A DNA stretch of 64,000 bases from a virus (IMGVR_UViG_3300026078_000024:1-64000), one strand, 5' to 3'; positions 1 through 64,000 are shown, counted from the first letter of the stretch. Numbers and translations are program-made. The notes: a model not told the origin generated them from the sequence alone.

Positions 1-166
1 GAAAGAGCTTGATCAACAACTGAGCGTTCTCCGGTGGAAGGTCCCGGGCGGCAGCCGGTTCGAGGACGTGGAGATCGAGGAAGGCGCACCGTCCTGGTGG
101 GCGGGTGACGAGGAGGCGTCCCAGTCGAGCCTGGCAGCGATGCGGGCGATGGGAGCGAAAGTCTGA
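1..166 (+). CDS. C-terminal part of probable tail assembly chaperone (5' truncated)
   Basis: Frame 2 is open (...APSWWAGDEEASQSSLAAMRAMGAKV*); its TGA overlaps the ATG of the tape measure gene, which is the usual chaperone position. Confidence 0.55.
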   Translation, partial: KELDQQLSVLRWKVPGGSRFEDVEIEEGAPSWWAGDEEASQSSLAAMRAMGAKV

Positions 167-3100
167 TGTCTGAGTCCATGGTGGTCGGGCGAGGTCTCGT
201 CGAGATCTTGCCCGACTTCCGGAAGTGGGGGAAGCAGCTCGCGGCCGACATGCGGGTTGCCCGGACTCAGCTGGTCACGCAGGGGCAGGGCTTCAAGGCG
301 GCTGCCGCAACCGTCGGCGCGTCCATGGTCAAGGTCGGCAAGGGCGCGTCCCTCGTCGGTCTCGGGGTGGCCGTGGCGGCTACCAAAATGGCCGGTGACT
401 TCCAGGCGGAGACGGCCGTCCTCCAGACGGCGGCCGGAGAGACGACCAAGGGCCTGGCCACGGTCCGGGCCGGGATCCTGAACATCTCGCAGAACACCGG
501 TACAGGGATCAAGAACCTGACCGACGGCATGTACACGATCGAGAAGGCCGGGTTCAGGGGCCGGGACGGTCTCAAGGTTCTCACCGCAGCGGCGCAGGGC
601 GCGCGTGAGGAGAATGCGAAGCTGGCCGACGTCACGAACGCCATGACGTCGATCATGGCGAGCTATCACCTCAAGGCCACGGACTCCGTCCGCGTCATGA
701 ACGGCATGAAGACTGCGGCGGGCGAGGGCAAGATCACCATGGAGGAATTCTCCGGGGCGATGTCCACGGTCCTCCCGATCGCTTCCGCCAACAAGATCGC
801 ATTTGAACAGGTGGCCGGTGCCGTGGCCACCCTCACCCAGCACGGCACGTCCGCCCGTGAGGCCACCCATGAACTCGGCGCGACCATCCGTGCCCTGGCG
901 TCCCCCAACATGGTGGCGCAACGCGAAATGGCCCGGTTCGGCCTGTCCTCCGTGGACGTCTCGCAGAACCTCGGAAAACGCGGCCTGACCGGCACGATCG
1001 AGCTACTGACCAAGACCATCCTGTCCAAGATGGGTCCGAGCGGCAAGATCCTCCTGAGTGCGTTCGAGGGGACCAAGCAGTCGGCCGAAGATGCCCGGAT
1101 CATGCTGTCCAAAATCCCGCCGGAGTTCCAGAAGACGGCGAAGGCGTTCATGGACGGGAAGATCGATGCGGACCAATGGAACGCGACGATCAAGGGAGCG
1201 CCGGTCAACATCGCCCCCATGCTGAGGGGCTTCAACACCCTGGTCAACCGGTCTCACGGTTTCTCCCGTGAGCTGAAGAGCGGCGGCCCGGCCGCCAAGA
1301 CCTACACCGACGCGCTCAAGAAAATGTCCGGCGGCGCTATCGGTCTCAACACGATCCTCCAACTGTCCGGCGAGTCGTTCGACGGGTTCAAAGAGAGGGT
1401 CGGCAAGGTCGGCGAGTCGTTCCACCACAGCTCGAAGGACGTCGAGGGGTGGAAGACGACACAGAAGCTCCTCAACGTCCAACTCGACATGGCCAAGCAG
1501 CGCCTCCAGGTGCTGATGATCACCATCGGGACCAAGCTGATCCCGGTGGTCACTGCGATTGTGAGGCTCTTCACCGAGCACAAAACGGTCACCATGCTCC
1601 TGGTGGCGGGCATGCTCTCCCTGGTCGGGATTCTCTCGGCCGCGTATATCGCGACCAAGGCATGGGCCGTGATCACCGGCATTGCCAGGACCGTCATGTT
1701 CGCGTGGAACGTGGCGACCATGGCACAGACCGAGTCGCTGGCGGTCATGCGCGCACAGCTCGCCGTTCTGTGGGTGATCCAGAAGGCGCAGGCCATTGCG
1801 ACCGGCATCGCCACGGCCGCGCAGTGGGCGTGGAACGCGGCCATGGACGCGAACCCGATCGGGTTGATCGTTCTGGCCATTGCCGCTCTGGTGGCTGGCA
1901 TCGTCTACGTGGCGACCAAGACCCAGTTTTTCCAGACGGTGTGGAAGGCGACCTGGGGTTTCGTAAAAAAGATCTTCACCGGGTTCGTCTCGTGGTTCAA
2001 GAAGAACTGGCAACTGATCACCTTCACGATCATGACCTTGGGTATCGGTCTGGCCGTGGCCATGATCGTGCGGCACTGGCAGGGTGTGAAGCACGCGTTC
2101 AGTGCCACGATCGATTGGATCAAGCACAACTGGCCCCTGCTCCTCTCGATCCTTCTCGGGCCCATTGCGGCAGCCGCGTATCAGATCTACAAGCACTGGG
2201 ACTTGATCAGCAAGGGAGCGATGATCGCCTTCCATGCTGTGATCAATTTCGCTGTCCAACTGGGCAAGGATCTCGGGTCGTTCTTCTCCAAGCTCCCCGG
2301 TGAACTGGGCCATTTCTTCTCGTCGTTGCCTGGCATCGTGGGCCATTGGTTCGTGGTCCTCGGCCAGAACATCGCGAAATTCTTCACCCACATCCTGCCG
2401 GATGCCGCCAAGTCCCTGAACAACGCTCAGGTGGCCCTTCTCCACGTCGGAGAGGATCTGATCAAGGGTTTGTTCCACGGCGCGGCCAACTTCTTCACCA
2501 AGACCGTTCCGGACTGGGCAAAGAGTGTGTGGCATGGGATCACGAGCTACTTCAAGGCCGTGTTCGGGATCCAGTCCCCGTCCACGGTCATGGCTGCGCT
2601 CGGCGTCGATCTGATCAAGGGCCTGTTCCAGGGAATGTTGAAGATCGCCCTCACCGTGACCAAGTTCCTCGGTGACCACATCGGCAAGCCGATCATCAAC
2701 CTGTTCACAAAGACCATCCCCGACGGCGCGAAGACCTTCTCCTCCAGGGTGAGCGGGTCGTGGAGCGCCGTGCAGAGCAACGTGGGCAAGTTCTTCGGCC
2801 TCATGAAGCACTCGTCGATCGATCCCCTGGTCCGTCTGTTCAACGCCACGATCCCGGGCGCGGGCAAGTCGATGCGCGACCTGATCATCGGCTTCGTCCG
2901 GGCCATGGTCCTGCATGTGATCGACGGCTTCGGAACGATCATCCATGGGGCAACCAAGCTCTTCGGGTGGGTGCCGGGTGTCGGCGGGAAGCTCAAGAAA
3001 GCCTCTGCCGCGTTCGACCGGTTCCGAGACGACGTGAACCGGGCCCTCGGCGGGATCAAGGACCGGCACCCCACCGTCGGCGTCGGTATGAAGATCATGA

Positions 3101-4107
3101 CTGGCAAGGATGCCGGACTGGTCAACATCGGCGGTATCGCCCGTGCGACCGGTGGCGAGATCCCGGGTCATCTCGGGAAGAGGGGCAAGGACAGTGTCCT
3201 TGCGGCCCTCATGCCGGACGAGCACGTGTGGACCGTCCGGGAGGTCATGGCGGTGGGCGGCCACAAGGCCATGGAACGCCTCCGGAAGCTCGCCCTCATG
3301 GGGATGCTCAAGGGCTACTCGACCGGCGGACAGATCAAGGGATACGCCTCCGGCGGTGCGGTCGACGCAAATACGAAGGCGCCCGGCTACGGCTCGATCC
3401 TCTCCGGGACCAACACCGCGTTCGGAAGCCTGATGCGGTCCGCCCTCCCCGCCCTGATCAAGCAGTTCAAGGCGCAGTACGCGGCCGTCACGAACGTCGG
3501 CGCGGGTGTCGGCGGCGGGGTGAAGCGCTGGACCGGCATGGTCCATTCCGTCCTCGGACAGCTTCACGAGTCCCTGGGGTGGACGGCCACGGTCCTGCGC
3601 CGGATGAACCAGGAGTCGGGCGGTAACCCCACGGTGGTCAACCGGTGGGACTCCAACTGGAAAGCCGGTCACCCCTCGGTCGGCCTCATGCAGGTGATCG
3701 CCGGGACCTTCCGTGCCTACGCCGGTCGCTACCGGGGTGTGGGCCCGTTCATGTACGGCGTGTCCGTCAACCCGACGGCCAACACCTACGCCGGTCTCAA
3801 CTACGCACTGCACCGTTACGGCTCCCTCTCCGCCCTGAACCGTCCCGGCGGATACGACCTGGGCGGTCTTGCGCGGCGCGCGGGGACGATCTTCAAGGGG
3901 ACGAACCAGCCGGAGCGGATCCTCTCGCCACGCCAGACGGCCGCGTTCGAGCGTCTCGTGAGCCGTCTCTCCCCAGCCGGAGCGGACGGGGGAGTCACCG
4001 TCAAGGAACTCCACCTGCACAACCACGGGGTGATCGGTTCGAAGCACGAGGTGGAGAACTGGCTCGTGGTTTCGATCGACCAGCTCAAGCGCAAGGGGAG
4101 GTTCTAG
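166..4107 (+). CDS. Tape measure protein with C-terminal lytic transglycosylase (SLT) domain
   Basis: 1313 aa; TP901-type N-terminal region; hydrophobic/Trp-Phe repeats; C-terminal 'MNQESGGNP...NRWDSN...SVGLMQVI...NYALHRYG' SLT motifs. Confidence 0.95.
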   Translation: MSESMVVGRGLVEILPDFRKWGKQLAADMRVARTQLVTQGQGFKAAAATVGASMVKVGKGASLVGLGVAVAATKMAGDFQAETAVLQTAAGETTKGLATVRAGILNISQNTGTGIKNLTDGMYTIEKAGFRGRDGLKVLTAAAQGAREENAKLADVTNAMTSIMASYHLKATDSVRVMNGMKTAAGEGKITMEEFSGAMSTVLPIASANKIAFEQVAGAVATLTQHGTSAREATHELGATIRALASPNMVAQREMARFGLSSVDVSQNLGKRGLTGTIELLTKTILSKMGPSGKILLSAFEGTKQSAEDARIMLSKIPPEFQKTAKAFMDGKIDADQWNATIKGAPVNIAPMLRGFNTLVNRSHGFSRELKSGGPAAKTYTDALKKMSGGAIGLNTILQLSGESFDGFKERVGKVGESFHHSSKDVEGWKTTQKLLNVQLDMAKQRLQVLMITIGTKLIPVVTAIVRLFTEHKTVTMLLVAGMLSLVGILSAAYIATKAWAVITGIARTVMFAWNVATMAQTESLAVMRAQLAVLWVIQKAQAIATGIATAAQWAWNAAMDANPIGLIVLAIAALVAGIVYVATKTQFFQTVWKATWGFVKKIFTGFVSWFKKNWQLITFTIMTLGIGLAVAMIVRHWQGVKHAFSATIDWIKHNWPLLLSILLGPIAAAAYQIYKHWDLISKGAMIAFHAVINFAVQLGKDLGSFFSKLPGELGHFFSSLPGIVGHWFVVLGQNIAKFFTHILPDAAKSLNNAQVALLHVGEDLIKGLFHGAANFFTKTVPDWAKSVWHGITSYFKAVFGIQSPSTVMAALGVDLIKGLFQGMLKIALTVTKFLGDHIGKPIINLFTKTIPDGAKTFSSRVSGSWSAVQSNVGKFFGLMKHSSIDPLVRLFNATIPGAGKSMRDLIIGFVRAMVLHVIDGFGTIIHGATKLFGWVPGVGGKLKKASAAFDRFRDDVNRALGGIKDRHPTVGVGMKIMTGKDAGLVNIGGIARATGGEIPGHLGKRGKDSVLAALMPDEHVWTVREVMAVGGHKAMERLRKLALMGMLKGYSTGGQIKGYASGGAVDANTKAPGYGSILSGTNTAFGSLMRSALPALIKQFKAQYAAVTNVGAGVGGGVKRWTGMVHSVLGQLHESLGWTATVLRRMNQESGGNPTVVNRWDSNWKAGHPSVGLMQVIAGTFRAYAGRYRGVGPFMYGVSVNPTANTYAGLNYALHRYGSLSALNRPGGYDLGGLARRAGTIFKGTNQPERILSPRQTAAFERLVSRLSPAGADGGVTVKELHLHNHGVIGSKHEVENWLVVSIDQLKRKGRF

Positions 4108-4110
4108 ATC

Positions 4111-6522
4111 GTGGCGATCGGGTTCCGCTCCGTCGGCACTCGGACCAAGGCGGACGTGTCGGCCTCCGGCTCCCCGCAGTCGTTCGGCATGCCGCTCGGC
4201 CATGTCTCGACCGACTGGCTCCTCTGGGTAGTCGTCACGGACGACAACACCGGTCCGGCGGCCACTCCCTCCGGCTGGACCCTGCTCGGGCACTTCTCGG
4301 CCGGTACGTCCACGTCCTCGCCGTACGCCGGTCGGCCGCACGTCCACCTCTATCACCGGATCGACGACGGCACCCTTGGCTCGTCGCAGTCGATGACGTT
4401 CAACACCGGGTCCTGGCCGGGCGGAGACCCGTACGTTCTCGGGTTCATCGCGGCCTACACCGGGGCGGACCAGTCCTCACCGGTGGAGATCGTCTCCGGG
4501 GGAAACACCACCTCGACGGCCGCCGCGTTCGCGCACCCGCAGGTGACCACCGTGGCCCCGAACGACTGGCTGCTGTCCGTCCGGGGAGTCGTCTCGGACA
4601 ACACGAACCTGACCTTCACCGACTCGGTCGGCACGGACGTGGCCCGGGTGAACGAGGGCATGACCAACCCGTCATCTCCCTCCGTGGCGCTGTACGACTC
4701 GAACCTCGCCCTGACTGCCGGTCTCCAGACACAGAGGACGACGACCGCCTCCAATACCGTCACGTACGGTTCCGTCGGCATCACCCTCGCGCTCAAGCCC
4801 GCGAACGCGGCGAACGCGGTGACGGCGATCGCCGGAGTGGCGTCGATCTCGTTCCAGGCCAAGCAGGCGTCCTCGTCCGGCACGTCCGGCCCGTGGGATC
4901 TCTGCGGCACCGGCGGCCTGCCCATGTACGAGTTCGCGATCGACTGGAACAACGACGGGAACTTCACCACCTCGAACGCCATGCTGATGCTCGGGATCAT
5001 GGGCACCGGCGGGGTGGACGACGCGACCAACGAAGTGATCAGTGACATCTCGATCACGTACGGCCGGGACCAGGACCGGCAGTTGAACCCGGCGGCTGTC
5101 GGCAGCGCCGCGCTCTCATTGATCAACGTGTCCCGGAAGTACTCCCCGGAGTGGGTCTCGTCCGTCCTGTACGGCAACCTTGAACCGGCCCGTCCGTTCC
5201 GCGCTCAGGTCACGTGGGGCGGGTCCGTCTTCCCCCTCTTCCGTGGCCGAATCGACGACTTCAACGTCAAGGCGGACATGGCGGACCGGTCCGTCGATTT
5301 CACGTTCCTGGACGCGCTGAACGATCTCTCCAACGTCAAGCTGAGCACGCCGGTGTACGAGGAGATGCGCACCGGCGATCTGATCGATGTGATCTTGGAC
5401 GCGGTGGGCTGGACGGCCGGTCGGCAGATCGATCTCGGTGCCACTTTCGTGAGGTACTGGTGGGCAGAGGGGCAGAGCGCGTTCGACGCGATCAGTGACC
5501 TGGTCAAATCGGAGGGGGCCCCGTCGATCGCCTACGTGGCGCCGGACGGCACATTCGTCTTCCACGACCGGCACCACCGGATCCAGAACTCCTCGTCGAC
5601 CACGTCTCAGGCGACGTTCGCCCAGTCGGCCGTGTTCGACTGCGCCGTGGCTCCCCCTGCCGGTCTGCACTTCACCGCCCCGTTCACGTACCAGCACGGG
5701 TGGAGAGACATCGTCAACTCGGTCACGTTCGACGTGTCGGAGAGGACGGCGGACACCGACCTCTCCGTGGTGTGGACGTCGGACGACACGGTGAACCTGT
5801 CCAGCGGGCAGAGCGCCTCGATCGATATTTCGGGGTCGGACCCGTTCATCGGAGCGGTGCTGCCGGTGAGCGGCACGGACTACCTGAAGTCGGGACCCGG
5901 CACAGAAGTGATCAGCATCAGCCGGACGTCCGGCGCATCACTGACGATCACCGTTCTGGCCACGGGCGGAGCGGTGTCTCTTCAGAACTTCCAGCTCCGC
6001 GCGTTCGCGATCCCGGTCCGGAACACGATCAAGGTGCACCGGGAGGACTCCGGCTCGATCTCCATCCATGGAGAACGGGACTACCCGGACCAGGCACCGT
6101 GGGCGAACGCCAACGATGCCGAAGCGATCGCCGGAGCCATTCTCCTGCGGTACGCGCAGAGGCGCCCCACGGTCGATCTGCGGGTCGTGACGGAGGACCC
6201 GGTCCACTTCCTCCAGGTGGTGTCCCGGACGGTCGGAGACCGGATCCACATCCTCAACGGAGAGATGGGTCTCGACGACGACTTTTTCATCGAGAAGATC
6301 ACCCATCAGATTCAGCGGGTGAACGTGCCGGGACGGCCGCCGGTGCATGCAGTCATCTTCGGGTGCGAGAAGGCGGGGGTGCAGTCGGCCAACCCCTTCC
6401 GGTTCGACGTCCGGGGCGCGGGGTTCGATCAGGGTATCTTCGATCCAATCCAATCAGATAACCCGTTCACTGTGTTCCGGTTCGATCAGTCCGCGTTTGA
6501 CTCGTCACAGTTCGGGACGTGA
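4111..6522 (+). CDS. Minor tail protein (Ser/Thr-rich N-terminal beta domain plus tail hub-like domain)
   Basis: 803 aa directly after the tape measure gene; 'IDWNNDG', 'ITYGRD', 'LFRGRIDD' typical of actinophage minor tail proteins. Confidence 0.8.
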   Translation: MAIGFRSVGTRTKADVSASGSPQSFGMPLGHVSTDWLLWVVVTDDNTGPAATPSGWTLLGHFSAGTSTSSPYAGRPHVHLYHRIDDGTLGSSQSMTFNTGSWPGGDPYVLGFIAAYTGADQSSPVEIVSGGNTTSTAAAFAHPQVTTVAPNDWLLSVRGVVSDNTNLTFTDSVGTDVARVNEGMTNPSSPSVALYDSNLALTAGLQTQRTTTASNTVTYGSVGITLALKPANAANAVTAIAGVASISFQAKQASSSGTSGPWDLCGTGGLPMYEFAIDWNNDGNFTTSNAMLMLGIMGTGGVDDATNEVISDISITYGRDQDRQLNPAAVGSAALSLINVSRKYSPEWVSSVLYGNLEPARPFRAQVTWGGSVFPLFRGRIDDFNVKADMADRSVDFTFLDALNDLSNVKLSTPVYEEMRTGDLIDVILDAVGWTAGRQIDLGATFVRYWWAEGQSAFDAISDLVKSEGAPSIAYVAPDGTFVFHDRHHRIQNSSSTTSQATFAQSAVFDCAVAPPAGLHFTAPFTYQHGWRDIVNSVTFDVSERTADTDLSVVWTSDDTVNLSSGQSASIDISGSDPFIGAVLPVSGTDYLKSGPGTEVISISRTSGASLTITVLATGGAVSLQNFQLRAFAIPVRNTIKVHREDSGSISIHGERDYPDQAPWANANDAEAIAGAILLRYAQRRPTVDLRVVTEDPVHFLQVVSRTVGDRIHILNGEMGLDDDFFIEKITHQIQRVNVPGRPPVHAVIFGCEKAGVQSANPFRFDVRGAGFDQGIFDPIQSDNPFTVFRFDQSAFDSSQFGT

Positions 6523-6531
6523 GGAGAGACG

Positions 6532-6924
6532 ATGCCCAACATCACACCCCTGCCCCAGCCGGTCGTACCGGAAGAACCGGCCCGGCCGCAGGTTGCATGG
6601 GCGTACGTGTACGAGGGCGAATGGGTGGCCGACTGCCCGCGCGGCTGCAACAACGTGGAATATCTGTTCACCCAGTCGCGAATGGGCGGACCCCGGGACC
6701 AGAGGCGCCCGTTCTACCTCTGCTCCTATTGCGGGTACTCCTGCGAAAAGATCGTCTGGCCCCGCCAGGAGCACGAGATCATGCGCATCCTCATGCTCCG
6801 GCCGATCCCCCGGAACAGGAACTGGTACCCCCAAGATCACCCGGTGGCTCTGAAGTTCAACATCCCGCACGGTCAGTCTCCGGCCGACCTCCTGGCCGAG
6901 AACGAAGAGCACGGAGTGAGGTAA
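6532..6924 (+). CDS. Hypothetical protein with CxxxC/CxxC motifs (tail region)
   Basis: RBS GAGGAG; CPRGC and CSYC motifs; tight packing with neighbours. Confidence 0.7.
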   Translation: MPNITPLPQPVVPEEPARPQVAWAYVYEGEWVADCPRGCNNVEYLFTQSRMGGPRDQRRPFYLCSYCGYSCEKIVWPRQEHEIMRILMLRPIPRNRNWYPQDHPVALKFNIPHGQSPADLLAENEEHGVR

Positions 6925-6927
6925 GCC

Positions 6928-7470
6928 ATGACGTGGTCGGCACCCATGACGGCAGTGGCGGGATCAACGTTCTCCGCCGCTCAGTTCAATCAGTACGTCC
7001 GGGACAACCTGAACGAAACCGCCCCGGCGAAGGCCACGGCCGCCGGGCAGTTTTTCGTGGCCACGGGTGCCAATGCCATTGCCGCGCGGACCCCCACCTC
7101 CGCCACGGTGGCCACGTCCGAGACGACCACCAGCACCAGCTACGCGGATCTTGCGACGGTCGGCCCGGCCGCGACCGTCACGACCGGAGTGGCAGCCATG
7201 GTCTTTATCAAGTCAGGCATCGACAACAACACGGCCAACATCGGGACGTTCATGAGCTTCGCCGTCTCGGGTGCGTCGTCCCAGGCGGCGGCCGACGCCA
7301 GCGCGGTCAACATCGCCGGGGTCACGGCGGCGAACCGGGTCAGGATCGGGGCCGCGTTCCGGGTGACCGGCTTGAACGCAGGGTCGAACATCTTCACCGC
7401 GAAATACAAGGTGGCCAGCGCCAGCACCGGGACCTTCACCCAGCGCGATCTGATCGTGCTGCCGTTCTGA
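6928..7470 (+). CDS. Tail fibre/virion protein paralogue 1 of 4
   Basis: MTWSAPMTAVAG...VRDNLNET N-terminus and GSNIFTAKYKV...VLPF C-terminus shared with three downstream genes. Confidence 0.8.
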   Translation: MTWSAPMTAVAGSTFSAAQFNQYVRDNLNETAPAKATAAGQFFVATGANAIAARTPTSATVATSETTTSTSYADLATVGPAATVTTGVAAMVFIKSGIDNNTANIGTFMSFAVSGASSQAAADASAVNIAGVTAANRVRIGAAFRVTGLNAGSNIFTAKYKVASASTGTFTQRDLIVLPF

Positions 7471-7480
7471 GGATCTGATC

Positions 7481-7789
7481 ATGCCCACCATCCCGCAGTA
7501 CGTGAAGATCATGAGAGACGCTGCCTGGGACGTCGCGGAGCGGTTCGGGGTGGACATCACCCAGGAGCCGAAGGCGTCCCGGGCTGAGCTGCTGTCCATT
7601 CTCGCGGTGCAGAGCGTCTTGATCAAAGCCCTGGTGGACAAGGGTGTGATCACGGACACGGAGCTTCTGGCTGCGGTCAACGCCATGCGTTCGTCTCCGT
7701 GGTCCCCCGGTCCTCTTCCGGTCCGTCCGGTCGACTGGGACACGGTCCCGGTCACAGGCGTCGGGGTCATCCCGGTTACGGGGGCATGA
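7481..7789 (+). CDS. Hypothetical protein
   Basis: 102 aa, GATCATG start, fills the gap between paralogues. Confidence 0.7.
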   Translation: MPTIPQYVKIMRDAAWDVAERFGVDITQEPKASRAELLSILAVQSVLIKALVDKGVITDTELLAAVNAMRSSPWSPGPLPVRPVDWDTVPVTGVGVIPVTGA

Positions 7790-7790
7790 C

Positions 7791-8321
7791 GTGGCGTGGA
7801 CAGCTCCCATGACGGCGGTCGCCGGTGCCTCGGTACTGGCGGCCGACTTCAACACGTTCGTGCGCGACAACCTCAATCAGACGGCCCCTGCCATTGCCAC
7901 CTCGGTCAGTTCATGGTTCCCGCACAGCGGGGTCAACACGCTGGCGGAGCGCTTCCCCACGCAGAACAACGCGACCGGAGCCAGCACCACCACCAGCACG
8001 ACGTACGGCAACCTGGCCGACACGGTGACCACCTCGGTTACGGTGACCACCGGAGTCCTGGCCCTGGTGCTGCTCTACTCGAACCTGAACAACTCTGCCG
8101 GTGGCAACCGGACTTGGTGCGCCTATGACATCTCCGGTGCGACCACCCGCGCGGCCGATGACACCCGGTCGGTGAACCATTCGTCGGCCGCCGGTATGCG
8201 GTGGGGAGCGACGTTCCTTGAATCGCTCAACGCCGGATCGAACACCTTCACGATGCGATACCGGGTCACCGCCGGTACCGGCACCTTCTCCGCCCGTCGT
8301 ATCGGCGTGATCCCTTTCTAG
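7791..8321 (+). CDS. Tail fibre/virion protein paralogue 2 of 4
   Basis: MAWTAPMTAVAG...VRDNLNQT; GSNTFTMRYRV...VIPF. Confidence 0.8.
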   Translation: MAWTAPMTAVAGASVLAADFNTFVRDNLNQTAPAIATSVSSWFPHSGVNTLAERFPTQNNATGASTTTSTTYGNLADTVTTSVTVTTGVLALVLLYSNLNNSAGGNRTWCAYDISGATTRAADDTRSVNHSSAAGMRWGATFLESLNAGSNTFTMRYRVTAGTGTFSARRIGVIPF

Positions 8322-8330
8322 GAGGCAGCC

Positions 8331-8864
8331 ATGGCATGGACGGCACCCATGACCGCCGTGGCGGGCGCGGTGTTCTTCTCCGCCGACTACAACACGTACG
8401 TGCGGGACAACATGATCGAACTGGGGGTGGCGAAGGCGACCGTCCCCGGGAGCATCATCGCGGGCGCCGGGCCCAACACGGTGGAGCAGCGCACTCCCGC
8501 ATGGTCGGCGACCACTGCCGGATCGACCACCACCTCGACCTCCTACACGGATCTCGACGCCGGGGCGGGTCCGTCGTTGACGGTGCAGTCAGGATCGGTC
8601 ATCGCCATTTGGATCTTCTGCAATCAGTACAACACGAACGGCACGGCCGCATGGATGTCCTTCGCGATCTCCGGTGATTCGTCGATCTCCGCAGACGACA
8701 CCTGGGCGATCCAGTTCCAGGGGACGGACGGAGACCGGAACGGCGCCGGGTTCGTGTTCGACGGCCTGACCAAGGGATCGAACACGATCACCGCCAAGTA
8801 CCGGGTGTCGACGGCCGGTACCGGCTACTTCAGTCAGCGGCGGCTCGCCGCATGGCCGTTCTGA
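8331..8864 (+). CDS. Tail fibre/virion protein paralogue 3 of 4
   Basis: MAWTAPMTAVAG...VRDNMIE; GSNTITAKYRV...AWPF; RBS AGGAGG. Confidence 0.8.
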   Translation: MAWTAPMTAVAGAVFFSADYNTYVRDNMIELGVAKATVPGSIIAGAGPNTVEQRTPAWSATTAGSTTTSTSYTDLDAGAGPSLTVQSGSVIAIWIFCNQYNTNGTAAWMSFAISGDSSISADDTWAIQFQGTDGDRNGAGFVFDGLTKGSNTITAKYRVSTAGTGYFSQRRLAAWPF

Positions 8865-8876
8865 GAGGAGTGGGTC

Positions 8877-9434
8877 ATGGCGTGGAGTTCTCCCATGACG
8901 GCCGTGGCCGGTTCCGTGTGGACGGCGGCTCAGTGGAACACGTTCATCCGGGACAACCTGAACGAGTCCGAGACGTCGAAGGCGTTGACCACGAGCGGCT
9001 ACAGCGTGGTGACGTCTCTGCACCGGCTCTCCGAACGGGTCCCCCAGGTGGTCAACGACGCGGCCGAAGTGGTCACCGCAGAGACGTCCTACTCGGATCC
9101 CGAGACACTCGCAGCCGGGTCGCCGGTGGTACCGGGCCCGAGCATCACCGCGTTCACAGGGCAGAAGGCCCTCGTTGCGATCTACGGCGCTCCGCGCACG
9201 TCCGGCGGCACGGCCGCATGGATCAGTGTGGAGGTCTCCGGCGCGACGGACATACAGGCGGACGACACCCACTCGATCCAGAACCACGTCACCGACCCCG
9301 ACTCCTGGCGCTCCGGCGCCACCTTCGGCCTCGATCTCACCGAGGGGCTGAACACCTTCACCATGAAGTACCGGGTGTCCACGTCCGGCACCGGCCATTT
9401 CACCTCGCGCCGGATGGTGGTGATCCCGTTCTAG
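8877..9434 (+). CDS. Tail fibre/virion protein paralogue 4 of 4
   Basis: MAWSSPMTAVAG...IRDNLNES; GLNTFTMKYRV...VIPF; RBS GAGGAG. Confidence 0.8.
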   Translation: MAWSSPMTAVAGSVWTAAQWNTFIRDNLNESETSKALTTSGYSVVTSLHRLSERVPQVVNDAAEVVTAETSYSDPETLAAGSPVVPGPSITAFTGQKALVAIYGAPRTSGGTAAWISVEVSGATDIQADDTHSIQNHVTDPDSWRSGATFGLDLTEGLNTFTMKYRVSTSGTGHFTSRRMVVIPF

Positions 9435-9442
9435 GGGAGATC

Positions 9443-10711
9443 ATGTCTGTTTCCTCAGTGATCGAAGCTCTCGCCAACTGCGCGGTCACCGACTCGTGGG
9501 AAGTCGGCATGTGCGGTCAGTTCTGCGCGGCGATGTACGGCTACGGCTTCTCCGGCTACCGGGACGCGGTGACCCAATGGGCCGAAACACCCTCCAGCAT
9601 CAAGCACGCGGCCAGCACAGAGGCTCCGGCGGGTGCCCTGGTGTTCTGGGGCGGGGGTTCCGCCGGACACGGCCACGTGGCCATAGCGGACGGAACGGGG
9701 AGTGTGTGGTCGATCGACATAGGCGGTCCCGGGACGGTCTCCCGTGTCTCCGCCGGTACGATCGCCTCCCGGTGGGGCCTTCCCTATCTCGGATGGTCGG
9801 CCCCGTACTTCCAGGGCGCGGAATGGAGCCCCCAGATGATCTATGGCGTGGACGTCAGTGCGTACCAGCCGATCAACTTCCCCCTCGTCACCCCGTCCGA
9901 CAACCACCCGGTCGACTTCGCGATCATCAAGATCACCGAGGGCATGTCGACGACGGCCGGTCAGGGGTACAACACGAAGTGGGTCAGCCAGCGGCAGTGG
10001 GCCCGTGATCACGGCCTGGTTGTGGGTTTCTACCACTTCGCCCGTCCCGGAGACATGGTTTCCCAGGCCGATCACTTCCTCTCGCAGATCAACCTCGCCC
10101 CCGGCGACGTTCTCGCGTTCGACTGGGAGGACACCGGGGTCACGAACGCGCAGAAGGACGCGTGGATCTCGTACGTGCAGGGACGCGCACCCGGCCACAA
10201 GGTGATCTTGTACTGCAACAAGGACTTCTGGCTGAACCGGGACCGGACGTCCTTCGCCGGGGACGGTCTGTGGATCGCCACCGGCGGGATCCCTGCCGGG
10301 TCTCCGGGGATCAAATCCCCGTGGCTGGTCCACCAGTACTCCACGTCCGGGAACCTCGATCACGACGTGGCACAATTCGCAGGCCGGGCAGACATGCTCA
10401 CATGGGCCGGAGGAGACGACATGGCACTCAGTGCGGACGACAAGGCGTGGATCAAGGATCTGTTCCTGGCGACGTCGCTGGTGGACAACAAGGCGCACGG
10501 TCTCGGGTACTACGCGGCGCATGCCGAGCAGGCCCTCGCGGCGGTCCTCGCGCAGGCGAGGGCGAACGGAACGGGGATCTCTGCGGCCGGGCTCAAGCTC
10601 GACGCGATCAAGACCGTCCTCGACGGCCTCGACCTCTCCGGCGTCTCGGACGCGGTTGCGGAGAAGATCAAGACGATCAAGTTCATCGTCACGTCCGAGC
10701 AGGGAGTCTGA
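9443..10711 (+). CDS. Endolysin: N-terminal CHAP/NlpC-P60-like peptidase plus GH25 muramidase
   Basis: GMCGQFC...PAGALVFW...GHGHVAI (Cys/His dyad); YGVDVSAYQ, IKITEG, GFYHFARP, AFDWED (GH25); start reassigned to ATG 9443 after GGGGAG. Confidence 0.9.
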   Translation: MSVSSVIEALANCAVTDSWEVGMCGQFCAAMYGYGFSGYRDAVTQWAETPSSIKHAASTEAPAGALVFWGGGSAGHGHVAIADGTGSVWSIDIGGPGTVSRVSAGTIASRWGLPYLGWSAPYFQGAEWSPQMIYGVDVSAYQPINFPLVTPSDNHPVDFAIIKITEGMSTTAGQGYNTKWVSQRQWARDHGLVVGFYHFARPGDMVSQADHFLSQINLAPGDVLAFDWEDTGVTNAQKDAWISYVQGRAPGHKVILYCNKDFWLNRDRTSFAGDGLWIATGGIPAGSPGIKSPWLVHQYSTSGNLDHDVAQFAGRADMLTWAGGDDMALSADDKAWIKDLFLATSLVDNKAHGLGYYAAHAEQALAAVLAQARANGTGISAAGLKLDAIKTVLDGLDLSGVSDAVAEKIKTIKFIVTSEQGV

Positions 10712-10713
10712 TC

Positions 10714-10962
10714 ATGTCCGATGAGCCCGAGGTCCGGGTGTTCGATTCGATCACGGCGGCGGTCGAGAATTCCGCCCAGCCCGCCCCTCCGCCGTACTCA
10801 GAGATCCAAAACCCACAGCTGCCCGTCTCCGGGCCCGAGGGGGAGGGGGAGGTACCCCCGCCTCGGAAGGGTCCTGCTCGCAAGCCAGCGACCAAAGCAG
10901 GCGGCGTGACGGCCCATGCTGGAGCGGCGCGGACCCAGGTGAAGGCGAAGGACCCTGAGTGA
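10714..10962 (+). CDS. Small Pro-rich hypothetical protein
   Basis: MSDEPEVRVF...; coupled to both neighbours (TGATCATG, GTGA overlap). Confidence 0.6.
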   Translation: MSDEPEVRVFDSITAAVENSAQPAPPPYSEIQNPQLPVSGPEGEGEVPPPRKGPARKPATKAGGVTAHAGAARTQVKAKDPE

Positions 10963-12128
10963 AGATCACTGTCTATCCGGCGGACAGCGGCGGGTGTGGA
11001 TTTTTCCGGCTCATCTGGGCGGCCGAGGAGCTGAAGCGGCAAGGGCATGACATTGATCTCAAACCGCCGGACAAGCGGGACATCCGCCTCCAGACGTCCG
11101 GGATCAAGAGGCTCAATCAGCGCCGGGACAGAGACGCGCGCACCGAGGACGTTCTCGATCTTGAGACGGACGTCATCGTGCTCCAGCGGATCACCCATCA
11201 GTTCATGGCCGAGGCGATCCCGATCATGCGCCGGAAAGGGATCGCGGTCGTCCTCGACGTGGACGACGACCTCACGTCGATCCACCCGAGCAATCCGGCT
11301 TACAACGGGTACCACCCCCGGAACGAATGGCGGATCGACCGGACCACCGGCGAGTACTCGCGCAACTCCTGGCACCACCTCGTCACGGCCGCCCGTGAGT
11401 CGACCGTGGTCACCGTCTCCACCCCGGCCCTCCTCGACGTCTACGGCCGCGCCGGGAACGGCCGGGTGATCTACAACCACCTGCCCTCCCACTACTACGA
11501 CGTGGATCATGCCGACAGTGAGCTGATCGGGTGGCCCGCCGCTCTCGTCTCCCACCCGGACGACCCGTCGGCCATGGGAGGGGCATTGGCACGTCTGCTC
11601 GGCCAGCCACGGGAGTTTCAGGTCGTGGGTGATGCAACCGGGTGCGGGTACGCATTCGGTCTTGTCTCCGACCCGTCCGGCTACGACGAGGTGATCGACC
11701 TCATGGCGTGGCCGGAGGCGGTCGCGCGTCTCGGGATCGGCGTGGCTCCCCTGGCCGACACGAAGTTCAACCGGTGCAAGTCGTGGCTCAAGCCGCTGGA
11801 GCTGTCCGCGTTGCGGGTGCCGTGGGTGGCATCACCCCGGGCGGAGTACACCCGGTGGTACAAGGAGGGCCTGAAGGAGGGGTACGTGATCGGCGCGCTG
11901 GCCGACACACCCCGCCGGTGGTTCAACGAACTCAAGAGGCTCAAGAACTCTCCGGCCCTGCGCCAGGAGCGGGCGGAGGGCGCCCGGCTGATCGCGGAGA
12001 AGTACCGGCTGGAGGCGAACGCGTGGCGCTGGCTGGAGGCGTGGCACGGAGCCTACGATCTTGAGCGGCGCGGGGACCGGGCGACCGCTGTGATCGACCT
12101 CGCGACCGGGCACCCGGTCGTCGGTTAG
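10959..12128 (+). CDS. GT-B fold glycosyltransferase
   Basis: 'DSGGCGFFRL', 'LDVDDD', 'VTVSTPAL', 'GIGVAPLADTKFNRCKSWLKPLELSALRVPWVASP'. Confidence 0.85.
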   Translation: MKITVYPADSGGCGFFRLIWAAEELKRQGHDIDLKPPDKRDIRLQTSGIKRLNQRRDRDARTEDVLDLETDVIVLQRITHQFMAEAIPIMRRKGIAVVLDVDDDLTSIHPSNPAYNGYHPRNEWRIDRTTGEYSRNSWHHLVTAARESTVVTVSTPALLDVYGRAGNGRVIYNHLPSHYYDVDHADSELIGWPAALVSHPDDPSAMGGALARLLGQPREFQVVGDATGCGYAFGLVSDPSGYDEVIDLMAWPEAVARLGIGVAPLADTKFNRCKSWLKPLELSALRVPWVASPRAEYTRWYKEGLKEGYVIGALADTPRRWFNELKRLKNSPALRQERAEGARLIAEKYRLEANAWRWLEAWHGAYDLERRGDRATAVIDLATGHPVVG

Positions 12129-12370
12129 AGCGTCACCACGGGAATGGGCCCGGTGCCGCTGTCGGCGTGCGCCTCGCGCTCCTTGGTCATCCGGAGGGCC
12201 TGGCGCTCCAGCTCTCGGAGACGCGGTTCCAGGCAGTCGATCTCGTACCCGAGGGCGGCGCCGGTGACCGGGTCAGTGAAGATCATCCGCTCCAGACACG
12301 CCTTCTTCACTTCAAGATCTTCTCTTACCCGGGCGATGTGTCCATTGAGATCATTCAGGGACATGGTCAC
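12125..12370 (-). CDS. Hypothetical coiled-coil protein
   Basis: Overlaps the WhiB stop by 4 nt; convergent with the late operon. Confidence 0.6.
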   Translation of the reverse strand: MTMSLNDLNGHIARVREDLEVKKACLERMIFTDPVTGAALGYEIDCLEPRLRELERQALRMTKEREAHADSGTGPIPVVTL

Positions 12371-12750
12371 GATGCCGCCTCCAAGCGAAGATCAACGCGC
12401 CAGGAGACGGCGCACGCAATGCAGACCTGATAGGGGGTGTCCCCCACGGTCTCGATCATTGATTTGCTTCCGCACGCCGGGCACTTGGCCCGGTGCCGGG
12501 TGCGCGACATGGCGCGGCGTGTGGCCGTGGACGTGCCACCCCAGAAGCCGGTGTCTTGGTTGATCAGTGCGCTGTTGAGGCACTTCGCCTTGACGGGACA
12601 GAGATCACAGAAAAGAGACCGGACCTTGGTCAGGCGGGCCTCCGTTTCTTCGGCGGGAAAGAACAAATAGTCGGCGGCGCCCCCGCAGAGTGCGTCACCG
12701 TGCCAATCGGTCTTGATCGATGCATAGATCGTTTCGTCCGTCCCGTGCAC
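12367..12750 (-). CDS. whiB: WhiB-family transcription factor with extra C-terminal CxxC..CxxC zinc ribbon
   Basis: W..ALC...FFP...CDLCPVKAKC...GFWGG; then CPAC...CIAC; start set at GTG 12750 (RBS AAGGGG) downstream of the terminator. Confidence 0.9.
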   Translation of the reverse strand: MHGTDETIYASIKTDWHGDALCGGAADYLFFPAEETEARLTKVRSLFCDLCPVKAKCLNSALINQDTGFWGGTSTATRRAMSRTRHRAKCPACGSKSMIETVGDTPYQVCIACAVSWRVDLRLEAAS

Positions 12751-12806
12751 CGGGCACCCCCTTGGGCACGGCTGGGTTATATGCCAAAGATGCTCTCGAA
12801 TTGAAC

Positions 12807-12855
12807 AAAAGAAAAGCCGCCGTCCCATGGTCTTTTGGACCATGGAACGGCGGCT
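12807..12855 (-). terminator. Intrinsic terminator ending the long minus-strand early operon
   Basis: AGCCGCCGTTCCATGGTC-CAAAA-GACCATGGGACGGCGGCT followed by TTTCTTTT. Confidence 0.85.
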
Positions 12856-12868
12856 CCGGAACTTCTGA

Positions 12869-13189
12869 TCAGGCTTGGCCCTGCCCCCGTTTCTTGAGAG
12901 TGGGCAGGACGTCTCCGGTGACCACGGCGTCACGGACGCGCGGGGACCACCGGAACCGGGGGTAGTAGGTGCGGGGAGCCATCCACTCCTCGCCCGACTG
13001 GGGGTCCCGCCGGACGCGCGGCGCGACCTCGGACGCGTACCAGGTACCGAAGTTGGTCACGGTGACGCGACCCTTCTCGATCACGGTACGGCCGATCACG
13101 TCGAACGTGGCCCGGAGGACCTTCGCGACGATCTTCTCTGATTCGCCGGACTCCTTCGCCACGGCTTCGATCAACTGGGTGTGGTTCAT
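12869..13189 (-). CDS. HU/IHF-family DNA-binding protein
   Basis: MNHTQLIEAVA...VTVTNFGTW...RVRRDPQSGE...PRFR (HU signature). Confidence 0.9.
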   Translation of the reverse strand: MNHTQLIEAVAKESGESEKIVAKVLRATFDVIGRTVIEKGRVTVTNFGTWYASEVAPRVRRDPQSGEEWMAPRTYYPRFRWSPRVRDAVVTGDVLPTLKKRGQGQA

Positions 13190-13203
13190 GATCCTCGTTC
13201 TCT

Positions 13204-13473
13204 CTACGACCAACCACCGGGAGTGTACGACGGGTTGTCCCCCGGCTTCGGGTTGGCCGGGAACGGCGCCTGCCCGGGATGCAGGAGGCGGTAGGTCCGC
13301 CCGTCGTGGTGGCCGTTCTCGTCGCGCGCCGGAACGACGCGCGGCGCGAACAGGAGCGGTACGACGGCGAGCACGAGACCGATGATCGCGGCGGGGAGCG
13401 CGAGCTTCTCGTCGAGACCGATCACGATCACGAGGATCGCCCACACGAACGCGTTCGTTTTGACGGCCCTCAT
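13204..13473 (-). CDS. Small membrane protein (2 TM)
   Basis: Two hydrophobic stretches; operon packing. Confidence 0.65.
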   Translation of the reverse strand: MRAVKTNAFVWAILVIVIGLDEKLALPAAIIGLVLAVVPLLFAPRVVPARDENGHHDGRTYRLLHPGQAPFPANPKPGDNPSYTPGGWS

Positions 13474-13742
13474 TCCCTGACCTCCCCGACGATCCCCCGG
13501 CCCGCTTCCAGTTCCTTGATCTGCTCGTCGAGCTGAAGATCACGGACCTTGCGCAGGACGGCCGCCCATTCGGTCATGTCCAGGAGGGTGTTGGTCACGA
13601 CCAGTGCCGAGACGAACCGGTGGCACGTGGCCGGTCCGTATCCCATCTTCGCTGCGAAGGCCACGGCCGTGACCACTTCCTCGGACACGGCCGCGTGCTT
13701 GCCGACGTCCACGGCGGAGAGGGTGAGATCTTCGATCTTCAC
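13470..13742 (-). CDS. Hypothetical protein
   Basis: 4-nt overlaps on both sides. Confidence 0.65.
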   Translation of the reverse strand: MKIEDLTLSAVDVGKHAAVSEEVVTAVAFAAKMGYGPATCHRFVSALVVTNTLLDMTEWAAVLRKVRDLQLDEQIKELEAGRGIVGEVRE

Positions 13743-13969
13743 CGGACGCGCCCCCTGACGATGTTGACCGTCTGGGACACCGTGGTTCCGGCGTCCTCCT
13801 CCGGGTCGGCCTCGATCTCCGCCCGGGACATGCGCGAGACCCGGTGGATCCCGTCGATCCCGGCGTGCTTCCCGTCGGACCCGTACGAGCCCTGAACGGC
13901 TTCCATGATCGCGGCACCGGCGGCGGTGAAGTCACCGGCCGCCAGCGCCTTGCGGTACTCCTCTGACAT
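13739..13969 (-). CDS. Hypothetical protein
   Basis: MSEEYRKAL...; RBS GAAAGGG. Confidence 0.6.
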   Translation of the reverse strand: MSEEYRKALAAGDFTAAGAAIMEAVQGSYGSDGKHAGIDGIHRVSRMSRAEIEADPEEDAGTTVSQTVNIVRGRVR

Positions 13970-14152
13970 TTCTTGATCCCTTTCCTGTCCGGGTGGTGCT
14001 GGCATGGCGGAGGCCCGGCCACGGGGCAACGTGACCGGGCCTCCTGGCGCCGGAGCGTTAGGGTTCTCCGACGGCTTCCCCGCCTTCAGGCAGGCGGGGC
14101 GTATGTGTCTCCGGCCGGGTGCCCTCGCCGGAGCGGCTGACCGGCGGCCGGA

Positions 14153-14503
14153 TCAGTACACGAACGGTTCCGGGGACGGCGTCCCGAGGACCACGTTCCG
14201 GTTGCGCCGGAACTGCGGAGGCTCGCCCGTCCGGGCGATCTCCACGAACCTCCAGGACGTCCAGGTGTAGATCACCTTGCGCTTCATCCGGTCGTCGTAC
14301 CCGTACACGAACAGGACCGGGACGAGGGCGCCCCGATAGAAGACCGTCCCGTACGTGACCTTCTCGATCACCACGTCCCGGGAGTTGCTGCCGAGGCCCT
14401 CGTTGCTGAACGTCTCGGTGTAGACGTCTCCGCGCCGGAGTTGGTGCGGCCTGACCACGGTGAGGTAGGTGCCCGGCCGGACGTCTGTTTCGGTGTCACT
14501 CAT
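14153..14503 (-). CDS. Hypothetical protein
   Basis: 116 aa, purine-rich RBS, operon packing. Confidence 0.65.
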   Translation of the reverse strand: MSDTETDVRPGTYLTVVRPHQLRRGDVYTETFSNEGLGSNSRDVVIEKVTYGTVFYRGALVPVLFVYGYDDRMKRKVIYTWTSWRFVEIARTGEPPQFRRNRNVVLGTPSPEPFVY

Positions 14504-14897
14504 GTTGATCCCTTTCCTCCCGCCACCGGCGGGTGCTCTCGCGGCGCTCCTCGCGCATGCGCCGGATGTTCTCCCGGCGCGCGGCCATACGGGCGCGCAA
14601 CGCCTCTCGCTGCGCGTCTCGCTGACGCTCTTCCTCGGACCGGCCCCGGTGGTCCGGGGGCGTCTCGGAACGCCCCCGGTGGCGACCGGCCGCCCGGCTG
14701 GCGGGCGTGGTCACCTTCCGGATGCTCGCCGGTCCGGGGCCTGAGACCGAGGTGGTGTGCCGACCGTTGGTCGACCGGGTGTGAGACACCGGTCCGATCT
14801 TGGTCGTCACGGAGACCGATTTCTTGTTGAGGTTCAGGGTGAACAGGCCACCCAGGAACGACTTCCGCTTGGTGAAGCGGAGATTCCAGCCGCCCAT
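14496..14897 (-). CDS. DUF4236-like protein
   Basis: MGGWNLRFTKRKS...TLNLNKKSVSVT...TTSVSGPG pattern. Confidence 0.65.
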   Translation of the reverse strand: MGGWNLRFTKRKSFLGGLFTLNLNKKSVSVTTKIGPVSHTRSTNGRHTTSVSGPGPASIRKVTTPASRAAGRHRGRSETPPDHRGRSEEERQRDAQREALRARMAARRENIRRMREERRESTRRWREERDQHE

Positions 14898-14899
14898 GA

Positions 14900-15385
14900 T
14901 CAGCTCTCTTTCAGGTAGTCGGACCAGCACCGGGCGCACAGGAAACCGGTCCAGGGGGTGTCGTCGGGCTTGACGATCTCGTGTGTCTCGGAGGTCGCCT
15001 CCCACGTGCGATCCGTGGTGTGCGAGCACATGTGGCACCGGGGCCGGTGCAGGGACCGGAACACCGGCGCGCCCGGCCGGGAGTTCAGCTCCCGCCGGAC
15101 GTCGTGCATGTGGCCGTAGATCTTGGACGAGGACCGGACCCGGTCGTCGTCGTGGAACCAGTCGAACACCTCCAGGCGCCGGACCAGCTCCTCCGTGGTG
15201 ATCTTCTTCCAGGCGGCGGTGAACGTGAGCCCCCGTTCCGCCTTGGCCAGGAACACGGACAGTTCGTCTCGGGTCGGCTCACGGAAGTTGGCCGGTGGCC
15301 AGACGATGTGACGCGCGGCGTAGGGGCCGCGCGTCAGGGCCGGAGACGTCTCGGTGTGGAGCATCCCGCCGGGGGGCTGGCTCAT
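14900..15385 (-). CDS. Hypothetical protein with C-terminal CxxC..CxxC
   Basis: CHMC...CARC; operon packing. Confidence 0.55.
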   Translation of the reverse strand: MSQPPGGMLHTETSPALTRGPYAARHIVWPPANFREPTRDELSVFLAKAERGLTFTAAWKKITTEELVRRLEVFDWFHDDDRVRSSSKIYGHMHDVRRELNSRPGAPVFRSLHRPRCHMCSHTTDRTWEATSETHEIVKPDDTPWTGFLCARCWSDYLKES

Positions 15386-15540
15386 GACCGGCCGTCCGTC
15401 CACCACGGCCGCACCCATACCGGGGTGTCGTCCTCGTCGTCCCACGGGGCGCTGTTGGCGTCAACCGCGTCGTACGACCGGTCGTTGTCGTCGGCCGGGG
15501 AGTCGTCGAACATGATCGGTCTTCCTATCCGGGTGGAAGA

Positions 15541-15801
15541 TCAGTTCCAGAGACTGATCTTGTGCTGATTCCTGATCCACTGGTCCACGGTCGTCTGTAG
15601 CTGCTGACCGCCCTCGCACAGAAGACCGTAGAGGTGATCCATCTCCTCCGGCGTCTCCGGCGGGTGGATCTTCGAAAGCTGATTGACGTGTTCGCACTGC
15701 ACGCACGCCGTGGTGTGATCCGTCCACTCCGCGAACGCGGGGACGTACGGCAGAGGGCTCTCACCTTCGAACGTGATCACCCTGATCTTGATCGCATGCA
15801 T
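15541..15801 (-). CDS. Hypothetical protein
   Basis: RBS AGGAGG then GATCATG; HxxxCxxC. Confidence 0.6.
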   Translation of the reverse strand: MHAIKIRVITFEGESPLPYVPAFAEWTDHTTACVQCEHVNQLSKIHPPETPEEMDHLYGLLCEGGQQLQTTVDQWIRNQHKISLWN

Positions 15802-15817
15802 GATCCCTCCTAGGTCG

Positions 15818-15891
15818 TGGTCCCGGTCGGACTCGAACCGACGCGGACGGAGGTTAAGAGCCTCCCGCTCTGCCAACTGAGCTACGGGACC
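15818..15891 (-). tRNA. tRNA-Lys(CTT)
   Basis: GGTCCCG TA GCTC AGTTGGCA GAGC G GGAGG CT-CTT-AA CCTCC ... GTCGG TTCGAGT CCGAC CGGGACC A; CCA not encoded. Confidence 0.92.
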
Positions 15892-16010
15892 GATCCCGGC
15901 CGCCGGGTGGGATAGAGAACCGGCGGCCGGTGTTGCGCCCGGGAAAGGTACGAAACCGGACGGCTTCCTGATCTTTCAACCCACGGTCGGAACGCGGGCA
16001 GACCAGGCGA

Positions 16011-16193
16011 TCATGAAACCTGTGCGACGCTCCAGTCGATGACGTTGTAGGTCGTCTCGTCCACGTCGACCGTACCGGGGTCCGCGTCCTGGATTGCCTG
16101 CTCCAGTTGATCGGCCATCTCGTCACGGGAAACGAACTTCCCGGACTCCCGTTCCAAGGTGACCTCAACGGTGAAGGTGAAGACGTGCGCCAT
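16011..16193 (-). CDS. Small hypothetical protein between the two tRNAs
   Basis: RBS GAAAGGA, GATCATG start. Confidence 0.65.
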   Translation of the reverse strand: MAHVFTFTVEVTLERESGKFVSRDEMADQLEQAIQDADPGTVDVDETTYNVIDWSVAQVS

Positions 16194-16232
16194 GATCGTG
16201 ATTCCTTTCGGTCGGTTGTCGATCGTGGTGGG

Positions 16233-16305
16233 TGCCCGCAGAGGGATTCGAACCCCCGGCCCCCGCGTCCGTAGCGCGGCGCTCTGTCCTCTGAGCTATG
16301 CGGGC
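16233..16305 (-). tRNA. tRNA-Arg(ACG)
   Basis: GCCCGCA TA GCTC AGAGGACA GAGC G CCGCG CT-ACG-GA CGCGG GGGCC GGGGG TTCGAAT CCCTC TGCGGGC A. Confidence 0.92.
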
Positions 16306-16377
16306 GGGTGGCCGGTCCCTCCCGGGAAGCGGCCGACCGAGATGCAGACATGCACCCCGGAGATTGTGGATCACGTC

Positions 16378-16635
16378 CTAGTTCGTCCGGCCCTCGCGGA
16401 GCCGGTCCTCGTAGCTCATCCATGGCCGGGCGGATGCCGCCTTGCCGGGGCTGAGCGGGATCACCGGAGGAAGATCGTCGATCCCCTCGTGATCGGCCTG
16501 AACGCACGCGTCCGAGCAGTAGGTCGCGGACGTGACCGGGGGCGGCACTTCGCCCCCGCACCACGTGCAGCCCTTCTGGACCTTGGCCCGGAGGTTCCGG
16601 GCGTAGTCCTTGCGCCGTGCCGGACCCATGGTCAC
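16378..16635 (-). CDS. Small zinc-finger protein
   Basis: CTWCGG...YCSDAC. Confidence 0.65.
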   Translation of the reverse strand: MTMGPARRKDYARNLRAKVQKGCTWCGGEVPPPVTSATYCSDACVQADHEGIDDLPPVIPLSPGKAASARPWMSYEDRLREGRTN

Positions 16636-17465
16636 TTCTCGTCGAGACCGGGCAGGCCGAGGGCCTCCCCGAGAGCCGCGAGGGCGCCGAGCAGATCGGC
16701 CGGGTCCTCCCCCGGCTCGACCGGGAGAGGAGTCTTCTCGGTTCCGTGCCGGTCGTGGGAGAGGAACTCCTCCAGCTCCCGGCGGTGGTTGTCCGCGTCC
16801 TCCTTGTTCTCCGCCAGGAACGCGGCGACCGTCTCCGGCGTCTCGTTCGGGTCCTCCGCGAGGGACTTCTCGTACATCTCCGGGGTGATCTTCTGGGCGA
16901 GGGAGACGTGGAGGGCGGTGAGGCCGTTGCAGAACCGGGTCATCTGCATGCCCTCGATCAGAAGACCGAAGATCTCTGCCTCCGTGGCCTTCGACGTGTC
17001 CTCACCGGCGGCGAGCCGGTCGAACAGCTCCCGGGCGTGGTGCCGGTAGACCGGCTCCGGCGCCAGGAGATCCGTGTGTTCCAGGGCGGGCTTGACGATC
17101 ATGAACTCATCGTCGAACTTCTGCGGGTCCGTCTCCGGGTGCCGCTCCTTCGCGGCCTTCAGCTCCTGAGCCGCCCACTTGAACTGCTGGAACGACGTGC
17201 GCATGTGCTGGACCTCCGGCGGTTCGCCCCCGAGACCGAGAAGGGCCACGACCTCCGGGGGCAGACCGACCGGGCCCCCGAGACCGGCGAGGGCGCTCGC
17301 TCCCAGCCCGTCGAGGGCGGAGACCGGGAAGGCGACGGCCCTGAAGTCGTCGTCGTCAAAGATCACCTCTGCCCCCGGCAGGTCCGACGGGTCGAACGAG
17401 GGAGCGGACGATGACAGTTCGGGCAGGTCTTCGGCGCCCTCGGGGCGCTCGTTGCGTTCGGACAT
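16632..17465 (-). CDS. Acidic hypothetical protein
   Basis: MSERNERPEG...; 277 aa; RBS AAAGGG plus GATCATG. Confidence 0.7.
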   Translation of the reverse strand: MSERNERPEGAEDLPELSSSAPSFDPSDLPGAEVIFDDDDFRAVAFPVSALDGLGASALAGLGGPVGLPPEVVALLGLGGEPPEVQHMRTSFQQFKWAAQELKAAKERHPETDPQKFDDEFMIVKPALEHTDLLAPEPVYRHHARELFDRLAAGEDTSKATEAEIFGLLIEGMQMTRFCNGLTALHVSLAQKITPEMYEKSLAEDPNETPETVAAFLAENKEDADNHRRELEEFLSHDRHGTEKTPLPVEPGEDPADLLGALAALGEALGLPGLDEK

Positions 17466-17630
17466 GATCCCTTTGCTTCCTTCTCGGGTGACCCCGTCTC
17501 CGGCGGAGACGGGACGTGCTTGGTGGTGAGGCTCTGATAGATCGCCATGACTCCGCAGAGGAACATCACAACGAACAGGATGGGCATGATCCAATGGACC
17601 CACAGGCCGAAGACCCACAGGAGTTGATCA

Positions 17631-17978
17631 TCACTCATGATCATCGCCCTCGTAGTGGTTCTCGTGGACGTCGGACGTCTCGGACGCGAGGAGTTCCAGC
17701 GCCCGGGTGAACGAGATCTTCCCTTCGCTCTGATGTGTCCACGGCGTCCGCACCCGGGTGTAGATCACGGTGGGAACGCGGTCACGAGAGTGCCAGACGA
17801 ACGACATGAACTCGATCGAGTTGTAGGCGGGACCGGGGTACCACTCGTTCTTGATCGCGAACTCCGGCGTGACGTGCTCGCGCATCCGGCGCACGGTCGG
17901 CTGGCCGGGAACGATCTCCCAGCCACGGCCGACGGCGTCTTTGATCGCCTCAAGGGTCTGGGCGTAACGGTCAGCCAT
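17631..17978 (-). CDS. Hypothetical protein
   Basis: MADRYAQ...; overlaps the upstream stop. Confidence 0.6.
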   Translation of the reverse strand: MADRYAQTLEAIKDAVGRGWEIVPGQPTVRRMREHVTPEFAIKNEWYPGPAYNSIEFMSFVWHSRDRVPTVIYTRVRTPWTHQSEGKISFTRALELLASETSDVHENHYEGDDHE

Positions 17979-18330
17979 CGATCCCACCCCTCCGGGGTCC
18001 GCCACCGGCGGGACGTGTCTTGCGTCCACGCCTGACGAACGGGTGATCGCGCATACCCCATGCGTTCAGTACGAGGTACTGATGCTGAGACGTGGTCAGG
18101 GAGTACCCGACGTCCGGGACGATGGGGGTTCCGTCCGGCATGGTCCACCCAATCGGGGTGTCGTACGAGAGAACGACGTAGACCGCCTCTTGAAGGCTCT
18201 GCCAGTAGTTGATCGGCAGTTCGCCGTAGTCGACCCGGTCCCATCCTTCGATCCCGCTGAGTGTGTCGCGCATCCGGAACGGAACGCGGTTCTTGATCGC
18301 AACCTCTGCGGTCGCGAGAGTGTGCCCCAT
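17971..18330 (-). CDS. Hypothetical protein (YVVLSYDTPIGW...YSLTTSQHQ type)
   Basis: Motif I associate with small actinophage early proteins; GATCATG start. Confidence 0.65.
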   Translation of the reverse strand: MGHTLATAEVAIKNRVPFRMRDTLSGIEGWDRVDYGELPINYWQSLQEAVYVVLSYDTPIGWTMPDGTPIVPDVGYSLTTSQHQYLVLNAWGMRDHPFVRRGRKTRPAGGGPRRGGIDG

Positions 18331-18608
18331 GATCTTGTACCTCTCCGGGTGAGAGACCGGCCCCCGCCGGGGGGACAACGGGGACCGGTCGTACGGGACC
18401 GGTCAACGCCGGTCGTGCGGGACGGAGTCACCTCCGCCCTGGTACCAACCGCCCTCGGAGTTGCCGCCGCATGCGGCGCAGACACCGAGGGTCAGGATGG
18501 TGATCGCGACCCAGGCCAGAACCATGACCATGAACCGCTTCGTGATCATCTGACGGGCGATCGTGCTGTGCATGTGATCCCTTTCGTCCGTGGTGATCTT
18601 GTGGTGCG

Positions 18609-18745
18609 TACCCCCGGCCGGATTCGAACCGGCGCGGTCACGGCGGAATGCCGAGACGATCCCGGCTGCCGTGCCATGGGAGGGGCCTGGCGTTCCTCTC
18701 CCGTCCCGTTGTTAGGCGGCGCTCTGACCACTGAGCTACGGGGGC
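18609..18745 (-). ncRNA. 137-nt tRNA-shaped RNA: canonical acceptor, D and T arms, with an ~86-nt structured domain replacing the anticodon/variable arms
   Basis: GCCCCCG TA GCTC AGTGGTCA GAGC G [86 nt] GCCGG TTCGAAT CCGGC CGGGGGT A. Confidence 0.75.
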
Positions 18746-18746
18746 A

Positions 18747-18970
18747 TGGTGGGCGCTCTTGTCGGCGTGCGCCCGTCGGCCGTCCGGCGCGGGAGTCGGG
18801 AACCTCCCCGTATCTTCGAGACGGTTCGACCATACACCGGGCCGGGCCGAACCTGCGGAACGGGTCCGAGCCGGGGCGTGGCTGGCGTCTCCCGGGTTTT
18901 CACCCGGAGTTGGACCGGTTGTATCAACCCTGCCCTGCGCGGCCTGGAGACGGCCGCACAGAGGATCCGG
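18747..18970 (-). ncRNA. Putative structured RNA ending in ACCA directly upstream of the tRNA-shaped RNA
   Basis: Series of hairpins (CTCTGTGCGGCC/GGCCGCGCAGGG; GGTTG/CAACC; CCGGGT-GAAA-ACCCGG; GGGAG-GTTCCCGA-CTCCC; GGGCGC/GCGCCC-ACCA); no credible ORF. Confidence 0.5.
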
Positions 18971-18972
18971 AT

Positions 18973-19071
18973 CTAGTACGGAAGTCGGATCTTGCCGGAA
19001 GGGGACCGGTGGTCCTCGGGGACCGGTTCGGACGGTCGGCGGGTCTGTGTCTGGACCTTGACCTGTTTCAT
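18973..19071 (-). CDS. 32-aa peptide MKQVKVQTQTRRPSEPVPEDHRSPSGKIRLPY
   Basis: RBS AAGGAAG plus GATCATG; overlaps the upstream stop; below the ORF-track cutoff. Confidence 0.5.
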   Translation of the reverse strand: MKQVKVQTQTRRPSEPVPEDHRSPSGKIRLPY

Positions 19072-19339
19072 GATCTCTTCCTTCCGACCACCCGGTCCCT
19101 CTTGGGGATCGAGTCGGCATAGATCACATCCGACGCGGCGGGAGCTTCGAGGGCGAGCTTATGCGCCAGGCGGAACCGGCCGCGCGCGACCGCCCAGTAG
19201 TACTCGCCCTCGACCAGAGAGAAATTCCGGTAGTACCGGGGACCGGGTTCGCCGGGGTCCCTCTCGAACCACCGGCGCCGGTATCGGCGAAACATGATCA
19301 TCACCTAGATCCCGGATCTCGGTCACCCGCGAGCGGGTC

Positions 19340-19675
19340 TCACGCATGACCAAGATCCCCTCTTTGGAGGTATTCGCGGTAGGTCATCGTGCAGTCCGGG
19401 GACCCTTCGCACATCGATCCGTACGTAAGATCATCCGGGTTGAAGACGTGCTCATGATCCGATTTCCGGACCATGGTCCATGCCCGCGAGTACTCCGCCA
19501 CCGGTGTCAACGCGACCTTGAGGACGTACCGGGTGCCGTACTCCCCGTGGTGCCCGTCCTTGATCGCCTTACCGGCCGATTCGGGGGAGACGTACTCCGT
19601 GGGCGTCTCCTCGTCGGCAGGTTCGATCCGGTGCGGGGACTCCGAGACGATGTAGGTCTGGTGAACCGTTTCCAT
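19340..19675 (-). CDS. Hypothetical protein
   Basis: METVHQTY...; TGATCATG coupling. Confidence 0.6.
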   Translation of the reverse strand: METVHQTYIVSESPHRIEPADEETPTEYVSPESAGKAIKDGHHGEYGTRYVLKVALTPVAEYSRAWTMVRKSDHEHVFNPDDLTYGSMCEGSPDCTMTYREYLQRGDLGHA

Positions 19676-19889
19676 GATCACGCCGCCTTCTCGACCGGCG
19701 GCTGACCGGTCCACAGGAGTTCGTCGATCGACCCGTCCAGGTTCGGGCTGTAGTCGATCAAGTGAGTGAACGGCTGGAGAACAACGATCTCCAGGATCGC
19801 CACTGCCTGCTCGCGCCGGTCGGTTTCTGCCAGTACGCGGGTGGACGGCGTGGTCGACACGTCGCGGTAGATGATCGAGTACGTCATGA

Positions 19890-20372
19890 TCACTTCTCCT
19901 CGTTGAGTGCGTACGGGGTGGGCAGGTAGGGCACCGGCGCGTCGGGGTCGTACTGGCTTTCCAGCCATGCGCCCCATTCCTCGTCGAGGGCGTCGGCGGT
20001 GGGTTCCCCGAGACCGTCGGGGGCGGAGAACGATCCGACCGGGTCGTCCCATTCGGTGACCGAGGGGACGACCACGGGGGAGGCGTCCGGGCGCGGCACC
20101 CGGAACCGGCCGGATGCGTTCGCGACGCGGTACGCGTACAGGCGGTCGAACCGGAACGTCCGGTACTCGCGCGTCCGGCGGTCCATGGCCCGGAAGTACG
20201 GGTGCTTCACGCCGGTGTCCGCGCCCTGCACGACGAACGGCTCCACGACACGGACCGTGCGGGATCCGTCGGCCTTCTCGTAGTCGATCGTGACCGGTCG
20301 GCCGAGGATCATGGCAACGGTGACGTCTGCCTCGGTCGTCGTCGCGTTCGTGTTCCTGATCATTTCATCCAC
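19890..20372 (-). CDS. Stand-alone WYL-domain protein
   Basis: VTIDYEKADGSRTVRVVEP...YFRAMDRRTREYRTFRFDRL. Confidence 0.85.
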   Translation of the reverse strand: MDEMIRNTNATTTEADVTVAMILGRPVTIDYEKADGSRTVRVVEPFVVQGADTGVKHPYFRAMDRRTREYRTFRFDRLYAYRVANASGRFRVPRPDASPVVVPSVTEWDDPVGSFSAPDGLGEPTADALDEEWGAWLESQYDPDAPVPYLPTPYALNEEK

Positions 20373-20453
20373 TCCTATCCGGGGAGGTGGTTCGGGTTGA
20401 TCACCCGTGGCCGGGGACCGGACCCGAAGGATCCGGCCCCCACCATGCTGTGA

Positions 20454-21647
20454 TCAGCTCTCGCGCCCGGAGACGTTGCCGAATCCGGCCGCTACGAGGG
20501 CGTCCGCGTCCATCTCGTACGCCCTGTCCGCGTCGATCTCGGGGGACTGGCTGTACGCGGTGATCGCGTTGACGAGGCCACCGCGCGTGCGGTCGCCTCC
20601 GTCCATGAACGCGGCCAGGAGACCCTTCGCGTCGGCCTTGGTGAAGGCCGGGCGGGTGGTGATCTCCGTGATCGTCTTCTCCACGTCGTCGATCGTCTCG
20701 TCCGACCCGGCTTCCAGCTGCCGGAGGACCCGGTTGAGGTAACCGGCGTCGAGGAAGGTGTCCATGGCGTCCTTGACCTGAGACGCGACGAGCTGGAGGT
20801 TCAGCCGCCGGGTCTCGTCACTGATCTTGGTCAGACCCTCGTCCAGCTTGCTGCCGAGGTGGGTCTTCCGGATCATGTCCTTCTTGATCGTCAGACCGTT
20901 GGTGCAGATCTGGACGACCAGCTCCGGGGTGATCGTGAACGCCCCGCCCCCGGTCTCGGAGTTGGAGATCACGATCCCCGCCTCCACGACCGGGTTGTCC
21001 GCTCCGCGCGCCCCGCCGTAGGGAGAGACGTAGTTGTGGAGGAGACCCGGGGCGAGGGCGGTGATCTCGGGGACCGACACCCGGAGGTACATCCGGTCGT
21101 CGGTGAGGTCCGCCTGCCGGACCACGTGCCCGTCAAACCCTGCGGCCGACAGACCCTTGATCACGGTCCAGAGAACGTCCCAGTTGTCGATGGGGCGGTA
21201 GGAGTCGGACAGGATCGCACGGGCGTAACCGTTCTGACCCGGCACGACCGGGGAGAACGTCCGCACGAAGAAGTTGCGCGAGTCGGGGTCCGCCTCGACC
21301 CCTCCGCCGGTGTGGCCGTGCAAGAGACCGTTGTAGACCGAGTCGACGATGTCCACCCGGCCGGTGTCGCGCAGGCCACGGATGAACTTCTGGCCGAGGG
21401 GACGACCGGGGGTGTAGAGCTTGCTGACCATGCCCGTGTCGAACACGCGCGACGGGGTGAGGGTCAGGTGACCGTCCTTCACGTCGTTGTCCGTGATGAC
21501 CGGGTCCCCGTAGCCGGAGAGGACGACGTTCCCGTTGTGGGACCACAGCTTGGACGCGGGGACGACGAGGTCGACCTTGTGCTCCTGCTGCTCCTGAAGC
21601 TCGTTCGCGAGATCTTCGAGGGTGCCCTTGCGGATCGTGAGCTGCAT
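20454..21647 (-). CDS. DUF932/DUF945-like phage protein
   Basis: RAILSDSYRPIDN...GIVISNSETGGG...VQICTNGL...GLVNAITAYSQ. Confidence 0.75.
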   Translation of the reverse strand: MQLTIRKGTLEDLANELQEQQEHKVDLVVPASKLWSHNGNVVLSGYGDPVITDNDVKDGHLTLTPSRVFDTGMVSKLYTPGRPLGQKFIRGLRDTGRVDIVDSVYNGLLHGHTGGGVEADPDSRNFFVRTFSPVVPGQNGYARAILSDSYRPIDNWDVLWTVIKGLSAAGFDGHVVRQADLTDDRMYLRVSVPEITALAPGLLHNYVSPYGGARGADNPVVEAGIVISNSETGGGAFTITPELVVQICTNGLTIKKDMIRKTHLGSKLDEGLTKISDETRRLNLQLVASQVKDAMDTFLDAGYLNRVLRQLEAGSDETIDDVEKTITEITTRPAFTKADAKGLLAAFMDGGDRTRGGLVNAITAYSQSPEIDADRAYEMDADALVAAGFGNVSGRES

Positions 21648-21659
21648 GATCGTGTCCTT

Positions 21660-21823
21660 TCACTGATCTTGCCGGGTGGTTGGCCACCGGTCGGAAGCGA
21701 GTCGGTGTTGCGGGTCGCATGTCCGGCCGGTGGGTCTTGCTGACGCGGGCCCCGGGGGTCTTCCCGCCCGTGGGCCCGTGTCTCGTGCCCGGGGGAGGTT
21801 CGACCCTCCCCCGGGCTGAGCAA
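21660..21823 (-). ncRNA. Structured intergenic RNA / 5' UTR (three-way junction plus long hairpin)
   Basis: TTGCT...AGCAA closing GCCCGGGGGAGG-GTCGAA-CCTCCCCCGGGC and GACACGGGCCC/GGGCCCGCGTC; then CCACCGGCCGGA/TCCGACCGGTGG. Confidence 0.55.
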
Positions 21824-22017
21824 TCAGCGCTTGCTCTGGCGCTTCCGGCGAGGCGCCGGGTCGAACATCTTGAGGAAGGTCGTGACCGGCATGGACGCGG
21901 GTCCTCCGGGGGTGATCAGTGCAACGGAGATCCCGTCGTACGACCGGACCCACACATGATCATGTGGGGGAAGGTGGCGCCGGTAGCGTTCGCCCACGGT
22001 CACCTGAAGATCGTCGT

Positions 22018-22263
22018 TCATGATCCGGCCCCCAGGGAGAACCGGGGCGTGTACGTCGCCTTCGCGGAGTTGTACCCGCGTTCCCATCCGTCGTTCCATT
22101 CGGCGCTCTCGACCACCCGGAGCAGCTTGATCGCGTCCTCGTAGGACTCACCCGCGTCGTGCAGGACCGAGATGATGAAGTCCCGGGCGGCCTCCCGGTC
22201 CTCCTTGGACGGCGCCTCTGCCGCGCGGTAGTTCTTGATCGCTTGCATTGCCTTGGCGTTCAT
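22018..22263 (-). CDS. Hypothetical protein
   Basis: Preceded by the repeated start cassette CACAGGAGCCGATCATG. Confidence 0.65.
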   Translation of the reverse strand: MNAKAMQAIKNYRAAEAPSKEDREAARDFIISVLHDAGESYEDAIKLLRVVESAEWNDGWERGYNSAKATYTPRFSLGAGS

Positions 22264-22283
22264 GATCGGCTCCTGTGCCCGTC

Positions 22284-22502
22284 TCAGATGATGATTCCGG
22301 CGTTCGCGAAGAACCGGGCCCGGTCGAAACCGGCCGGGTTGTCGTCCTCGAACGCGTCGGCGAGCTTGACGGCGATGTCCCGGATCGTTTCGAGCGACGC
22401 GTGGACCTCGTTCTCCGTCCACGTCTCGCGGTTCGAATCGATCTTCTCGATCTCGTCCGCGAGGACGTCGGCCGTGGCGGTGTATGCCTTGACTGATCGC
22501 AT
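22284..22502 (-). CDS. Hypothetical protein
   Basis: ...LADAFEDDNPAGFDRARFFANAG motif; operon packing. Confidence 0.65.
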   Translation of the reverse strand: MRSVKAYTATADVLADEIEKIDSNRETWTENEVHASLETIRDIAVKLADAFEDDNPAGFDRARFFANAGIII

Positions 22503-22677
22503 GATCAGCTCCCGGGGTGGTACGTGACGATGATCAAGGCGACCAGAGAGATGATCGCCATGCCGAACCGGTACGCGCACTGCACGTAGTACCGGCGATC
22601 ACTGATGTGCTGCCGCCGGGCCTTGCGCCCGGCGGCCTTGCGGGTCTTGGTCAAGGTGGTCATGACGCGTGGTCCAC

Positions 22678-22857
22678 TCACGTGAGGTTGAAGCGCTTGA
22701 CGCTGGTGAGTTGCTGGCGCTCCGAGAAGGTCAACTCTGATTCGCGCTGGCCGGAACCCTCGGCCTGGACGACGGCCTCGACGGTCTGTCCGTCGACCCC
22801 GAGACGGGTGAGGGTGTCGGTGAGGCGTCGACTGAAGTCGTTGCTGCGAGTGCTCAT
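22678..22857 (-). CDS. Hypothetical protein
   Basis: Preceded by the start cassette. Confidence 0.6.
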   Translation of the reverse strand: MSTRSNDFSRRLTDTLTRLGVDGQTVEAVVQAEGSGQRESELTFSERQQLTSVKRFNLT

Positions 22858-23004
22858 GATCGGCTCCTGTGTCCGTATCTGCGGGTGGGTGATGATGCCA
22901 GCCACGCGGCCCGACTCGAACAGGGGCCGTACTCAAACGTGGACCAGATCAATGGCAACGCGCGCATCCTCGAACGGGCCGGAACCCGTTCTCCGCTGTA
23001 GCGC

Positions 23005-23077
23005 GTGGCTGGCATCATCAGGACCGGGGCACCACCCCCGGCCGACGGCAGGCCCTCCCGGGCGGCCGTTTCGCCAT
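23005..23077 (-). ncRNA. Type II hammerhead ribozyme, copy A (predicted GUC cleavage between 23044 and 23043)
   Basis: UGGC GAAA CGGC..GCCG UC^ GGCCGGGG GUGGUG CCCCGGUC CUGAUGA U GCCA GCCAC: full core, three stems, loop I GUGGU pairs with the 3' tail GCCAC. Confidence 0.85.
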
Positions 23078-23079
23078 GA

Positions 23080-23283
23080 TCATTCGTGCCACACCATGTA
23101 GATCAACATGGGCCGCTCCGCCCCGGGGCGGAACACGCTCGCCATGTAAAACGCCCGGTCCCACAGGCGGCGGACGACGTATCCGCCTCCTTCGGAACCG
23201 TCGATGATGCCGTCCGCAAGCGCCGGGTCGATCTCGCGGATCTCGCCGGTCCGGACCACGGTTTCCGTCACGGTTGCGTTCAT
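23080..23283 (-). CDS. Small hypothetical protein between the two hammerheads
   Basis: RBS GGAGGAG plus GATCATG; stop immediately precedes hammerhead A. Confidence 0.7.
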   Translation of the reverse strand: MNATVTETVVRTGEIREIDPALADGIIDGSEGGGYVVRRLWDRAFYMASVFRPGAERPMLIYMVWHE

Positions 23284-23342
23284 GATCGTCTCCTCCACTG
23301 ATGATCCGTGGCCACGGCCCCGAAGGGCCGGACCAAAGATGA

Positions 23343-23579
23343 TCAGAAGTTCTTGCTCACCAGGCGCCACGAGTTGCGGTGGATCGCCAGGGCCGCCGTG
23401 TTCTCCGCGAACTGCCGGTCGTCCGTCTCGACCTTGATCAGTTCGTCGGTCTTACCGGCGACCAGGTGGAAGATCTCGACGGTGAAGATCTCTGCGGTGA
23501 GGGTGCCGTGCTCGTCGATGTCCTCGCGGCCCTGTTCGGTGAGACCCTCGTAGTACAGGTTCAGGTCGTAGTCGTTCAT
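23343..23579 (-). CDS. Small acidic hypothetical protein between the two hammerheads
   Basis: Start cassette directly follows hammerhead B. Confidence 0.7.
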   Translation of the reverse strand: MNDYDLNLYYEGLTEQGREDIDEHGTLTAEIFTVEIFHLVAGKTDELIKVETDDRQFAENTAALAIHRNSWRLVSKNF

Positions 23580-23606
23580 GATCGGCTCCTGTGTCCGTAT
23601 CGGTTC

Positions 23607-23677
23607 GGCTGGCATCATCAGGACCGGGGCACCACCCCCGGTCGACGGCAGGCCCTCCCGGGCGGCCGTTTCGCCGT
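23607..23677 (-). ncRNA. Type II hammerhead ribozyme, copy B (predicted GUC cleavage between 23644 and 23643)
   Basis: CGGC GAAA CGGC..GCCG UC^ GACCGGGG GUGGUG CCCCGGUC CUGAUGA U GCC; two substitutions relative to copy A. Confidence 0.8.
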
Positions 23678-23679
23678 GA

Positions 23680-23877
23680 TCATTCGTCGTAGTCGCCCGT
23701 CATGGCCCCGACCCACTCGGTGGCGTCCATGCCGTCCAGGGTGGGGAACCCGTCATCGTTCACGAAGTCGAGCGTCGTGAGCTGGATACCGGCGTCGGCC
23801 GCCTTGGTGATCAATGCGTACACCTTGGCCTGGAACTCGGGGGTTTCGTTCTCGATGTGAAACACGGTGTGCGCCAT
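23680..23877 (-). CDS. Small hypothetical protein
   Basis: RBS GAAAGG, GATCATG; stop immediately precedes hammerhead B. Confidence 0.65.
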   Translation of the reverse strand: MAHTVFHIENETPEFQAKVYALITKAADAGIQLTTLDFVNDDGFPTLDGMDATEWVGAMTGDYDE

Positions 23878-24041
23878 GATCGTTCACCTTTCCGTTTTGG
23901 TCTTGGACGGTCCGTACGATGCGGCCAGAACGATCAGTTCGGACGCGATCTCGTCTGTCGGTGCCATGTTGCACGCGGCTTCGCATGTGAAGACCGTGAT
24001 CGTGAACTGGCGGATCTCGTTGATCTCTTCCGGGGTGCGCA

Positions 24042-24230
24042 TCAGACCGCCTTGAATTCGATCATGTCTGCGTTCCGGTGGGTCTCACGGATCTTGCGGA
24101 GTAGCGCATCGGCCGCCCTCTGCTCGGACGACGCTCGGACCGTGGCGACCCTGCGCCGGACATCTCCGGGGGCCCATTCGGGGTCGGGGCGGTAGTCGAG
24201 GGTTACGCGGTAGTTGAACTGGATTCGCAT
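24042..24230 (-). CDS. First ORF of the early operon, hypothetical
   Basis: Preceded by the start cassette. Confidence 0.6.
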   Translation of the reverse strand: MRIQFNYRVTLDYRPDPEWAPGDVRRRVATVRASSEQRAADALLRKIRETHRNADMIEFKAV

Positions 24231-24317
24231 GATCGGCTCCTGTGTCCGTCTCGTGCTCGTGCATGGGGAGATCCACCGGCTTCCCCGTTCGAGATACGGT
24301 CGCGGCCGGTGGATCAG

Positions 24318-24778
24318 TAGCAACGGCGGGGATCGAACCCGCTAGACGCCTCTCGGTCCCCGGTTCCCCCGGGTGTTTATCGTCTCGCTGCCATGTGCGC
24401 CGGGTGTTTAACCGCAGACCCGGCGAAAGCGTTTGGTCCGTCAGTCACGCGATCAACGCGTGCATGTGATGACGGAATGTCGGTCCGATCCGCCGTTTGG
24501 GTTTCCGCCTCCGCCATCTGCCTTGATCTCTCAGCGCCGGTATGGCGGTGGTTTGTGATCAAGACCGTCCGGGTTCGATTCGGTCCGTCCCATTGGATCT
24601 TCCGGGATTTTTGGGGGCCCCCGGTGGGGCCGTCATCCCCGCATTGCAGCTCTTCGATCAGTCTCCCGACGATCAAGGCGGTGGGTTGTCTGCCTTCTTA
24701 GAAGATCACCCGCCGTGGTGGCCGGTGCGACGTCCGGTTTAAGATCACCGGGGCCGATCTTCCGTCGTTCTTTGGTAC
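24318..24778 (-). ncRNA. Putative ~460-nt structured RNA with a pseudoknot and a 3' tRNA-like module (24318-24392)
   Basis: Begins just after a consensus promoter; no RBS-supported ORF; ends GGCAGCG [..] GCGGG TTCGATC CCCGC CGTTGCT A. Confidence 0.65.
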
Positions 24779-24784
24779 ATCTCA

Positions 24785-24813
24785 AACATACGGCCGCTGG
24801 GGGCCCATGTCAA
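24785..24813 (-). promoter_or_regulatory. Strong sigma70/HrdB-type promoter
   Basis: TTGACA-N17-TATGTT, with a relatively AT-rich stretch upstream. Confidence 0.85.
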
Positions 24814-24881
24814 ATGTTGAGAACCCCCTCTGACCTGCGAAGACAAAAGTCAATACAATCAATTTCTGCGTGTCCACGGTC

Positions 24882-24910
24882 AAGAAAACGGGCCCCCGAG
24901 AGGGCCCGTC
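24882..24910 (-). terminator. Intrinsic terminator insulating the early promoter
   Basis: GACGGGCCC-TCTCGG-GGGCCCGTT followed by TTCTT. Confidence 0.75.
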
Positions 24911-24962
24911 GTTACCAATCTGTTATGAACCTTTTTCTGATCAAGCGCTGACCTGCGGTGCT

Positions 24963-25370
24963 TCACCTCCTACGCGCGCGCGTACGTCCGCGTTCCATCA
25001 CCTTGGCCTCGGTTCTCGTGATCCTCAGAGACCGGACGGCCGCCGCGACGGCCACGGAGCACACCGCCGTGGCGATCAAGAGCGTCTCGATCATGGGGAC
25101 GATCATCACGAGAATGACCGCGAAGATCCCGGCGATGATCGTGAACCCGAGGTACAAGATCATGTACGGGGTGTACTTCGCGAGGGGATCCGGCGGAGGC
25201 GCCACCGGCGCCGGACGCGGCGCCTCGTTGATCGTGATGTTGATGATCGGTCGGCCGCTCTCGACGGCGCGGCGGACTTGATCGCCTTTGAGGTACTCGA
25301 CAAGATCCGGGAGCCGCTCGCGGTACAGCTCCACCGCGTGATCGTTTTCCCGTCCGTCTGCCATGGTCAT
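24963..25370 (-). CDS. Membrane protein (2 TM), possibly Spd-like
   Basis: Long hydrophobic segments, RBS GAGGAG; adjacent to traB. Confidence 0.7.
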   Translation of the reverse strand: MTMADGRENDHAVELYRERLPDLVEYLKGDQVRRAVESGRPIINITINEAPRPAPVAPPPDPLAKYTPYMILYLGFTIIAGIFAVILVMIVPMIETLLIATAVCSVAVAAAVRSLRITRTEAKVMERGRTRARRR

Positions 25371-25465
25371 CTCCTCGTTTCCGGCAGTGAGTGAAGATCT
25401 GAGAGAGCCCAGGTGGGAGGAGGTTCACTGGTCGGTTCACTCCGGGGTCTCACTGGCCATTCACA

Positions 25466-25700
25466 GTTATGCAGAATCATGTTGTACGGCGTAAGCGTTG
25501 ATCCGAATGATCAAGCGCTGACCTGCGAAAACTCTTTTGATCTTAGGGGTGGACCACTTATACCTTGGACCCTAAACGATCTCGTTAGCGGGGCGTACAG
25601 AGGTTTTCTCACCCTACGTGTTGGTAACTTCTCTTATTCTTACGCTGGGCAACCGGATAACCGGTCGGATGGCTGCATAACCATCCGACCGGCGTTGATC
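25466..25700. repeat. ~235-bp non-coding direct repeat, copy 1 (partner 38671-38905)
   Basis: Ungapped offset 13205; identical blocks of 21 bp (25574-25594) and 41 bp (25598-25638); terminal 12-bp hairpin. Confidence 0.9.
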
Positions 25701-27639
25701 AGCCCTCTTCCTTCTCGATCATCGAAACGATCTCGTACTTCGCCGCCTTGCCCGGCACCCGGCGCAGTTCCTTGATCTCTACTCGGCGCGCCAGCTCCTT
25801 GAAGATCCACGTCCGGCTCTTCGGGAGGTCAAGATCGGCGAAGTCGTCCTTGGTCAACTCGGTGACTCCGGAGTCCGCCAGCTCCTTGATCCGCATGGTG
25901 ACAAGATCGCGGGCCTCGTTGTCGGCGTCGGCCGTCTCCACCCCTCCCTTGATCAGATACGGCCGGACGGCCGCGCCGGTGCGGAGGGGAGCCGGAGAAA
26001 GATCCACGTCCTCCGGCGGCTCCGGCCACTCGGGGAACGCGACGGCGGAGGAGACGGACGGCCGGACGGGGAGAGTGATCCCCCGGCTGAGCAGGTCGAA
26101 CGTCCCCGGGTCGCACTTCGCCCACCCGGCGCCCTGGGCCATCTCGATCACGGCCTGGATCTTCTCGTCCGATGCCTTGAAGGTCCGGTGGACCATGGGC
26201 CACTCGTCGGACGGGACCCCCGTGACCTCCTCGTAGTGGCGGCCGGGATGGTTGTTCGCCCACCTCGACGGGTCGGCACCGGCGTTCAGGGTCTCGTCGA
26301 GGAGCGCGAACCGGGCGTCGATCAGTTCACGCACGCCGAACGCGAGGGAGTTGCCGAACTGTGATCGGACTGCCCGGTCGATCTGCCGATAGCCCGCGAC
26401 CTGCAAAGACGCGCTCACCGGCATGCCGAGGGCCCGGCACAACGTGATCGCCTTCTGGAATGCGGGGGAGTTGGCCAGGTAGCCGGATGCCTCCTCCACG
26501 TGGATCGGCTGGACCGGGATCCGGAACCGCGTCCACGCCTCCGGCACCCACCCCTTGTGGAACCCGTGCTGTCCGAGAAGCCGGGCCCGGTACCGCATGG
26601 CGTCCGGCAGGTTGCTGATCAGCTGTGCCGTGTCGTCCGGCCCGTCCGCGTAGAGATCAAAGACGTGCATGACGTGTCCGAAGGACAGCATGAACTTCTC
26701 CGGGTCGGCCACGATCGGCGGGGCGCAGTCCGTCCGGGTGATCATCTCCAGCATCGCCAGGATGAACGCCTCGGTCTTGCCGGACCCCGTCATGCCGGAG
26801 TAGAGGGTCGCGGACGCGGCGCGGGACTGTTCGTCCGACCCGGTGATCCAGTGCCCGGACTCCTGTCCGTCCTCCCGGCGTCCGGTCCGCAGCGGTCCGG
26901 CGGTGATCGACTGTCCGGGCCTGGACGGACCCTCGTACTCGATCACGTCCGTCGTCGGGTTGGTCAGGCGGATGGTCACGCGTGTCTGGTCACCCCGTCC
27001 GTCCACCTCGGACACCCGGACATTGTCCGGTCCGACGGAGTGGAGTCCGGCGATGTTGTCCTTCCGGCGCCGGACGTCCTTCGTGGTGTTCCGTCCGTCC
27101 GGGTGGTTCAAGATGATCTCCACCCGCTTCCCGGCCTTGTCCGTGATCTCCTTCACCTTGCCGGTGACGGTGTTCTTCAGGCCCTTCACCTTGGAGATCG
27201 AATCGACCGGCCCCTCCTTCACCCCGTCGTGCTTGTTGGTCGGCGTGATCCCGGCGTAGCGGATGTTCCACGCCAGGCAGAGGTAGGCGCCCCCGAAGAT
27301 CCACGACCACACGATGGCCGAGGTCAGGGGGCCGAGGGCGGTAGCCAGGGCGAGCCATACACCCATGCCGACCACGAAGGCGGTCGCGGCCAGGCGGGCG
27401 TGTTCGTGGCGGCGCCCCCAGGTCTCCCAGGTCCACCACCCGAGACCGGGGCCCATGGTCGCGAGGAACGCCTGAGCGACCGGCCCGTGGGCGAAGTGGT
27501 GCGTGACCAGCGCCGCAAGGAAGATCAGCCCCATGATCGCCCACGGAGTGAGGAACGGCTGCACCCGGTACCGCAGCGGCAGGTGACGGAGGCGGGTGAC
27601 CTTCACCGAGGTCTCGTCCGTCATGGCGGTCTTGCTCAT
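25699..27639 (-). CDS. traB: TraB-like FtsK/SpoIIIE dsDNA translocase (Streptomyces plasmid transfer type)
   Basis: N-terminal multi-TM region, Walker A SGMTGSGKT, Walker B-like IHVEEAS, 'GADPSRWANNHPG', C-terminal wHTH-like 'KSRTWIFKELARRVEIKELRR'. Confidence 0.8.
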   Translation of the reverse strand: MSKTAMTDETSVKVTRLRHLPLRYRVQPFLTPWAIMGLIFLAALVTHHFAHGPVAQAFLATMGPGLGWWTWETWGRRHEHARLAATAFVVGMGVWLALATALGPLTSAIVWSWIFGGAYLCLAWNIRYAGITPTNKHDGVKEGPVDSISKVKGLKNTVTGKVKEITDKAGKRVEIILNHPDGRNTTKDVRRRKDNIAGLHSVGPDNVRVSEVDGRGDQTRVTIRLTNPTTDVIEYEGPSRPGQSITAGPLRTGRREDGQESGHWITGSDEQSRAASATLYSGMTGSGKTEAFILAMLEMITRTDCAPPIVADPEKFMLSFGHVMHVFDLYADGPDDTAQLISNLPDAMRYRARLLGQHGFHKGWVPEAWTRFRIPVQPIHVEEASGYLANSPAFQKAITLCRALGMPVSASLQVAGYRQIDRAVRSQFGNSLAFGVRELIDARFALLDETLNAGADPSRWANNHPGRHYEEVTGVPSDEWPMVHRTFKASDEKIQAVIEMAQGAGWAKCDPGTFDLLSRGITLPVRPSVSSAVAFPEWPEPPEDVDLSPAPLRTGAAVRPYLIKGGVETADADNEARDLVTMRIKELADSGVTELTKDDFADLDLPKSRTWIFKELARRVEIKELRRVPGKAAKYEIVSMIEKEEG

Positions 27640-28484
27640 GATGCGCGTCCCTTCTCGAACCTCTTCCGTGCGACGTAAAAGGTGTTGTCCGGCGTGCCGG
27701 GGTGGAGCTTCCGCATGGCCTCGTACAGATCGTCATTCGGCGCGTCCGGGTGGTCCGTCAGGTACTGCCGGACGTCCGACGCGGGGGAGCCCCGGCCTAT
27801 GTCCGGTGTCCGGGCGGACGCTCCAGCCGTCCGGTTCGCGGCGTCCGTCTCGGCGTGTCCGGTCCACGTGGCCATGTCCGGCGTCTCGTGTCCGGTCCAC
27901 GTGACCATGTCCGGCGCGGTGTCCGGCGCGGTGTCCGGCGCGGTGTCCGGCGCGGTGTCCGGCGTCTTGACCGGCCGCTTGTCAGCTTTCGGACGTGCTG
28001 TCCGGCGCACCTTCGGCGCGGCGGCGCCCATGTGCAGGAGATGTCCGAACACGGCGGCCGGGATGCAGCTCACGATGATCGTGAGAATGAACCGGTGTCC
28101 GGTGATCAACTGCTGCTCGTAGAGGTGCGCGACCGGCTGCGCGGCCATGGCCACCAGGATCGACAGAACGGCCCCTGTAACGGCCGTCATCCGGCCCGGC
28201 GCCCCTTTGGGCCGCTTGGTGGCCACGACGGCGGAGATGCCCGCGTAGGCCGTCAGGGCGGCCGGTGTGAGCCACGCCATGCCCCTGGTCCATCCGGCCA
28301 TGACTCCGAGGTAGTGCTCACCCGGGGCACACATGACCAGGATCATCACTGCGACAACGGGACGGCCGACGTCGAGCATGAGGGTGACCCACCAGGGGTC
28401 ATGATCGTCACGTCCGTTCTGACGCTGTTCGATCTTGTCCTTCAGCCACCGGACGAACCGGCGCGTCCTCGTTTCGGTGTCCAT
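27636..28484 (-). CDS. Spd-like (DUF2637-type) membrane protein with PDTA repeats and a C-terminal HTH-like segment
   Basis: 4 TM with 'EHYLGVMAGW...AWLTPAAL..YA', '..CIPAAVFGHLLH'; coupled to traB by an ATGA overlap. Confidence 0.75.
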   Translation of the reverse strand: MDTETRTRRFVRWLKDKIEQRQNGRDDHDPWWVTLMLDVGRPVVAVMILVMCAPGEHYLGVMAGWTRGMAWLTPAALTAYAGISAVVATKRPKGAPGRMTAVTGAVLSILVAMAAQPVAHLYEQQLITGHRFILTIIVSCIPAAVFGHLLHMGAAAPKVRRTARPKADKRPVKTPDTAPDTAPDTAPDTAPDMVTWTGHETPDMATWTGHAETDAANRTAGASARTPDIGRGSPASDVRQYLTDHPDAPNDDLYEAMRKLHPGTPDNTFYVARKRFEKGRAS

Positions 28485-28780
28485 GATCCCAGTTTGCCTA
28501 TCTTTTGGTCGGTCCAATGAACGTCCACTGTGGCACGAAAATGTCCGGCCGTCCAACTGACGGCCGGACATTGTCCGTTGTGGCTGGTCAGCGTGTCAGG
28601 GATGCCTCCCGGTCCGCTGCGTCCCGCGAAACGAACTGATCTACGAAGGACATGATGTCCGGCACGGTGTCCGGGTCGGCGGACACCCCGGGGAGAGCGG
28701 ACACGGCCTGACGGAGAGCCTCGCGGGCGGACATGATGTCCGGCGCATGGGCGATCGTCCGGCGCGCGGCCTCTGTCCGG
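27686..28780. repeat. Cluster of 18 same-orientation TGTCCGG motifs (candidate clt/TraB-recognition locus) plus a 14-bp inverted repeat at 28540-28572
   Basis: Counted by eye at 27686, 27800, 27807, 27856, 27875, 27889, 27908, 27920, 27932, 27944, 27956, 27999, 28096, 28542, 28656, 28668, 28737, 28774. Confidence 0.7.
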
Positions 28781-28827
28781 CGCGCATGCTTCGCGGCCAC
28801 GTCCGCGAAGACTTGATCTCTGCTCAT
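28588..28827 (-). CDS. Small hypothetical protein
   Basis: ATGA overlap with the upstream GT2 gene. Confidence 0.6.
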   Translation of the reverse strand: MSRDQVFADVAAKHARRTEAARRTIAHAPDIMSAREALRQAVSALPGVSADPDTVPDIMSFVDQFVSRDAADREASLTR

Positions 28828-29486
28828 GATCCCGGCTTTCCGGCTGTTGAGTTGGGATTTACCATCCAGTACCAGGTGCGCTGATCAAGGTGCTCGAACA
28901 CCGCCCCGGCGTCCAGGAGATTGATCAAGTACCGCTCGTCCTCACCCTGGTACCGGCCGTTGTCCAGGGTGCGGCCCTCGGGGAAGCCGCCGACGCGGCG
29001 CACGGTCTCGGTCCGCACGAGGTGCGTGATCGGGATGAACGATCCGACGTGCTTGATGTGCGCGGCCATCTCGGGAGTGAACCTGAGTCCCCACGGAGAG
29101 ACCGGGAACCGGCCTTGATGGGTGACGGCCGTCGGGTCCCTCCCGTTGACCATCTGCGGCCGGGGGTAGACAAGATCGACAGCAAAGCTGTTCTCGATCA
29201 CCCGCATGCACGCCTTGAGGTGGTTCGGCCGGAGCCAGTCGTCATCGTCCAGCCAGGCGATCACGTCCGACTCGACCCGCTCCAGGAGACGGTTCCGGGT
29301 CGCGGCGGCGCCGGTGCGGTCCTTGTCGACCTCGATCAAGAACTGGTCCGGCTGCCGGTCCTGCTTCATCACGCTCATCTCGGCGCGCATGAGGTCGACC
29401 TCGCGGCCGGGCAGGGTTGGAATGCATACGGCCACCGTGAGGTGCCTCGGGTTGGGCCGGTTCCCCCGGCGCTTCGCTTCACCCAT
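28824..29486 (-). CDS. Family 2 (GT-A) glycosyltransferase
   Basis: VAVCIPT, GAAATRN, AWLDDDD, VGGF, GEDE. Confidence 0.88.
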   Translation of the reverse strand: MGEAKRRGNRPNPRHLTVAVCIPTLPGREVDLMRAEMSVMKQDRQPDQFLIEVDKDRTGAAATRNRLLERVESDVIAWLDDDDWLRPNHLKACMRVIENSFAVDLVYPRPQMVNGRDPTAVTHQGRFPVSPWGLRFTPEMAAHIKHVGSFIPITHLVRTETVRRVGGFPEGRTLDNGRYQGEDERYLINLLDAGAVFEHLDQRTWYWMVNPNSTAGKPGS

Positions 29487-29706
29487 GATCTTCCTTACTT
29501 CCCGAACCGGACGGCCTGGCACACCGGGCACGGACAAGACGGTACGGGGGTCCCGACGTCTCCGATGTGGCCGGACCATTCCAAGATCTCTGCGTTGTAC
29601 GCGTCCCTGATCGCCTGGTTGAACTCCCGGGCGGTCATGACGCGGCGGCTCCGCCGGGCATGCCTGGCGGCACGGTCCGGCGACGTCCACCTGATGATCG
29701 TCCGGG

Positions 29707-30297
29707 TCACCACATATCACCCCGTTGGAGCATGATTGCGTTTCGGGCCGCGCTCCGGTTCGCGTAGCCAACCTCTTTGGCTACTTGATCAAATGTCATC
29801 CCTTGATCCCTGAGTTCCACGGCCTTGATCCGTTTGAGTTCCAGCTCTCGTCTGTGTGGTGCAGGCTCCCCCACTCGGCGGCACGCACGGCAGAACTTCT
29901 TTCCGCGATGCCAGTACGTGTTCGCCTCGTCGTAGGCATGACCCCGGAGACATTGATCGACTGGCCCTGATCTTCCGGCCAGATCGTTTTCCCGGTGGGT
30001 AGCCAGCCGCATGTGACGTTTCCAGTTCATGCACATCCGGTGCGGGCAGGTACTCCCGCCCTCGCACTCCGGATCTTCGTTGTGGCATGTGTGGTCGACT
30101 TCGAGTCCCTCCGGGATCTCGCCGACCATGAGCAGCCAGGCTGCTTTGTGGGCACCCACGTAATGACCACGGAGCCAGAAGTTCCCGTAACCGTGGCCTG
30201 TCTTGGCTCCGATGAACGGCCAGCAGGCATCCGGCCCGCCCGATTGATCAATCTTGGACAGGAGACGCGCTCTGTCGTCCCCGGTGATCCTTACCAT
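29707..30297 (-). CDS. HNH homing-type endonuclease with C-terminal HTH
   Basis: CWPF.G....GYG...AHKAAW...EVDHTC...CMN...EN; CLRGH...CRAC. Confidence 0.85.
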   Translation of the reverse strand: MVRITGDDRARLLSKIDQSGGPDACWPFIGAKTGHGYGNFWLRGHYVGAHKAAWLLMVGEIPEGLEVDHTCHNEDPECEGGSTCPHRMCMNWKRHMRLATHRENDLAGRSGPVDQCLRGHAYDEANTYWHRGKKFCRACRRVGEPAPHRRELELKRIKAVELRDQGMTFDQVAKEVGYANRSAARNAIMLQRGDMW

Positions 30298-30890
30298 CTG
30301 TCTCCCCGGCCGCTCGTATTACCAGGATGCCAATGATAATACCAAGTGCGCTCGTTCAGATGGTGGAACGTCGCCCCGGCGTCCAGGAGCTTGAGCCACA
30401 ACCCCCATTCGTCGCATGGGCTCGCGCCCGGCTCCCTGCTCTTGTTCCGGTCCTCGAACCCGCCGACGGACATAGCCAGCTCGGTACGAACCAGGAGAGT
30501 CACCGGAATGTAGTTCTGGATCTTCCTGAGCGCATGCTCGTTGAACGGTTGCCCCTCGTACTCCGGGAAAGGATCCCACCCGGACGGCACGGTGAACCAC
30601 GGATAGATCACATCGGCGCCGGACTCCTGTGCGGCCCGTAGCAGAGATCCAATGTGCCCCGGGCGCAGTGTGTCGTCGTCGTCCAAAAACGCAGTCCATT
30701 CGGTCGTCACGCCAGCGAGAGCCCGGTTTCTGGTGATGGCCGAACCTTCATGCGCCGTATCCACAGCAATGCTGATCCCGTCCACCGGATGTTCTTGCCG
30801 GAGAACGGAATCCATCGCCCTGGGCAGAAGGGTACGGGCCCGGGGCGGGATGCTCGGAGTGACCACGGTCACACCTGGCCTGTAGATCAC
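30291..30890 (-). CDS. Family 2 glycosyltransferase
   Basis: VTVVTPS, GSAITRN, AFLDDDD, VGGF, DEWGLWL. Confidence 0.88.
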   Translation of the reverse strand: MIYRPGVTVVTPSIPPRARTLLPRAMDSVLRQEHPVDGISIAVDTAHEGSAITRNRALAGVTTEWTAFLDDDDTLRPGHIGSLLRAAQESGADVIYPWFTVPSGWDPFPEYEGQPFNEHALRKIQNYIPVTLLVRTELAMSVGGFEDRNKSREPGASPCDEWGLWLKLLDAGATFHHLNERTWYYHWHPGNTSGRGDRW

Positions 30891-31020
30891 GGCTTCCTCC
30901 GGTCCTTGATGTCCCGTGCGACAAGACCGGCGATCGCCCCCAGGCAGACACCGATCACTCCCATCACGATCAACCCGAGGACCGGGCCGTAGAAGCCGGT
31001 GAAGTAGTCGATCACGGCGG

Positions 31021-32280
31021 TCACAGTTTCCTCCCCAGGCGGATCAAGGTAACGCCGGACTGGTCGACGATGATCCCCGTCGGATCGATGACCACGGATC
31101 CGGGGGCGAACCGCAGAGACCGGAACTCCTCATGCCCGCATCCGATCACGAACACCGACCGGTGCTGGACCACCTCCGGGTTCCAGTGATCGTCAGTGTG
31201 CGGGTCCGTGGTATAGACCGGCACGATCTCCGCGAGTTGCTGGAAGAGAAGGAGCGCGGCCGACCCACCGGCGAGATCACTGCCCGGCCGGTACGCGTTG
31301 CCGAGGATCACCACGGGAAGGTCGGTGAGGGCGTGGTAATCGATCGCGAGGGACGCGATCCACGACGACTGCGCCTCCCGCGCCCTCTGGAGGAACCCGA
31401 AGATATCGGCGGAGAGATCCAGCCGGTCGGCGAGATGCGACATGGCCACCACGTCCCGGGGGTGGCAGTACCCGCCTCCACCCATGCCGCCCTTGAGATA
31501 CCTCCGGCTCATCAGGTTCGTGGTGGCGAGGGCGAGGGTGGTGGAGACGTCGTCCACGTCCGCGCCGGTCTTCTCGGCCAGCTCCAGCATCGTGTTCGCG
31601 AAAACGATCTTCATGGACGTGTACGTGTTGTACGCGACCTTGGTCAACTCCGCCGACGGGATCCTCATGGTCCTGATCGGCCGGGAGTGCAAGGACGTGT
31701 AGATCTCCGTCACCGCGAGGGCGTCCTCGTAGGTGTCGGCACCCACGATCACGAACTCCGGGTTGAGGAGATCGTCGGCCACAGACCCGAGGGAGATCAG
31801 GGACGGGGTGTAGACCAGTCGGGTGTGATCGTTGAGGAGCGGCCGGAGCAACCTGTCGCACGTGCCGGGGAGCACTGTGGAGATCACCGCGATCGTGATC
31901 GTCTTGTGTGCCATGTCGGCCGCGCGCGCCAGCGACCGGACGGCGTTGATCAGGTAGGCGTAATCGAAGTCGCGCCGGGTCTCGGGGTCGAGGTTCGGCA
32001 CGGTCCCGTCGAGGTGCGCCGGGTGCGGAGTCTGCACCGCTACAAAGATCGTGTCGGCGTTCGCGACGAGGGTCGCCGGGTCGTTGACGACGTTCATGCG
32101 GTTCAGGGCGAGGAGGTTGTCGATCTGTACCTCCTGCGGCGGCACGGCCTTGCCGGAGATGATGTCGAGGGGGTGCCGGGACATGTCGCACCCGGTCACC
32201 CGGTGTTTCCCGTGGACGTCGAGAACGAGGGCAAAGACGAGGCCCAGCTTCCCGAGACCGAGGACACCGACGTCAGCCAT
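31021..32280 (-). CDS. UDP-glucose/GDP-mannose 6-dehydrogenase family protein
   Basis: GLGKLG Rossmann, AVQTP, STVLPG, AELTKVAYN, GGYCHPRD. Confidence 0.92.
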   Translation of the reverse strand: MADVGVLGLGKLGLVFALVLDVHGKHRVTGCDMSRHPLDIISGKAVPPQEVQIDNLLALNRMNVVNDPATLVANADTIFVAVQTPHPAHLDGTVPNLDPETRRDFDYAYLINAVRSLARAADMAHKTITIAVISTVLPGTCDRLLRPLLNDHTRLVYTPSLISLGSVADDLLNPEFVIVGADTYEDALAVTEIYTSLHSRPIRTMRIPSAELTKVAYNTYTSMKIVFANTMLELAEKTGADVDDVSTTLALATTNLMSRRYLKGGMGGGGYCHPRDVVAMSHLADRLDLSADIFGFLQRAREAQSSWIASLAIDYHALTDLPVVILGNAYRPGSDLAGGSAALLLFQQLAEIVPVYTTDPHTDDHWNPEVVQHRSVFVIGCGHEEFRSLRFAPGSVVIDPTGIIVDQSGVTLIRLGRKL

Positions 32281-32282
32281 GG

Positions 32283-33041
32283 TCAGTCCTTCCGGGTGAG
32301 GATCGCGGCGCAGTACCGCCGGTCCGGGGTGAGGTAGTCGAAGTCGGTGATCGTGAACAGGTCTCCGAACCGCCGGTCGAGCTTCTCGCGGTCGTACCAC
32401 GTGGCGTAGGTCCCGGTACCGTCGAAGAACCGCACGAATTGATCGAACTTCTCGTGCTCCTCCACCGGCTCCCGGGGCGGCTCGGTGCCGGTGGCGATCC
32501 TCCAGCCCTCGTCGCTGTAGACCATGAGCCGGATCTTCCCGTCCGGAGCCAGCATGAGATCGAACATTTCCATGGTCAGGCGGGCCTTGCGGATGTGGTG
32601 CAGCACCCCGCAGCAGTGGATCTCGTCGTACGTGTCGGTCAGGGCATGGATGTACGGCCACTCTTCAGTGATCTTGTACATGTTCTTCGGGCCCCGGCCG
32701 GTCTCCAGACTCATCACGTGCGCGGCCAGTTCCACGTTCGCGGAGGACAGGTCGGCGATCGAGACGATGGCGCCGGTCCTGGCGATCTCCGCCGCTTCCA
32801 TGCCCACCCCGCAGCCGTACTCCAGCACCCGTTGCCCGTACCGGTTCTCGTCCAGTGCCATGTAACGGCGCCACAGGCCGTCGTGGTTGCGCCAGCCGGT
32901 GTAACGGGTCTGGCGCATACGCTCGATCACTTCGTGAAGGTGATCATCGTTCCACGTGAGCATCTCGGCGGACGAGAGATACCCGACGTCGTCCACCGGC
33001 GGCAGGGACCATGCAGTCACGGTGTCGGCCCACTCGGTCAT
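32283..33041 (-). CDS. Class I SAM-dependent methyltransferase
   Basis: VLEYGCGVG, ADLS, GVLHHI, LAPDG. Confidence 0.88.
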   Translation of the reverse strand: MTEWADTVTAWSLPPVDDVGYLSSAEMLTWNDDHLHEVIERMRQTRYTGWRNHDGLWRRYMALDENRYGQRVLEYGCGVGMEAAEIARTGAIVSIADLSSANVELAAHVMSLETGRGPKNMYKITEEWPYIHALTDTYDEIHCCGVLHHIRKARLTMEMFDLMLAPDGKIRLMVYSDEGWRIATGTEPPREPVEEHEKFDQFVRFFDGTGTYATWYDREKLDRRFGDLFTITDFDYLTPDRRYCAAILTRKD

Positions 33042-34309
33042 GACTTCCCCACGATCTCGAAGTGCGGCAAAGGAAAGATCATCCGGCCGCCGTTCTTCAG
33101 GTAGTCGGCTTCCCGTTCGAGGAACACGGACCGGAAGAACCACGGGGAGATCAGGAGGTACTCCGGGTGGACGGCCCGCATGCCGGACTCATCCATGATC
33201 GGAATCCCGGTCGCGGACATGATCTTTCCGACCTTGGCCGGTGACCGTTCCACGGCGTACGGCAGGAGATCCGGCCCGGCGTCGATCATCTGGAGGAACG
33301 TCCCGCCCCGGGTGGACGCGCCGTACAGATAGACCGTCTCGCCCCGGTCGGCCGCCTTCTCCAGGAACGCCCGGGTGAGATCGAGTTCCTGCTTGACCGA
33401 CCGGCCCCACTCCTGCCACACCTCCGGTCGTTGCAGCCCCTTGATCACCTCGGTCTCGTACACGTCCTGCACGCTGGCCGACTGCGGCCGGTCTCCGATG
33501 CGGGACACGGCCGTCCGGATGCACCCGCCGTTGACGGACGAGAAGGTGACATCGTTGATCTCCAGGCCGTGACGCTCCAGGAGGATCATGAGGGGGAGGA
33601 GCGCGAAGTACGTCACGTGTTCGTGGCACACGTTGTCGACTGCGTTCCGGCGGAGCATGTCCCCGGCGTAGTTCTGCTGAATGATCCACACCCCGCCGGG
33701 GGCGAGGCACTGCTCCACCCCGTGGACGAACCGGTTCGGATCATCGAGGTCGTAGAACATGGACACGGACGTGATCACGTCGAACTCGCCGGGCTGGAAG
33801 AACCGGGGAGAAAAGTAGTTGTAGATCACCCGGTCGGCCGCGCCGGTCCGGCGCGCGTCCCGGGCGATCACGTGGACCGGGTCGATCCCCGTGCGGGTGA
33901 TCCCTGCCGGGACGTGACTGAGGAGGGTCCCGTCGTTGCAGGCGATGTCCAGCCACCGGCGCGGGTCGTGGCGGAAGGCGAGGGCGTAGTCGACCACGTC
34001 TTTGAGGTCCCGGACGATCGCCTCGTTCGTGCCGGACCGGAAGCCGTATCGATCATGGTAGAGCTTCTCGCGCGGCGTCGACTCCCCGAGCTGAAGAAGG
34101 GTGCAGTCGAGGCAGATCTTGAGCTTGAGGGGGTACGTCTCGGCGTCCGACCGGTAGTCGTCCGGGTCCACGAAGTCGGGGAGGCGGTGATTGCCGAGAT
34201 CGATCACGTCCACGAGGTGGAGGGAGCCGCAGGACCGGCACACCACCCCGGGAACGCCCTCAATCAACGCCTGCATGTTCCGCAGGCCCGCATCCGTGGT
34301 CTTGCTCAC
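33038..34309 (-). CDS. NDP-hexose C-methyltransferase (zinc-binding N-terminus)
   Basis: CRSCGS..IDLG, YPLKLKICLDCTLLQL, LDIACNDGTLL, HEHVTYF, NGGCIR, YGASTRG. Confidence 0.88.
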   Translation of the reverse strand: MSKTTDAGLRNMQALIEGVPGVVCRSCGSLHLVDVIDLGNHRLPDFVDPDDYRSDAETYPLKLKICLDCTLLQLGESTPREKLYHDRYGFRSGTNEAIVRDLKDVVDYALAFRHDPRRWLDIACNDGTLLSHVPAGITRTGIDPVHVIARDARRTGAADRVIYNYFSPRFFQPGEFDVITSVSMFYDLDDPNRFVHGVEQCLAPGGVWIIQQNYAGDMLRRNAVDNVCHEHVTYFALLPLMILLERHGLEINDVTFSSVNGGCIRTAVSRIGDRPQSASVQDVYETEVIKGLQRPEVWQEWGRSVKQELDLTRAFLEKAADRGETVYLYGASTRGGTFLQMIDAGPDLLPYAVERSPAKVGKIMSATGIPIMDESGMRAVHPEYLLISPWFFRSVFLEREADYLKNGGRMIFPLPHFEIVGKS

Positions 34310-35196
34310 TGGCTCCTCCAGTAGCTCATGACGTCGGACAACATGGAATGCAGGGAGGTGGTCGGCCGCCAGCCGGTCACCGTCTTGATCTTCGCGTTGC
34401 TCGGGACCGGCCAGACCTGCGCGTCCCGGTGGACCAGGAGCGGATCTTCCTTCAGCTCGATCTCCGCCGTGGACATGCTCGCGAGGGTGTGCATGACGTG
34501 TTCCATGGTCACGTTGTTGGCCGAGCACACGTTGTAGATCCCCGGCTCCGCGTCGATCACGGCCGCGTATGCCTGCACCACGTCCCGGACCGAGGTGAAG
34601 TTGCGGTACGCGGAGAGATCACCGTGTGAGACGAAGTCGGCGTGGCCCCGCTCCACGGCCACGATCCGGCGCGCGAAAGACGACTCCGCGTTCGCCGACT
34701 GGCGGCCCCACCCCGTATGGTTCCAGGCCCTCGTGCAGACGACGTGCATTCCGTACCGGCGCGCGTACGCCTGACCGGCCGTCGTCGCCCCCAGCTTCGC
34801 CGCTCCGTACGGCGTGGTCGGGAAGCATGGGGACAGCTCGGTGATGATCTCCGCCCCGTCCGGCCGCTCGTATCCGTACTCCTCCGACGTGCCGGTGATC
34901 AGGATCCTCGCGTGTGCGCCGGTGGTCCGGACGGCCTCCAGGGTGTTCAAGGTTCCGCCCACGTTGACGTCGAACACCCGGCGCGGATTGCGGAGCGACT
35001 CTCCCGGCCACGAGACGGCTGCCAGGTGGAAGATCTTGTCAGGCTGGAACTCGCTGACCATGTGCCGGACGGTCTCGAAGTCGCGGACGTCGCACGCGGC
35101 GAGGGTGCACCCCTGAACGGTGTGCCCCTGGTTCTCCAGCAGCTTGCGGAGGTGAGGCCCAACGAAGCCCCCCGCGCCCGTGATCATTGCTTTCAC
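34306..35196 (-). CDS. GDP-mannose 4,6-dehydratase/reductase-like NAD-dependent epimerase (extended SDR)
   Basis: TGAGGFVG, HLAA, TSEEYG, PYGAAK, NHTG, RNF..VRDVV. Confidence 0.9.
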   Translation of the reverse strand: MKAMITGAGGFVGPHLRKLLENQGHTVQGCTLAACDVRDFETVRHMVSEFQPDKIFHLAAVSWPGESLRNPRRVFDVNVGGTLNTLEAVRTTGAHARILITGTSEEYGYERPDGAEIITELSPCFPTTPYGAAKLGATTAGQAYARRYGMHVVCTRAWNHTGWGRQSANAESSFARRIVAVERGHADFVSHGDLSAYRNFTSVRDVVQAYAAVIDAEPGIYNVCSANNVTMEHVMHTLASMSTAEIELKEDPLLVHRDAQVWPVPSNAKIKTVTGWRPTTSLHSMLSDVMSYWRSQ

Positions 35197-35903
35197 TGCG
35201 CCGCCTTACTGATCGCGTTCATGAGCTTCCCGACGTCTTCCTGACGTTTCGGAAACAACTGGTTCCACAGTTGATCGACATTGTCTTGGCTGTGCCGTGC
35301 CAGTCGATCTTGGTGGGTTTGATCGAGCGGGCCTTTGCCGACGGCGGGATGTAGATGTTCGGTGAACACGTCCGGGAGGAAGTGCAACCGGCCGACGCCC
35401 TGCGCCACCTGGTGGAGCCAGAGATCGTTGTAGTCGGACGAGAAGTACGGCGGGACGAAGTACCCGACGGCGTCCACCCAGGCCCGGGTGATGAACCCGT
35501 GAGTGGCCAGATTCTGATCATGGATTCCGTCGCGGCCGTAGACGAGCCCGATCTTGTCCGGCCAGAGATCGAACGCCTCCCGTACCCGGATGTCCCAGTG
35601 ATCGGTGCGGTAGACCGTCTCGTCGCACGAGTGCTGCATGATCATGCTGCTCTCGTCGGCGATCGCATAGCACTCGTTCCACAACTGGGAGAGGTTCAAT
35701 GTGCCCCGGGGCCCGTGGGTCCAGAACACATCCCCGCCCTCGTTGTGCAGCGTGATCGCCATGTCCCGGGAGGGGGTGTCATCATCGTCGATGTAGAACA
35801 CGTACTCCACCCGGTCACCGCACGTGACCCGGCCGGAGTCGACCATGCGTCGCATGTTGTGCGGACGGCCGCGCGTCGGCACGAGGACACTGATCACGGG
35901 CAT
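35193..35903 (-). CDS. Family 2-like glycosyltransferase
   Basis: ISVLVPTRGRP, YIDDDD, WNEC, YNDLW, EHLHP. Confidence 0.82.
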   Translation of the reverse strand: MPVISVLVPTRGRPHNMRRMVDSGRVTCGDRVEYVFYIDDDDTPSRDMAITLHNEGGDVFWTHGPRGTLNLSQLWNECYAIADESSMIMQHSCDETVYRTDHWDIRVREAFDLWPDKIGLVYGRDGIHDQNLATHGFITRAWVDAVGYFVPPYFSSDYNDLWLHQVAQGVGRLHFLPDVFTEHLHPAVGKGPLDQTHQDRLARHSQDNVDQLWNQLFPKRQEDVGKLMNAISKAAQ

Positions 35904-36133
35904 GGACTCCCCGTCTCGGCCGTCCACAGGGTCTCGTTCGTCCCCTGATCGATGCACCGCTTCGCCTCCCCGGCCTCCCGGAGACGGAAGAGGGAGAGGT
36001 AGGCGAGTTGGGGGGTGATGTCCAGGGCGGCGGCGATCTCGTTCCGGGAGGCCATTCTGTGATCTTTCAGGTACGCCTTGACCGCCTTGTCCCGGTCCAC
36101 CACGTCCTGCGGCCGTGTTCCCTTCCAAGCCAT
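35894..36133 (-). CDS. Small winged-HTH protein
   Basis: SRNEIAAALDITPQLAYLSLFRLREAG. Confidence 0.7.
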   Translation of the reverse strand: MAWKGTRPQDVVDRDKAVKAYLKDHRMASRNEIAAALDITPQLAYLSLFRLREAGEAKRCIDQGTNETLWTAETGSPCP

Positions 36134-36245
36134 GTGTGGCTCCTGTTCTTTCGCTTGGTTCGATCATACGACATGGGGGAGCCCGCGCCGGGGAGCTGGG
36201 AGAGTCACTCCGGCACGGGCTCATCATGGACGCGCACGAACCATA

Positions 36246-37190
36246 TCAGGGAGCGTAGCGGTAGCACGTCAACCATGAAGTCAGCACGTCCACCGAAGAT
36301 CCCTTGGCGGCGTACGCACCGGCCAGCGCGGATTCGTTCTGGAGCACCCAGTCCGCCCGGTCCGGGAAGTCGGCGTGCACCGTCTTGAAGAGCTTCCCGT
36401 CGTAGTAGAACCTCACCGAATTCGGCACGATCTCCGTGCTGTAGGTGTGCCATCCGGTCCAGGCGGCGTTACCGGCGGCGTCACTGCCGGACTCGGCGAA
36501 CCCGTGAGTGAACTCGCTGATGGGATCACTATCGAAGTTGCCCCCGGCCTCGGGGTAATCCACCTCGTTCGGCGTGTAGCGCAGGTGCGCCATTTTGTAC
36601 CCCGGCGTCCGTGCCGAGACGCGGAAGCGCTCGGTGAACTTCCCGTATCGCAGACCCATGCACCGAAGGGGAACGGGAGCGGACACGTGGTTGGAACCAC
36701 CGGAGGACGAACGCCACATGTGGACCCGCATGATCCCGTCACCGGTGGACGATTTGACGACGCTGATCGTGGTGGGAGGGTCGTACCACCCGCCGAAGGT
36801 CCGGTCGTTCCCGTTGGAGTGGTTCGTGGGGTTGGCGGTGTCTCCCCACCCGTTGGGATAAGCGCCAAGGGTGGCGTAGTAGTGGGGGTAAGCAGACTTG
36901 AGCCCTGCACACCGGAAGTCCCCGTCTCCGGCGCAGTGGTTGAACGCCCCGAGGGGGACAGAAGCGACCACGCCACCGGGGTTGAAGCTATCCCGGTAGA
37001 GCTGGTGGAACGGTCCGCAGTTGCCGACGGGGGTTGCGTTGTTCGTTGTGTGGCATGCGTCCTGGCTTGGGGTGACCGCTCCGGCGGGGGAGGGCCCCAG
37101 AAAGAGGGCACCGACAAGAGCCAGCACCCCCATCACCCCCGTGATCAGATAGCGCCACTTCGGACGGCGGCGCGCGTGCTTGCCGGTCAT
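36246..37190 (-). CDS. Secreted GH16-like glycoside hydrolase
   Basis: Basic plus hydrophobic signal peptide; YGKFTERFR, EVDYPE (ExDxxE), WHTYSTE, FYYDGK. Confidence 0.75.
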   Translation of the reverse strand: MTGKHARRRPKWRYLITGVMGVLALVGALFLGPSPAGAVTPSQDACHTTNNATPVGNCGPFHQLYRDSFNPGGVVASVPLGAFNHCAGDGDFRCAGLKSAYPHYYATLGAYPNGWGDTANPTNHSNGNDRTFGGWYDPPTTISVVKSSTGDGIMRVHMWRSSSGGSNHVSAPVPLRCMGLRYGKFTERFRVSARTPGYKMAHLRYTPNEVDYPEAGGNFDSDPISEFTHGFAESGSDAAGNAAWTGWHTYSTEIVPNSVRFYYDGKLFKTVHADFPDRADWVLQNESALAGAYAAKGSSVDVLTSWLTCYRYAP

Positions 37191-37289
37191 GTCCGGCTCC
37201 TCTCACTCAGCCGGGCATGATACGGCCCCCGGCGACAGAGCATGCACCGGGGGCCGTAGCGGAGGGGCGTCTCCGAGAGGGACGATACC

Positions 37290-37592
37290 TCAGCCGTTCT
37301 TGCGCACCTGACTGTAGTCGATCGCGTGCTGCTTGAACTGCTCGCAGAACTTGTCCAGCTTGGGGACCAGGTGCCAGGCTCCGGCGCCGGTGCGGGTCGT
37401 GGTCATGACGGCCACACCCCGGATGCACTGAAGCGTCGTGTTCGGATACTGATCACCGTTCGTGTAGGTCTCGGAGTAGTCGGCGTCCCACGACTTGATG
37501 TTCTCCTGGTCGCGGGTGTTGTTGGCTCCGCACCCGGTCAGAACACCGGCCCCGAGCAGCAGGGCCGCAACAGCGGCAACGGTCTTCTTCAT
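37290..37592 (-). CDS. Lipoprotein
   Basis: MKK-hydrophobic-LTGC lipobox. Confidence 0.8.
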   Translation of the reverse strand: MKKTVAAVAALLLGAGVLTGCGANNTRDQENIKSWDADYSETYTNGDQYPNTTLQCIRGVAVMTTTRTGAGAWHLVPKLDKFCEQFKQHAIDYSQVRKNG

Positions 37593-38670
37593 GATCCGTT
37601 CTCCCCTCGGAGGACTTTCTCGAACTCATGAGCGGCACGCTTCACAGTGCCGATCTTGTACTCCTCCGACTCGATCCCGGATGCGAGATGGGGGAGGGCG
37701 GCCACGGCCTGATCAAGGGCGACCATGCGGATCCTGAGATCCCATTCCCGCTCCTCTGCGGCGGCCCGGTCGATCTCGGGACGGTAGGGAGCCCACTCGT
37801 CCTCGCCCGGAGAATCCGCTTCAAATTTTTCGGTCATTGATCTTTTTCCTCGTTTCTTTTGGTCGGTCGAACGATACACCGGCGGTCGATGCTACTCGTA
37901 GGAACGCCAGCGGTGGTAGTTCTCACAGGAGTTGAGCCATCCGGGGCCGGACCGGGTGGACCGCACCTGCACCACGGCCTCACACGTCGGGCACCAGTCC
38001 TTGACGGTGACCTGAGTGATCGGCCCGAGAACGCGCGCGAGACGATCCTCGTCCGACTCCTTCTGGATTCCCGGCCCGGCGACACACTCGGGGCAGCCGC
38101 ACGGATCCGAGACGATCGGCTTGCTTCCGGGTTTGGCCGGTGCGTACGCCGGTCCGTCGGCTGCCCCCATGATCAGTCCTTCCGGGTGATCTCGACGCCA
38201 GTCAAGCCGTCCTTGTCGAACGTGAACAGGCACGATATCCGCTCATCCATGGTCACGTTCGCGGCGGCCGTCGCCTCCTTGAACATCCGGGTCATGTCCC
38301 GGAGGAGATGCGGGTGGGTCTCGGGGGTGAAGCCCATTGCGTACAGATGATCGACCAACTGCCGGGGAGGATTCGGATCCGTCGGATCGAGCCGATGGTC
38401 CATGATCAGTTCCCCCAGTGCGGATGCGGGATGTGCCGGAGGAGCTTCTTGACCGGCGGGGGGTTCTCGGATCCCCGGCAGTTCGGGCAGCGGTCGTTCC
38501 CGTTGGCGGCGTGCACCCACCCCTTCAGGCGAGCGTCGTACCGTGCGTCCACCACCCCGGACGGGGCGGGAACGACCAGGTGGACAAGATCCCGGAGGGT
38601 CATGCCCGGGGCGAGTGCGGTGATCCCGCACCCGTCACACTTCAAGATCACTACCTTGTGGGCCGTCATG

Positions 38671-38905
38671 GTTATGCGGTCTCCTCGTTTACGGTGTATG
38701 GGTTGATCCGATTGATCATGTCTTGACCTGGGCAAATCCCGCTCAGCACCACCCCTATCCACTCATAGGGGGGACCTCAAACGATCTCGTTAGCGGGGCA
38801 GCCAGAGGTTTTCTCACCCTACGTGTTGGTAACTTCTCTTATTTTCACGCTGGGTGTCCGGATACCCGGCCGCATGGACGCATATCCATGCGGCCGGGTG
38901 TGGAT
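38671..38905. repeat. ~235-bp non-coding direct repeat, copy 2 (partner 25466-25700)
   Basis: Identical blocks 38779-38799 and 38803-38843; terminal 14-bp hairpin with compensatory changes. Confidence 0.9.
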
Positions 38906-39714
38906 CACGCCTCGATCCGCTTCGACCTGCGGTTCGCGTTGTAGATCTCCACCGTCCGGTAGTACGCGGCCTGCGGGAGGGACAGAGACGGCCACGCGCG
39001 GTAGGTGTCGTGCACCTGGCTGAAGAACTTGTTGAAGCCGAGCTTCGCCAGCTTGGTCACGAACCCCGCCGTGTCGAGGCCACCGTGGGAAGCGTAGAGG
39101 CCCCCGATACCGTTGATCGACTCACCGCACACCGCGCCGACCTGACCCGGCCATGCAGCGTCGATCACCGCGAAGGTCCGGTCGAGGGTGGCGCCGGTCC
39201 CGTCGGCGAAGTAGATCTTCTTTGCGGCAGAGATCGCGTTGAACCGGCGCTGCCCCTTCTCCGCCGTACCGGCAACCGCCCAGTTGTACTTCGCGGCGAT
39301 GTTCCGGATGTTGACCGCCCACTCCTCCTCCGCCACGAGAGCGATGCGGAAGGTGTCCAGCGGGGTGACCGCCTTCCGGTTGTTGTGCTTGAGGAACATC
39401 GCGGCCTCCTCCTGGAGGGTGAGGCCGGTGTAGACGTCCGCCGGGATCGTGCACGTGGTGGTGTCCACCCCGCACACCGCCTTGAGGGCGTTCCAGCGAG
39501 TCTGCCCGTCGAGGATGATCCATTCCTCCTTGGCGTCTCCACCGATCATCGCCAGGCCGGGGACGCGGTGCGAGACGGTGATCGTCCCGACGTAGAGATC
39601 GTTCCAGTTGGCGGCGATCTCTGCGACCCGGCGCGGGTCCACAATCCGCTGAACGCGCGGGTCTATCGAGAGCTGGGCTGCGGACAGCTCCAGCGTTTCC
39701 TTGGTGATCCCCAT
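38905..39714 (-). CDS. ParB/Srx-superfamily protein (DUF6551-like)
   Basis: IDPRVQR...GTITVS...ILDGQTR...LTLQEEAAMF. Confidence 0.75.
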   Translation of the reverse strand: MGITKETLELSAAQLSIDPRVQRIVDPRRVAEIAANWNDLYVGTITVSHRVPGLAMIGGDAKEEWIILDGQTRWNALKAVCGVDTTTCTIPADVYTGLTLQEEAAMFLKHNNRKAVTPLDTFRIALVAEEEWAVNIRNIAAKYNWAVAGTAEKGQRRFNAISAAKKIYFADGTGATLDRTFAVIDAAWPGQVGAVCGESINGIGGLYASHGGLDTAGFVTKLAKLGFNKFFSQVHDTYRAWPSLSLPQAAYYRTVEIYNANRRSKRIEA

Positions 39715-39720
39715 GATCCC

Positions 39721-40716
39721 TTACTTGCCTTCCTCGGTTCCCTCGCCGTTCTTCGCGGCCAGGTCGATCTTGTTGAGTGCGGTGGAGAGGAGCGCGGGCT
39801 GCTTGCCCGGCAGGGTCCACTCCGGGACCAGAACCTCGGACAGGAGGGTGAGGAGCTGGGACGCGGCGCGGCGCGACTCCTCAAGATCCTTGACGAACGA
39901 CCGGAGATCGTCTCCGTCCAGTTCCTTGATCTTGTCCTTGTTGTCGGTCCAGAACTTGTTGATCAGGACCACGTCCCGGATGCCGGACTGGTGGCCGGTC
40001 ATGTGGCCCTTCATGGACAGGACCGGGTTGACCTTCCTCGCCGGGGACTGCTTGGTCTTGAGGGTCTCGCGCCGGGTCACCGCGTCGGCGGGCTTCGAGT
40101 CGGCCATGACCTCTTCCTGCTCCTCCGGCGGAAGATCGGCGATCCGGTCGGCCGCGTTGAGGGTGAGGTCCCCGTCGCGGACGGCCTTCTGAACCTTCGG
40201 GGTGGCCCGCTTGCGGACCTTCGCGGCCTTCGCCATGCCCCGGACCGTGGCGCCGGTCTCCTTCGCGATCACCTTCCGGGTCTTGGGCTCATCCGTGGTG
40301 CCGGGCTGCATCTCGGTCTTGCTCTTCGCGGCGTTCCGGTTGCCCGGCTTCCCGCCCCACCCCAGTTCTTCGAGGGCCTGGGCGGCGAAGTCGATCTGTC
40401 CCTGGGAGAGGTGACGCCGGACCACGTTGTGTGACCAGACGTAGTCGGCCGGGTCGCGGCCCGGCCACTTCTGGTCGAACTTGATCTCCGTGTGCGGCAT
40501 CCGCTCGGCGACCGGCAGGTCCTTGTTGATCTCTTCGATCGCCAGGTACCGGTTGCGGCCGTCGAGGATCAGGCCCTCGAACATCACGATGGGGTCCATC
40601 TGGCCGTTGGCCCGGATGTCCTTGACCAGTTCGGCGAACTCCGCTTCTCCCAGGAGGGGGAAGACGTTCGCGAGACGGTGGAACCGAGGGTTTTCCTCGG
40701 GGGAGGTGGTGGTCAT
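39721..40716 (-). CDS. ParB N-terminal domain plus HTH protein
   Basis: FPLL..EF..LVKDIRANGQMDPI...ILDGRNRY...SHNVVRRHLS. Confidence 0.85.
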   Translation of the reverse strand: MTTTSPEENPRFHRLANVFPLLGEAEFAELVKDIRANGQMDPIVMFEGLILDGRNRYLAIEEINKDLPVAERMPHTEIKFDQKWPGRDPADYVWSHNVVRRHLSQGQIDFAAQALEELGWGGKPGNRNAAKSKTEMQPGTTDEPKTRKVIAKETGATVRGMAKAAKVRKRATPKVQKAVRDGDLTLNAADRIADLPPEEQEEVMADSKPADAVTRRETLKTKQSPARKVNPVLSMKGHMTGHQSGIRDVVLINKFWTDNKDKIKELDGDDLRSFVKDLEESRRAASQLLTLLSEVLVPEWTLPGKQPALLSTALNKIDLAAKNGEGTEEGK

Positions 40717-40943
40717 GAACGGTGCCCCTTCTGGGCGAGGTAGTCGGCGGTCAGGCGGACCAGGGTCTCCTGGTCCAGTGGATCGTGCGTCTCCAGCCAT
40801 TCCTTGATCGCCTGGCGCACGATGTATCCGAGCTTGGTTTCCCGGCGGACGGCGACGTCGTCGAGATGAGCGCGTGTCACGGGGTTGGTGACCACGGTCA
40901 ACATCTCCGTGAGGCGCTCCTCTTCCTGTAGCTTCTTTGGCAT
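40713..40943 (-). CDS. Ribbon-helix-helix-like regulator (probably leaderless)
   Basis: LTVV...LDDVA...LGYIVRQAIKEWL; TATGAT 6 nt before the ATG. Confidence 0.65.
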   Translation of the reverse strand: MPKKLQEEERLTEMLTVVTNPVTRAHLDDVAVRRETKLGYIVRQAIKEWLETHDPLDQETLVRLTADYLAQKGHRS

Positions 40944-40997
40944 ACCCCCATCATACGACACCACCCCAGAAGATAAGAGATCTTGTTGGAGGGCACC

Positions 40998-41573
40998 ATG
41001 CGGATCATGGGCGTTGATCCATCGATCAGTTCCACCGGCGTCTCGTTCCCGGACGCGGAAACCATGGCGATCAAACCCCGGTCCAAGGGCGATCTCCGGC
41101 TCACCGAGATCGGTGATCAGCTCATGTTCGGCGTGCGGACGGCCCTGCCGGACCTCGTGGTGATCGAAGATCTCGCCGGGGTGTACCCGGGGAAGTCGGC
41201 GCGGATCATCCCCATGCTCCACGGGGTGATCAGAGACCGGCTGCAACAGGACCGCGTCCCGTTCATGCTCCTCAACCCGAGAACCGTCAAGATCTTCGCC
41301 ACGGACAACGGCGGGGCCGACAAGGACGAGATGGCGCTAGCTGCCCGTCGGAGGCTCGGCCGGACGTACGGGACCGATGACGAGTGCGACGCGGACTGGT
41401 GCCGGGTAGCGGGCCGTACGGCCTACGGTCTCGGGGAATGGACCGGGTACGACGACTGGCTCCGCATCCCGGTCGAACAGACCGGCTACCTGCGGGTGAC
41501 CAAGGGCGGGGAACGGATCGTGTGGCCGGTGGTCGGCAATCACCGGCCGTGGCCGAAGGTCGTTCTGCGGTGA
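40998..41573 (+). CDS. RuvC-like Holliday junction resolvase
   Basis: IMGVDPSISSTG, VVIED, NPRTVKIFAT..G.ADKDEM, DDECDA. Confidence 0.88.
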   Translation: MRIMGVDPSISSTGVSFPDAETMAIKPRSKGDLRLTEIGDQLMFGVRTALPDLVVIEDLAGVYPGKSARIIPMLHGVIRDRLQQDRVPFMLLNPRTVKIFATDNGGADKDEMALAARRRLGRTYGTDDECDADWCRVAGRTAYGLGEWTGYDDWLRIPVEQTGYLRVTKGGERIVWPVVGNHRPWPKVVLR

Positions 41574-41580
41574 TCATGCG

Positions 41581-41615
41581 GAAGGCCCCGCCGGATGGTG
41601 GACGGCGGGGCCTTC
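41581..41615. terminator. Hairpin between convergent genes (likely bidirectional terminator)
   Basis: GAAGGCCCCGCCG-9nt-CGGCGGGGCCTTC. Confidence 0.65.
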
Positions 41616-41628
41616 GGTCAGGGGAAGA

Positions 41629-42294
41629 TCAGAACGGAGGTTCCGAGTCGTCCCCGCCCTCCCACGGGGAATCGTCGTCCGGCCCGGCGGCGGAGTCGAC
41701 CATCTTGTCCTGGTACGCCGGGTTGTGCGCAGCCGGGGTCCACACCACCTCGTAGGTGTAGGCGTAGTAGTCGTTCGGCTTCTTCACGTCCTCGCCGCGC
41801 GTGATCGCCACGTGCGCGCCGACCTCCAGGGGCGCGAACTGGCGGCCGAGGTTGTACTTCTGTGCGGCGGCCTGGCGGCCCTTGCGGAACGCCTTCGCCA
41901 GTTCGCCATGGATGTACGCGGTACGGACACCGTCGTCATCCGGCAGTTCACGCCGGATGTACCGGTTCGACTCCCAGGTGTAGCCGGTCGGCTCGCACTG
42001 GAGGTCCACGGTGATCTGCATGCACGGGTTCTGCTTCGACGTCTCCGGGAACCGGAGCTTCGACTCGATCACCCGCTTCTTACCCTCCCAGTACTGGGGC
42101 TCGCCGGTGTCCTTGTCGGTCATCTGGACCTCGGTGGGGGACCACCCGATCACGTCCCCGACCACCTTGGCCCCGACCTTCGGCCACTTCGCCGCGACGG
42201 ACGCGCCACCGTCGAGATACTCCTCGGCACTGCGCACCTGACGCTGTGGTTCGACCCGCTGCCGACCGGCGAACGGGCCCGTGGATGTCGTCAT
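41629..42294 (-). CDS. Probable ssDNA-binding protein
   Basis: Acidic C-terminus ...DDSEPPF; follows the exonuclease; 'DDDGVRTAYI' pattern. Confidence 0.65.
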   Translation of the reverse strand: MTTSTGPFAGRQRVEPQRQVRSAEEYLDGGASVAAKWPKVGAKVVGDVIGWSPTEVQMTDKDTGEPQYWEGKKRVIESKLRFPETSKQNPCMQITVDLQCEPTGYTWESNRYIRRELPDDDGVRTAYIHGELAKAFRKGRQAAAQKYNLGRQFAPLEVGAHVAITRGEDVKKPNDYYAYTYEVVWTPAAHNPAYQDKMVDSAAGPDDDSPWEGGDDSEPPF

Positions 42295-42490
42295 GATCTT
42301 CCTGTCTGCTTGAGTGCTTCGATCTTCTGTGGGGGCCCCGCGCAGCTACGAGGCTTGCCTGCCGTGATCTCGGATGCCATGTCACCACGGCCCAACTGCT
42401 ATCCCTTGATCACTGGCTTACAGACCAGGTACCTGATCTGCAATCGCCGGTAGGCGATGTCTCTATGATACGACCGCTTGGATCAGCCCG

Positions 42491-44944
42491 CTACGCCCTG
42501 GCCAGCCGGTCTTGCATGATCCGGACCAGCTTGTCCCGGTACTCCTTCGCGGCCGGTCGCTTCTCCTCCGGCATGGTCTTGATCTTGTCGTTGATCTCTT
42601 TGAACACGGCCGACGCTTCCGCCTTCGTCGTCACGGCATGGGCCCGGTCGGTCAGACTGCGTCCGTCCCGGGGCGTGGCTGGCGGCTCCGGGGTTTTCTC
42701 CGTCTCCTGGACCGGTTGGGTCGGGGAGGGGGTGTCGGGCCGGGAGACGGCCGTCTGTGCCTTTGGATCACCCAGCTTGACCAGCGCCACGAGGGCCTTG
42801 ATCGTGTCGTCCGGGACCCCGGCGCGCTTCGCCCTCCTCCAGAGATCGTTCGCCTGGTCCCGGGTCTCGGCGCTCTTGAATGCGTCCGTCCACTGCTGGA
42901 GGGACAGCTCCCCCCACTCCGGCATGGGTGCGGCCAGGTCGGGGTCAGGGCCGCATCCGTCGGTGTCGTGGTCGCAGGCGTTCGCGGTTTCGATGTTGTC
43001 CCACTTCGCCCCGCACGCGCACGTGTACTGATCCATCTCGTACATCTCGCGGGCGGCGGCTTCCTTGATCGCCCGGATCTTCTCCTTCTCCTCCTTCTCG
43101 CGCCGGACCGACTCCGCCCACTCCGGCCCCGATGCGACGGTGTGCGAGACGTGGCCGGGGTCCGGCCGTTCCGTTGCATCCGCCCCGGTGGCGTCCTCTT
43201 TGATCGATTCGACCAACTCGGCCATGGCGGCGTCCCGCTCCTCCTGGGTGATCATGGCGGCCATGGCTTCGTCGTCGGCCGCCCGGTTCTCCATGGCCAG
43301 CTGATCTACCGACGGCTCCTCCGGGGTCGACTCCGGTTCCTCCCCCTGCTCGTAGTCCACCTCGGACCCGACGTCCGTCGCGGAGAACGTCGCGAACGGC
43401 ACCTGGGGGAGTTCGATCTTCCAGAAGTCGCGGTTCGCCTTGCAGATCTGCGCACCCCGCCAGCCGGTGACGAGGTCGGCCGGGTAGAACTTGCACTCCC
43501 CCGACCCGTACGGGACGTGCATCACGACACCCACGTCCTCGCGCACCCGGGCGGGTTTGCCGTAGTCGGACAGACCGAAGTCCTCCAGCGGGGCCCACCG
43601 GAACGGGCCTCCCGGTTCGTCCTGCACGGCCACCCCGTTCTCGTTGATCGCGTGCGCGTAGATCGCCTCCTGGATCAGGATCTCCAGCCACGGGGATTCG
43701 ATGTTGTCCCCCGACTTCACGTCCCCGATCACGAACTCTCCGGCGTGAATGGTCGTCGCGCGGCCGTCGAGATCGAGAACCTCCGTGTCCCTCACGCATT
43801 CGAGGACCCGGTCGAACGTGCCGGAGACACCCAGCTCCGAGGAGTAGACGGACCGCTCGATCAACCCCTTCACCGGTCGGAAACCGCATTCGGCCAGGGC
43901 GAGACGGTAGGCGACGGCGTCCCGGTAGTAGTCCTCCGGGACGTCTTCCAACTCCCGTTGTCCCGCGTCGACTTCCTCGGTGTACTTGTGGAGGGTCGTC
44001 CCTTTCTCGGCCCGTTTCTTGGACCCGGCTGCCAGCATCGCTTCCTCCGCCCGGGAGTTGAGGAAGGCGCGGCGGACCTTGACGGCCTCCAGGGGTTCGA
44101 GGTTGCGGATGCCGGACGCGACCTTCTCCAAGATCTCCGGGTCCTGGAGGAGACCGATCAGGATCATCCGGTGGCGCCATTGGTCGAGGGCGTAGGAGTC
44201 GGCGATCCCCTCCGCGTACTTGCTGGCCCGGCTGCCGGAGATCGGTTTCCCCGTCTCGGGGTCCGGCAGCTTGTACCGGCCATTGACCACCGGCAGGGTC
44301 CGGGCGACGATCTTCGGACGGTCTTCCACCCGGTCCTGCTCCCGGGCGTACGGCCCGCAGCAGTCCTCGGCCTCGTAGCCGCCGTCCGCGCGCCGGATGT
44401 TCTCGCCTTCGAGGAAGTGTGATCCACAAGAGACACAGTTCCCGTCGTACCGGGCGGGCCAGAACCTCGGCCCATCGTCGACAACGTCCTCCCCCTCCTC
44501 CTCGTTCTCGTCCCCGTCGAGGAAGTCGTCCGCACCCCGGGGGACGTACGGCTCGGCCGCTGCGGGCCGCTCCGTCTCCCCCCGGTGGGATTGGGCGTTG
44601 TCGTGGAGTCCGCCCGGGAGCGGGTCGCGGAACGGGTTGGGCGGCGGCGGGACGTGGATCGAGGGATCGTCCGCCATGGTCGGGCCCTCGTCCGGTTCGG
44701 CCATGCCGCAGTCGTCCACGGTGCAGAAGGAGCCGGAGTGTCCGTTCTCGTCGTCGGCCCACGTGAACCGGTGGGTGTGCAACTCGGTGTTCTGGACGGG
44801 GAAGTTGGATCCCTCGGGGCATGCCGGGTTGTCCGGCCCCACCCTCTTGCCGTTCGGCGCGTGCGACCGCACCCGGCCATTGCGCGTCAACGTGAGATCG
44901 TCTCGGGTGCACCCCTGGCAGGAGTATGTTTGCCGGTCGGTCAT
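42491..44944 (-). CDS. PD-(D/E)xK RecB/Cas4-like exonuclease with Cys-rich N-terminus and long C-terminal extension
   Basis: GTTLHKYTE, ERSV, GTFDRV, IGDVKSG, IQEAIYA. Confidence 0.8.
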   Translation of the reverse strand: MTDRQTYSCQGCTRDDLTLTRNGRVRSHAPNGKRVGPDNPACPEGSNFPVQNTELHTHRFTWADDENGHSGSFCTVDDCGMAEPDEGPTMADDPSIHVPPPPNPFRDPLPGGLHDNAQSHRGETERPAAAEPYVPRGADDFLDGDENEEEGEDVVDDGPRFWPARYDGNCVSCGSHFLEGENIRRADGGYEAEDCCGPYAREQDRVEDRPKIVARTLPVVNGRYKLPDPETGKPISGSRASKYAEGIADSYALDQWRHRMILIGLLQDPEILEKVASGIRNLEPLEAVKVRRAFLNSRAEEAMLAAGSKKRAEKGTTLHKYTEEVDAGQRELEDVPEDYYRDAVAYRLALAECGFRPVKGLIERSVYSSELGVSGTFDRVLECVRDTEVLDLDGRATTIHAGEFVIGDVKSGDNIESPWLEILIQEAIYAHAINENGVAVQDEPGGPFRWAPLEDFGLSDYGKPARVREDVGVVMHVPYGSGECKFYPADLVTGWRGAQICKANRDFWKIELPQVPFATFSATDVGSEVDYEQGEEPESTPEEPSVDQLAMENRAADDEAMAAMITQEERDAAMAELVESIKEDATGADATERPDPGHVSHTVASGPEWAESVRREKEEKEKIRAIKEAAAREMYEMDQYTCACGAKWDNIETANACDHDTDGCGPDPDLAAPMPEWGELSLQQWTDAFKSAETRDQANDLWRRAKRAGVPDDTIKALVALVKLGDPKAQTAVSRPDTPSPTQPVQETEKTPEPPATPRDGRSLTDRAHAVTTKAEASAVFKEINDKIKTMPEEKRPAAKEYRDKLVRIMQDRLARA

Positions 44945-44946
44945 GA

Positions 44947-46593
44947 TCAGACCTTCCTCATGTGGTGATCGAACTTCTCGGAGGCCGCCCCGATCGCGAT
45001 CAGGTCGGCCATGTCTCCCTTGGTTGGGTTCTCGGGGATCATGAACCCGTACTGCCGTGCCTTGCCGATCATCACCGGGTGCGCGGCCTCCTTCCGCCAC
45101 CGGGCCGACTTCTCGCCGGTGCGCGACTTGTACGCGGTCAGATCGTCCGCCTCCGTCTCCGCCCACGCCTGTGCGGTGCCGAGGGGGAGGGAACGGTGGA
45201 GGCGGCGCCATTTGCCGCGCGCCGGTGCGGCGCACACGTCCCACCGGCCGTTTCCGTCGGCCCAGAGGAACACGAACCCGTGGCCGACCGGGATGAACAA
45301 CACCCCGGCGTCCGTGCGCAGCCACGCCTTGGACGAGGACGCGAACATGTCCATGTCCCGGTGCTTCAACGCGAACGCCAGAGACCCGGCCTCGTAGATC
45401 GTGTCCTGTTCCGTCTCGTACCGGATCGCGGCCTGCGCGAGGCTCTCGCCGGAATGGACGGTGTCCACCTCGCCGGGGGCGAGATCGATCAACGTGGAGA
45501 GACGGCCGCCGGTCCCGGCGACGTCGAGAACCAACGCGTCCTGCTTGCCCGGCCACGGGCGCAGCACCCGGCCGACCATTTGCTGATAGAGGGCCGGGGA
45601 CTTGGTGGGGCGGGCGATGACCACGCAGTCGGCCCAGGGGGCGTCGAATCCCTCCGTGAGAACCATGCAGTTGACGATCACCCGGAGTTCACCGGTCTCG
45701 AACCTCTTGTAGATCAGCTGTCGCTCTTCCACCGGCGTCCCGCCGGTGACCACGACCGCACCCCGGCCGATCGCGCGCATCGTCGCGACCGCACTGAACA
45801 CGTCGGGACAGAAGACGATCGATCTCCGGTGCGGCGCGTACTTCCGCAGGGCCTCGGCCACGAGGGTCGGGGATCCCGCGTCCACCATGGCGGACCCGAG
45901 AGCACCGGCTTGATAATCCCCGGCTGTGGTCCGGATCCGGGAAAGATCGAGATCGTCCAGTTCGATCCGCTGCCCGCGCACGTCCACCAGGTAGTTCCGG
46001 GAGATCATCCACAGGACGGACTTGGAATAGACCACGTCCTCCCACACCGACCCGAGACCCGTTCCGTCGCCCCGGGAGAGGGTCGCGGTGAACCCGGCGT
46101 TCAACGTGTCGGGGAACGCGTCGTAGATCTTCCGGTACGACGGCGCGGCGGCATGATGGCACTCGTCGGTGACGATCAGGCCGATCTCGCCGTACATGTC
46201 CTGATCATGGATCAGGCGCTCCAGGCGGCTGCCCCGTGAGAGGGTCTGGACGGACGCGACCATGACCGTGGCCCCGGTGTCGTCCGACTCGGCCTTGATC
46301 AGACCGGTGTCGAGATCCGGCGCGACCATGGCGAGCTTGTCGAGGGTCTGGCGGGCGAGTTCGTCCCGGTGCACGAGGATCACCTGACGGCGCGGATCCC
46401 GTTCCGTCCCGGCGGCGTCGGCGTAGGTGCGCCATTGGTAGAAGTCACGGGCGAGGGCGGAGAAGACGATCGTCTTTCCGGCCCCGGTCGGCAAGACCTC
46501 CGCCGGTCGGCGCATCCCGTCACCCCAGGCGCGGAACAACGCCCGGACGGCTTCCTCCTGGTAGTCCCTCAAGGTGATCAAGCCGTGGCTCAC
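44947..46593 (-). CDS. SF2 DExH helicase
   Basis: LRDYQ, LPTGAGKT, DECHH, FTAT, LTEGFDAP, QMVGRVLR. Confidence 0.95.
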   Translation of the reverse strand: MSHGLITLRDYQEEAVRALFRAWGDGMRRPAEVLPTGAGKTIVFSALARDFYQWRTYADAAGTERDPRRQVILVHRDELARQTLDKLAMVAPDLDTGLIKAESDDTGATVMVASVQTLSRGSRLERLIHDQDMYGEIGLIVTDECHHAAAPSYRKIYDAFPDTLNAGFTATLSRGDGTGLGSVWEDVVYSKSVLWMISRNYLVDVRGQRIELDDLDLSRIRTTAGDYQAGALGSAMVDAGSPTLVAEALRKYAPHRRSIVFCPDVFSAVATMRAIGRGAVVVTGGTPVEERQLIYKRFETGELRVIVNCMVLTEGFDAPWADCVVIARPTKSPALYQQMVGRVLRPWPGKQDALVLDVAGTGGRLSTLIDLAPGEVDTVHSGESLAQAAIRYETEQDTIYEAGSLAFALKHRDMDMFASSSKAWLRTDAGVLFIPVGHGFVFLWADGNGRWDVCAAPARGKWRRLHRSLPLGTAQAWAETEADDLTAYKSRTGEKSARWRKEAAHPVMIGKARQYGFMIPENPTKGDMADLIAIGAASEKFDHHMRKV

Positions 46594-48563
46594 GTGATCG
46601 CCTCCTGGCGGTTGTGCATCTCGGCCATGCCGAGAAGGAGACGGTAGTCGGAAGCGCGGGCTTCGAGATCCCGGACCCGGCGACCGGCGGCCGACGCATG
46701 CGGAGATGTGGGGACCAACCCCCGCCAGTACGACCGCTGTTGCTCTGCCCTGAGTTCCAACTCGGCCACTTTCGACCGGAGTTCGGCCATGGTGAGAGTG
46801 GAGAGTCTCATTCCCGCCCCCTGACGATGTGGGTTTCACCCGTGTCGGCCACCGGCGTGCTCTCCTGCAACCGGCGCAACCTCGGGCCGGTCCGGGCGGA
46901 GATCTCGGCGCTGATCAGATCGAGGAGGGTTTCGACGTTGTCCCGGAAAGCCCTCAGCTCTCCGTCGAGGAACTGCTCGTGGATCCGTTCGGCCGCCGCT
47001 TCGGTGCGGCCTTCCAGGACGGCGTGGAGAATGGTGCCTTCAACCGAGTTGATCATTCTTTGTCCTTCCGGTGCATGAAGGCCATGTGGCCGTTCCCGCA
47101 CGTGACGATCCATGTCTTGCTCCCGGCGCCCTCGGTCACCTCAAGATCGATGGACGTGCAGTCCTTCGCCGGACACTCAACGACGATCGGTGCGCCGGTG
47201 GAGTCGACCGGCAGGGGCGCGGTCTTGGATTCGGTCACCCGGAATCCCTGGGGGAGTTCGTAACCACGGTCCTCATTCATTCGTCCTGGGCCTCCAGTCC
47301 GTGTTGCTGTCCTTGCAGAACATGCACCGGGCCTCCCGCTCGGGGTGACCGCAGTAGGCGCAGCGCTTGTCGGGGTTCTCGGAATGCTCGGCGCCCCGCA
47401 GGTCGGCGAGACGGAGAGCGACCGCTTCACCGGACGACCGGGCGTAATGCCCGGAGCGCTGCCAGCCGCAGGTGCAGACGACCGCCCACCACCCGCCCCC
47501 GTCCGCGTCCGGGTGCGTGTCGGCCGTGGTGTGGTGGAAGATCTCCGGGTCCTCCTGATCGAGGGCGGCCCTGACCCGGGCGGCCTCCTGCGCCTCCTTC
47601 AGGTCGGCGTCCCGTTCCAGGGCCTCCCAGCATTTCGGGCAGTCGAACGCCTCCCCCAGCTGCCGGGTGCGGGTACCGATGCACACATGGTCTTTTACGG
47701 TCATGACGTCCTCCTCCGCCCCGTGGGGCGCGTCAGGAGCTGGGATGCGATGACCATGATCACGCCGAGTGATCCGAACAGGATCATGATCCACATCTGG
47801 AACGGGGTGACGGTGAGAGAACCGGACCGGCGGTGCCTGCCCCTCATGCGTCCTCCTCCGGGTGGTTCTTCACCCAGTCGCGGATGACGGATTCGAGGGC
47901 GAGGAGCTTCTCGTTCCCGAGGTTGATCGCGAGGTTGTTCTCGGGGGTGCCGGTGCCGGTCCTCTGGGCGGTCCGCCACTGGACCCGGAACTCCTCGCTC
48001 AACCCGGCGAGCTGGTCCTTGAGGCGCATCAGCTCGCGGATCCGCAGATGATCGGTTACCAAGATTTGAGACATCTTGAGATGCAGGGCTGCATGTTCGT
48101 CCCGGAGTGCCTCGTCGTAGTGGTGCGCGTGCATCGAACTGCCGTGGCTGCTCCCGCACTTGGCGCACACCGGGACGGAGAACGAGGAGATCAGATTGGT
48201 CTTGACCGTCCCGCATTCGCACGTCCACCTCACGCACAACGGGCACGGCGGGACGTACCACCGGCCTTTACGACTGGGCACGGTGCGGTCCCCTCCGGAC
48301 CGGACGGTGACCGAGGTCGGCGGCATCCGTGGGGGACGGGACGCATCGGGGGCACCGGCGGTGTTCCGTCGGCGCGGCGGTGAGGTACGGGCGGAACGTC
48401 CACGCCCCGCACGTGTCGCACCGTGGGCCTCTCGCGGTGATCGCCGCAAGAGTGGCTTGCCAGTTCATGTTGATCCCTTCTCCGGGCCGTTGTTTCGCAT
48501 GTACCAAGAATACGTCCCAGTGACTGATCACCACAAACGCATGCGGGGGGTCATAATGGATGC

Positions 48564-48785
48564 ATGACCCTTACGCGCGCCCGGACGGGCACCCCAGACG
48601 TTCTCATCTCACGGCGGGACGCGGCCGACCGGCTCGGATGCCATATCCGGTCGATCGACTACTACCTCAACACCCGGAAGCTGACACGGTACAAGGACGG
48701 ACGCGGCCGGGTGGGGATCGACCCGGAAGAGCTGGACCGCCTCACTTCCTTCACTCCGGCGGTAATCTCTCCGAACCCCCGCTGA
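48564..48785 (+). CDS. Excisionase-like HTH DNA-binding protein (probably leaderless)
   Basis: ISRRDAADRLGCHIRSIDYY...KL...RVGI..EELD; CATAAT 6 nt before the ATG. Confidence 0.75.
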   Translation: MTLTRARTGTPDVLISRRDAADRLGCHIRSIDYYLNTRKLTRYKDGRGRVGIDPEELDRLTSFTPAVISPNPR

Positions 48786-48815
48786 CCGCCCCGCACCCGG
48801 AAAGGCAAGATCACC

Positions 48816-49052
48816 ATGGACTTTCTGACGTGGTGCCGGTCGAGCGACCGGTGGCGTTCGCATGCATGGGCCAATGATCGTCGTGTCCGGCTGCCCGCAG
48901 ACACCCCCGAGACCCGGGAGGCGTACGAGGAGACCTTCGTCTCCGCCGGGTACGGCGGATACCTGCACCGGCTCGCGGAGGAGACGGTGCACACCGGGTC
49001 GTCCGCATGGGCGGAGTACGTCACGGCCATGGGTGCGGAGGGCGGCTCATGA
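48816..49052 (+). CDS. Hypothetical protein
   Basis: RBS GAAAGG; ATGA overlap with the primase-polymerase gene. Confidence 0.55.
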   Translation: MDFLTWCRSSDRWRSHAWANDRRVRLPADTPETREAYEETFVSAGYGGYLHRLAEETVHTGSSAWAEYVTAMGAEGGS

Positions 49053-52000
49053 CCACGGATGCGGAGATCGCTCAGCAGAACGGTCATGTGGAGGGGGCTC
49101 AGGAGAGGGTCCTCGACGCCCTCGGGCACCCGTTCTCCCCCGAGTCGCTGCGAGTGCTGGCGGAGTCGGCGATCACACCGGAGACGGCGGCACGGTACGG
49201 GATCACCGCCGTGGCGGATCCCGATCACATCCCTGACGAGATCTTCGGATCGTGGCACGCGTTCCTCGGCGAGGCCGAGACCGGCATGATCTTCACCTGG
49301 CGGGACACCGACCGGGAGATCCCTCAGTACCGTCCGGACGTGGCGGTGCAGACGCCGGACGAGAAGATCCACAAATACCTCGTCCCGCGCGACTCCGGCA
49401 CCTTCCTCAACCATCTGCGGAACCCCGTCGGCCCGGACGACCCGGTGTTGTTCGTGGAGGGGTCGAAGCAAGGCGTGGCTGCGGCAGCGTGGGCCCCGGA
49501 GGGGTGGGGGGTTGTGGCGGTACCCGGGTGCAACAACTGGGTCGGCACAGACCTCTCATGGGCCGACGGCCGCAAGGTGATCATTCTCTTCGATGCGGAC
49601 TTCACGTCGAACCGTGACGTGTACGACGCGGCAGCCGGGCTGAAGGAGGCGCTGGAGGTCGAGGGCGCGGCGGAGGTGCGGTTCGCGCATCTCGCCGGGG
49701 CACGCAACAAGGACGGTCTCGACGACGTTCTCGGACGGCGGCCGGAGAACCGGCGGACCCTGTACATCGAACGGATCGCCGACATGGCGGCCGACCGTCT
49801 CGGACGGCGGCCCACCCGTTCCGTGCGCGCATCCGCGTATTTCGACGAGAAGGGCCTGTTGGCCCGGACGTCCGCCCTCACCGTTCTCGGCAATCAACCG
49901 GCGGCCCTCGCGGACGGATCCATGATCGCTCTGTACCGGGACGGCGTGTACCGGATCGATCTCGGGGACGAACCGCTGATCGAACAGGTCAAGGATCTCC
50001 TGGGTGAGGACTACCGGCCCGCGCACCGGAAGACGATCGAGGAATATCTCGTCGGCGAGCTGTCCGGTCGAAACCTCCGGGTCGGGCAGAGGTCCACGGA
50101 ACCGCTCCTGAACACCGCGTCGTGCATGATCGACCTCCGCACCGGCGAGGTACTGGATCATGATCCGAAATACCTGAGCACGTTGCAGATCCCGGTCCCG
50201 TGGGTGCCGGACGCGGCGTGTCCGACGTACGAGGCGTGGCTTGAGGACGTGATCCCCGGCCAGGCCGAGGCACTGGAGGAACTCGCGTCCACGATGCTCG
50301 ACCCGTCCCGGACGCCCTTCAAGGCGGCGTTCCTCTACGGGCCGACGCACTCCGGCAAGTCGACGTTCCTGCGGATCATGGAAGCGGTCGCGGGTGCGGC
50401 GAACCGGTCGGCCGTCGATCTCCACCAGCTCGTCGATGATCATTTCATGTCTGCCGAGCTGTATCAGAAGATCTTGAACATCGGGTCCGACATGTCAGCC
50501 GCCCACATCTCCGACGTCTCCCTGTTCAAGAAACTCACCGGCGAGGACCCGGTGCAGGCGAACCGGAAATACGGCCGGACGTTCACCTTCACGAACCGCG
50601 CCCTGTTCGCCTTCTCCGCAAACGAGATCCCCACCGTCGGCGAGACCTCCCGGGCGTACGTGCAACGCATGATGCCATTCCACTTCTTCAACTCGTTCGC
50701 CGGTAACGAACGGCCGGAAATTGAAGAGCGGATGCTCCGCGAGGAACTCCCGGGGATTCTCCGCCGCTGGGTCTCGGCGTGGCGCCGGTTCTCCGAACGC
50801 GGGATCTACCTACCGGTTCCGGAGGACGTGCAGACGGAGTTCGAGACGTCGAGCGACCGAGTCGCCCGGTGGGTGCAGCTCCGGTGCGACGTGCACCCCG
50901 AGGCAATCGGGCAGATGGTCGGCGCGGACAAGGGAGAGACGATCTCCGCTCTCTACTCCTCATTCAAGATCTGGGCGAGGGAGGACGGACCGGCAAACGT
51001 CATGTCACGGCAGAAGTTCTCGGAGCGTCTCCGGCGCATGGATGGGGTCGGGGAGGTACGTCTCGCGCACCGGAACAAGAACCGGGGTCTGAACATCACC
51101 ACGCGGACCGGAGAGGACCGGGAGATCGTTCATGTCCGTTCTGCCCCAGTGACTGACGGAGATGACCGGAATGCCCCGGTGACTGACGCGGATGACCCGA
51201 AGGCTTCCGGTACTGACGGAGATGACCGGAATGCCCCGGTGACTGACGCGGACGCACCAAATGAACCGGTGTCTACCAAGAACGTACGGAATGACAGCAA
51301 TGTCGGTGTCCGTTCTGCCCCAGTCTCTACCGGAAACGTGACGGTTCGTCCCGGTGTGGGTGTGGGTGGTGTTGGTCGAACCCCGGTAAAGGGCATAGCA
51401 GTGGTTCAGAACAAGATCAACGATCTTTCCTCTGAAACTCCCTCATGGACCGAATTCTCTGATAAGACCCACACCGCCAACACCGCCCAGGTCAGAGATG
51501 GTTCTTATACTCACACCGAAGTCACACCCCCCAGGTCAGGGGCCACACCAAGACCCACACCGGGGCAAACCGGTACATCTCCGATAGACACTGGGGCAAA
51601 ACCGGACACCCCCGCTCCCGCGCCCCCCGACAAGACAGGACCGGCCGTGACTTCGAAAACACCCACACTTCCCACACCCCCCAGGTCAGAGCACTGCCCC
51701 GACCCGTTCGCCGACCACACCCCGCCTCCGTCCGCCGTGCCGGTGGGTCTCGACCTGGAGGCATGGGACGCGGAAGATCTCTTCCGTCACGACACCCCGG
51801 TCCTCGGTCCGTACGTCCGTCTCGTGGGTGCCGGTCCGGTCGGAGACGTGGCCACCGGTCGCGCGGAGGTTCTCGAACGCATCCGGGGAGACAACCCGAT
51901 CGTGGGCGTGAACCTCGCCCTGTTCGATCTCCCCGCCCTTGACGTGCACGAGGGGATCCCGGTGGAGGAGACGATCCCCCGGGCGCATGACATCCGGTTC

Positions 52001-53464
52001 GTGGCATTCCAGGACGACCCGCCGACGAGTTACGAGACGAAAGCCGGGCCGCATTACAAGCACTACAACCTGGAATCGCTCGCCAATCGGTATCTCGACG
52101 ACCACAAGTCGGATCTCGGAAAGGCACTCGCCAAAGAATACGGCGGGTGGGGACATATCGCGTACGAGGACGCGCGGTATCACGACTACTGCCGGGACGA
52201 CGTAAACAAGGCTCTCCGTCTCGCGGACGTCCTCCCCATGACCGACTACGACCGGCGGGAAATGCGCGTGGCCGCGATCCTGGCGCGCGCGTCCATCGAG
52301 GGGTTCCGGGTGGACGTCCCGGCCCTCGAACGGCGGATCACGGAGCAGGCGGAGCAGACGGCCGCCGGTCGGCAGATGCTCCACGACCGGTTCGGGTTCC
52401 CCACCCACACCGCCGACGGGAAGAACGTTTCGAAGGCCCCGCAACGGACGGTGGCGGGGAAGAGGGCGTTCGAGGAGGCGCTGAAGTCGTTCGGTGTGGA
52501 TCTAGGTGACTGGCCCCGTGGCAAGGACGGGTCCCTCTCCCTCGGCAAAGAGATCATGGCCGAGGCGATCGTGTGGGCGGAGACGGAGAACCATCCCGCC
52601 CTGGCGATCATGAAGGCGGTCGCCGAGATGAACGGCCTCCGCTCGAACGCGGCCAACATCATGCGGTGCGTGGTGGGGGACCGGGTCCACCCGAGGTTCG
52701 AACCGTTCCAAGCGTTCGGCCGGTGGTCGGTCACCGAGCCGGGCCTGACGGTGCTCAAGAAGAGCTACGAGGACTCCGACCGGATCTTCATGCTGCCCGA
52801 CCCGGGCGAGGCTCTCGTGTCGTTCGACGCGGACCAAGTGGACATCCGGTGCGTGGCGTTCCACTCCCAGGACCCAGGTCTCCTCGCGATCATGCAGGAC
52901 CCGGACCGGGACATCCACTCCGAGATCTCCGATCTCGCGTTCGGCGATCATGAACCCGATCACCGGTTCCACGCCAAGTCGTGCGACCTGGGATGGCTGT
53001 ACGGCCGCACCGTCAACGGTCTGGCCAACACCCCGGGGATCACCCGCGAGGCGGCCGAACGGGTGGACATGACGATGCGGACGCAGTTCAACTCCGTGCC
53101 GGACTGGCAGCATGACGTGCGGCGGGCGGCAGAGGGCCGCGCGTTGCTCGACAACGGGTTCGGGAGGCACTTCCGGTGCGACGAGGGCAGGGAGTACACC
53201 CAGGCACCGGCGGGACACGGTCAGTCGATGACACGGGACGTGGTGGCCGAAGGACTCCTGCGCATGAAGGACCGGCACCCCGAACTGATCCCCCGTCTCC
53301 GCGTCGTCGTCCATGACGAGATCGTGATGTCCATCCCCAGGGCTGATCTTGAGGACGTGAAGCGGGCGGTGATCGAGGATATGACGATCGAACGGGGCGG
53401 CGTGCCGTTCACGTGGGGATCTTCCCCCGCCGGAGACAACTGGGCCGAGTGCTACAAGAAGTGA
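49049..53464 (+). CDS. Fusion of TOPRIM-type primase, D5/SF3 helicase and family A DNA polymerase
   Basis: FVEG..K / FDAD / GLDD (TOPRIM); GPTHSGKS, FSAN (SF3); DLE..., YCRDDV (3'-5' exonuclease); DADQVDIR, RFHAKSCDLGWLYG, VHDEIV (PolA motifs A, B, C). Confidence 0.92.
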   Translation: MTTDAEIAQQNGHVEGAQERVLDALGHPFSPESLRVLAESAITPETAARYGITAVADPDHIPDEIFGSWHAFLGEAETGMIFTWRDTDREIPQYRPDVAVQTPDEKIHKYLVPRDSGTFLNHLRNPVGPDDPVLFVEGSKQGVAAAAWAPEGWGVVAVPGCNNWVGTDLSWADGRKVIILFDADFTSNRDVYDAAAGLKEALEVEGAAEVRFAHLAGARNKDGLDDVLGRRPENRRTLYIERIADMAADRLGRRPTRSVRASAYFDEKGLLARTSALTVLGNQPAALADGSMIALYRDGVYRIDLGDEPLIEQVKDLLGEDYRPAHRKTIEEYLVGELSGRNLRVGQRSTEPLLNTASCMIDLRTGEVLDHDPKYLSTLQIPVPWVPDAACPTYEAWLEDVIPGQAEALEELASTMLDPSRTPFKAAFLYGPTHSGKSTFLRIMEAVAGAANRSAVDLHQLVDDHFMSAELYQKILNIGSDMSAAHISDVSLFKKLTGEDPVQANRKYGRTFTFTNRALFAFSANEIPTVGETSRAYVQRMMPFHFFNSFAGNERPEIEERMLREELPGILRRWVSAWRRFSERGIYLPVPEDVQTEFETSSDRVARWVQLRCDVHPEAIGQMVGADKGETISALYSSFKIWAREDGPANVMSRQKFSERLRRMDGVGEVRLAHRNKNRGLNITTRTGEDREIVHVRSAPVTDGDDRNAPVTDADDPKASGTDGDDRNAPVTDADAPNEPVSTKNVRNDSNVGVRSAPVSTGNVTVRPGVGVGGVGRTPVKGIAVVQNKINDLSSETPSWTEFSDKTHTANTAQVRDGSYTHTEVTPPRSGATPRPTPGQTGTSPIDTGAKPDTPAPAPPDKTGPAVTSKTPTLPTPPRSEHCPDPFADHTPPPSAVPVGLDLEAWDAEDLFRHDTPVLGPYVRLVGAGPVGDVATGRAEVLERIRGDNPIVGVNLALFDLPALDVHEGIPVEETIPRAHDIRFVAFQDDPPTSYETKAGPHYKHYNLESLANRYLDDHKSDLGKALAKEYGGWGHIAYEDARYHDYCRDDVNKALRLADVLPMTDYDRREMRVAAILARASIEGFRVDVPALERRITEQAEQTAAGRQMLHDRFGFPTHTADGKNVSKAPQRTVAGKRAFEEALKSFGVDLGDWPRGKDGSLSLGKEIMAEAIVWAETENHPALAIMKAVAEMNGLRSNAANIMRCVVGDRVHPRFEPFQAFGRWSVTEPGLTVLKKSYEDSDRIFMLPDPGEALVSFDADQVDIRCVAFHSQDPGLLAIMQDPDRDIHSEISDLAFGDHEPDHRFHAKSCDLGWLYGRTVNGLANTPGITREAAERVDMTMRTQFNSVPDWQHDVRRAAEGRALLDNGFGRHFRCDEGREYTQAPAGHGQSMTRDVVAEGLLRMKDRHPELIPRLRVVVHDEIVMSIPRADLEDVKRAVIEDMTIERGGVPFTWGSSPAGDNWAECYKK
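51133..51690. repeat. Iteron-like repeats in the helicase-polymerase linker (candidate origin)
   Basis: 41-bp repeat at 51152 and 51212; ACTGACG every 30 bp (4x); TGTCCGTTCTGCCCCAGT at 51133 and 51307; CACACCCCCCAGGTCAG at 51523 and 51673. Confidence 0.7.
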
Positions 53465-53520
53465 TCATGCGCCGACCGGTCGTATGATGGTGATGGACGA
53501 GAGATAGGACACAAGGGATC

Positions 53521-53964
53521 ATGACGCACAGCATGGACGGGTACGACGACCCCCACGGGCGTGAGTTGGATCTTGCACCCCGTTGGGACGCGGCCCCCGG
53601 TGGGTGGGGGATCGTTCAGGTGAGGATCGCGGGTGCATCGGCCCGCCGGACCTACGCGTACGAGACGGACGAACCGCTGATGATCGGTGACTGGGTGACC
53701 ATCCCCGGCAACGTGGTCAACGAGTTCGGAGGGTTCGGGGTGGTCAAGAGCTATGGCCGCGACGGGTACACCGGTCCCCTGAAGAAGATCATGGCGAAGA
53801 TCCCCGAACCGCCGGAGCTGATGATCCGCATGTCCGTGGTCAAGAGCAAGGACCGGGCGGCGGAGATCTACGATCAGGCGGTGCGCGATGGGTGGCGCGG
53901 TGACCGGCTCACCGCGCTGGCGGTCCTCGGTGAGTCGCGTCTGCGGTCGCGGGGTGTGCGATGA
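53521..53964 (+). CDS. Hypothetical protein
   Basis: Own promoter motif GTCGTATGAT at 53479; GATCATG start. Confidence 0.7.
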   Translation: MTHSMDGYDDPHGRELDLAPRWDAAPGGWGIVQVRIAGASARRTYAYETDEPLMIGDWVTIPGNVVNEFGGFGVVKSYGRDGYTGPLKKIMAKIPEPPELMIRMSVVKSKDRAAEIYDQAVRDGWRGDRLTALAVLGESRLRSRGVR

Positions 53965-54878
53965 TCCTTCTCTGGTTCAAGATCATCTCGTACAAGATCT
54001 ACAAGATGATCACCAAGGAACCCTCGAACCGTGCCGACACAGGGGCAGAGATCGATGTTCCGCGCGCACACGTGAGCTGTGATCATTGCCTGCACGAGGC
54101 GCACGACCGGTCGTGTGCGGAGTGCGGGTGCACGGCGCGACCGGACCTCCCGGACGGGGATGCAGGCGTGCATGTCGGCCTCGACCCGTCCGCTCCCGGC
54201 GGTATCGCTCCGGTGTTCGCCCGGGACGCCCTCCGTCTGGCGGCTCTCGACGAGGACCGCCGGGCGCGGGAGGAGGCCGCCGGTCTCGACCCGTCACGGT
54301 GCCCGTGCGGCGGCCGTCACTTCCCCTCCGCCGACGCGTGCCGGTGGTGCCTGTGCCACGACCCGAGCCGGGTGAACCACCTGAGCCAGGAAGCGGTGGA
54401 CCGTCTCCGGTACGACATGAGCGTCCCCCCGTTCCCGACCCACCCCGTGGCAGAGATCATCCGGAACAGCTACCGTCCGTGCTCGGTGTGCGGCGCGCCG
54501 GACCATGCCGGGGTGACCCACCCCGGGACCGTGGACGGGATCATGGACACCGGGCGCGAGCGGTTCCCCGGACTGGAGACGATCACCCCGGAGGACGTCC
54601 ACGCCGAGATCATGGACAGCTCGCCCGCTAAAGAGATCGTTGTGTGTGGCAGGTGTGGTCACCCCGACCACGGGGCCGGAGACGGCCGCTGCGCCTTCCA
54701 GGTGGCAAGCCGGATGCAGGACGAGGGGTTCCACATGTGCCCCTGCACCGTTCCCCGACATGACCCGCACAAGTGCGAGCATCAGGTGAGTGAGCATGTG
54801 GACAGCGGCTGCATGGTGACCGGCTGCCGGTGCGAGTCCTCGTACGGCACGGCTTGCGGCCGGGAGGGGAACTCATGA
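53961..54878 (+). CDS. Cys/His-rich multi-zinc-finger-like protein
   Basis: Repeated CxxCxH..H...CxC units. Confidence 0.6.
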   Translation: MILLWFKIISYKIYKMITKEPSNRADTGAEIDVPRAHVSCDHCLHEAHDRSCAECGCTARPDLPDGDAGVHVGLDPSAPGGIAPVFARDALRLAALDEDRRAREEAAGLDPSRCPCGGRHFPSADACRWCLCHDPSRVNHLSQEAVDRLRYDMSVPPFPTHPVAEIIRNSYRPCSVCGAPDHAGVTHPGTVDGIMDTGRERFPGLETITPEDVHAEIMDSSPAKEIVVCGRCGHPDHGAGDGRCAFQVASRMQDEGFHMCPCTVPRHDPHKCEHQVSEHVDSGCMVTGCRCESSYGTACGREGNS

Positions 54879-55273
54879 TCTTCCTTGAGGTTCTCGCGGC
54901 TGCGTGCTGGATCTTCTACACCTTCTGGAAGTTGATGAAGGTGGTCCTCGACCCGCGTCTCGACTGGTCCGTCTCGCCCCTCGCCCTCATGTTCCTCACC
55001 GTCCTCGACGTGCGCAGGAAGCTGGCGTGATGTGGTGGTGGGTGGTCGGCATGCCGGTCCTGTGGTTCCGCCGGTTGCTGTGCCGCGCCGGTCTCCACGA
55101 CGACATGACCGACGAGTTCGGCGGCTACTCCCCGGTGTGTTTCCGGTGTCACGAGAGGATCTGACCATGAAGGTGTGCTGCCCCAACTGCCACAGCGAGG
55201 ACGTGAAGGCATCCCCGTCCGGCACGATCTTCCGGTGTCTCGCGTGCCTCTACTCGTGGGTGGTGGCACCGGC

Positions 55274-55741
55274 ATGAGGGCGCGCCGTGCCGAGCACCCG
55301 GGGATCACGTTCCGGTCCAAGCTCGAAGCCCAGTGGTCGGCGATCTTCGATGAGATGGGGTGGACATGGGAGTACGAGCCCGTCCGGTTCGATCTTCCGT
55401 CCGGGATCTACATTCCCGACTTCAAGATCCGCCCACGGGCCGGTGATCCGTTCTGGGTGGAGATCAAAGGACCATGGCCGAACGCCCGTGAGTTCGAGGT
55501 GGCGACGGAAGTCAACATCTACGCACAGACTCCGTTGATCATTCTGTCCGGAGACGTGCCACGGCAGATCAACGGCGGCACGGCGTGGTGGTTCGACCCG
55601 GCAACCGACCGGTGGTCCATGCTGCGCTCCGAGGAGGGCCTGATCCGGGTGTTGTGGCCGGACGCGGCCGACCGGCCGGAACGTCTCGCCGGGTGGGATG
55701 ACGTCCTGGAGAACGGACGCCGGGCGGAGATCATCACATGA
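55274..55741 (+). CDS. PD-(D/E)xK nuclease-like protein
   Basis: FRSKLEAQW..IFD...WEYEP...YIPDF...WVEIKG. Confidence 0.8.
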   Translation: MRARRAEHPGITFRSKLEAQWSAIFDEMGWTWEYEPVRFDLPSGIYIPDFKIRPRAGDPFWVEIKGPWPNAREFEVATEVNIYAQTPLIILSGDVPRQINGGTAWWFDPATDRWSMLRSEEGLIRVLWPDAADRPERLAGWDDVLENGRRAEIIT

Positions 55742-56304
55742 GGCGACGTGGTCGCCGGACCTACTCAACGAGGAGCCCTGATGGATCATGTGCTACATCC
55801 CGCGCTGGTACGAGACGGTTCGCGAGGCGAATGAGATCATGCTCCGGCAGTGGCGCCGGGGCGACTGGCGGTTCGGTCATGTGGAGTGGTGTGCGCAGCA
55901 CCACGCCTACCACCTCATGAAGGGCGTGGTCCGTGTTTGAGGAACTGAAGATCAGGATCAGACAACGGGGGATCGATGTGTTCGGCACGGTGCACGTCGT
56001 GCAGCTCGAAATGCCGATGATCGATTACGACACGGACGGTGTGCCGGAGAACGTGGAGGCGTTGATCCGGAAGATCTTCGAAGAGAAGTTCCCCGGCGCG
56101 GTGCAGGACCCGTTCACCGAGGTGGACCGGGATACCCTCCGGCCATGAACAATCCTTCGGATGTTCTTCCGAACAAAGAACTGAAGGCACTGGCGGCACA
56201 TCACCGCCGGTGCCTTCTCTGCCGCTATCTGTTCGGGTGCCGTGTCTCCGACCGTCTCCTCACCGCATATCATCACTCCGTTCACATCCCCATGGAGGCG
56301 CCCG

Positions 56305-57690
56305 GTGCTCCGGTTCCTGCGGTACGAGAAGATCCCCCTCGACGAGCTTGATCTCTTCCCCGGCAACGCGAACGTCGGCAACGTCCCGGCGATCGTGGAG
56401 TCCTTGATCGAGAATTCACAGTTCCGCAGTCTGATCGTTCGCGAGGTGGACGGGCGGCACGTGGTCATGGCCGGGAACCATACGAAGCTGGCCATGGTCG
56501 AACACGGCGCACAGCTCTGCGACCGGGCGCGGCGGCACGCCGAGAACCCGGACGACAACCCTGCGTGCGGCCTGTGCGTGGACGATCAACCGTTCGACGG
56601 TCGGCCACGGTGCGAGATCTACGAATGCGACGACGACGATGCGATCAAGGTCAACGTCGCGGACAACCGGATCCAGGAGTTCGGGCACCGGGACGATCAG
56701 CTTCTGGCCGACCAGCTCGGCACGTTGGAAGATCTCGCGGGCACCGGTTACGACTACCACGACTACGAGTCGATCACGCACCGCCTCTTGGAGGGCAGCT
56801 ACATAGATCAGCAGACGGCGGAGGTACTGGCCACCCAGGAACCGGTGAGCGCCCCGGAGCCGGGAAGCCAGGCACCACCCGACCCCCCTCGGGTCATCTC
56901 CCGCACCGTCCCCCTCGACGCCATGTTCTGTTGCCGCTACAACTCGATCTCCCTCGCGGCGTACGAGATGGGTTTCCTGCCCGGCATGATCTCGTCCAAG
57001 ACCGATGCCTGGCGCAAGATCCTGGACCGCAACCCAGGCATCCGTATCGGTCTCATGGACAACGACTGGCACGACTACGATCATGCCGCGCACATCGCCG
57101 GGGTGACGGAGGCGAAACCGAAATACGCCACGGTCCGGGACGTCATGACCAAGGCGCAGTGCGAGGCGGCCGGGGTGGAGTTCTTCCCGGTCGAACAGAT
57201 CCTGGACATGGCGGCCGAGGTCGCGGAACACGCCGACCACGTGATCGTGATCCCGAAGTACGACTGCCTTGACAAGATCCCCGAAGAGTACGTGATCGGG
57301 TTCTCCGTGCCCACGTCCTACGGCGGTACCCCCATGCCCGCCTCGATGCTCCAAGGACGCCGGGTCCACCTCCTCGGCGGATCATGGAAGAACCAGCGCG
57401 CGTTCCTGGAGATCCTCGGCGAGGACGTGGTGTCTCTGGACAACAACCACGTCTTGAGGATCTGCGAGTTCGGGAACTTCTCGTTCCCCGACGGGTCCAC
57501 GTCCCGTCTCGCCAATCTCGACCCACGGATGCCGCGCACCTGGCAGGCCGCCGCGATCTTGTCTCTTGCCTCCATCCGGGACGAACTCAACGCCCGGTAT
57601 GCGGCAGGGATCACGTCGGCGGCCGACGAGGTGCCGGACGTGACGGAGTACGTGCACGACGATCAAGAGGACAACGAGGAGACGGAATGA
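56305..57690 (+). CDS. ParB-like N-terminus fused to a TGT/DpdA-like C-terminal domain (candidate DNA 7-deazaguanine transglycosylase)
   Basis: PGNAN.G.V..I.ESL..N.Q, MAGNHT, VADNR (ParB); MDND, VRDV, VIPK, VHLLGGS, VSLDNN (TGT-like); first gene of the que operon. Confidence 0.65.
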   Translation: MLRFLRYEKIPLDELDLFPGNANVGNVPAIVESLIENSQFRSLIVREVDGRHVVMAGNHTKLAMVEHGAQLCDRARRHAENPDDNPACGLCVDDQPFDGRPRCEIYECDDDDAIKVNVADNRIQEFGHRDDQLLADQLGTLEDLAGTGYDYHDYESITHRLLEGSYIDQQTAEVLATQEPVSAPEPGSQAPPDPPRVISRTVPLDAMFCCRYNSISLAAYEMGFLPGMISSKTDAWRKILDRNPGIRIGLMDNDWHDYDHAAHIAGVTEAKPKYATVRDVMTKAQCEAAGVEFFPVEQILDMAAEVAEHADHVIVIPKYDCLDKIPEEYVIGFSVPTSYGGTPMPASMLQGRRVHLLGGSWKNQRAFLEILGEDVVSLDNNHVLRICEFGNFSFPDGSTSRLANLDPRMPRTWQAAAILSLASIRDELNARYAAGITSAADEVPDVTEYVHDDQEDNEETE

Positions 57691-58079
57691 CCAAGGTTCT
57701 CGGAGAACGCACGAGCGCCCCGATCAAGGCGGCGGATCTCGACGTGATCGACGTCGACAACCTCGCCCGGCCGGTGCGCTACACCACCAAGGAGCTGAAC
57801 GCCCTCTGCCCGGTCACCGGCCAGCCGGACCAGTACGAGGTGATCATTCAGTACGACGCGCCGGGGAAGACGATCGAGTCCAAGTCCCTGAAGCTCTACC
57901 TCTGGTCGTTCCGGGACCGGGGGATCTTCGCGGAGGATCTCGCCGCGACGATCGCGAAAGATCTCTGCAAGGCGTTGCGGTTCCCGGTCCGGGTGCATCT
58001 CACGCAACAGGTCCGGGGCGGGTTGGTCCTGGAGGTCGACGCGTTCGGAGAACCGGTCATGGGGAGTGACGACGTATGA
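57687..58079 (+). CDS. queF: preQ0 reductase (preQ1 synthase)
   Basis: LCPVTGQPD, ESKSLKLY QueF motif, RGG. Confidence 0.9.
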   Translation: MTKVLGERTSAPIKAADLDVIDVDNLARPVRYTTKELNALCPVTGQPDQYEVIIQYDAPGKTIESKSLKLYLWSFRDRGIFAEDLAATIAKDLCKALRFPVRVHLTQQVRGGLVLEVDAFGEPVMGSDDV

Positions 58080-58759
58080 AGGCGATCATCTGTTTCTCCG
58101 GCGGGATGGACTCCACCGTCCTCGCCACGTCGTACCTCCACCAGGGGTACAAGCTGGGCCTGTTGTCGTTCGACTACGGGCAACGCCACAAGGCGGCCGA
58201 GCTGGCGGCCGGTGCGCGCGTCGCCGGGTATCTCGACAACCTCGGCATCGCGCCCGTGTCCCGCCAGGTGGTCGATCTCGGGGTCCTCGGGGATCTCCTC
58301 CCCGGTTCCGCGTTGACGGATCCGGAGGTCGACGTGCCGGACGGGCATTACGCGGCCGAGACGATGCGCGCCACCGTGGTCCCGAACCGCAATGCGATCA
58401 TGGCGAACATCGCGATTGGGGTTGCGTCGGCGGTGGAGGCGGACGTGATCGCCCTCGGGATGCATGCCGGGGACCACGCGATCTACCCCGACTGCCGACC
58501 CGAGTTCGTCCGGGCGTTGCGTCAGACCATGGTCCACGCCCTCAAGGGGTTCCACACCCCGCGTCTCGACACGCCGTTCATCGGCATCAGCAAGACCAAC
58601 ATCGCCCGCCTCGGGGACACCCTCGGCGCGCCGGTGCATCTCTCCTGGTCCTGCTACAAGGGCGGCGATTTGCACTGCGGCACCTGTGGCACGTGCACAG
58701 AGCGCAAAGAGGCGTTCAAGGACGCCGGTGTCCATGATCCGACGGAGTACCTGGCGTGA
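58076..58759 (+). CDS. queC: 7-cyano-7-deazaguanine synthase
   Basis: SGGMDS, FDYGQRH, VPNRN, YPDCRPEF, SCY..CGTCGTC.ER. Confidence 0.97.
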   Translation: MKAIICFSGGMDSTVLATSYLHQGYKLGLLSFDYGQRHKAAELAAGARVAGYLDNLGIAPVSRQVVDLGVLGDLLPGSALTDPEVDVPDGHYAAETMRATVVPNRNAIMANIAIGVASAVEADVIALGMHAGDHAIYPDCRPEFVRALRQTMVHALKGFHTPRLDTPFIGISKTNIARLGDTLGAPVHLSWSCYKGGDLHCGTCGTCTERKEAFKDAGVHDPTEYLA

Positions 58760-59133
58760 GCTACACGATCTGCAAGACGTTCCGGTTCGAGGCCGCGCAC
58801 CAGTTGCACGGCCTCCCGCCGGACCACCAGTGCGCCCGGATGCACGGCCACTCCTACCGGATCGACCTGGAACTCACTGAGTTGGGTGCCGAGTTGGACT
58901 ACCCCGGGTTCGTGGTCGACTTCGGGCGCCTGAAGCCGTTCAAGGAGTGGATCGACAAGACCCTCGATCACCGCGTCCTGAACGAGATCCTGCCGGTCGA
59001 ACCGACAGCGGAGAACCTCGCCGCATGGATCTTCTCCGTGGTCGAGATCGCCCTCCCGGAATGGATCTCCGGCAAGGTCGCGGCCGTGAGGGTCCACGAG
59101 ACCGAGACATCCTGGGCGGAGTACCGGCCGTGA
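58756..59133 (+). CDS. queD: 6-carboxy-5,6,7,8-tetrahydropterin synthase
   Basis: FEAAH.L, CARMHGHSY, VVDFG, LDHRVLN, PTAEN, ET. Confidence 0.97.
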   Translation: MSYTICKTFRFEAAHQLHGLPPDHQCARMHGHSYRIDLELTELGAELDYPGFVVDFGRLKPFKEWIDKTLDHRVLNEILPVEPTAENLAAWIFSVVEIALPEWISGKVAAVRVHETETSWAEYRP

Positions 59134-59777
59134 GGCCCGACTCCGTGGACAAGATCGTCGTCCAGTACTTCGGTGCCGTGACGGCGCAGCGGTTCGAGTA
59201 CCGGGGCGTGGTGCACGACGTGCCGCGCCTCACCGTCTCCCCCGGCCTCCTGCGCGGTTACACCTGCCCGGCCGGATGCGGCGGGTGCTGTCCCCGCTTC
59301 TCGTTGGACTACCTGCCGACCGAGACGCGGCCGGACGGCACCACGCCCCGGATGATCGACTTCAACGGGTACCAGGTGGAGATCTTCTCGGATCTCCAGG
59401 ACGACCACCGTTCCGACCGCTGCCGGAACCTGATGCCCGACGGCCGGTGCGGCATCCATCCGGTCCGCCCGTTCTCGTGCGACTTCGAGCTGATCCGGTT
59501 CATGGCCCGGCCGGGCACGGCGCACATGAATCAGCGCCTGTTCTCCCGTGGGTGGAACATGAAGCGCACCGACGGCGGCCGGGGCGCCAAGTGCGAGATG
59601 CTCCCGGCCGACCCGTCCACCGTGGCGGACGTGATCCGTAAGCTCGGCCGTCTGGCGGAATGGGCCGACCACTTCGGGATCTCCACCCGCACCGGCCTGA
59701 TCGTCGACTGGGTGGAGAAGATCAAGGACGATCCCATGTCGGCCGACAACCTCGTCCTTCCGGGGAGGTCGCGGTGA
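59130..59777 (+). CDS. CxxxCxxCC (YkgJ/FliB-like) Fe-S or zinc cluster protein
   Basis: CPAGCGGCC ... CRNL...RCGIHPVRPFSC; coupled between queD and queE. Confidence 0.75.
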   Translation: MRPDSVDKIVVQYFGAVTAQRFEYRGVVHDVPRLTVSPGLLRGYTCPAGCGGCCPRFSLDYLPTETRPDGTTPRMIDFNGYQVEIFSDLQDDHRSDRCRNLMPDGRCGIHPVRPFSCDFELIRFMARPGTAHMNQRLFSRGWNMKRTDGGRGAKCEMLPADPSTVADVIRKLGRLAEWADHFGISTRTGLIVDWVEKIKDDPMSADNLVLPGRSR

Positions 59778-60529
59778 GCTACCAGGACAACCACGACACC
59801 GTGACCCCGTCTCTCGTCGTCTCGGAGATCTTCGGGCCGACCGTGTCCGGCGAGGGCGCGACGTTGGGGCGCCGGTGCGGCTTCCTCCGCCTCATGGGCT
59901 GCAACCTTCACTGCACGTGGTGCGACACGGCGTACACCTGGGATGCGCGCCGGTTCGATCTCGTCGCGCAGGGCCACCGGATGACATGGCCGGTGATCGT
60001 GGAGCAACTGATCGCGATGAACGTCGACCTGGTGATCGTCTCCGGCGGAGAACCTCTCCTCCACCAGGACCAGCGGGCTTGGGAGTTGATCCTCCGCTCC
60101 CTGACCGGCGCCGGTATCGGGGTCGAGGTCGAGACGAACGGTACGAAGATCCCGAACCAGGCCAGCCGGGACTTCGTGCGCCGGTTCACCGTCTCCCCCA
60201 AGCTGGCGCACGCCGGTGATCCCGAGTCGGCGCGCATCGTGCCGGAGGCGATCGGTGCCTTTCGGCTGATCATGGACCAGCTGGGTGAGTGGAAGGACAG
60301 GGTGATCTTCAAGTTCGTGTGCGCCACCCCGGAGCACGTGGCCGAGGTGCAGCGCTGGGTGAAGATCTTCCAGATCAGGCCGGAGTGCGTATGGATCATG
60401 CCGGAGGGCGTCGACACTCCGGCCTTGTGCGATCATCTGGCTGTGATCACGGATCCTGCCGTGGCTGCCGGGTTCAACGTCACGACCCGCCTCCACATCC
60501 ATGTGTGGGGCGACGAAAGAGGCCACTGA
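59774..60529 (+). CDS. queE: 7-carboxy-7-deazaguanine synthase (radical SAM)
   Basis: EIFGPT..GEG, GCNLHCTWCDT, SGGEPLL, ETNGT, VSPKL, RLHI..WG. Confidence 0.96.
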   Translation: MSYQDNHDTVTPSLVVSEIFGPTVSGEGATLGRRCGFLRLMGCNLHCTWCDTAYTWDARRFDLVAQGHRMTWPVIVEQLIAMNVDLVIVSGGEPLLHQDQRAWELILRSLTGAGIGVEVETNGTKIPNQASRDFVRRFTVSPKLAHAGDPESARIVPEAIGAFRLIMDQLGEWKDRVIFKFVCATPEHVAEVQRWVKIFQIRPECVWIMPEGVDTPALCDHLAVITDPAVAAGFNVTTRLHIHVWGDERGH

Positions 60530-60531
60530 TC

Positions 60532-61167
60532 ATGTGCACTGACGCCTGTTCCGAGATGCATACCTACATCCCCGGTTGTGATCTCTCCGTGGGTTTCGCC
60601 GCGCCGACGGCGGCCGACATGTTCCGCGACGGCATGCGCGGCATGTTCTCGTACCTCGGTCTCGACCCGGACGGCGAGGAACTGGTGGACACCCCCGGCC
60701 GGTGGATCCGGGCCATGGAAGAGTTCACGCAGGGGTATCAGGAAGATCCCGGTCGGATCCTGGAACGGACCTTCCCCGTGGCCCGGTCCGGCGCGGAACC
60801 AATCGGCGTGTCCCATATCCCGTTCACGTCCATCTGTGCCCACCACCTGTTGCCGTTCTCCGGCACGGCGATGATCGCCTACATGCCCGGCGAGGGTGAC
60901 CGGGTGGTGGGTCTCTCCAAGCTCCCGCGTCTTCTCGACGCGTTCGCCCGACGTCTCCAGACCCAGGAACGGATCACGGTGCAGATCACCGAAGCGATCG
61001 ACAAGCATCTGTCGCCCCGGGGTGCGGCGTGCGTGATCCGGTCCGAACACGGGTGCCTCGCGCACCGGGGAGCACGGAAGCCCGGCGCGGTCATGGTGAC
61101 CTCGTCCTTTACGGGATACTTCAGAGATCCGGACCGTCGGCGGGAGCTTCTCGACCTCATGCGGTGA
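60532..61167 (+). CDS. folE: GTP cyclohydrolase I
   Basis: TPGR, SICAHHLLPF, GLSKLPR, RLQTQE, HGCL..RG. Confidence 0.96.
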   Translation: MCTDACSEMHTYIPGCDLSVGFAAPTAADMFRDGMRGMFSYLGLDPDGEELVDTPGRWIRAMEEFTQGYQEDPGRILERTFPVARSGAEPIGVSHIPFTSICAHHLLPFSGTAMIAYMPGEGDRVVGLSKLPRLLDAFARRLQTQERITVQITEAIDKHLSPRGAACVIRSEHGCLAHRGARKPGAVMVTSSFTGYFRDPDRRRELLDLMR

Positions 61168-61194
61168 GATTTGGATCTAGAAGGAAATTGAATC

Positions 61195-61791
61195 ATGACG
61201 GCACCCGAACGATTCGAAGATCCCGAGCGGTTGGAACGGATCAGGCAGGCCGCACACCTGAAGGTGGTCGTCGGCATGACCTGGGACGATGCGGCGCGCG
61301 CCACCGGCTTCAACTCCCCCCAGGCGTGTTCGGCGGCGGTGAAGGCGCACGTCAAGAACCTCGCCCGGGAGACGGAGAAGGAGTTGGAGGCCCTCGTCCA
61401 GCAGTCGGACATGCGGTACGACGCCATGCGGCGCCGGGCTCACGCGATCATGGTGGCCGACCATCCGTTGGTGCAGGGCGGAGAGATCGTGAGGGACGAC
61501 CAGGGGCGGCCGTTGCGGGACGCCGGTCCACAACTCGCGGCGCTCAATGCCCTGTTGAGAATCGAGTCGCAGTGGTCCGATCTGCACGGGATCAACGCCT
61601 CCAAAAAGCTGGAGATCGCCCTCAACGTCCGGGCCGACGTGGAGTCGAATCTTGTGGCAGAGGCGGTTCTCGCGGCGGCTGAAGCCCTTGGCTTGGAACC
61701 CCAACAGCGCATGCTCGCCCTGGAAGCGGCAGCGGCGCGTCTCGACGCGGTGGACGGAGAGGTGATCTCGGATGAGCAGACCCCTGAGTGA
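61195..61791 (+). CDS. Probable terminase small subunit-like HTH protein
   Basis: N-terminal HTH (GMTWDDAARATGF), 'D.GP.LAA..ALLRIE...L.G.NA' pattern typical of actinophage genes in the TerS position. Confidence 0.6.
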   Translation: MTAPERFEDPERLERIRQAAHLKVVVGMTWDDAARATGFNSPQACSAAVKAHVKNLARETEKELEALVQQSDMRYDAMRRRAHAIMVADHPLVQGGEIVRDDQGRPLRDAGPQLAALNALLRIESQWSDLHGINASKKLEIALNVRADVESNLVAEAVLAAAEALGLEPQQRMLALEAAAARLDAVDGEVISDEQTPE

Positions 61792-61930
61792 AGACGATGC
61801 GGCGGCCCGGCGGAAAGACGAGAACGGTTCATGGGGCGTGATCGTCATGTGCGACACCGAACAGCAGCAGATCGAGCTGCTCCAGCGCATGATCGACGAA
61901 GGCCGGGTCGTCCGCGCCCTGATCAAATGA
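61772..61930 (+). CDS. 52-aa protein (WGVIVMCDTEQQQIELLQRMIDEGRVVRAL)
   Basis: ATGA-coupled to the GNAT gene; below the ORF-track cutoff. Confidence 0.55.
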   Translation: MSRPLSEDDAAARRKDENGSWGVIVMCDTEQQQIELLQRMIDEGRVVRALIK

Positions 61931-62457
61931 CCGGGTTCACGTGGCACCGGTCGACCGGCCATCCATTCGTCCCGTTGTGCATTCACAAGATCGACCGGTC
62001 CCTGTGGCCCATGTTCTCCCGCCACCACTACCTGAGCGCCGATATCAACTCCTCCGCACAGTGTTACGGCGGGTTCATCGGGGAAGATCTCGTGGCGTTC
62101 ATGGCGTACATCCATTTCCCCCATCCCAAGGTCCGGAACATCAAACGCGGGCATCGCACCGTCGTCCTCCCCGACTTCCAAGGGCTCGGGATCTCCGGGG
62201 TCATGGCGGAAACCATCGGCCAGATGCTGCACGATCAAGGCTTCCGTTACCGGCGCGTCATCGCCCACCCGGCAGTGATCTCCTACTGCTCCCGGTCACC
62301 GCGTTGGAGGGAAACCACCAACACCTCTCGCAAGGTTCCTGACCGGCCGACCGGAGACAGGTGGAGTGTGGCGGGAGAACGGACCCCGGTGAAACGGATC
62401 ATCGATCCCCGCGTCCTGTCCATGAGATCGTTCGAGTATGTGCCGGTGATCAGGTGA
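61927..62457 (+). CDS. GNAT (Mom-like) acetyltransferase
   Basis: W.MFSRHHYL, RTVVLPDFQGLGI (acetyl-CoA motif A). Confidence 0.8.
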   Translation: MTGFTWHRSTGHPFVPLCIHKIDRSLWPMFSRHHYLSADINSSAQCYGGFIGEDLVAFMAYIHFPHPKVRNIKRGHRTVVLPDFQGLGISGVMAETIGQMLHDQGFRYRRVIAHPAVISYCSRSPRWRETTNTSRKVPDRPTGDRWSVAGERTPVKRIIDPRVLSMRSFEYVPVIR

Positions 62458-63128
62458 AGAGGGACATCGAGGTCTTTACGGAGATCAACGTCACGCCCCG
62501 GGTTCTCCAGGTGTCCGGCATGTTCGACGTCCCGGCGTCCGGCAGGGTCACCGCCCAGTGGAGTGTGGATCTTCCCATCGAGGACCGTGAGTGGAATGTC
62601 GGTCTTATCGTCGGCCCGTCCGGTTCGGGCAAGTCGGTCATGGCGCGCACATTGTTCCCCGAGGCGACCCGTGCCGTTCATTCCTGGGACGACCGGGCCC
62701 TTGTCGACTGCTTCCCTCCCGGTATGGGGATCAAAGACGTGGTCGGCCTCCTCACCTCGGTGGGTCTCGGTTCTCCCCCGGCGTGGATACGCCCCTACCG
62801 GACCCTCTCCACCGGTGAGGCGTTCCGCGCCTCCGTCGCCCGTACATTGGCCCAGGCCGAGGGAGTGTGCGTGGTGGACGAGTTCACGTCCACCGTGGAC
62901 CGGCAGGTTGCGAAGATCGCCAGTCATGCGATTCAGAAGACAGTGCGGCGGCGCGGCCAGCAACTGATCGCCGTCACCTGCCACTACGATGTGATCGACT
63001 GGCTTCAGCCGGATTGGATCTACGACACCGGAACGTCACACGCGGCACTCGGCGGAGAAGATCCGGCGGTCATTGAGAAGATCAACCCCACCGGCCCGTG
63101 CGTCCACCAGACAAGGATCTCCTCATGA
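62454..63128 (+). CDS. ABC-type ATPase (no membrane domain)
   Basis: GPSGSGKS, LSTGE, VVDEFTS, TCH. Confidence 0.9.
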   Translation: MKRDIEVFTEINVTPRVLQVSGMFDVPASGRVTAQWSVDLPIEDREWNVGLIVGPSGSGKSVMARTLFPEATRAVHSWDDRALVDCFPPGMGIKDVVGLLTSVGLGSPPAWIRPYRTLSTGEAFRASVARTLAQAEGVCVVDEFTSTVDRQVAKIASHAIQKTVRRRGQQLIAVTCHYDVIDWLQPDWIYDTGTSHAALGGEDPAVIEKINPTGPCVHQTRISS

Positions 63129-63466
63129 GTCCGAGTGACTTCAACCCGATCGGGCCGGACGCGTTCGATCTCGGTCATGATCATTGGGGCGCCTACTCCG
63201 CATGGGCACCGGACCGGGAACTGAATCCCCACCGTGCGCACCTGCCGGACGTGGAGAAGTGGGGGATCTTGATCTACCACAAGAACCCGGCCGGTAAGTG
63301 GTGCGCCGGGTTCTGCACCTTCGCCGGAGACGTGCAACGGGAGGTGGCACCGACGGCGGTCACGTGGGACGTGATCAGTTGGGAACCGTTGACGATCTCT
63401 CCGTCCGTTCTCTGTTCGTGCGGTGATCATGGTTATGTGCGCGAAGGGGCATGGGTGCCTGCCTGA
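63125..63466 (+). CDS. DUF6527-like protein
   Basis: W......LTISPSVLCSCGDHGYVREG.W. Confidence 0.6.
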   Translation: MSPSDFNPIGPDAFDLGHDHWGAYSAWAPDRELNPHRAHLPDVEKWGILIYHKNPAGKWCAGFCTFAGDVQREVAPTAVTWDVISWEPLTISPSVLCSCGDHGYVREGAWVPA

Positions 63467-63494
63467 CATTACGGGGATCACGTACCATTGATCC

Positions 63495-64000
63495 ATGGAT
63501 CAAAAGTGCTGCACCAAGTGCAAGACGATCAAGCCTCTCGATCAGTTCTACCGGCGCAAGCGTGCCAAGGACGGCCGGACATCAGAGTGCGCCGAATGCC
63601 GGAATGCTGCGGTGAAGCAGTGGAGGATCGACAACCCGGAGAGAGCCAAGAAGATCGAACACAACCGGGCGCGCGATTACTCGAAAGAGATCTCAAGAAC
63701 GAAGGCATACCGCGCGACCCCCGAAGGGAAGCGCCGGATGCGCGGGTACCGGTTGAAGGCCGAATACGGGATCAGCTTGGAGCAGTACGAAGATCTATTG
63801 GACGAACAAGGCGGGGTGTGCGCGATCTGCAAGCGTCCACCGTCCGGCGAGAATCACGCCAACACGTACCTGCATGTCGATCATGACCATGTGTCCGGCC
63901 ATGTCCGAGGTCTTCTCTGCCACCCGTGCAATACCGCAATCGGTCTGCTCGGCGATGATCCGGAACGAATCCAGGCGGCGGCCAGTTACGTGCATCACAG
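63495..64000 (+). CDS. Endonuclease VII-domain protein (3' truncated by the window edge)
   Basis: KCCTKCK..KPLDQF; YGISLEQY...QGGVCAIC...LHVDHDH..GHVRGLLC..CN..IG. Confidence 0.9.
   Translation, partial: MDQKCCTKCKTIKPLDQFYRRKRAKDGRTSECAECRNAAVKQWRIDNPERAKKIEHNRARDYSKEISRTKAYRATPEGKRRMRGYRLKAEYGISLEQYEDLLDEQGGVCAICKRPPSGENHANTYLHVDHDHVSGHVRGLLCHPCNTAIGLLGDDPERIQAAASYVHH

Follow-up and report, generated by a model that had tools for sequence, protein, structure and literature searches.

Organization of the locus

We analyzed a stretch of 64,000 nucleotides (the window; IMGVR_UViG_3300026078_000024:1-64000) from the 93-kb genome of a phage, here called G000, whose putative hosts are filamentous soil actinomycetes. 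The genome record is 92,877 bp long with a CheckV completeness of 100%, and it carries genes for a tape measure protein, an endolysin, a primase-polymerase and a helicase, which identify a tailed phage, as an earlier note on this DNA had recognized. The locus described here (Table 1) comprises a gene for a TraB-type pump, a gene for a membrane protein on either side of it, and a dense array of a short repeated word in and around the upstream partner gene.

Table 1 Features of the locus, in window coordinates
Feature	Position	Strand	Basis or remark
Small membrane protein, family F2 (135 aa, 1–2 TM)	24963–25370	minus	Conserved downstream partner of traB
Non-coding spacer after traB (328 nt)	25371–25698		Read from sequence
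traB, TraB-type membrane-anchored dsDNA translocase (646 aa)	25699–27639	minus	Profile, tblastn, fold, conserved motifs
Palindrome CCGGACA-T-TGTCCGG of the array motif, inside traB	27016–27030		Motif search
Membrane partner gene, family F3 (282 aa from probable start 28484)	27636–28571	minus	ATGA overlap with traB, conserved core
Main repeat array, 13 co-oriented TGTCCGG	27686–28102	plus	In 3' half of partner gene
Perfect inverted repeat, 14-bp stem, 5-nt loop, two motif copies	28540–28572		Between orf79 and partner gene
orf79 (79 aa), four more co-oriented motif copies (28656–28780)	28588–28827	minus	Motif count

An FtsK-type motor related to plasmid TraB

The traB product is arranged as N-terminal helices, a beta domain, an FtsK-type ATPase, a linker and a winged helix, which bears out the membrane-anchored FtsK protein with a winged helix described in the earlier note. 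Three hydrophobic segments near the N terminus (residues 28–46, 84–102 and 105–123) indicate a membrane anchor, and the AF2 model (pLDDT 75) places four long helices at residues 22–130. Foldseek places the P-loop motor closest to FtsK motor domains (6t8b, E 9e-13), with TcpA and EccC also found and SIR2-HerA among the weaker matches; as an FtsK-family motor anchored in the membrane, the protein is probably hexameric. The Walker A motif G282–K288 (G282, G285, G287 and K288) and the pair E382–E383 are invariant in 26 homologues, which leaves the Walker A and B motifs of the motor intact. A disordered linker joins the motor to a C-terminal domain modeled (pLDDT 80) as helix-helix-helix-strand-strand, for which every fold match is a winged helix, though the matches are weak (best E 8e-3). 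In relatives, stand-alone paralogues of this domain match positions 557–634 of the plasmid_TraB profile NF041214.

The phage protein itself matches NF041214 with an E value of 7.7e-95 over profile positions 4–477 only, and its score of 318.7 bits falls far below the equivalog cut-off of 800 bits; it is best described as a distant relative of plasmid TraB and not as an equivalog. It also matches phrog_24831 (E 6e-52), while no Pfam FtsK_SpoIIIE match was found at E 0.01. All 50 tblastn matches are to actinomycete plasmids, at 25–33% identity, and many are annotated as traB. In a tree confined to TraB-type proteins of phages and plasmids, the proteins of the 30 related phage contigs formed a single clade (SH-aLRT 97) apart from six plasmid TraBs and sister to them on a long branch. 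Profile match, plasmid-only tblastn matches and a clade of its own beside the plasmid TraBs together indicate, in line with the earlier note, a relative of Streptomyces plasmid TraB and not a generic FtsK, with conjugative TraB nearer to it than the chromosomal FtsK proteins. Because the phage sequences form one clade separate from the plasmid TraBs, traB is old in this lineage.

Membrane proteins on either side of traB

The upstream partner has three to four transmembrane or hydrophobic segments, a linker rich in Pro, Asp and Thr, and a conserved C-terminal domain of ~50 aa. Its true start is probably the internal ATG listed in Table 1, because a hairpin covers the upstream end of the open frame. 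Its stop codon overlaps the start codon of traB (ATGA), indicating translational coupling, and 31 residues are invariant among the 13 phages that keep its membrane core. The 'Spd-like' label that had been attached to this gene held for position, ~4-TM topology and coupling to traB but not for any detectable homology to SpdB2/DUF2637: the protein has no Pfam match and no plasmid tblastn match, and the sole support for membership is a language-model lead (0.91). In three relatives the positional equivalents of the partner are DUF2637 proteins, with which hhalign gave a probability of 0.1%. The C-terminal domain of the G000 partner matched no known DNA-binding family; of the domain types found in this position, one clearly scores as an HTH (Sigma70_r4_2, E 3e-6), and a second bears a weak resemblance to HTH_17/excisionase.

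The F2 gene, present as the second membrane gene that had been reported, lies 3' of traB in nearly all of 31 related loci. Its product has one strong hydrophobic segment (residues 76–94), no Pfam, PHROG or NCBIfam match, and weak language-model leads to DUF6251 and 'SpdD' (0.81–0.82). The spacer that separates it from traB carries a 10-bp hairpin (25663–25690) right behind the traB stop codon. It also contains a dispersed intergenic element that recurs at 38671–38897 and at genome positions 73593–73701 and 91963–92160 (74–87% identity); neither spacer nor element has an Rfam match.

A repeat array selected at the DNA level

TGTCCGG, which reads CCGGACA on the gene strand, occurs in 18 plus-strand copies between 27686 and 28780, with one inverted copy at 28564. 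The whole 92.9-kb genome has 54 copies, so that this 1.1 kb holds 19 of them, compared to 0.64 expected (Poisson P 8e-22). The main array includes tandems of 12 bp (x4.8) and 33 bp (x2.3), and orf79 holds its four copies against 1.46 expected from its protein sequence (P 0.001). Both the 18 co-oriented copies and the perfect 14-bp inverted repeat were found where the earlier note had placed them, forming a cluster of short direct and inverted repeats beside a tra gene; in relatives, further motif copies lie 250–750 bp into traB. On the minus strand the inverted repeat gives a hairpin with UUUU directly after it, and a folding energy of −37.4 kcal/mol (z −4.8) was computed for the 76 nt that contain it. 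A promoter-like minus-strand match (28599–28570) overlaps the repeat. This hairpin may be only a terminator or operator.

Within the partner gene, the 13 copies compare with 4.1 ± 1.5 under synonymous-codon resampling, in which none of 2,000 draws reached 13. Five copies are off-frame versus 0.3 expected, at the cost of using the rare codons GGA and ACA. The motif is found in all three reading frames (as PD, TGH and RT); two genes contain it, as does the hairpin between them. These counts argue that the array is selected as DNA and does not simply follow from the peptide repeat that it encodes (TAPD x4).

Conservation of the cassette and the protein that tracks the repeat word

We found ~50 homologues at 41–98% identity, many on contigs of 80–88 kb; 32 IMG/VR contigs carry a relative. 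The usual order among relatives is membrane partner, TraA-like gene (in most; NF041213, E 3e-10), TraB and small membrane protein; across the 31 related loci, the TraA-like gene is absent from the G000 subclade. In each of the 31 loci, a short word is strongly enriched in the 3 kb that precede traB, with P from 1e-8 to 1e-71 for the majority. This supports the module of the earlier note, in which traB lies among membrane genes and densely packed repeats. The relatives' arrays occur in both orientations and in non-coding DNA too, use differing words and in several cases form two opposed blocks. The cassette is conserved throughout a lineage of 55–99-kb tailed phages, some without recognizable lysogeny genes, and belongs to the phage itself as an old, conserved part of the genome.

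Across relatives, the repeat word does not co-vary with the TraB winged helix: L012 and L020 have identical TraB recognition helices and different array words (GGGACA versus CGAAAGC). The word class shifts at least four times on the TraB tree and, in 4/4 independent contrasts, shifts with the type of the partner C-terminal domain, a co-variation that comprises only these four contrasts (sign test p 0.125) and is confounded by physical linkage, since the 3' half of the partner gene contains part of the array. Because the word follows the partner C-terminal domain and not the TraB winged helix, binding of the array repeats by TraB itself is doubtful. The clt-like repeats of the earlier note are borne out as a dense array beside traB; the array lies upstream and not at the 3' end, and its word does not follow the TraB winged helix.

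Thirty-nine proteins are shared, in synteny, between G000 and pS1D4-14.2 of Streptomyces sp. S1D4-14, an element that carries portal, capsid, terminase and tape-measure genes and was deposited as a plasmid; in the record it is a replicon of the Streptomyces isolate outside the chromosome, and it has ParA and an integrase. This strain with its element is a cultured system. A temperate subclade of the relatives has an integrase and sometimes ParA, which was found in pS1D4-14.2 and the L022 record. In a Pfam profile search the G000 genome gave no PF13614 (ParA-type), PF00589 or PF00239 match and, as regards the plasmid maintenance of phage-plasmids (ParA-type partition and plasmid replication), no recognizable ParA-type partition protein. 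As no ParA, tyrosine integrase or serine recombinase was recognizable in G000 and its nearest complete relatives, no carrier state is evident for this subclade.

Comparison with known transfer systems

TraB and clt suffice for the transfer of Streptomyces plasmids, and Spd proteins drive spread within the mycelium. To our knowledge, this type of conjugation is the only single-pump transfer of unprocessed double-stranded DNA between cells. The phage locus shares with the TraB-clt regions of pSVH1, pJV1, pSN22 and pWTY27 the domain order of the pump (membrane anchor, FtsK-type ATPase and winged helix), coupled membrane genes and a short-repeat cluster beside the pump gene. Most phage relatives also have a TraA-like gene directly before TraB, as traA immediately precedes traB in pJV1, pSN22, pCQ3 and pWTY27, the last with a DUF2637 gene two genes further upstream. 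In contrast, the phage TraB is only 25–33% identical to its plasmid counterparts and forms a separate clade; clt of pSVH1 and pWTY27 lies at the traB 3' end, whereas the phage array lies upstream, in and around the partner gene; the phage has ~20 repeat copies as opposed to 4–9 in plasmid clt; its word, unlike that of plasmid TraB-clt, does not track the TraB winged helix; and the cassette resides on a 93-kb tailed phage. A GntR-type TraR gene lies beside traB in pJV1 and pSN22, while none is annotated beside traB in pS1D4-14.2.

Like SpdB2, the phage partner is a multi-pass membrane protein that adjoins traB and is coupled with it; it differs in lacking sequence or profile similarity to SpdB2/DUF2637 and in its C-terminal domain, which follows a long linker, can be swapped and co-varies with the repeat word. 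For phages phiC31 and VWB, Thoma et al. proposed that their SpdB2 homologues help in the spread of phage DNA (PMC4447253). FtsK-KOPS and SpoIIIE-SRS involve a pump of the same superfamily that has a winged-helix domain and is guided by short 8-bp words with a fixed orientation, but KOPS and SRS are chromosome-wide and read by the pump's own gamma domain, whereas the phage words are clustered in ~1 kb and seemingly tied to a separate membrane protein.

A laboratory precedent is pZL12/phage ZL12 (GQ919031), likewise a tailed-phage genome of ~90 kb from Streptomyces, with an FtsK/SpoIIIE-type transfer gene and adjacent membrane genes. Its transfer was shown experimentally, according to PMC3583192, with the tra gene and two neighboring genes (Zhong et al. 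2010, cited there). The two are otherwise unrelated (four weak protein matches); the pZL12 Tra protein (pZL12.71c) is extremely distant from the phage TraB, with no tblastn match, and pZL12 has ParA, ParB and an integrase, of which G000 has no recognizable ParA or integrase.

Proposed function and alternatives

On this evidence we lean towards a TraB-type dsDNA translocation cassette that would push phage DNA through hyphal walls without virions. The data establish homology, fold, conservation, selection on the array as DNA and the joint shift of its word with the partner C-terminal domain; DNA binding, pumping and biological purpose are what we infer. TraB would be produced together with its multi-pass upstream partner and the small downstream membrane protein. 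The array, with its 7-bp word repeated ~20 times within the partner gene and close to it, would mark phage DNA as substrate in the manner of clt, read mainly by the partner C-terminal domain rather than by the TraB winged helix, so that the partner would keep the DNA membrane-bound beside the pump. In a filamentous actinomycete, the pump would then most likely drive phage genomes, whether replicating or resident, across hyphal cross-walls or into hyphae in contact, and a single infection could reach neighboring compartments without virions. From TraB, the membrane partners and the array together, virion-free movement between hyphal compartments or cells may therefore follow.

A rather unlikely alternative is maintenance, in which the array is a centromere-like or membrane-tethering site for the partner and TraB moves the phage genome across vegetative or sporulation septa, so that a carried phage (plasmid-like or pseudolysogenic) reaches all compartments and spores, with no transfer between individuals. 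Centromeres typically consist of such dense arrays, with 7–8-bp words that run both ways, and FtsK-family pumps clear closing septa of DNA. The two opposed blocks in several relatives, the tracking of a membrane-anchored putative DNA binder by the arrays and the replicon status of pS1D4-14.2 would all fit, but the missing partition and integration genes of G000 and its nearest complete relatives do not, nor does the nearest kinship of the pump with conjugative TraBs instead of chromosomal segregation pumps. FtsK/HerA-type ATPases also occur in defence systems, and the weak SIR2-HerA fold match, together with the overlap of hairpin and promoter-like site, could suggest a role outside transfer (superinfection exclusion, defence, lysis timing, or DNA replication or processing) with the repeats as regulatory sites of the operon. 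FtsK-like genes of other Streptomyces phages have indeed been guessed to serve replication (PMC11536984). We consider such a role very unlikely, since ~20 co-oriented sites over 1.1 kb of coding DNA far exceed the needs of an operator, it is the conjugative TraB and TraA in particular to which homology points, and the cassette is kept across phages of different lifestyles.

True intermycelial conjugation of a plasmid-prophage, with TraB reading the array as clt and virions as a second route, has a precedent in pZL12 (PMC3583192) and would agree with the recording of pS1D4-14.2 as a plasmid, the integrase and occasional ParA of the temperate subclade and the traA-traB order shared with plasmids. 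The array word, however, does not track the TraB winged helix, G000 has no lysogeny or partition genes that we could find, and its distance from pZL12 extends to the Tra protein, which makes this account distinctly improbable. Extremely improbable, and already contradicted, is that the repeats have no role as DNA and merely reflect a protein linker of low complexity and many repeats. Eleven copies are in frame as Pro-Asp codons, five of them in the TAPD-coding tandem, yet the count exceeds that of synonymous resampling, off-frame copies use rare codons, the second gene and the intergenic hairpin contain copies, and the relatives' arrays differ in word, run in both orientations and extend into non-coding DNA.

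Implications

A putative double life as virion and conjugative element would not be new in principle, because the plasmid-phage pZL12 transfers. Returning to virion-free translocation, we extend it only tentatively to a large actinophage clade, including members without recognizable lysogeny genes, in which a plasmid-derived TraB would move replicating genomes through cross-walls during infection while an exchangeable C-terminal domain of a membrane adaptor reads the matching array. If true, this would be virion-free cell-to-cell movement in a multicellular bacterium, with a logic like that of plant-virus movement proteins, and a two-protein scheme of clt recognition not described for plasmids; the apparent link between repeat word and partner C-terminal domain offers a concrete, testable hypothesis of substrate choice. 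Overall, an old, monophyletic and lineage-wide cassette suggests that phages of filamentous bacteria may have a second, virion-free route of spread within and between mycelia, which, if true, would alter the view of plaque formation, of phage containment by cross-walls and of horizontal gene flow among soil actinomycetes.

Phage genome and relatives

The window covers the first two thirds of an IMG/VR record of 92,877 bp rated 100% complete, has a GC content of ~65% and encodes a tape measure, an endolysin, a fused primase-polymerase, a helicase, an exonuclease, QueC/QueE-type proteins and many glycosyltransferases. It shares 39 matching proteins, in conserved order, with pS1D4-14.2 from Streptomyces sp. 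S1D4-14 (NZ_CP041606.1; loci L038 and L039), a 98.8-kb linear 'plasmid' with portal, major capsid, terminase and tape-measure genes as well as an integrase, ParA and an XRE regulator. This gene content and synteny indicate that the window belongs to a tailed phage of a lineage that infects filamentous actinomycetes. pS1D4-14.2 is a complete tailed-phage genome recorded as a plasmid, and a cultured candidate for testing the TraB cassette. A relationship to the plasmid-phage pZL12 was rejected, the two sharing four weak matches. No match was obtained in the phage collection, which may lack records close to the window, by tblastn (TraB query) or megablast (20 kb query) or in the plasmid collection by megablast, and the species-representative genomes scanned held no relative; a metagenome scan yielded nine extra loci, too few for further contrasts.

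Features of the phage genome (window coordinates unless stated).
Feature	Position	Strand	Description
tRNA genes	15817-15891 and 16231-16305		Lys(CTT), Arg(ACG)
Downstream ORF	24963-25370		One or two hydrophobic segments
Dispersed element	25465-25692, 38671-38897; genome 73593-73701 (minus), 91963-92160		AT-richer, non-coding, ~110-230 nt, copies 74-87% identical
TraB ORF	25699-27639	minus	646 aa: hydrophobic N-terminal helices, beta domain, P-loop motor, disordered linker, C-terminal helix-helix-helix-strand-strand domain
Partner ORF	27636-28571, probable start 28484		Overlaps traB start codon (ATGA); three or four hydrophobic segments
TGTCCGG array	27686-28780		18 plus-strand copies and 1 inverted
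Inverted repeat	28540-28572		Perfect 14-bp stem
Sugar-modification genes	28824-37190	minus	Long run: glycosyltransferases, UDP-glucose/GDP-mannose dehydrogenase-type gene and related genes
HNH endonuclease	29707-30297		Between two glycosyltransferase genes
Primase-polymerase	49007-53464		Single 1485-aa ORF, primase fused to DNA polymerase I
QueC-like and QueE-like genes	58076-60529		Point to 7-deazaguanine modification of phage DNA

The related Streptomyces phages Xkcd426, TP1604 and Geonosis encode the primase and DNA polymerase I in two separate genes. One copy of the dispersed element forms the spacer that follows traB. Two direct copies flank a 13-kb block that contains the TraB cassette as well as the sugar-modification genes directly upstream of it. 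An Rfam search of 24.0-29.5 kb gave no match.

A plasmid-type TraB

Every element claimed in the earlier note was found as described: a TraB-type ORF, a coupled upstream membrane ORF (the partner), a downstream ORF, 18 co-oriented copies of TGTCCGG and the 14-bp inverted repeat. The proposal that the large ORF encodes a TraB-type protein, a putative DNA pump, was borne out by the NCBIfam plasmid TraB model (NF041214, E 7.7e-95), although the 319-bit score is far under the 800-bit equivalog cut-off, and by tblastn matches to 50 plasmid-collection records, all actinomycete plasmids with 25-33% identity and many of them annotated traB. An AlphaFold model (pLDDT 75) best matched FtsK motor domains (6t8b, E 9e-13), followed by TcpA and EccC, and all of 26 homologues compared retain the Walker A and B residues. 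Modelled alone (pLDDT 80), the C-terminal domain matched winged-helix proteins exclusively, with weak matches, and stand-alone paralogues of this winged helix in relatives match NF041214 positions 557-634, within the last 80 of the TraB model. Pfam gave no FtsK_SpoIIIE match at E 0.01, and sequence comparison with the PDB produced nothing beyond chance TALE matches. One to three small stand-alone winged-helix paralogues occur, on both sides of traB, in the temperate subclade (L012:10187-10579, L012:5275-5739, L015:4246-4569 and equivalents).

We found ~50 TraB homologues with 41-98% identity, many on 80-88-kb contigs; the 32 IMG/VR contigs with a TraB relative span 29-99 kb, most being 55-99 kb. 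In a maximum-likelihood tree, 30 phage TraBs formed one clade (SH-aLRT 97) apart from the TraBs of pWTY27, pJV1, pSN22, pCQ3, pRL1 and an Amycolatopsis plasmid, with the pZL12 Tra protein on a very long branch. The phage lineage therefore acquired traB once, long ago, and has retained it since. Gene order is likewise retained in relatives: partner, a TraA-like gene (in most), TraB, sometimes a small winged-helix paralogue and the downstream membrane gene. The TraA-like gene, absent from the subclade of the present phage, matches the plasmid TraA model NF041213 (E 3e-10) and occupies the same position as traA in pJV1, pSN22, pCQ3 and pWTY27, immediately upstream of traB; pWTY27 additionally carries a DUF2637 gene, two genes farther upstream. 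The TraB module is real, native to the phage and conserved.

The partner had been called Spd-like, a description that held for place and topology but not for homology. Three of its positional equivalents in relatives are DUF2637 proteins, and a language-model lead (0.91) was the sole link of the partner itself to DUF2637/SpdB2. That assignment was rejected: the partner had no Pfam match, no plasmid tblastn match and no profile similarity to the DUF2637-type equivalents. It is an Spd analogue by place and topology.

The repeat array and its proposed reader

The array holds 19 of the 54 TGTCCGG copies in the genome, compared with 0.64 expected. Eleven copies are in frame as Pro-Asp, while others are read in the two remaining frames as Thr-Gly-His or Arg-Thr, or lie in a second gene or in the intergenic hairpin. 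Redrawing synonymous codons according to the codon usage of the phage, with the protein sequence fixed, gave 4.1 ± 1.5 expected copies in the partner gene; the observed 13 were reached in none of 2000 resamplings. Off-frame copies, which require the rare codons GGA and ACA, numbered five versus 0.3 expected. The repeats are thus a DNA-level feature. Within the 3 kb upstream of traB, an unbiased k-mer scan revealed a strongly enriched short word in each of 31 related loci: a GGACA core (preceded by C, G, A or T) in 25, GAGACG in three, CGAAAGC in two and GCTCAGC in one. In relatives, copies are found in coding as well as non-coding DNA and can point either way, frequently forming two opposed blocks.

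In pSVH1, the clt repeats are read by TraB's own winged helix; the earlier note likewise took the phage repeats as candidate binding sites of TraB. The module with its partners and array stood, but the binding of the repeats by TraB became doubtful, as the word does not follow the winged helix: the recognition helices of two related loci (L012 and L020) are identical, yet their arrays are GGGACA and CGAAAGC, and the TraB tree shows four or more switches of word class. The stand-alone winged-helix paralogues (F5 and small F0 families) showed no pattern with the word either. Instead, the word tracks the last ~50 residues of the partner. A 'DTK-x-NSI-x-KAI-x-RA'-type tail accompanies GGACA arrays; a tail with a weak HTH_17 and excisionase match accompanies GAGACG (L008, L023 and L032), despite two different membrane domains; a third type accompanies CGAAAGC (L015 and L020); and a tail with a clear HTH (Sigma70_r4_2, E 3e-6) accompanies GCTCAGC (L019). 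All four independent word/tail contrasts agree (p 0.125), n = 4 being too few for significance, and each array partly overlaps the 3' half of the partner gene, so that linkage alone could yield the pattern. Given these two points, we infer, rather than conclude, an adaptor model in which the partner's C-terminal domain would read the array word instead of TraB's winged helix; repeat recognition in this phage probably departs from the plasmid model.

The traB DNA of this phage is 98% identical to that of a metagenome relative (L046) whose TraB is likewise 98% identical, but identity falls to 84% across the partner gene and array (27640-28700), with indels and a poor alignment of the array region. 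The segment forms a local hot spot of divergence or exchange, and the difference fits its modular exchange.

Implications for phage lifestyle

Plasmid TraB is a pump for double-stranded DNA that binds clt repeats, and SpdB2, SpdB3 and Spd79 are needed for spread within the mycelium; clt loci differ in word and position (PMC3583192). Our literature search found no paper on a pSVH1-type TraB in a tailed phage. Neither this phage nor its closest complete relatives (the L004 and L005 records, of which one has terminal repeats) gave a match to a tyrosine integrase or ParA-type protein, and this phage gave none to a serine recombinase; members of the other subclade encode an integrase and, in some cases, ParA. 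The cassette is thus kept whether or not a phage has recognisable lysogeny genes, which favours a role during infection itself, or in a carrier state, rather than in plasmid mating alone.
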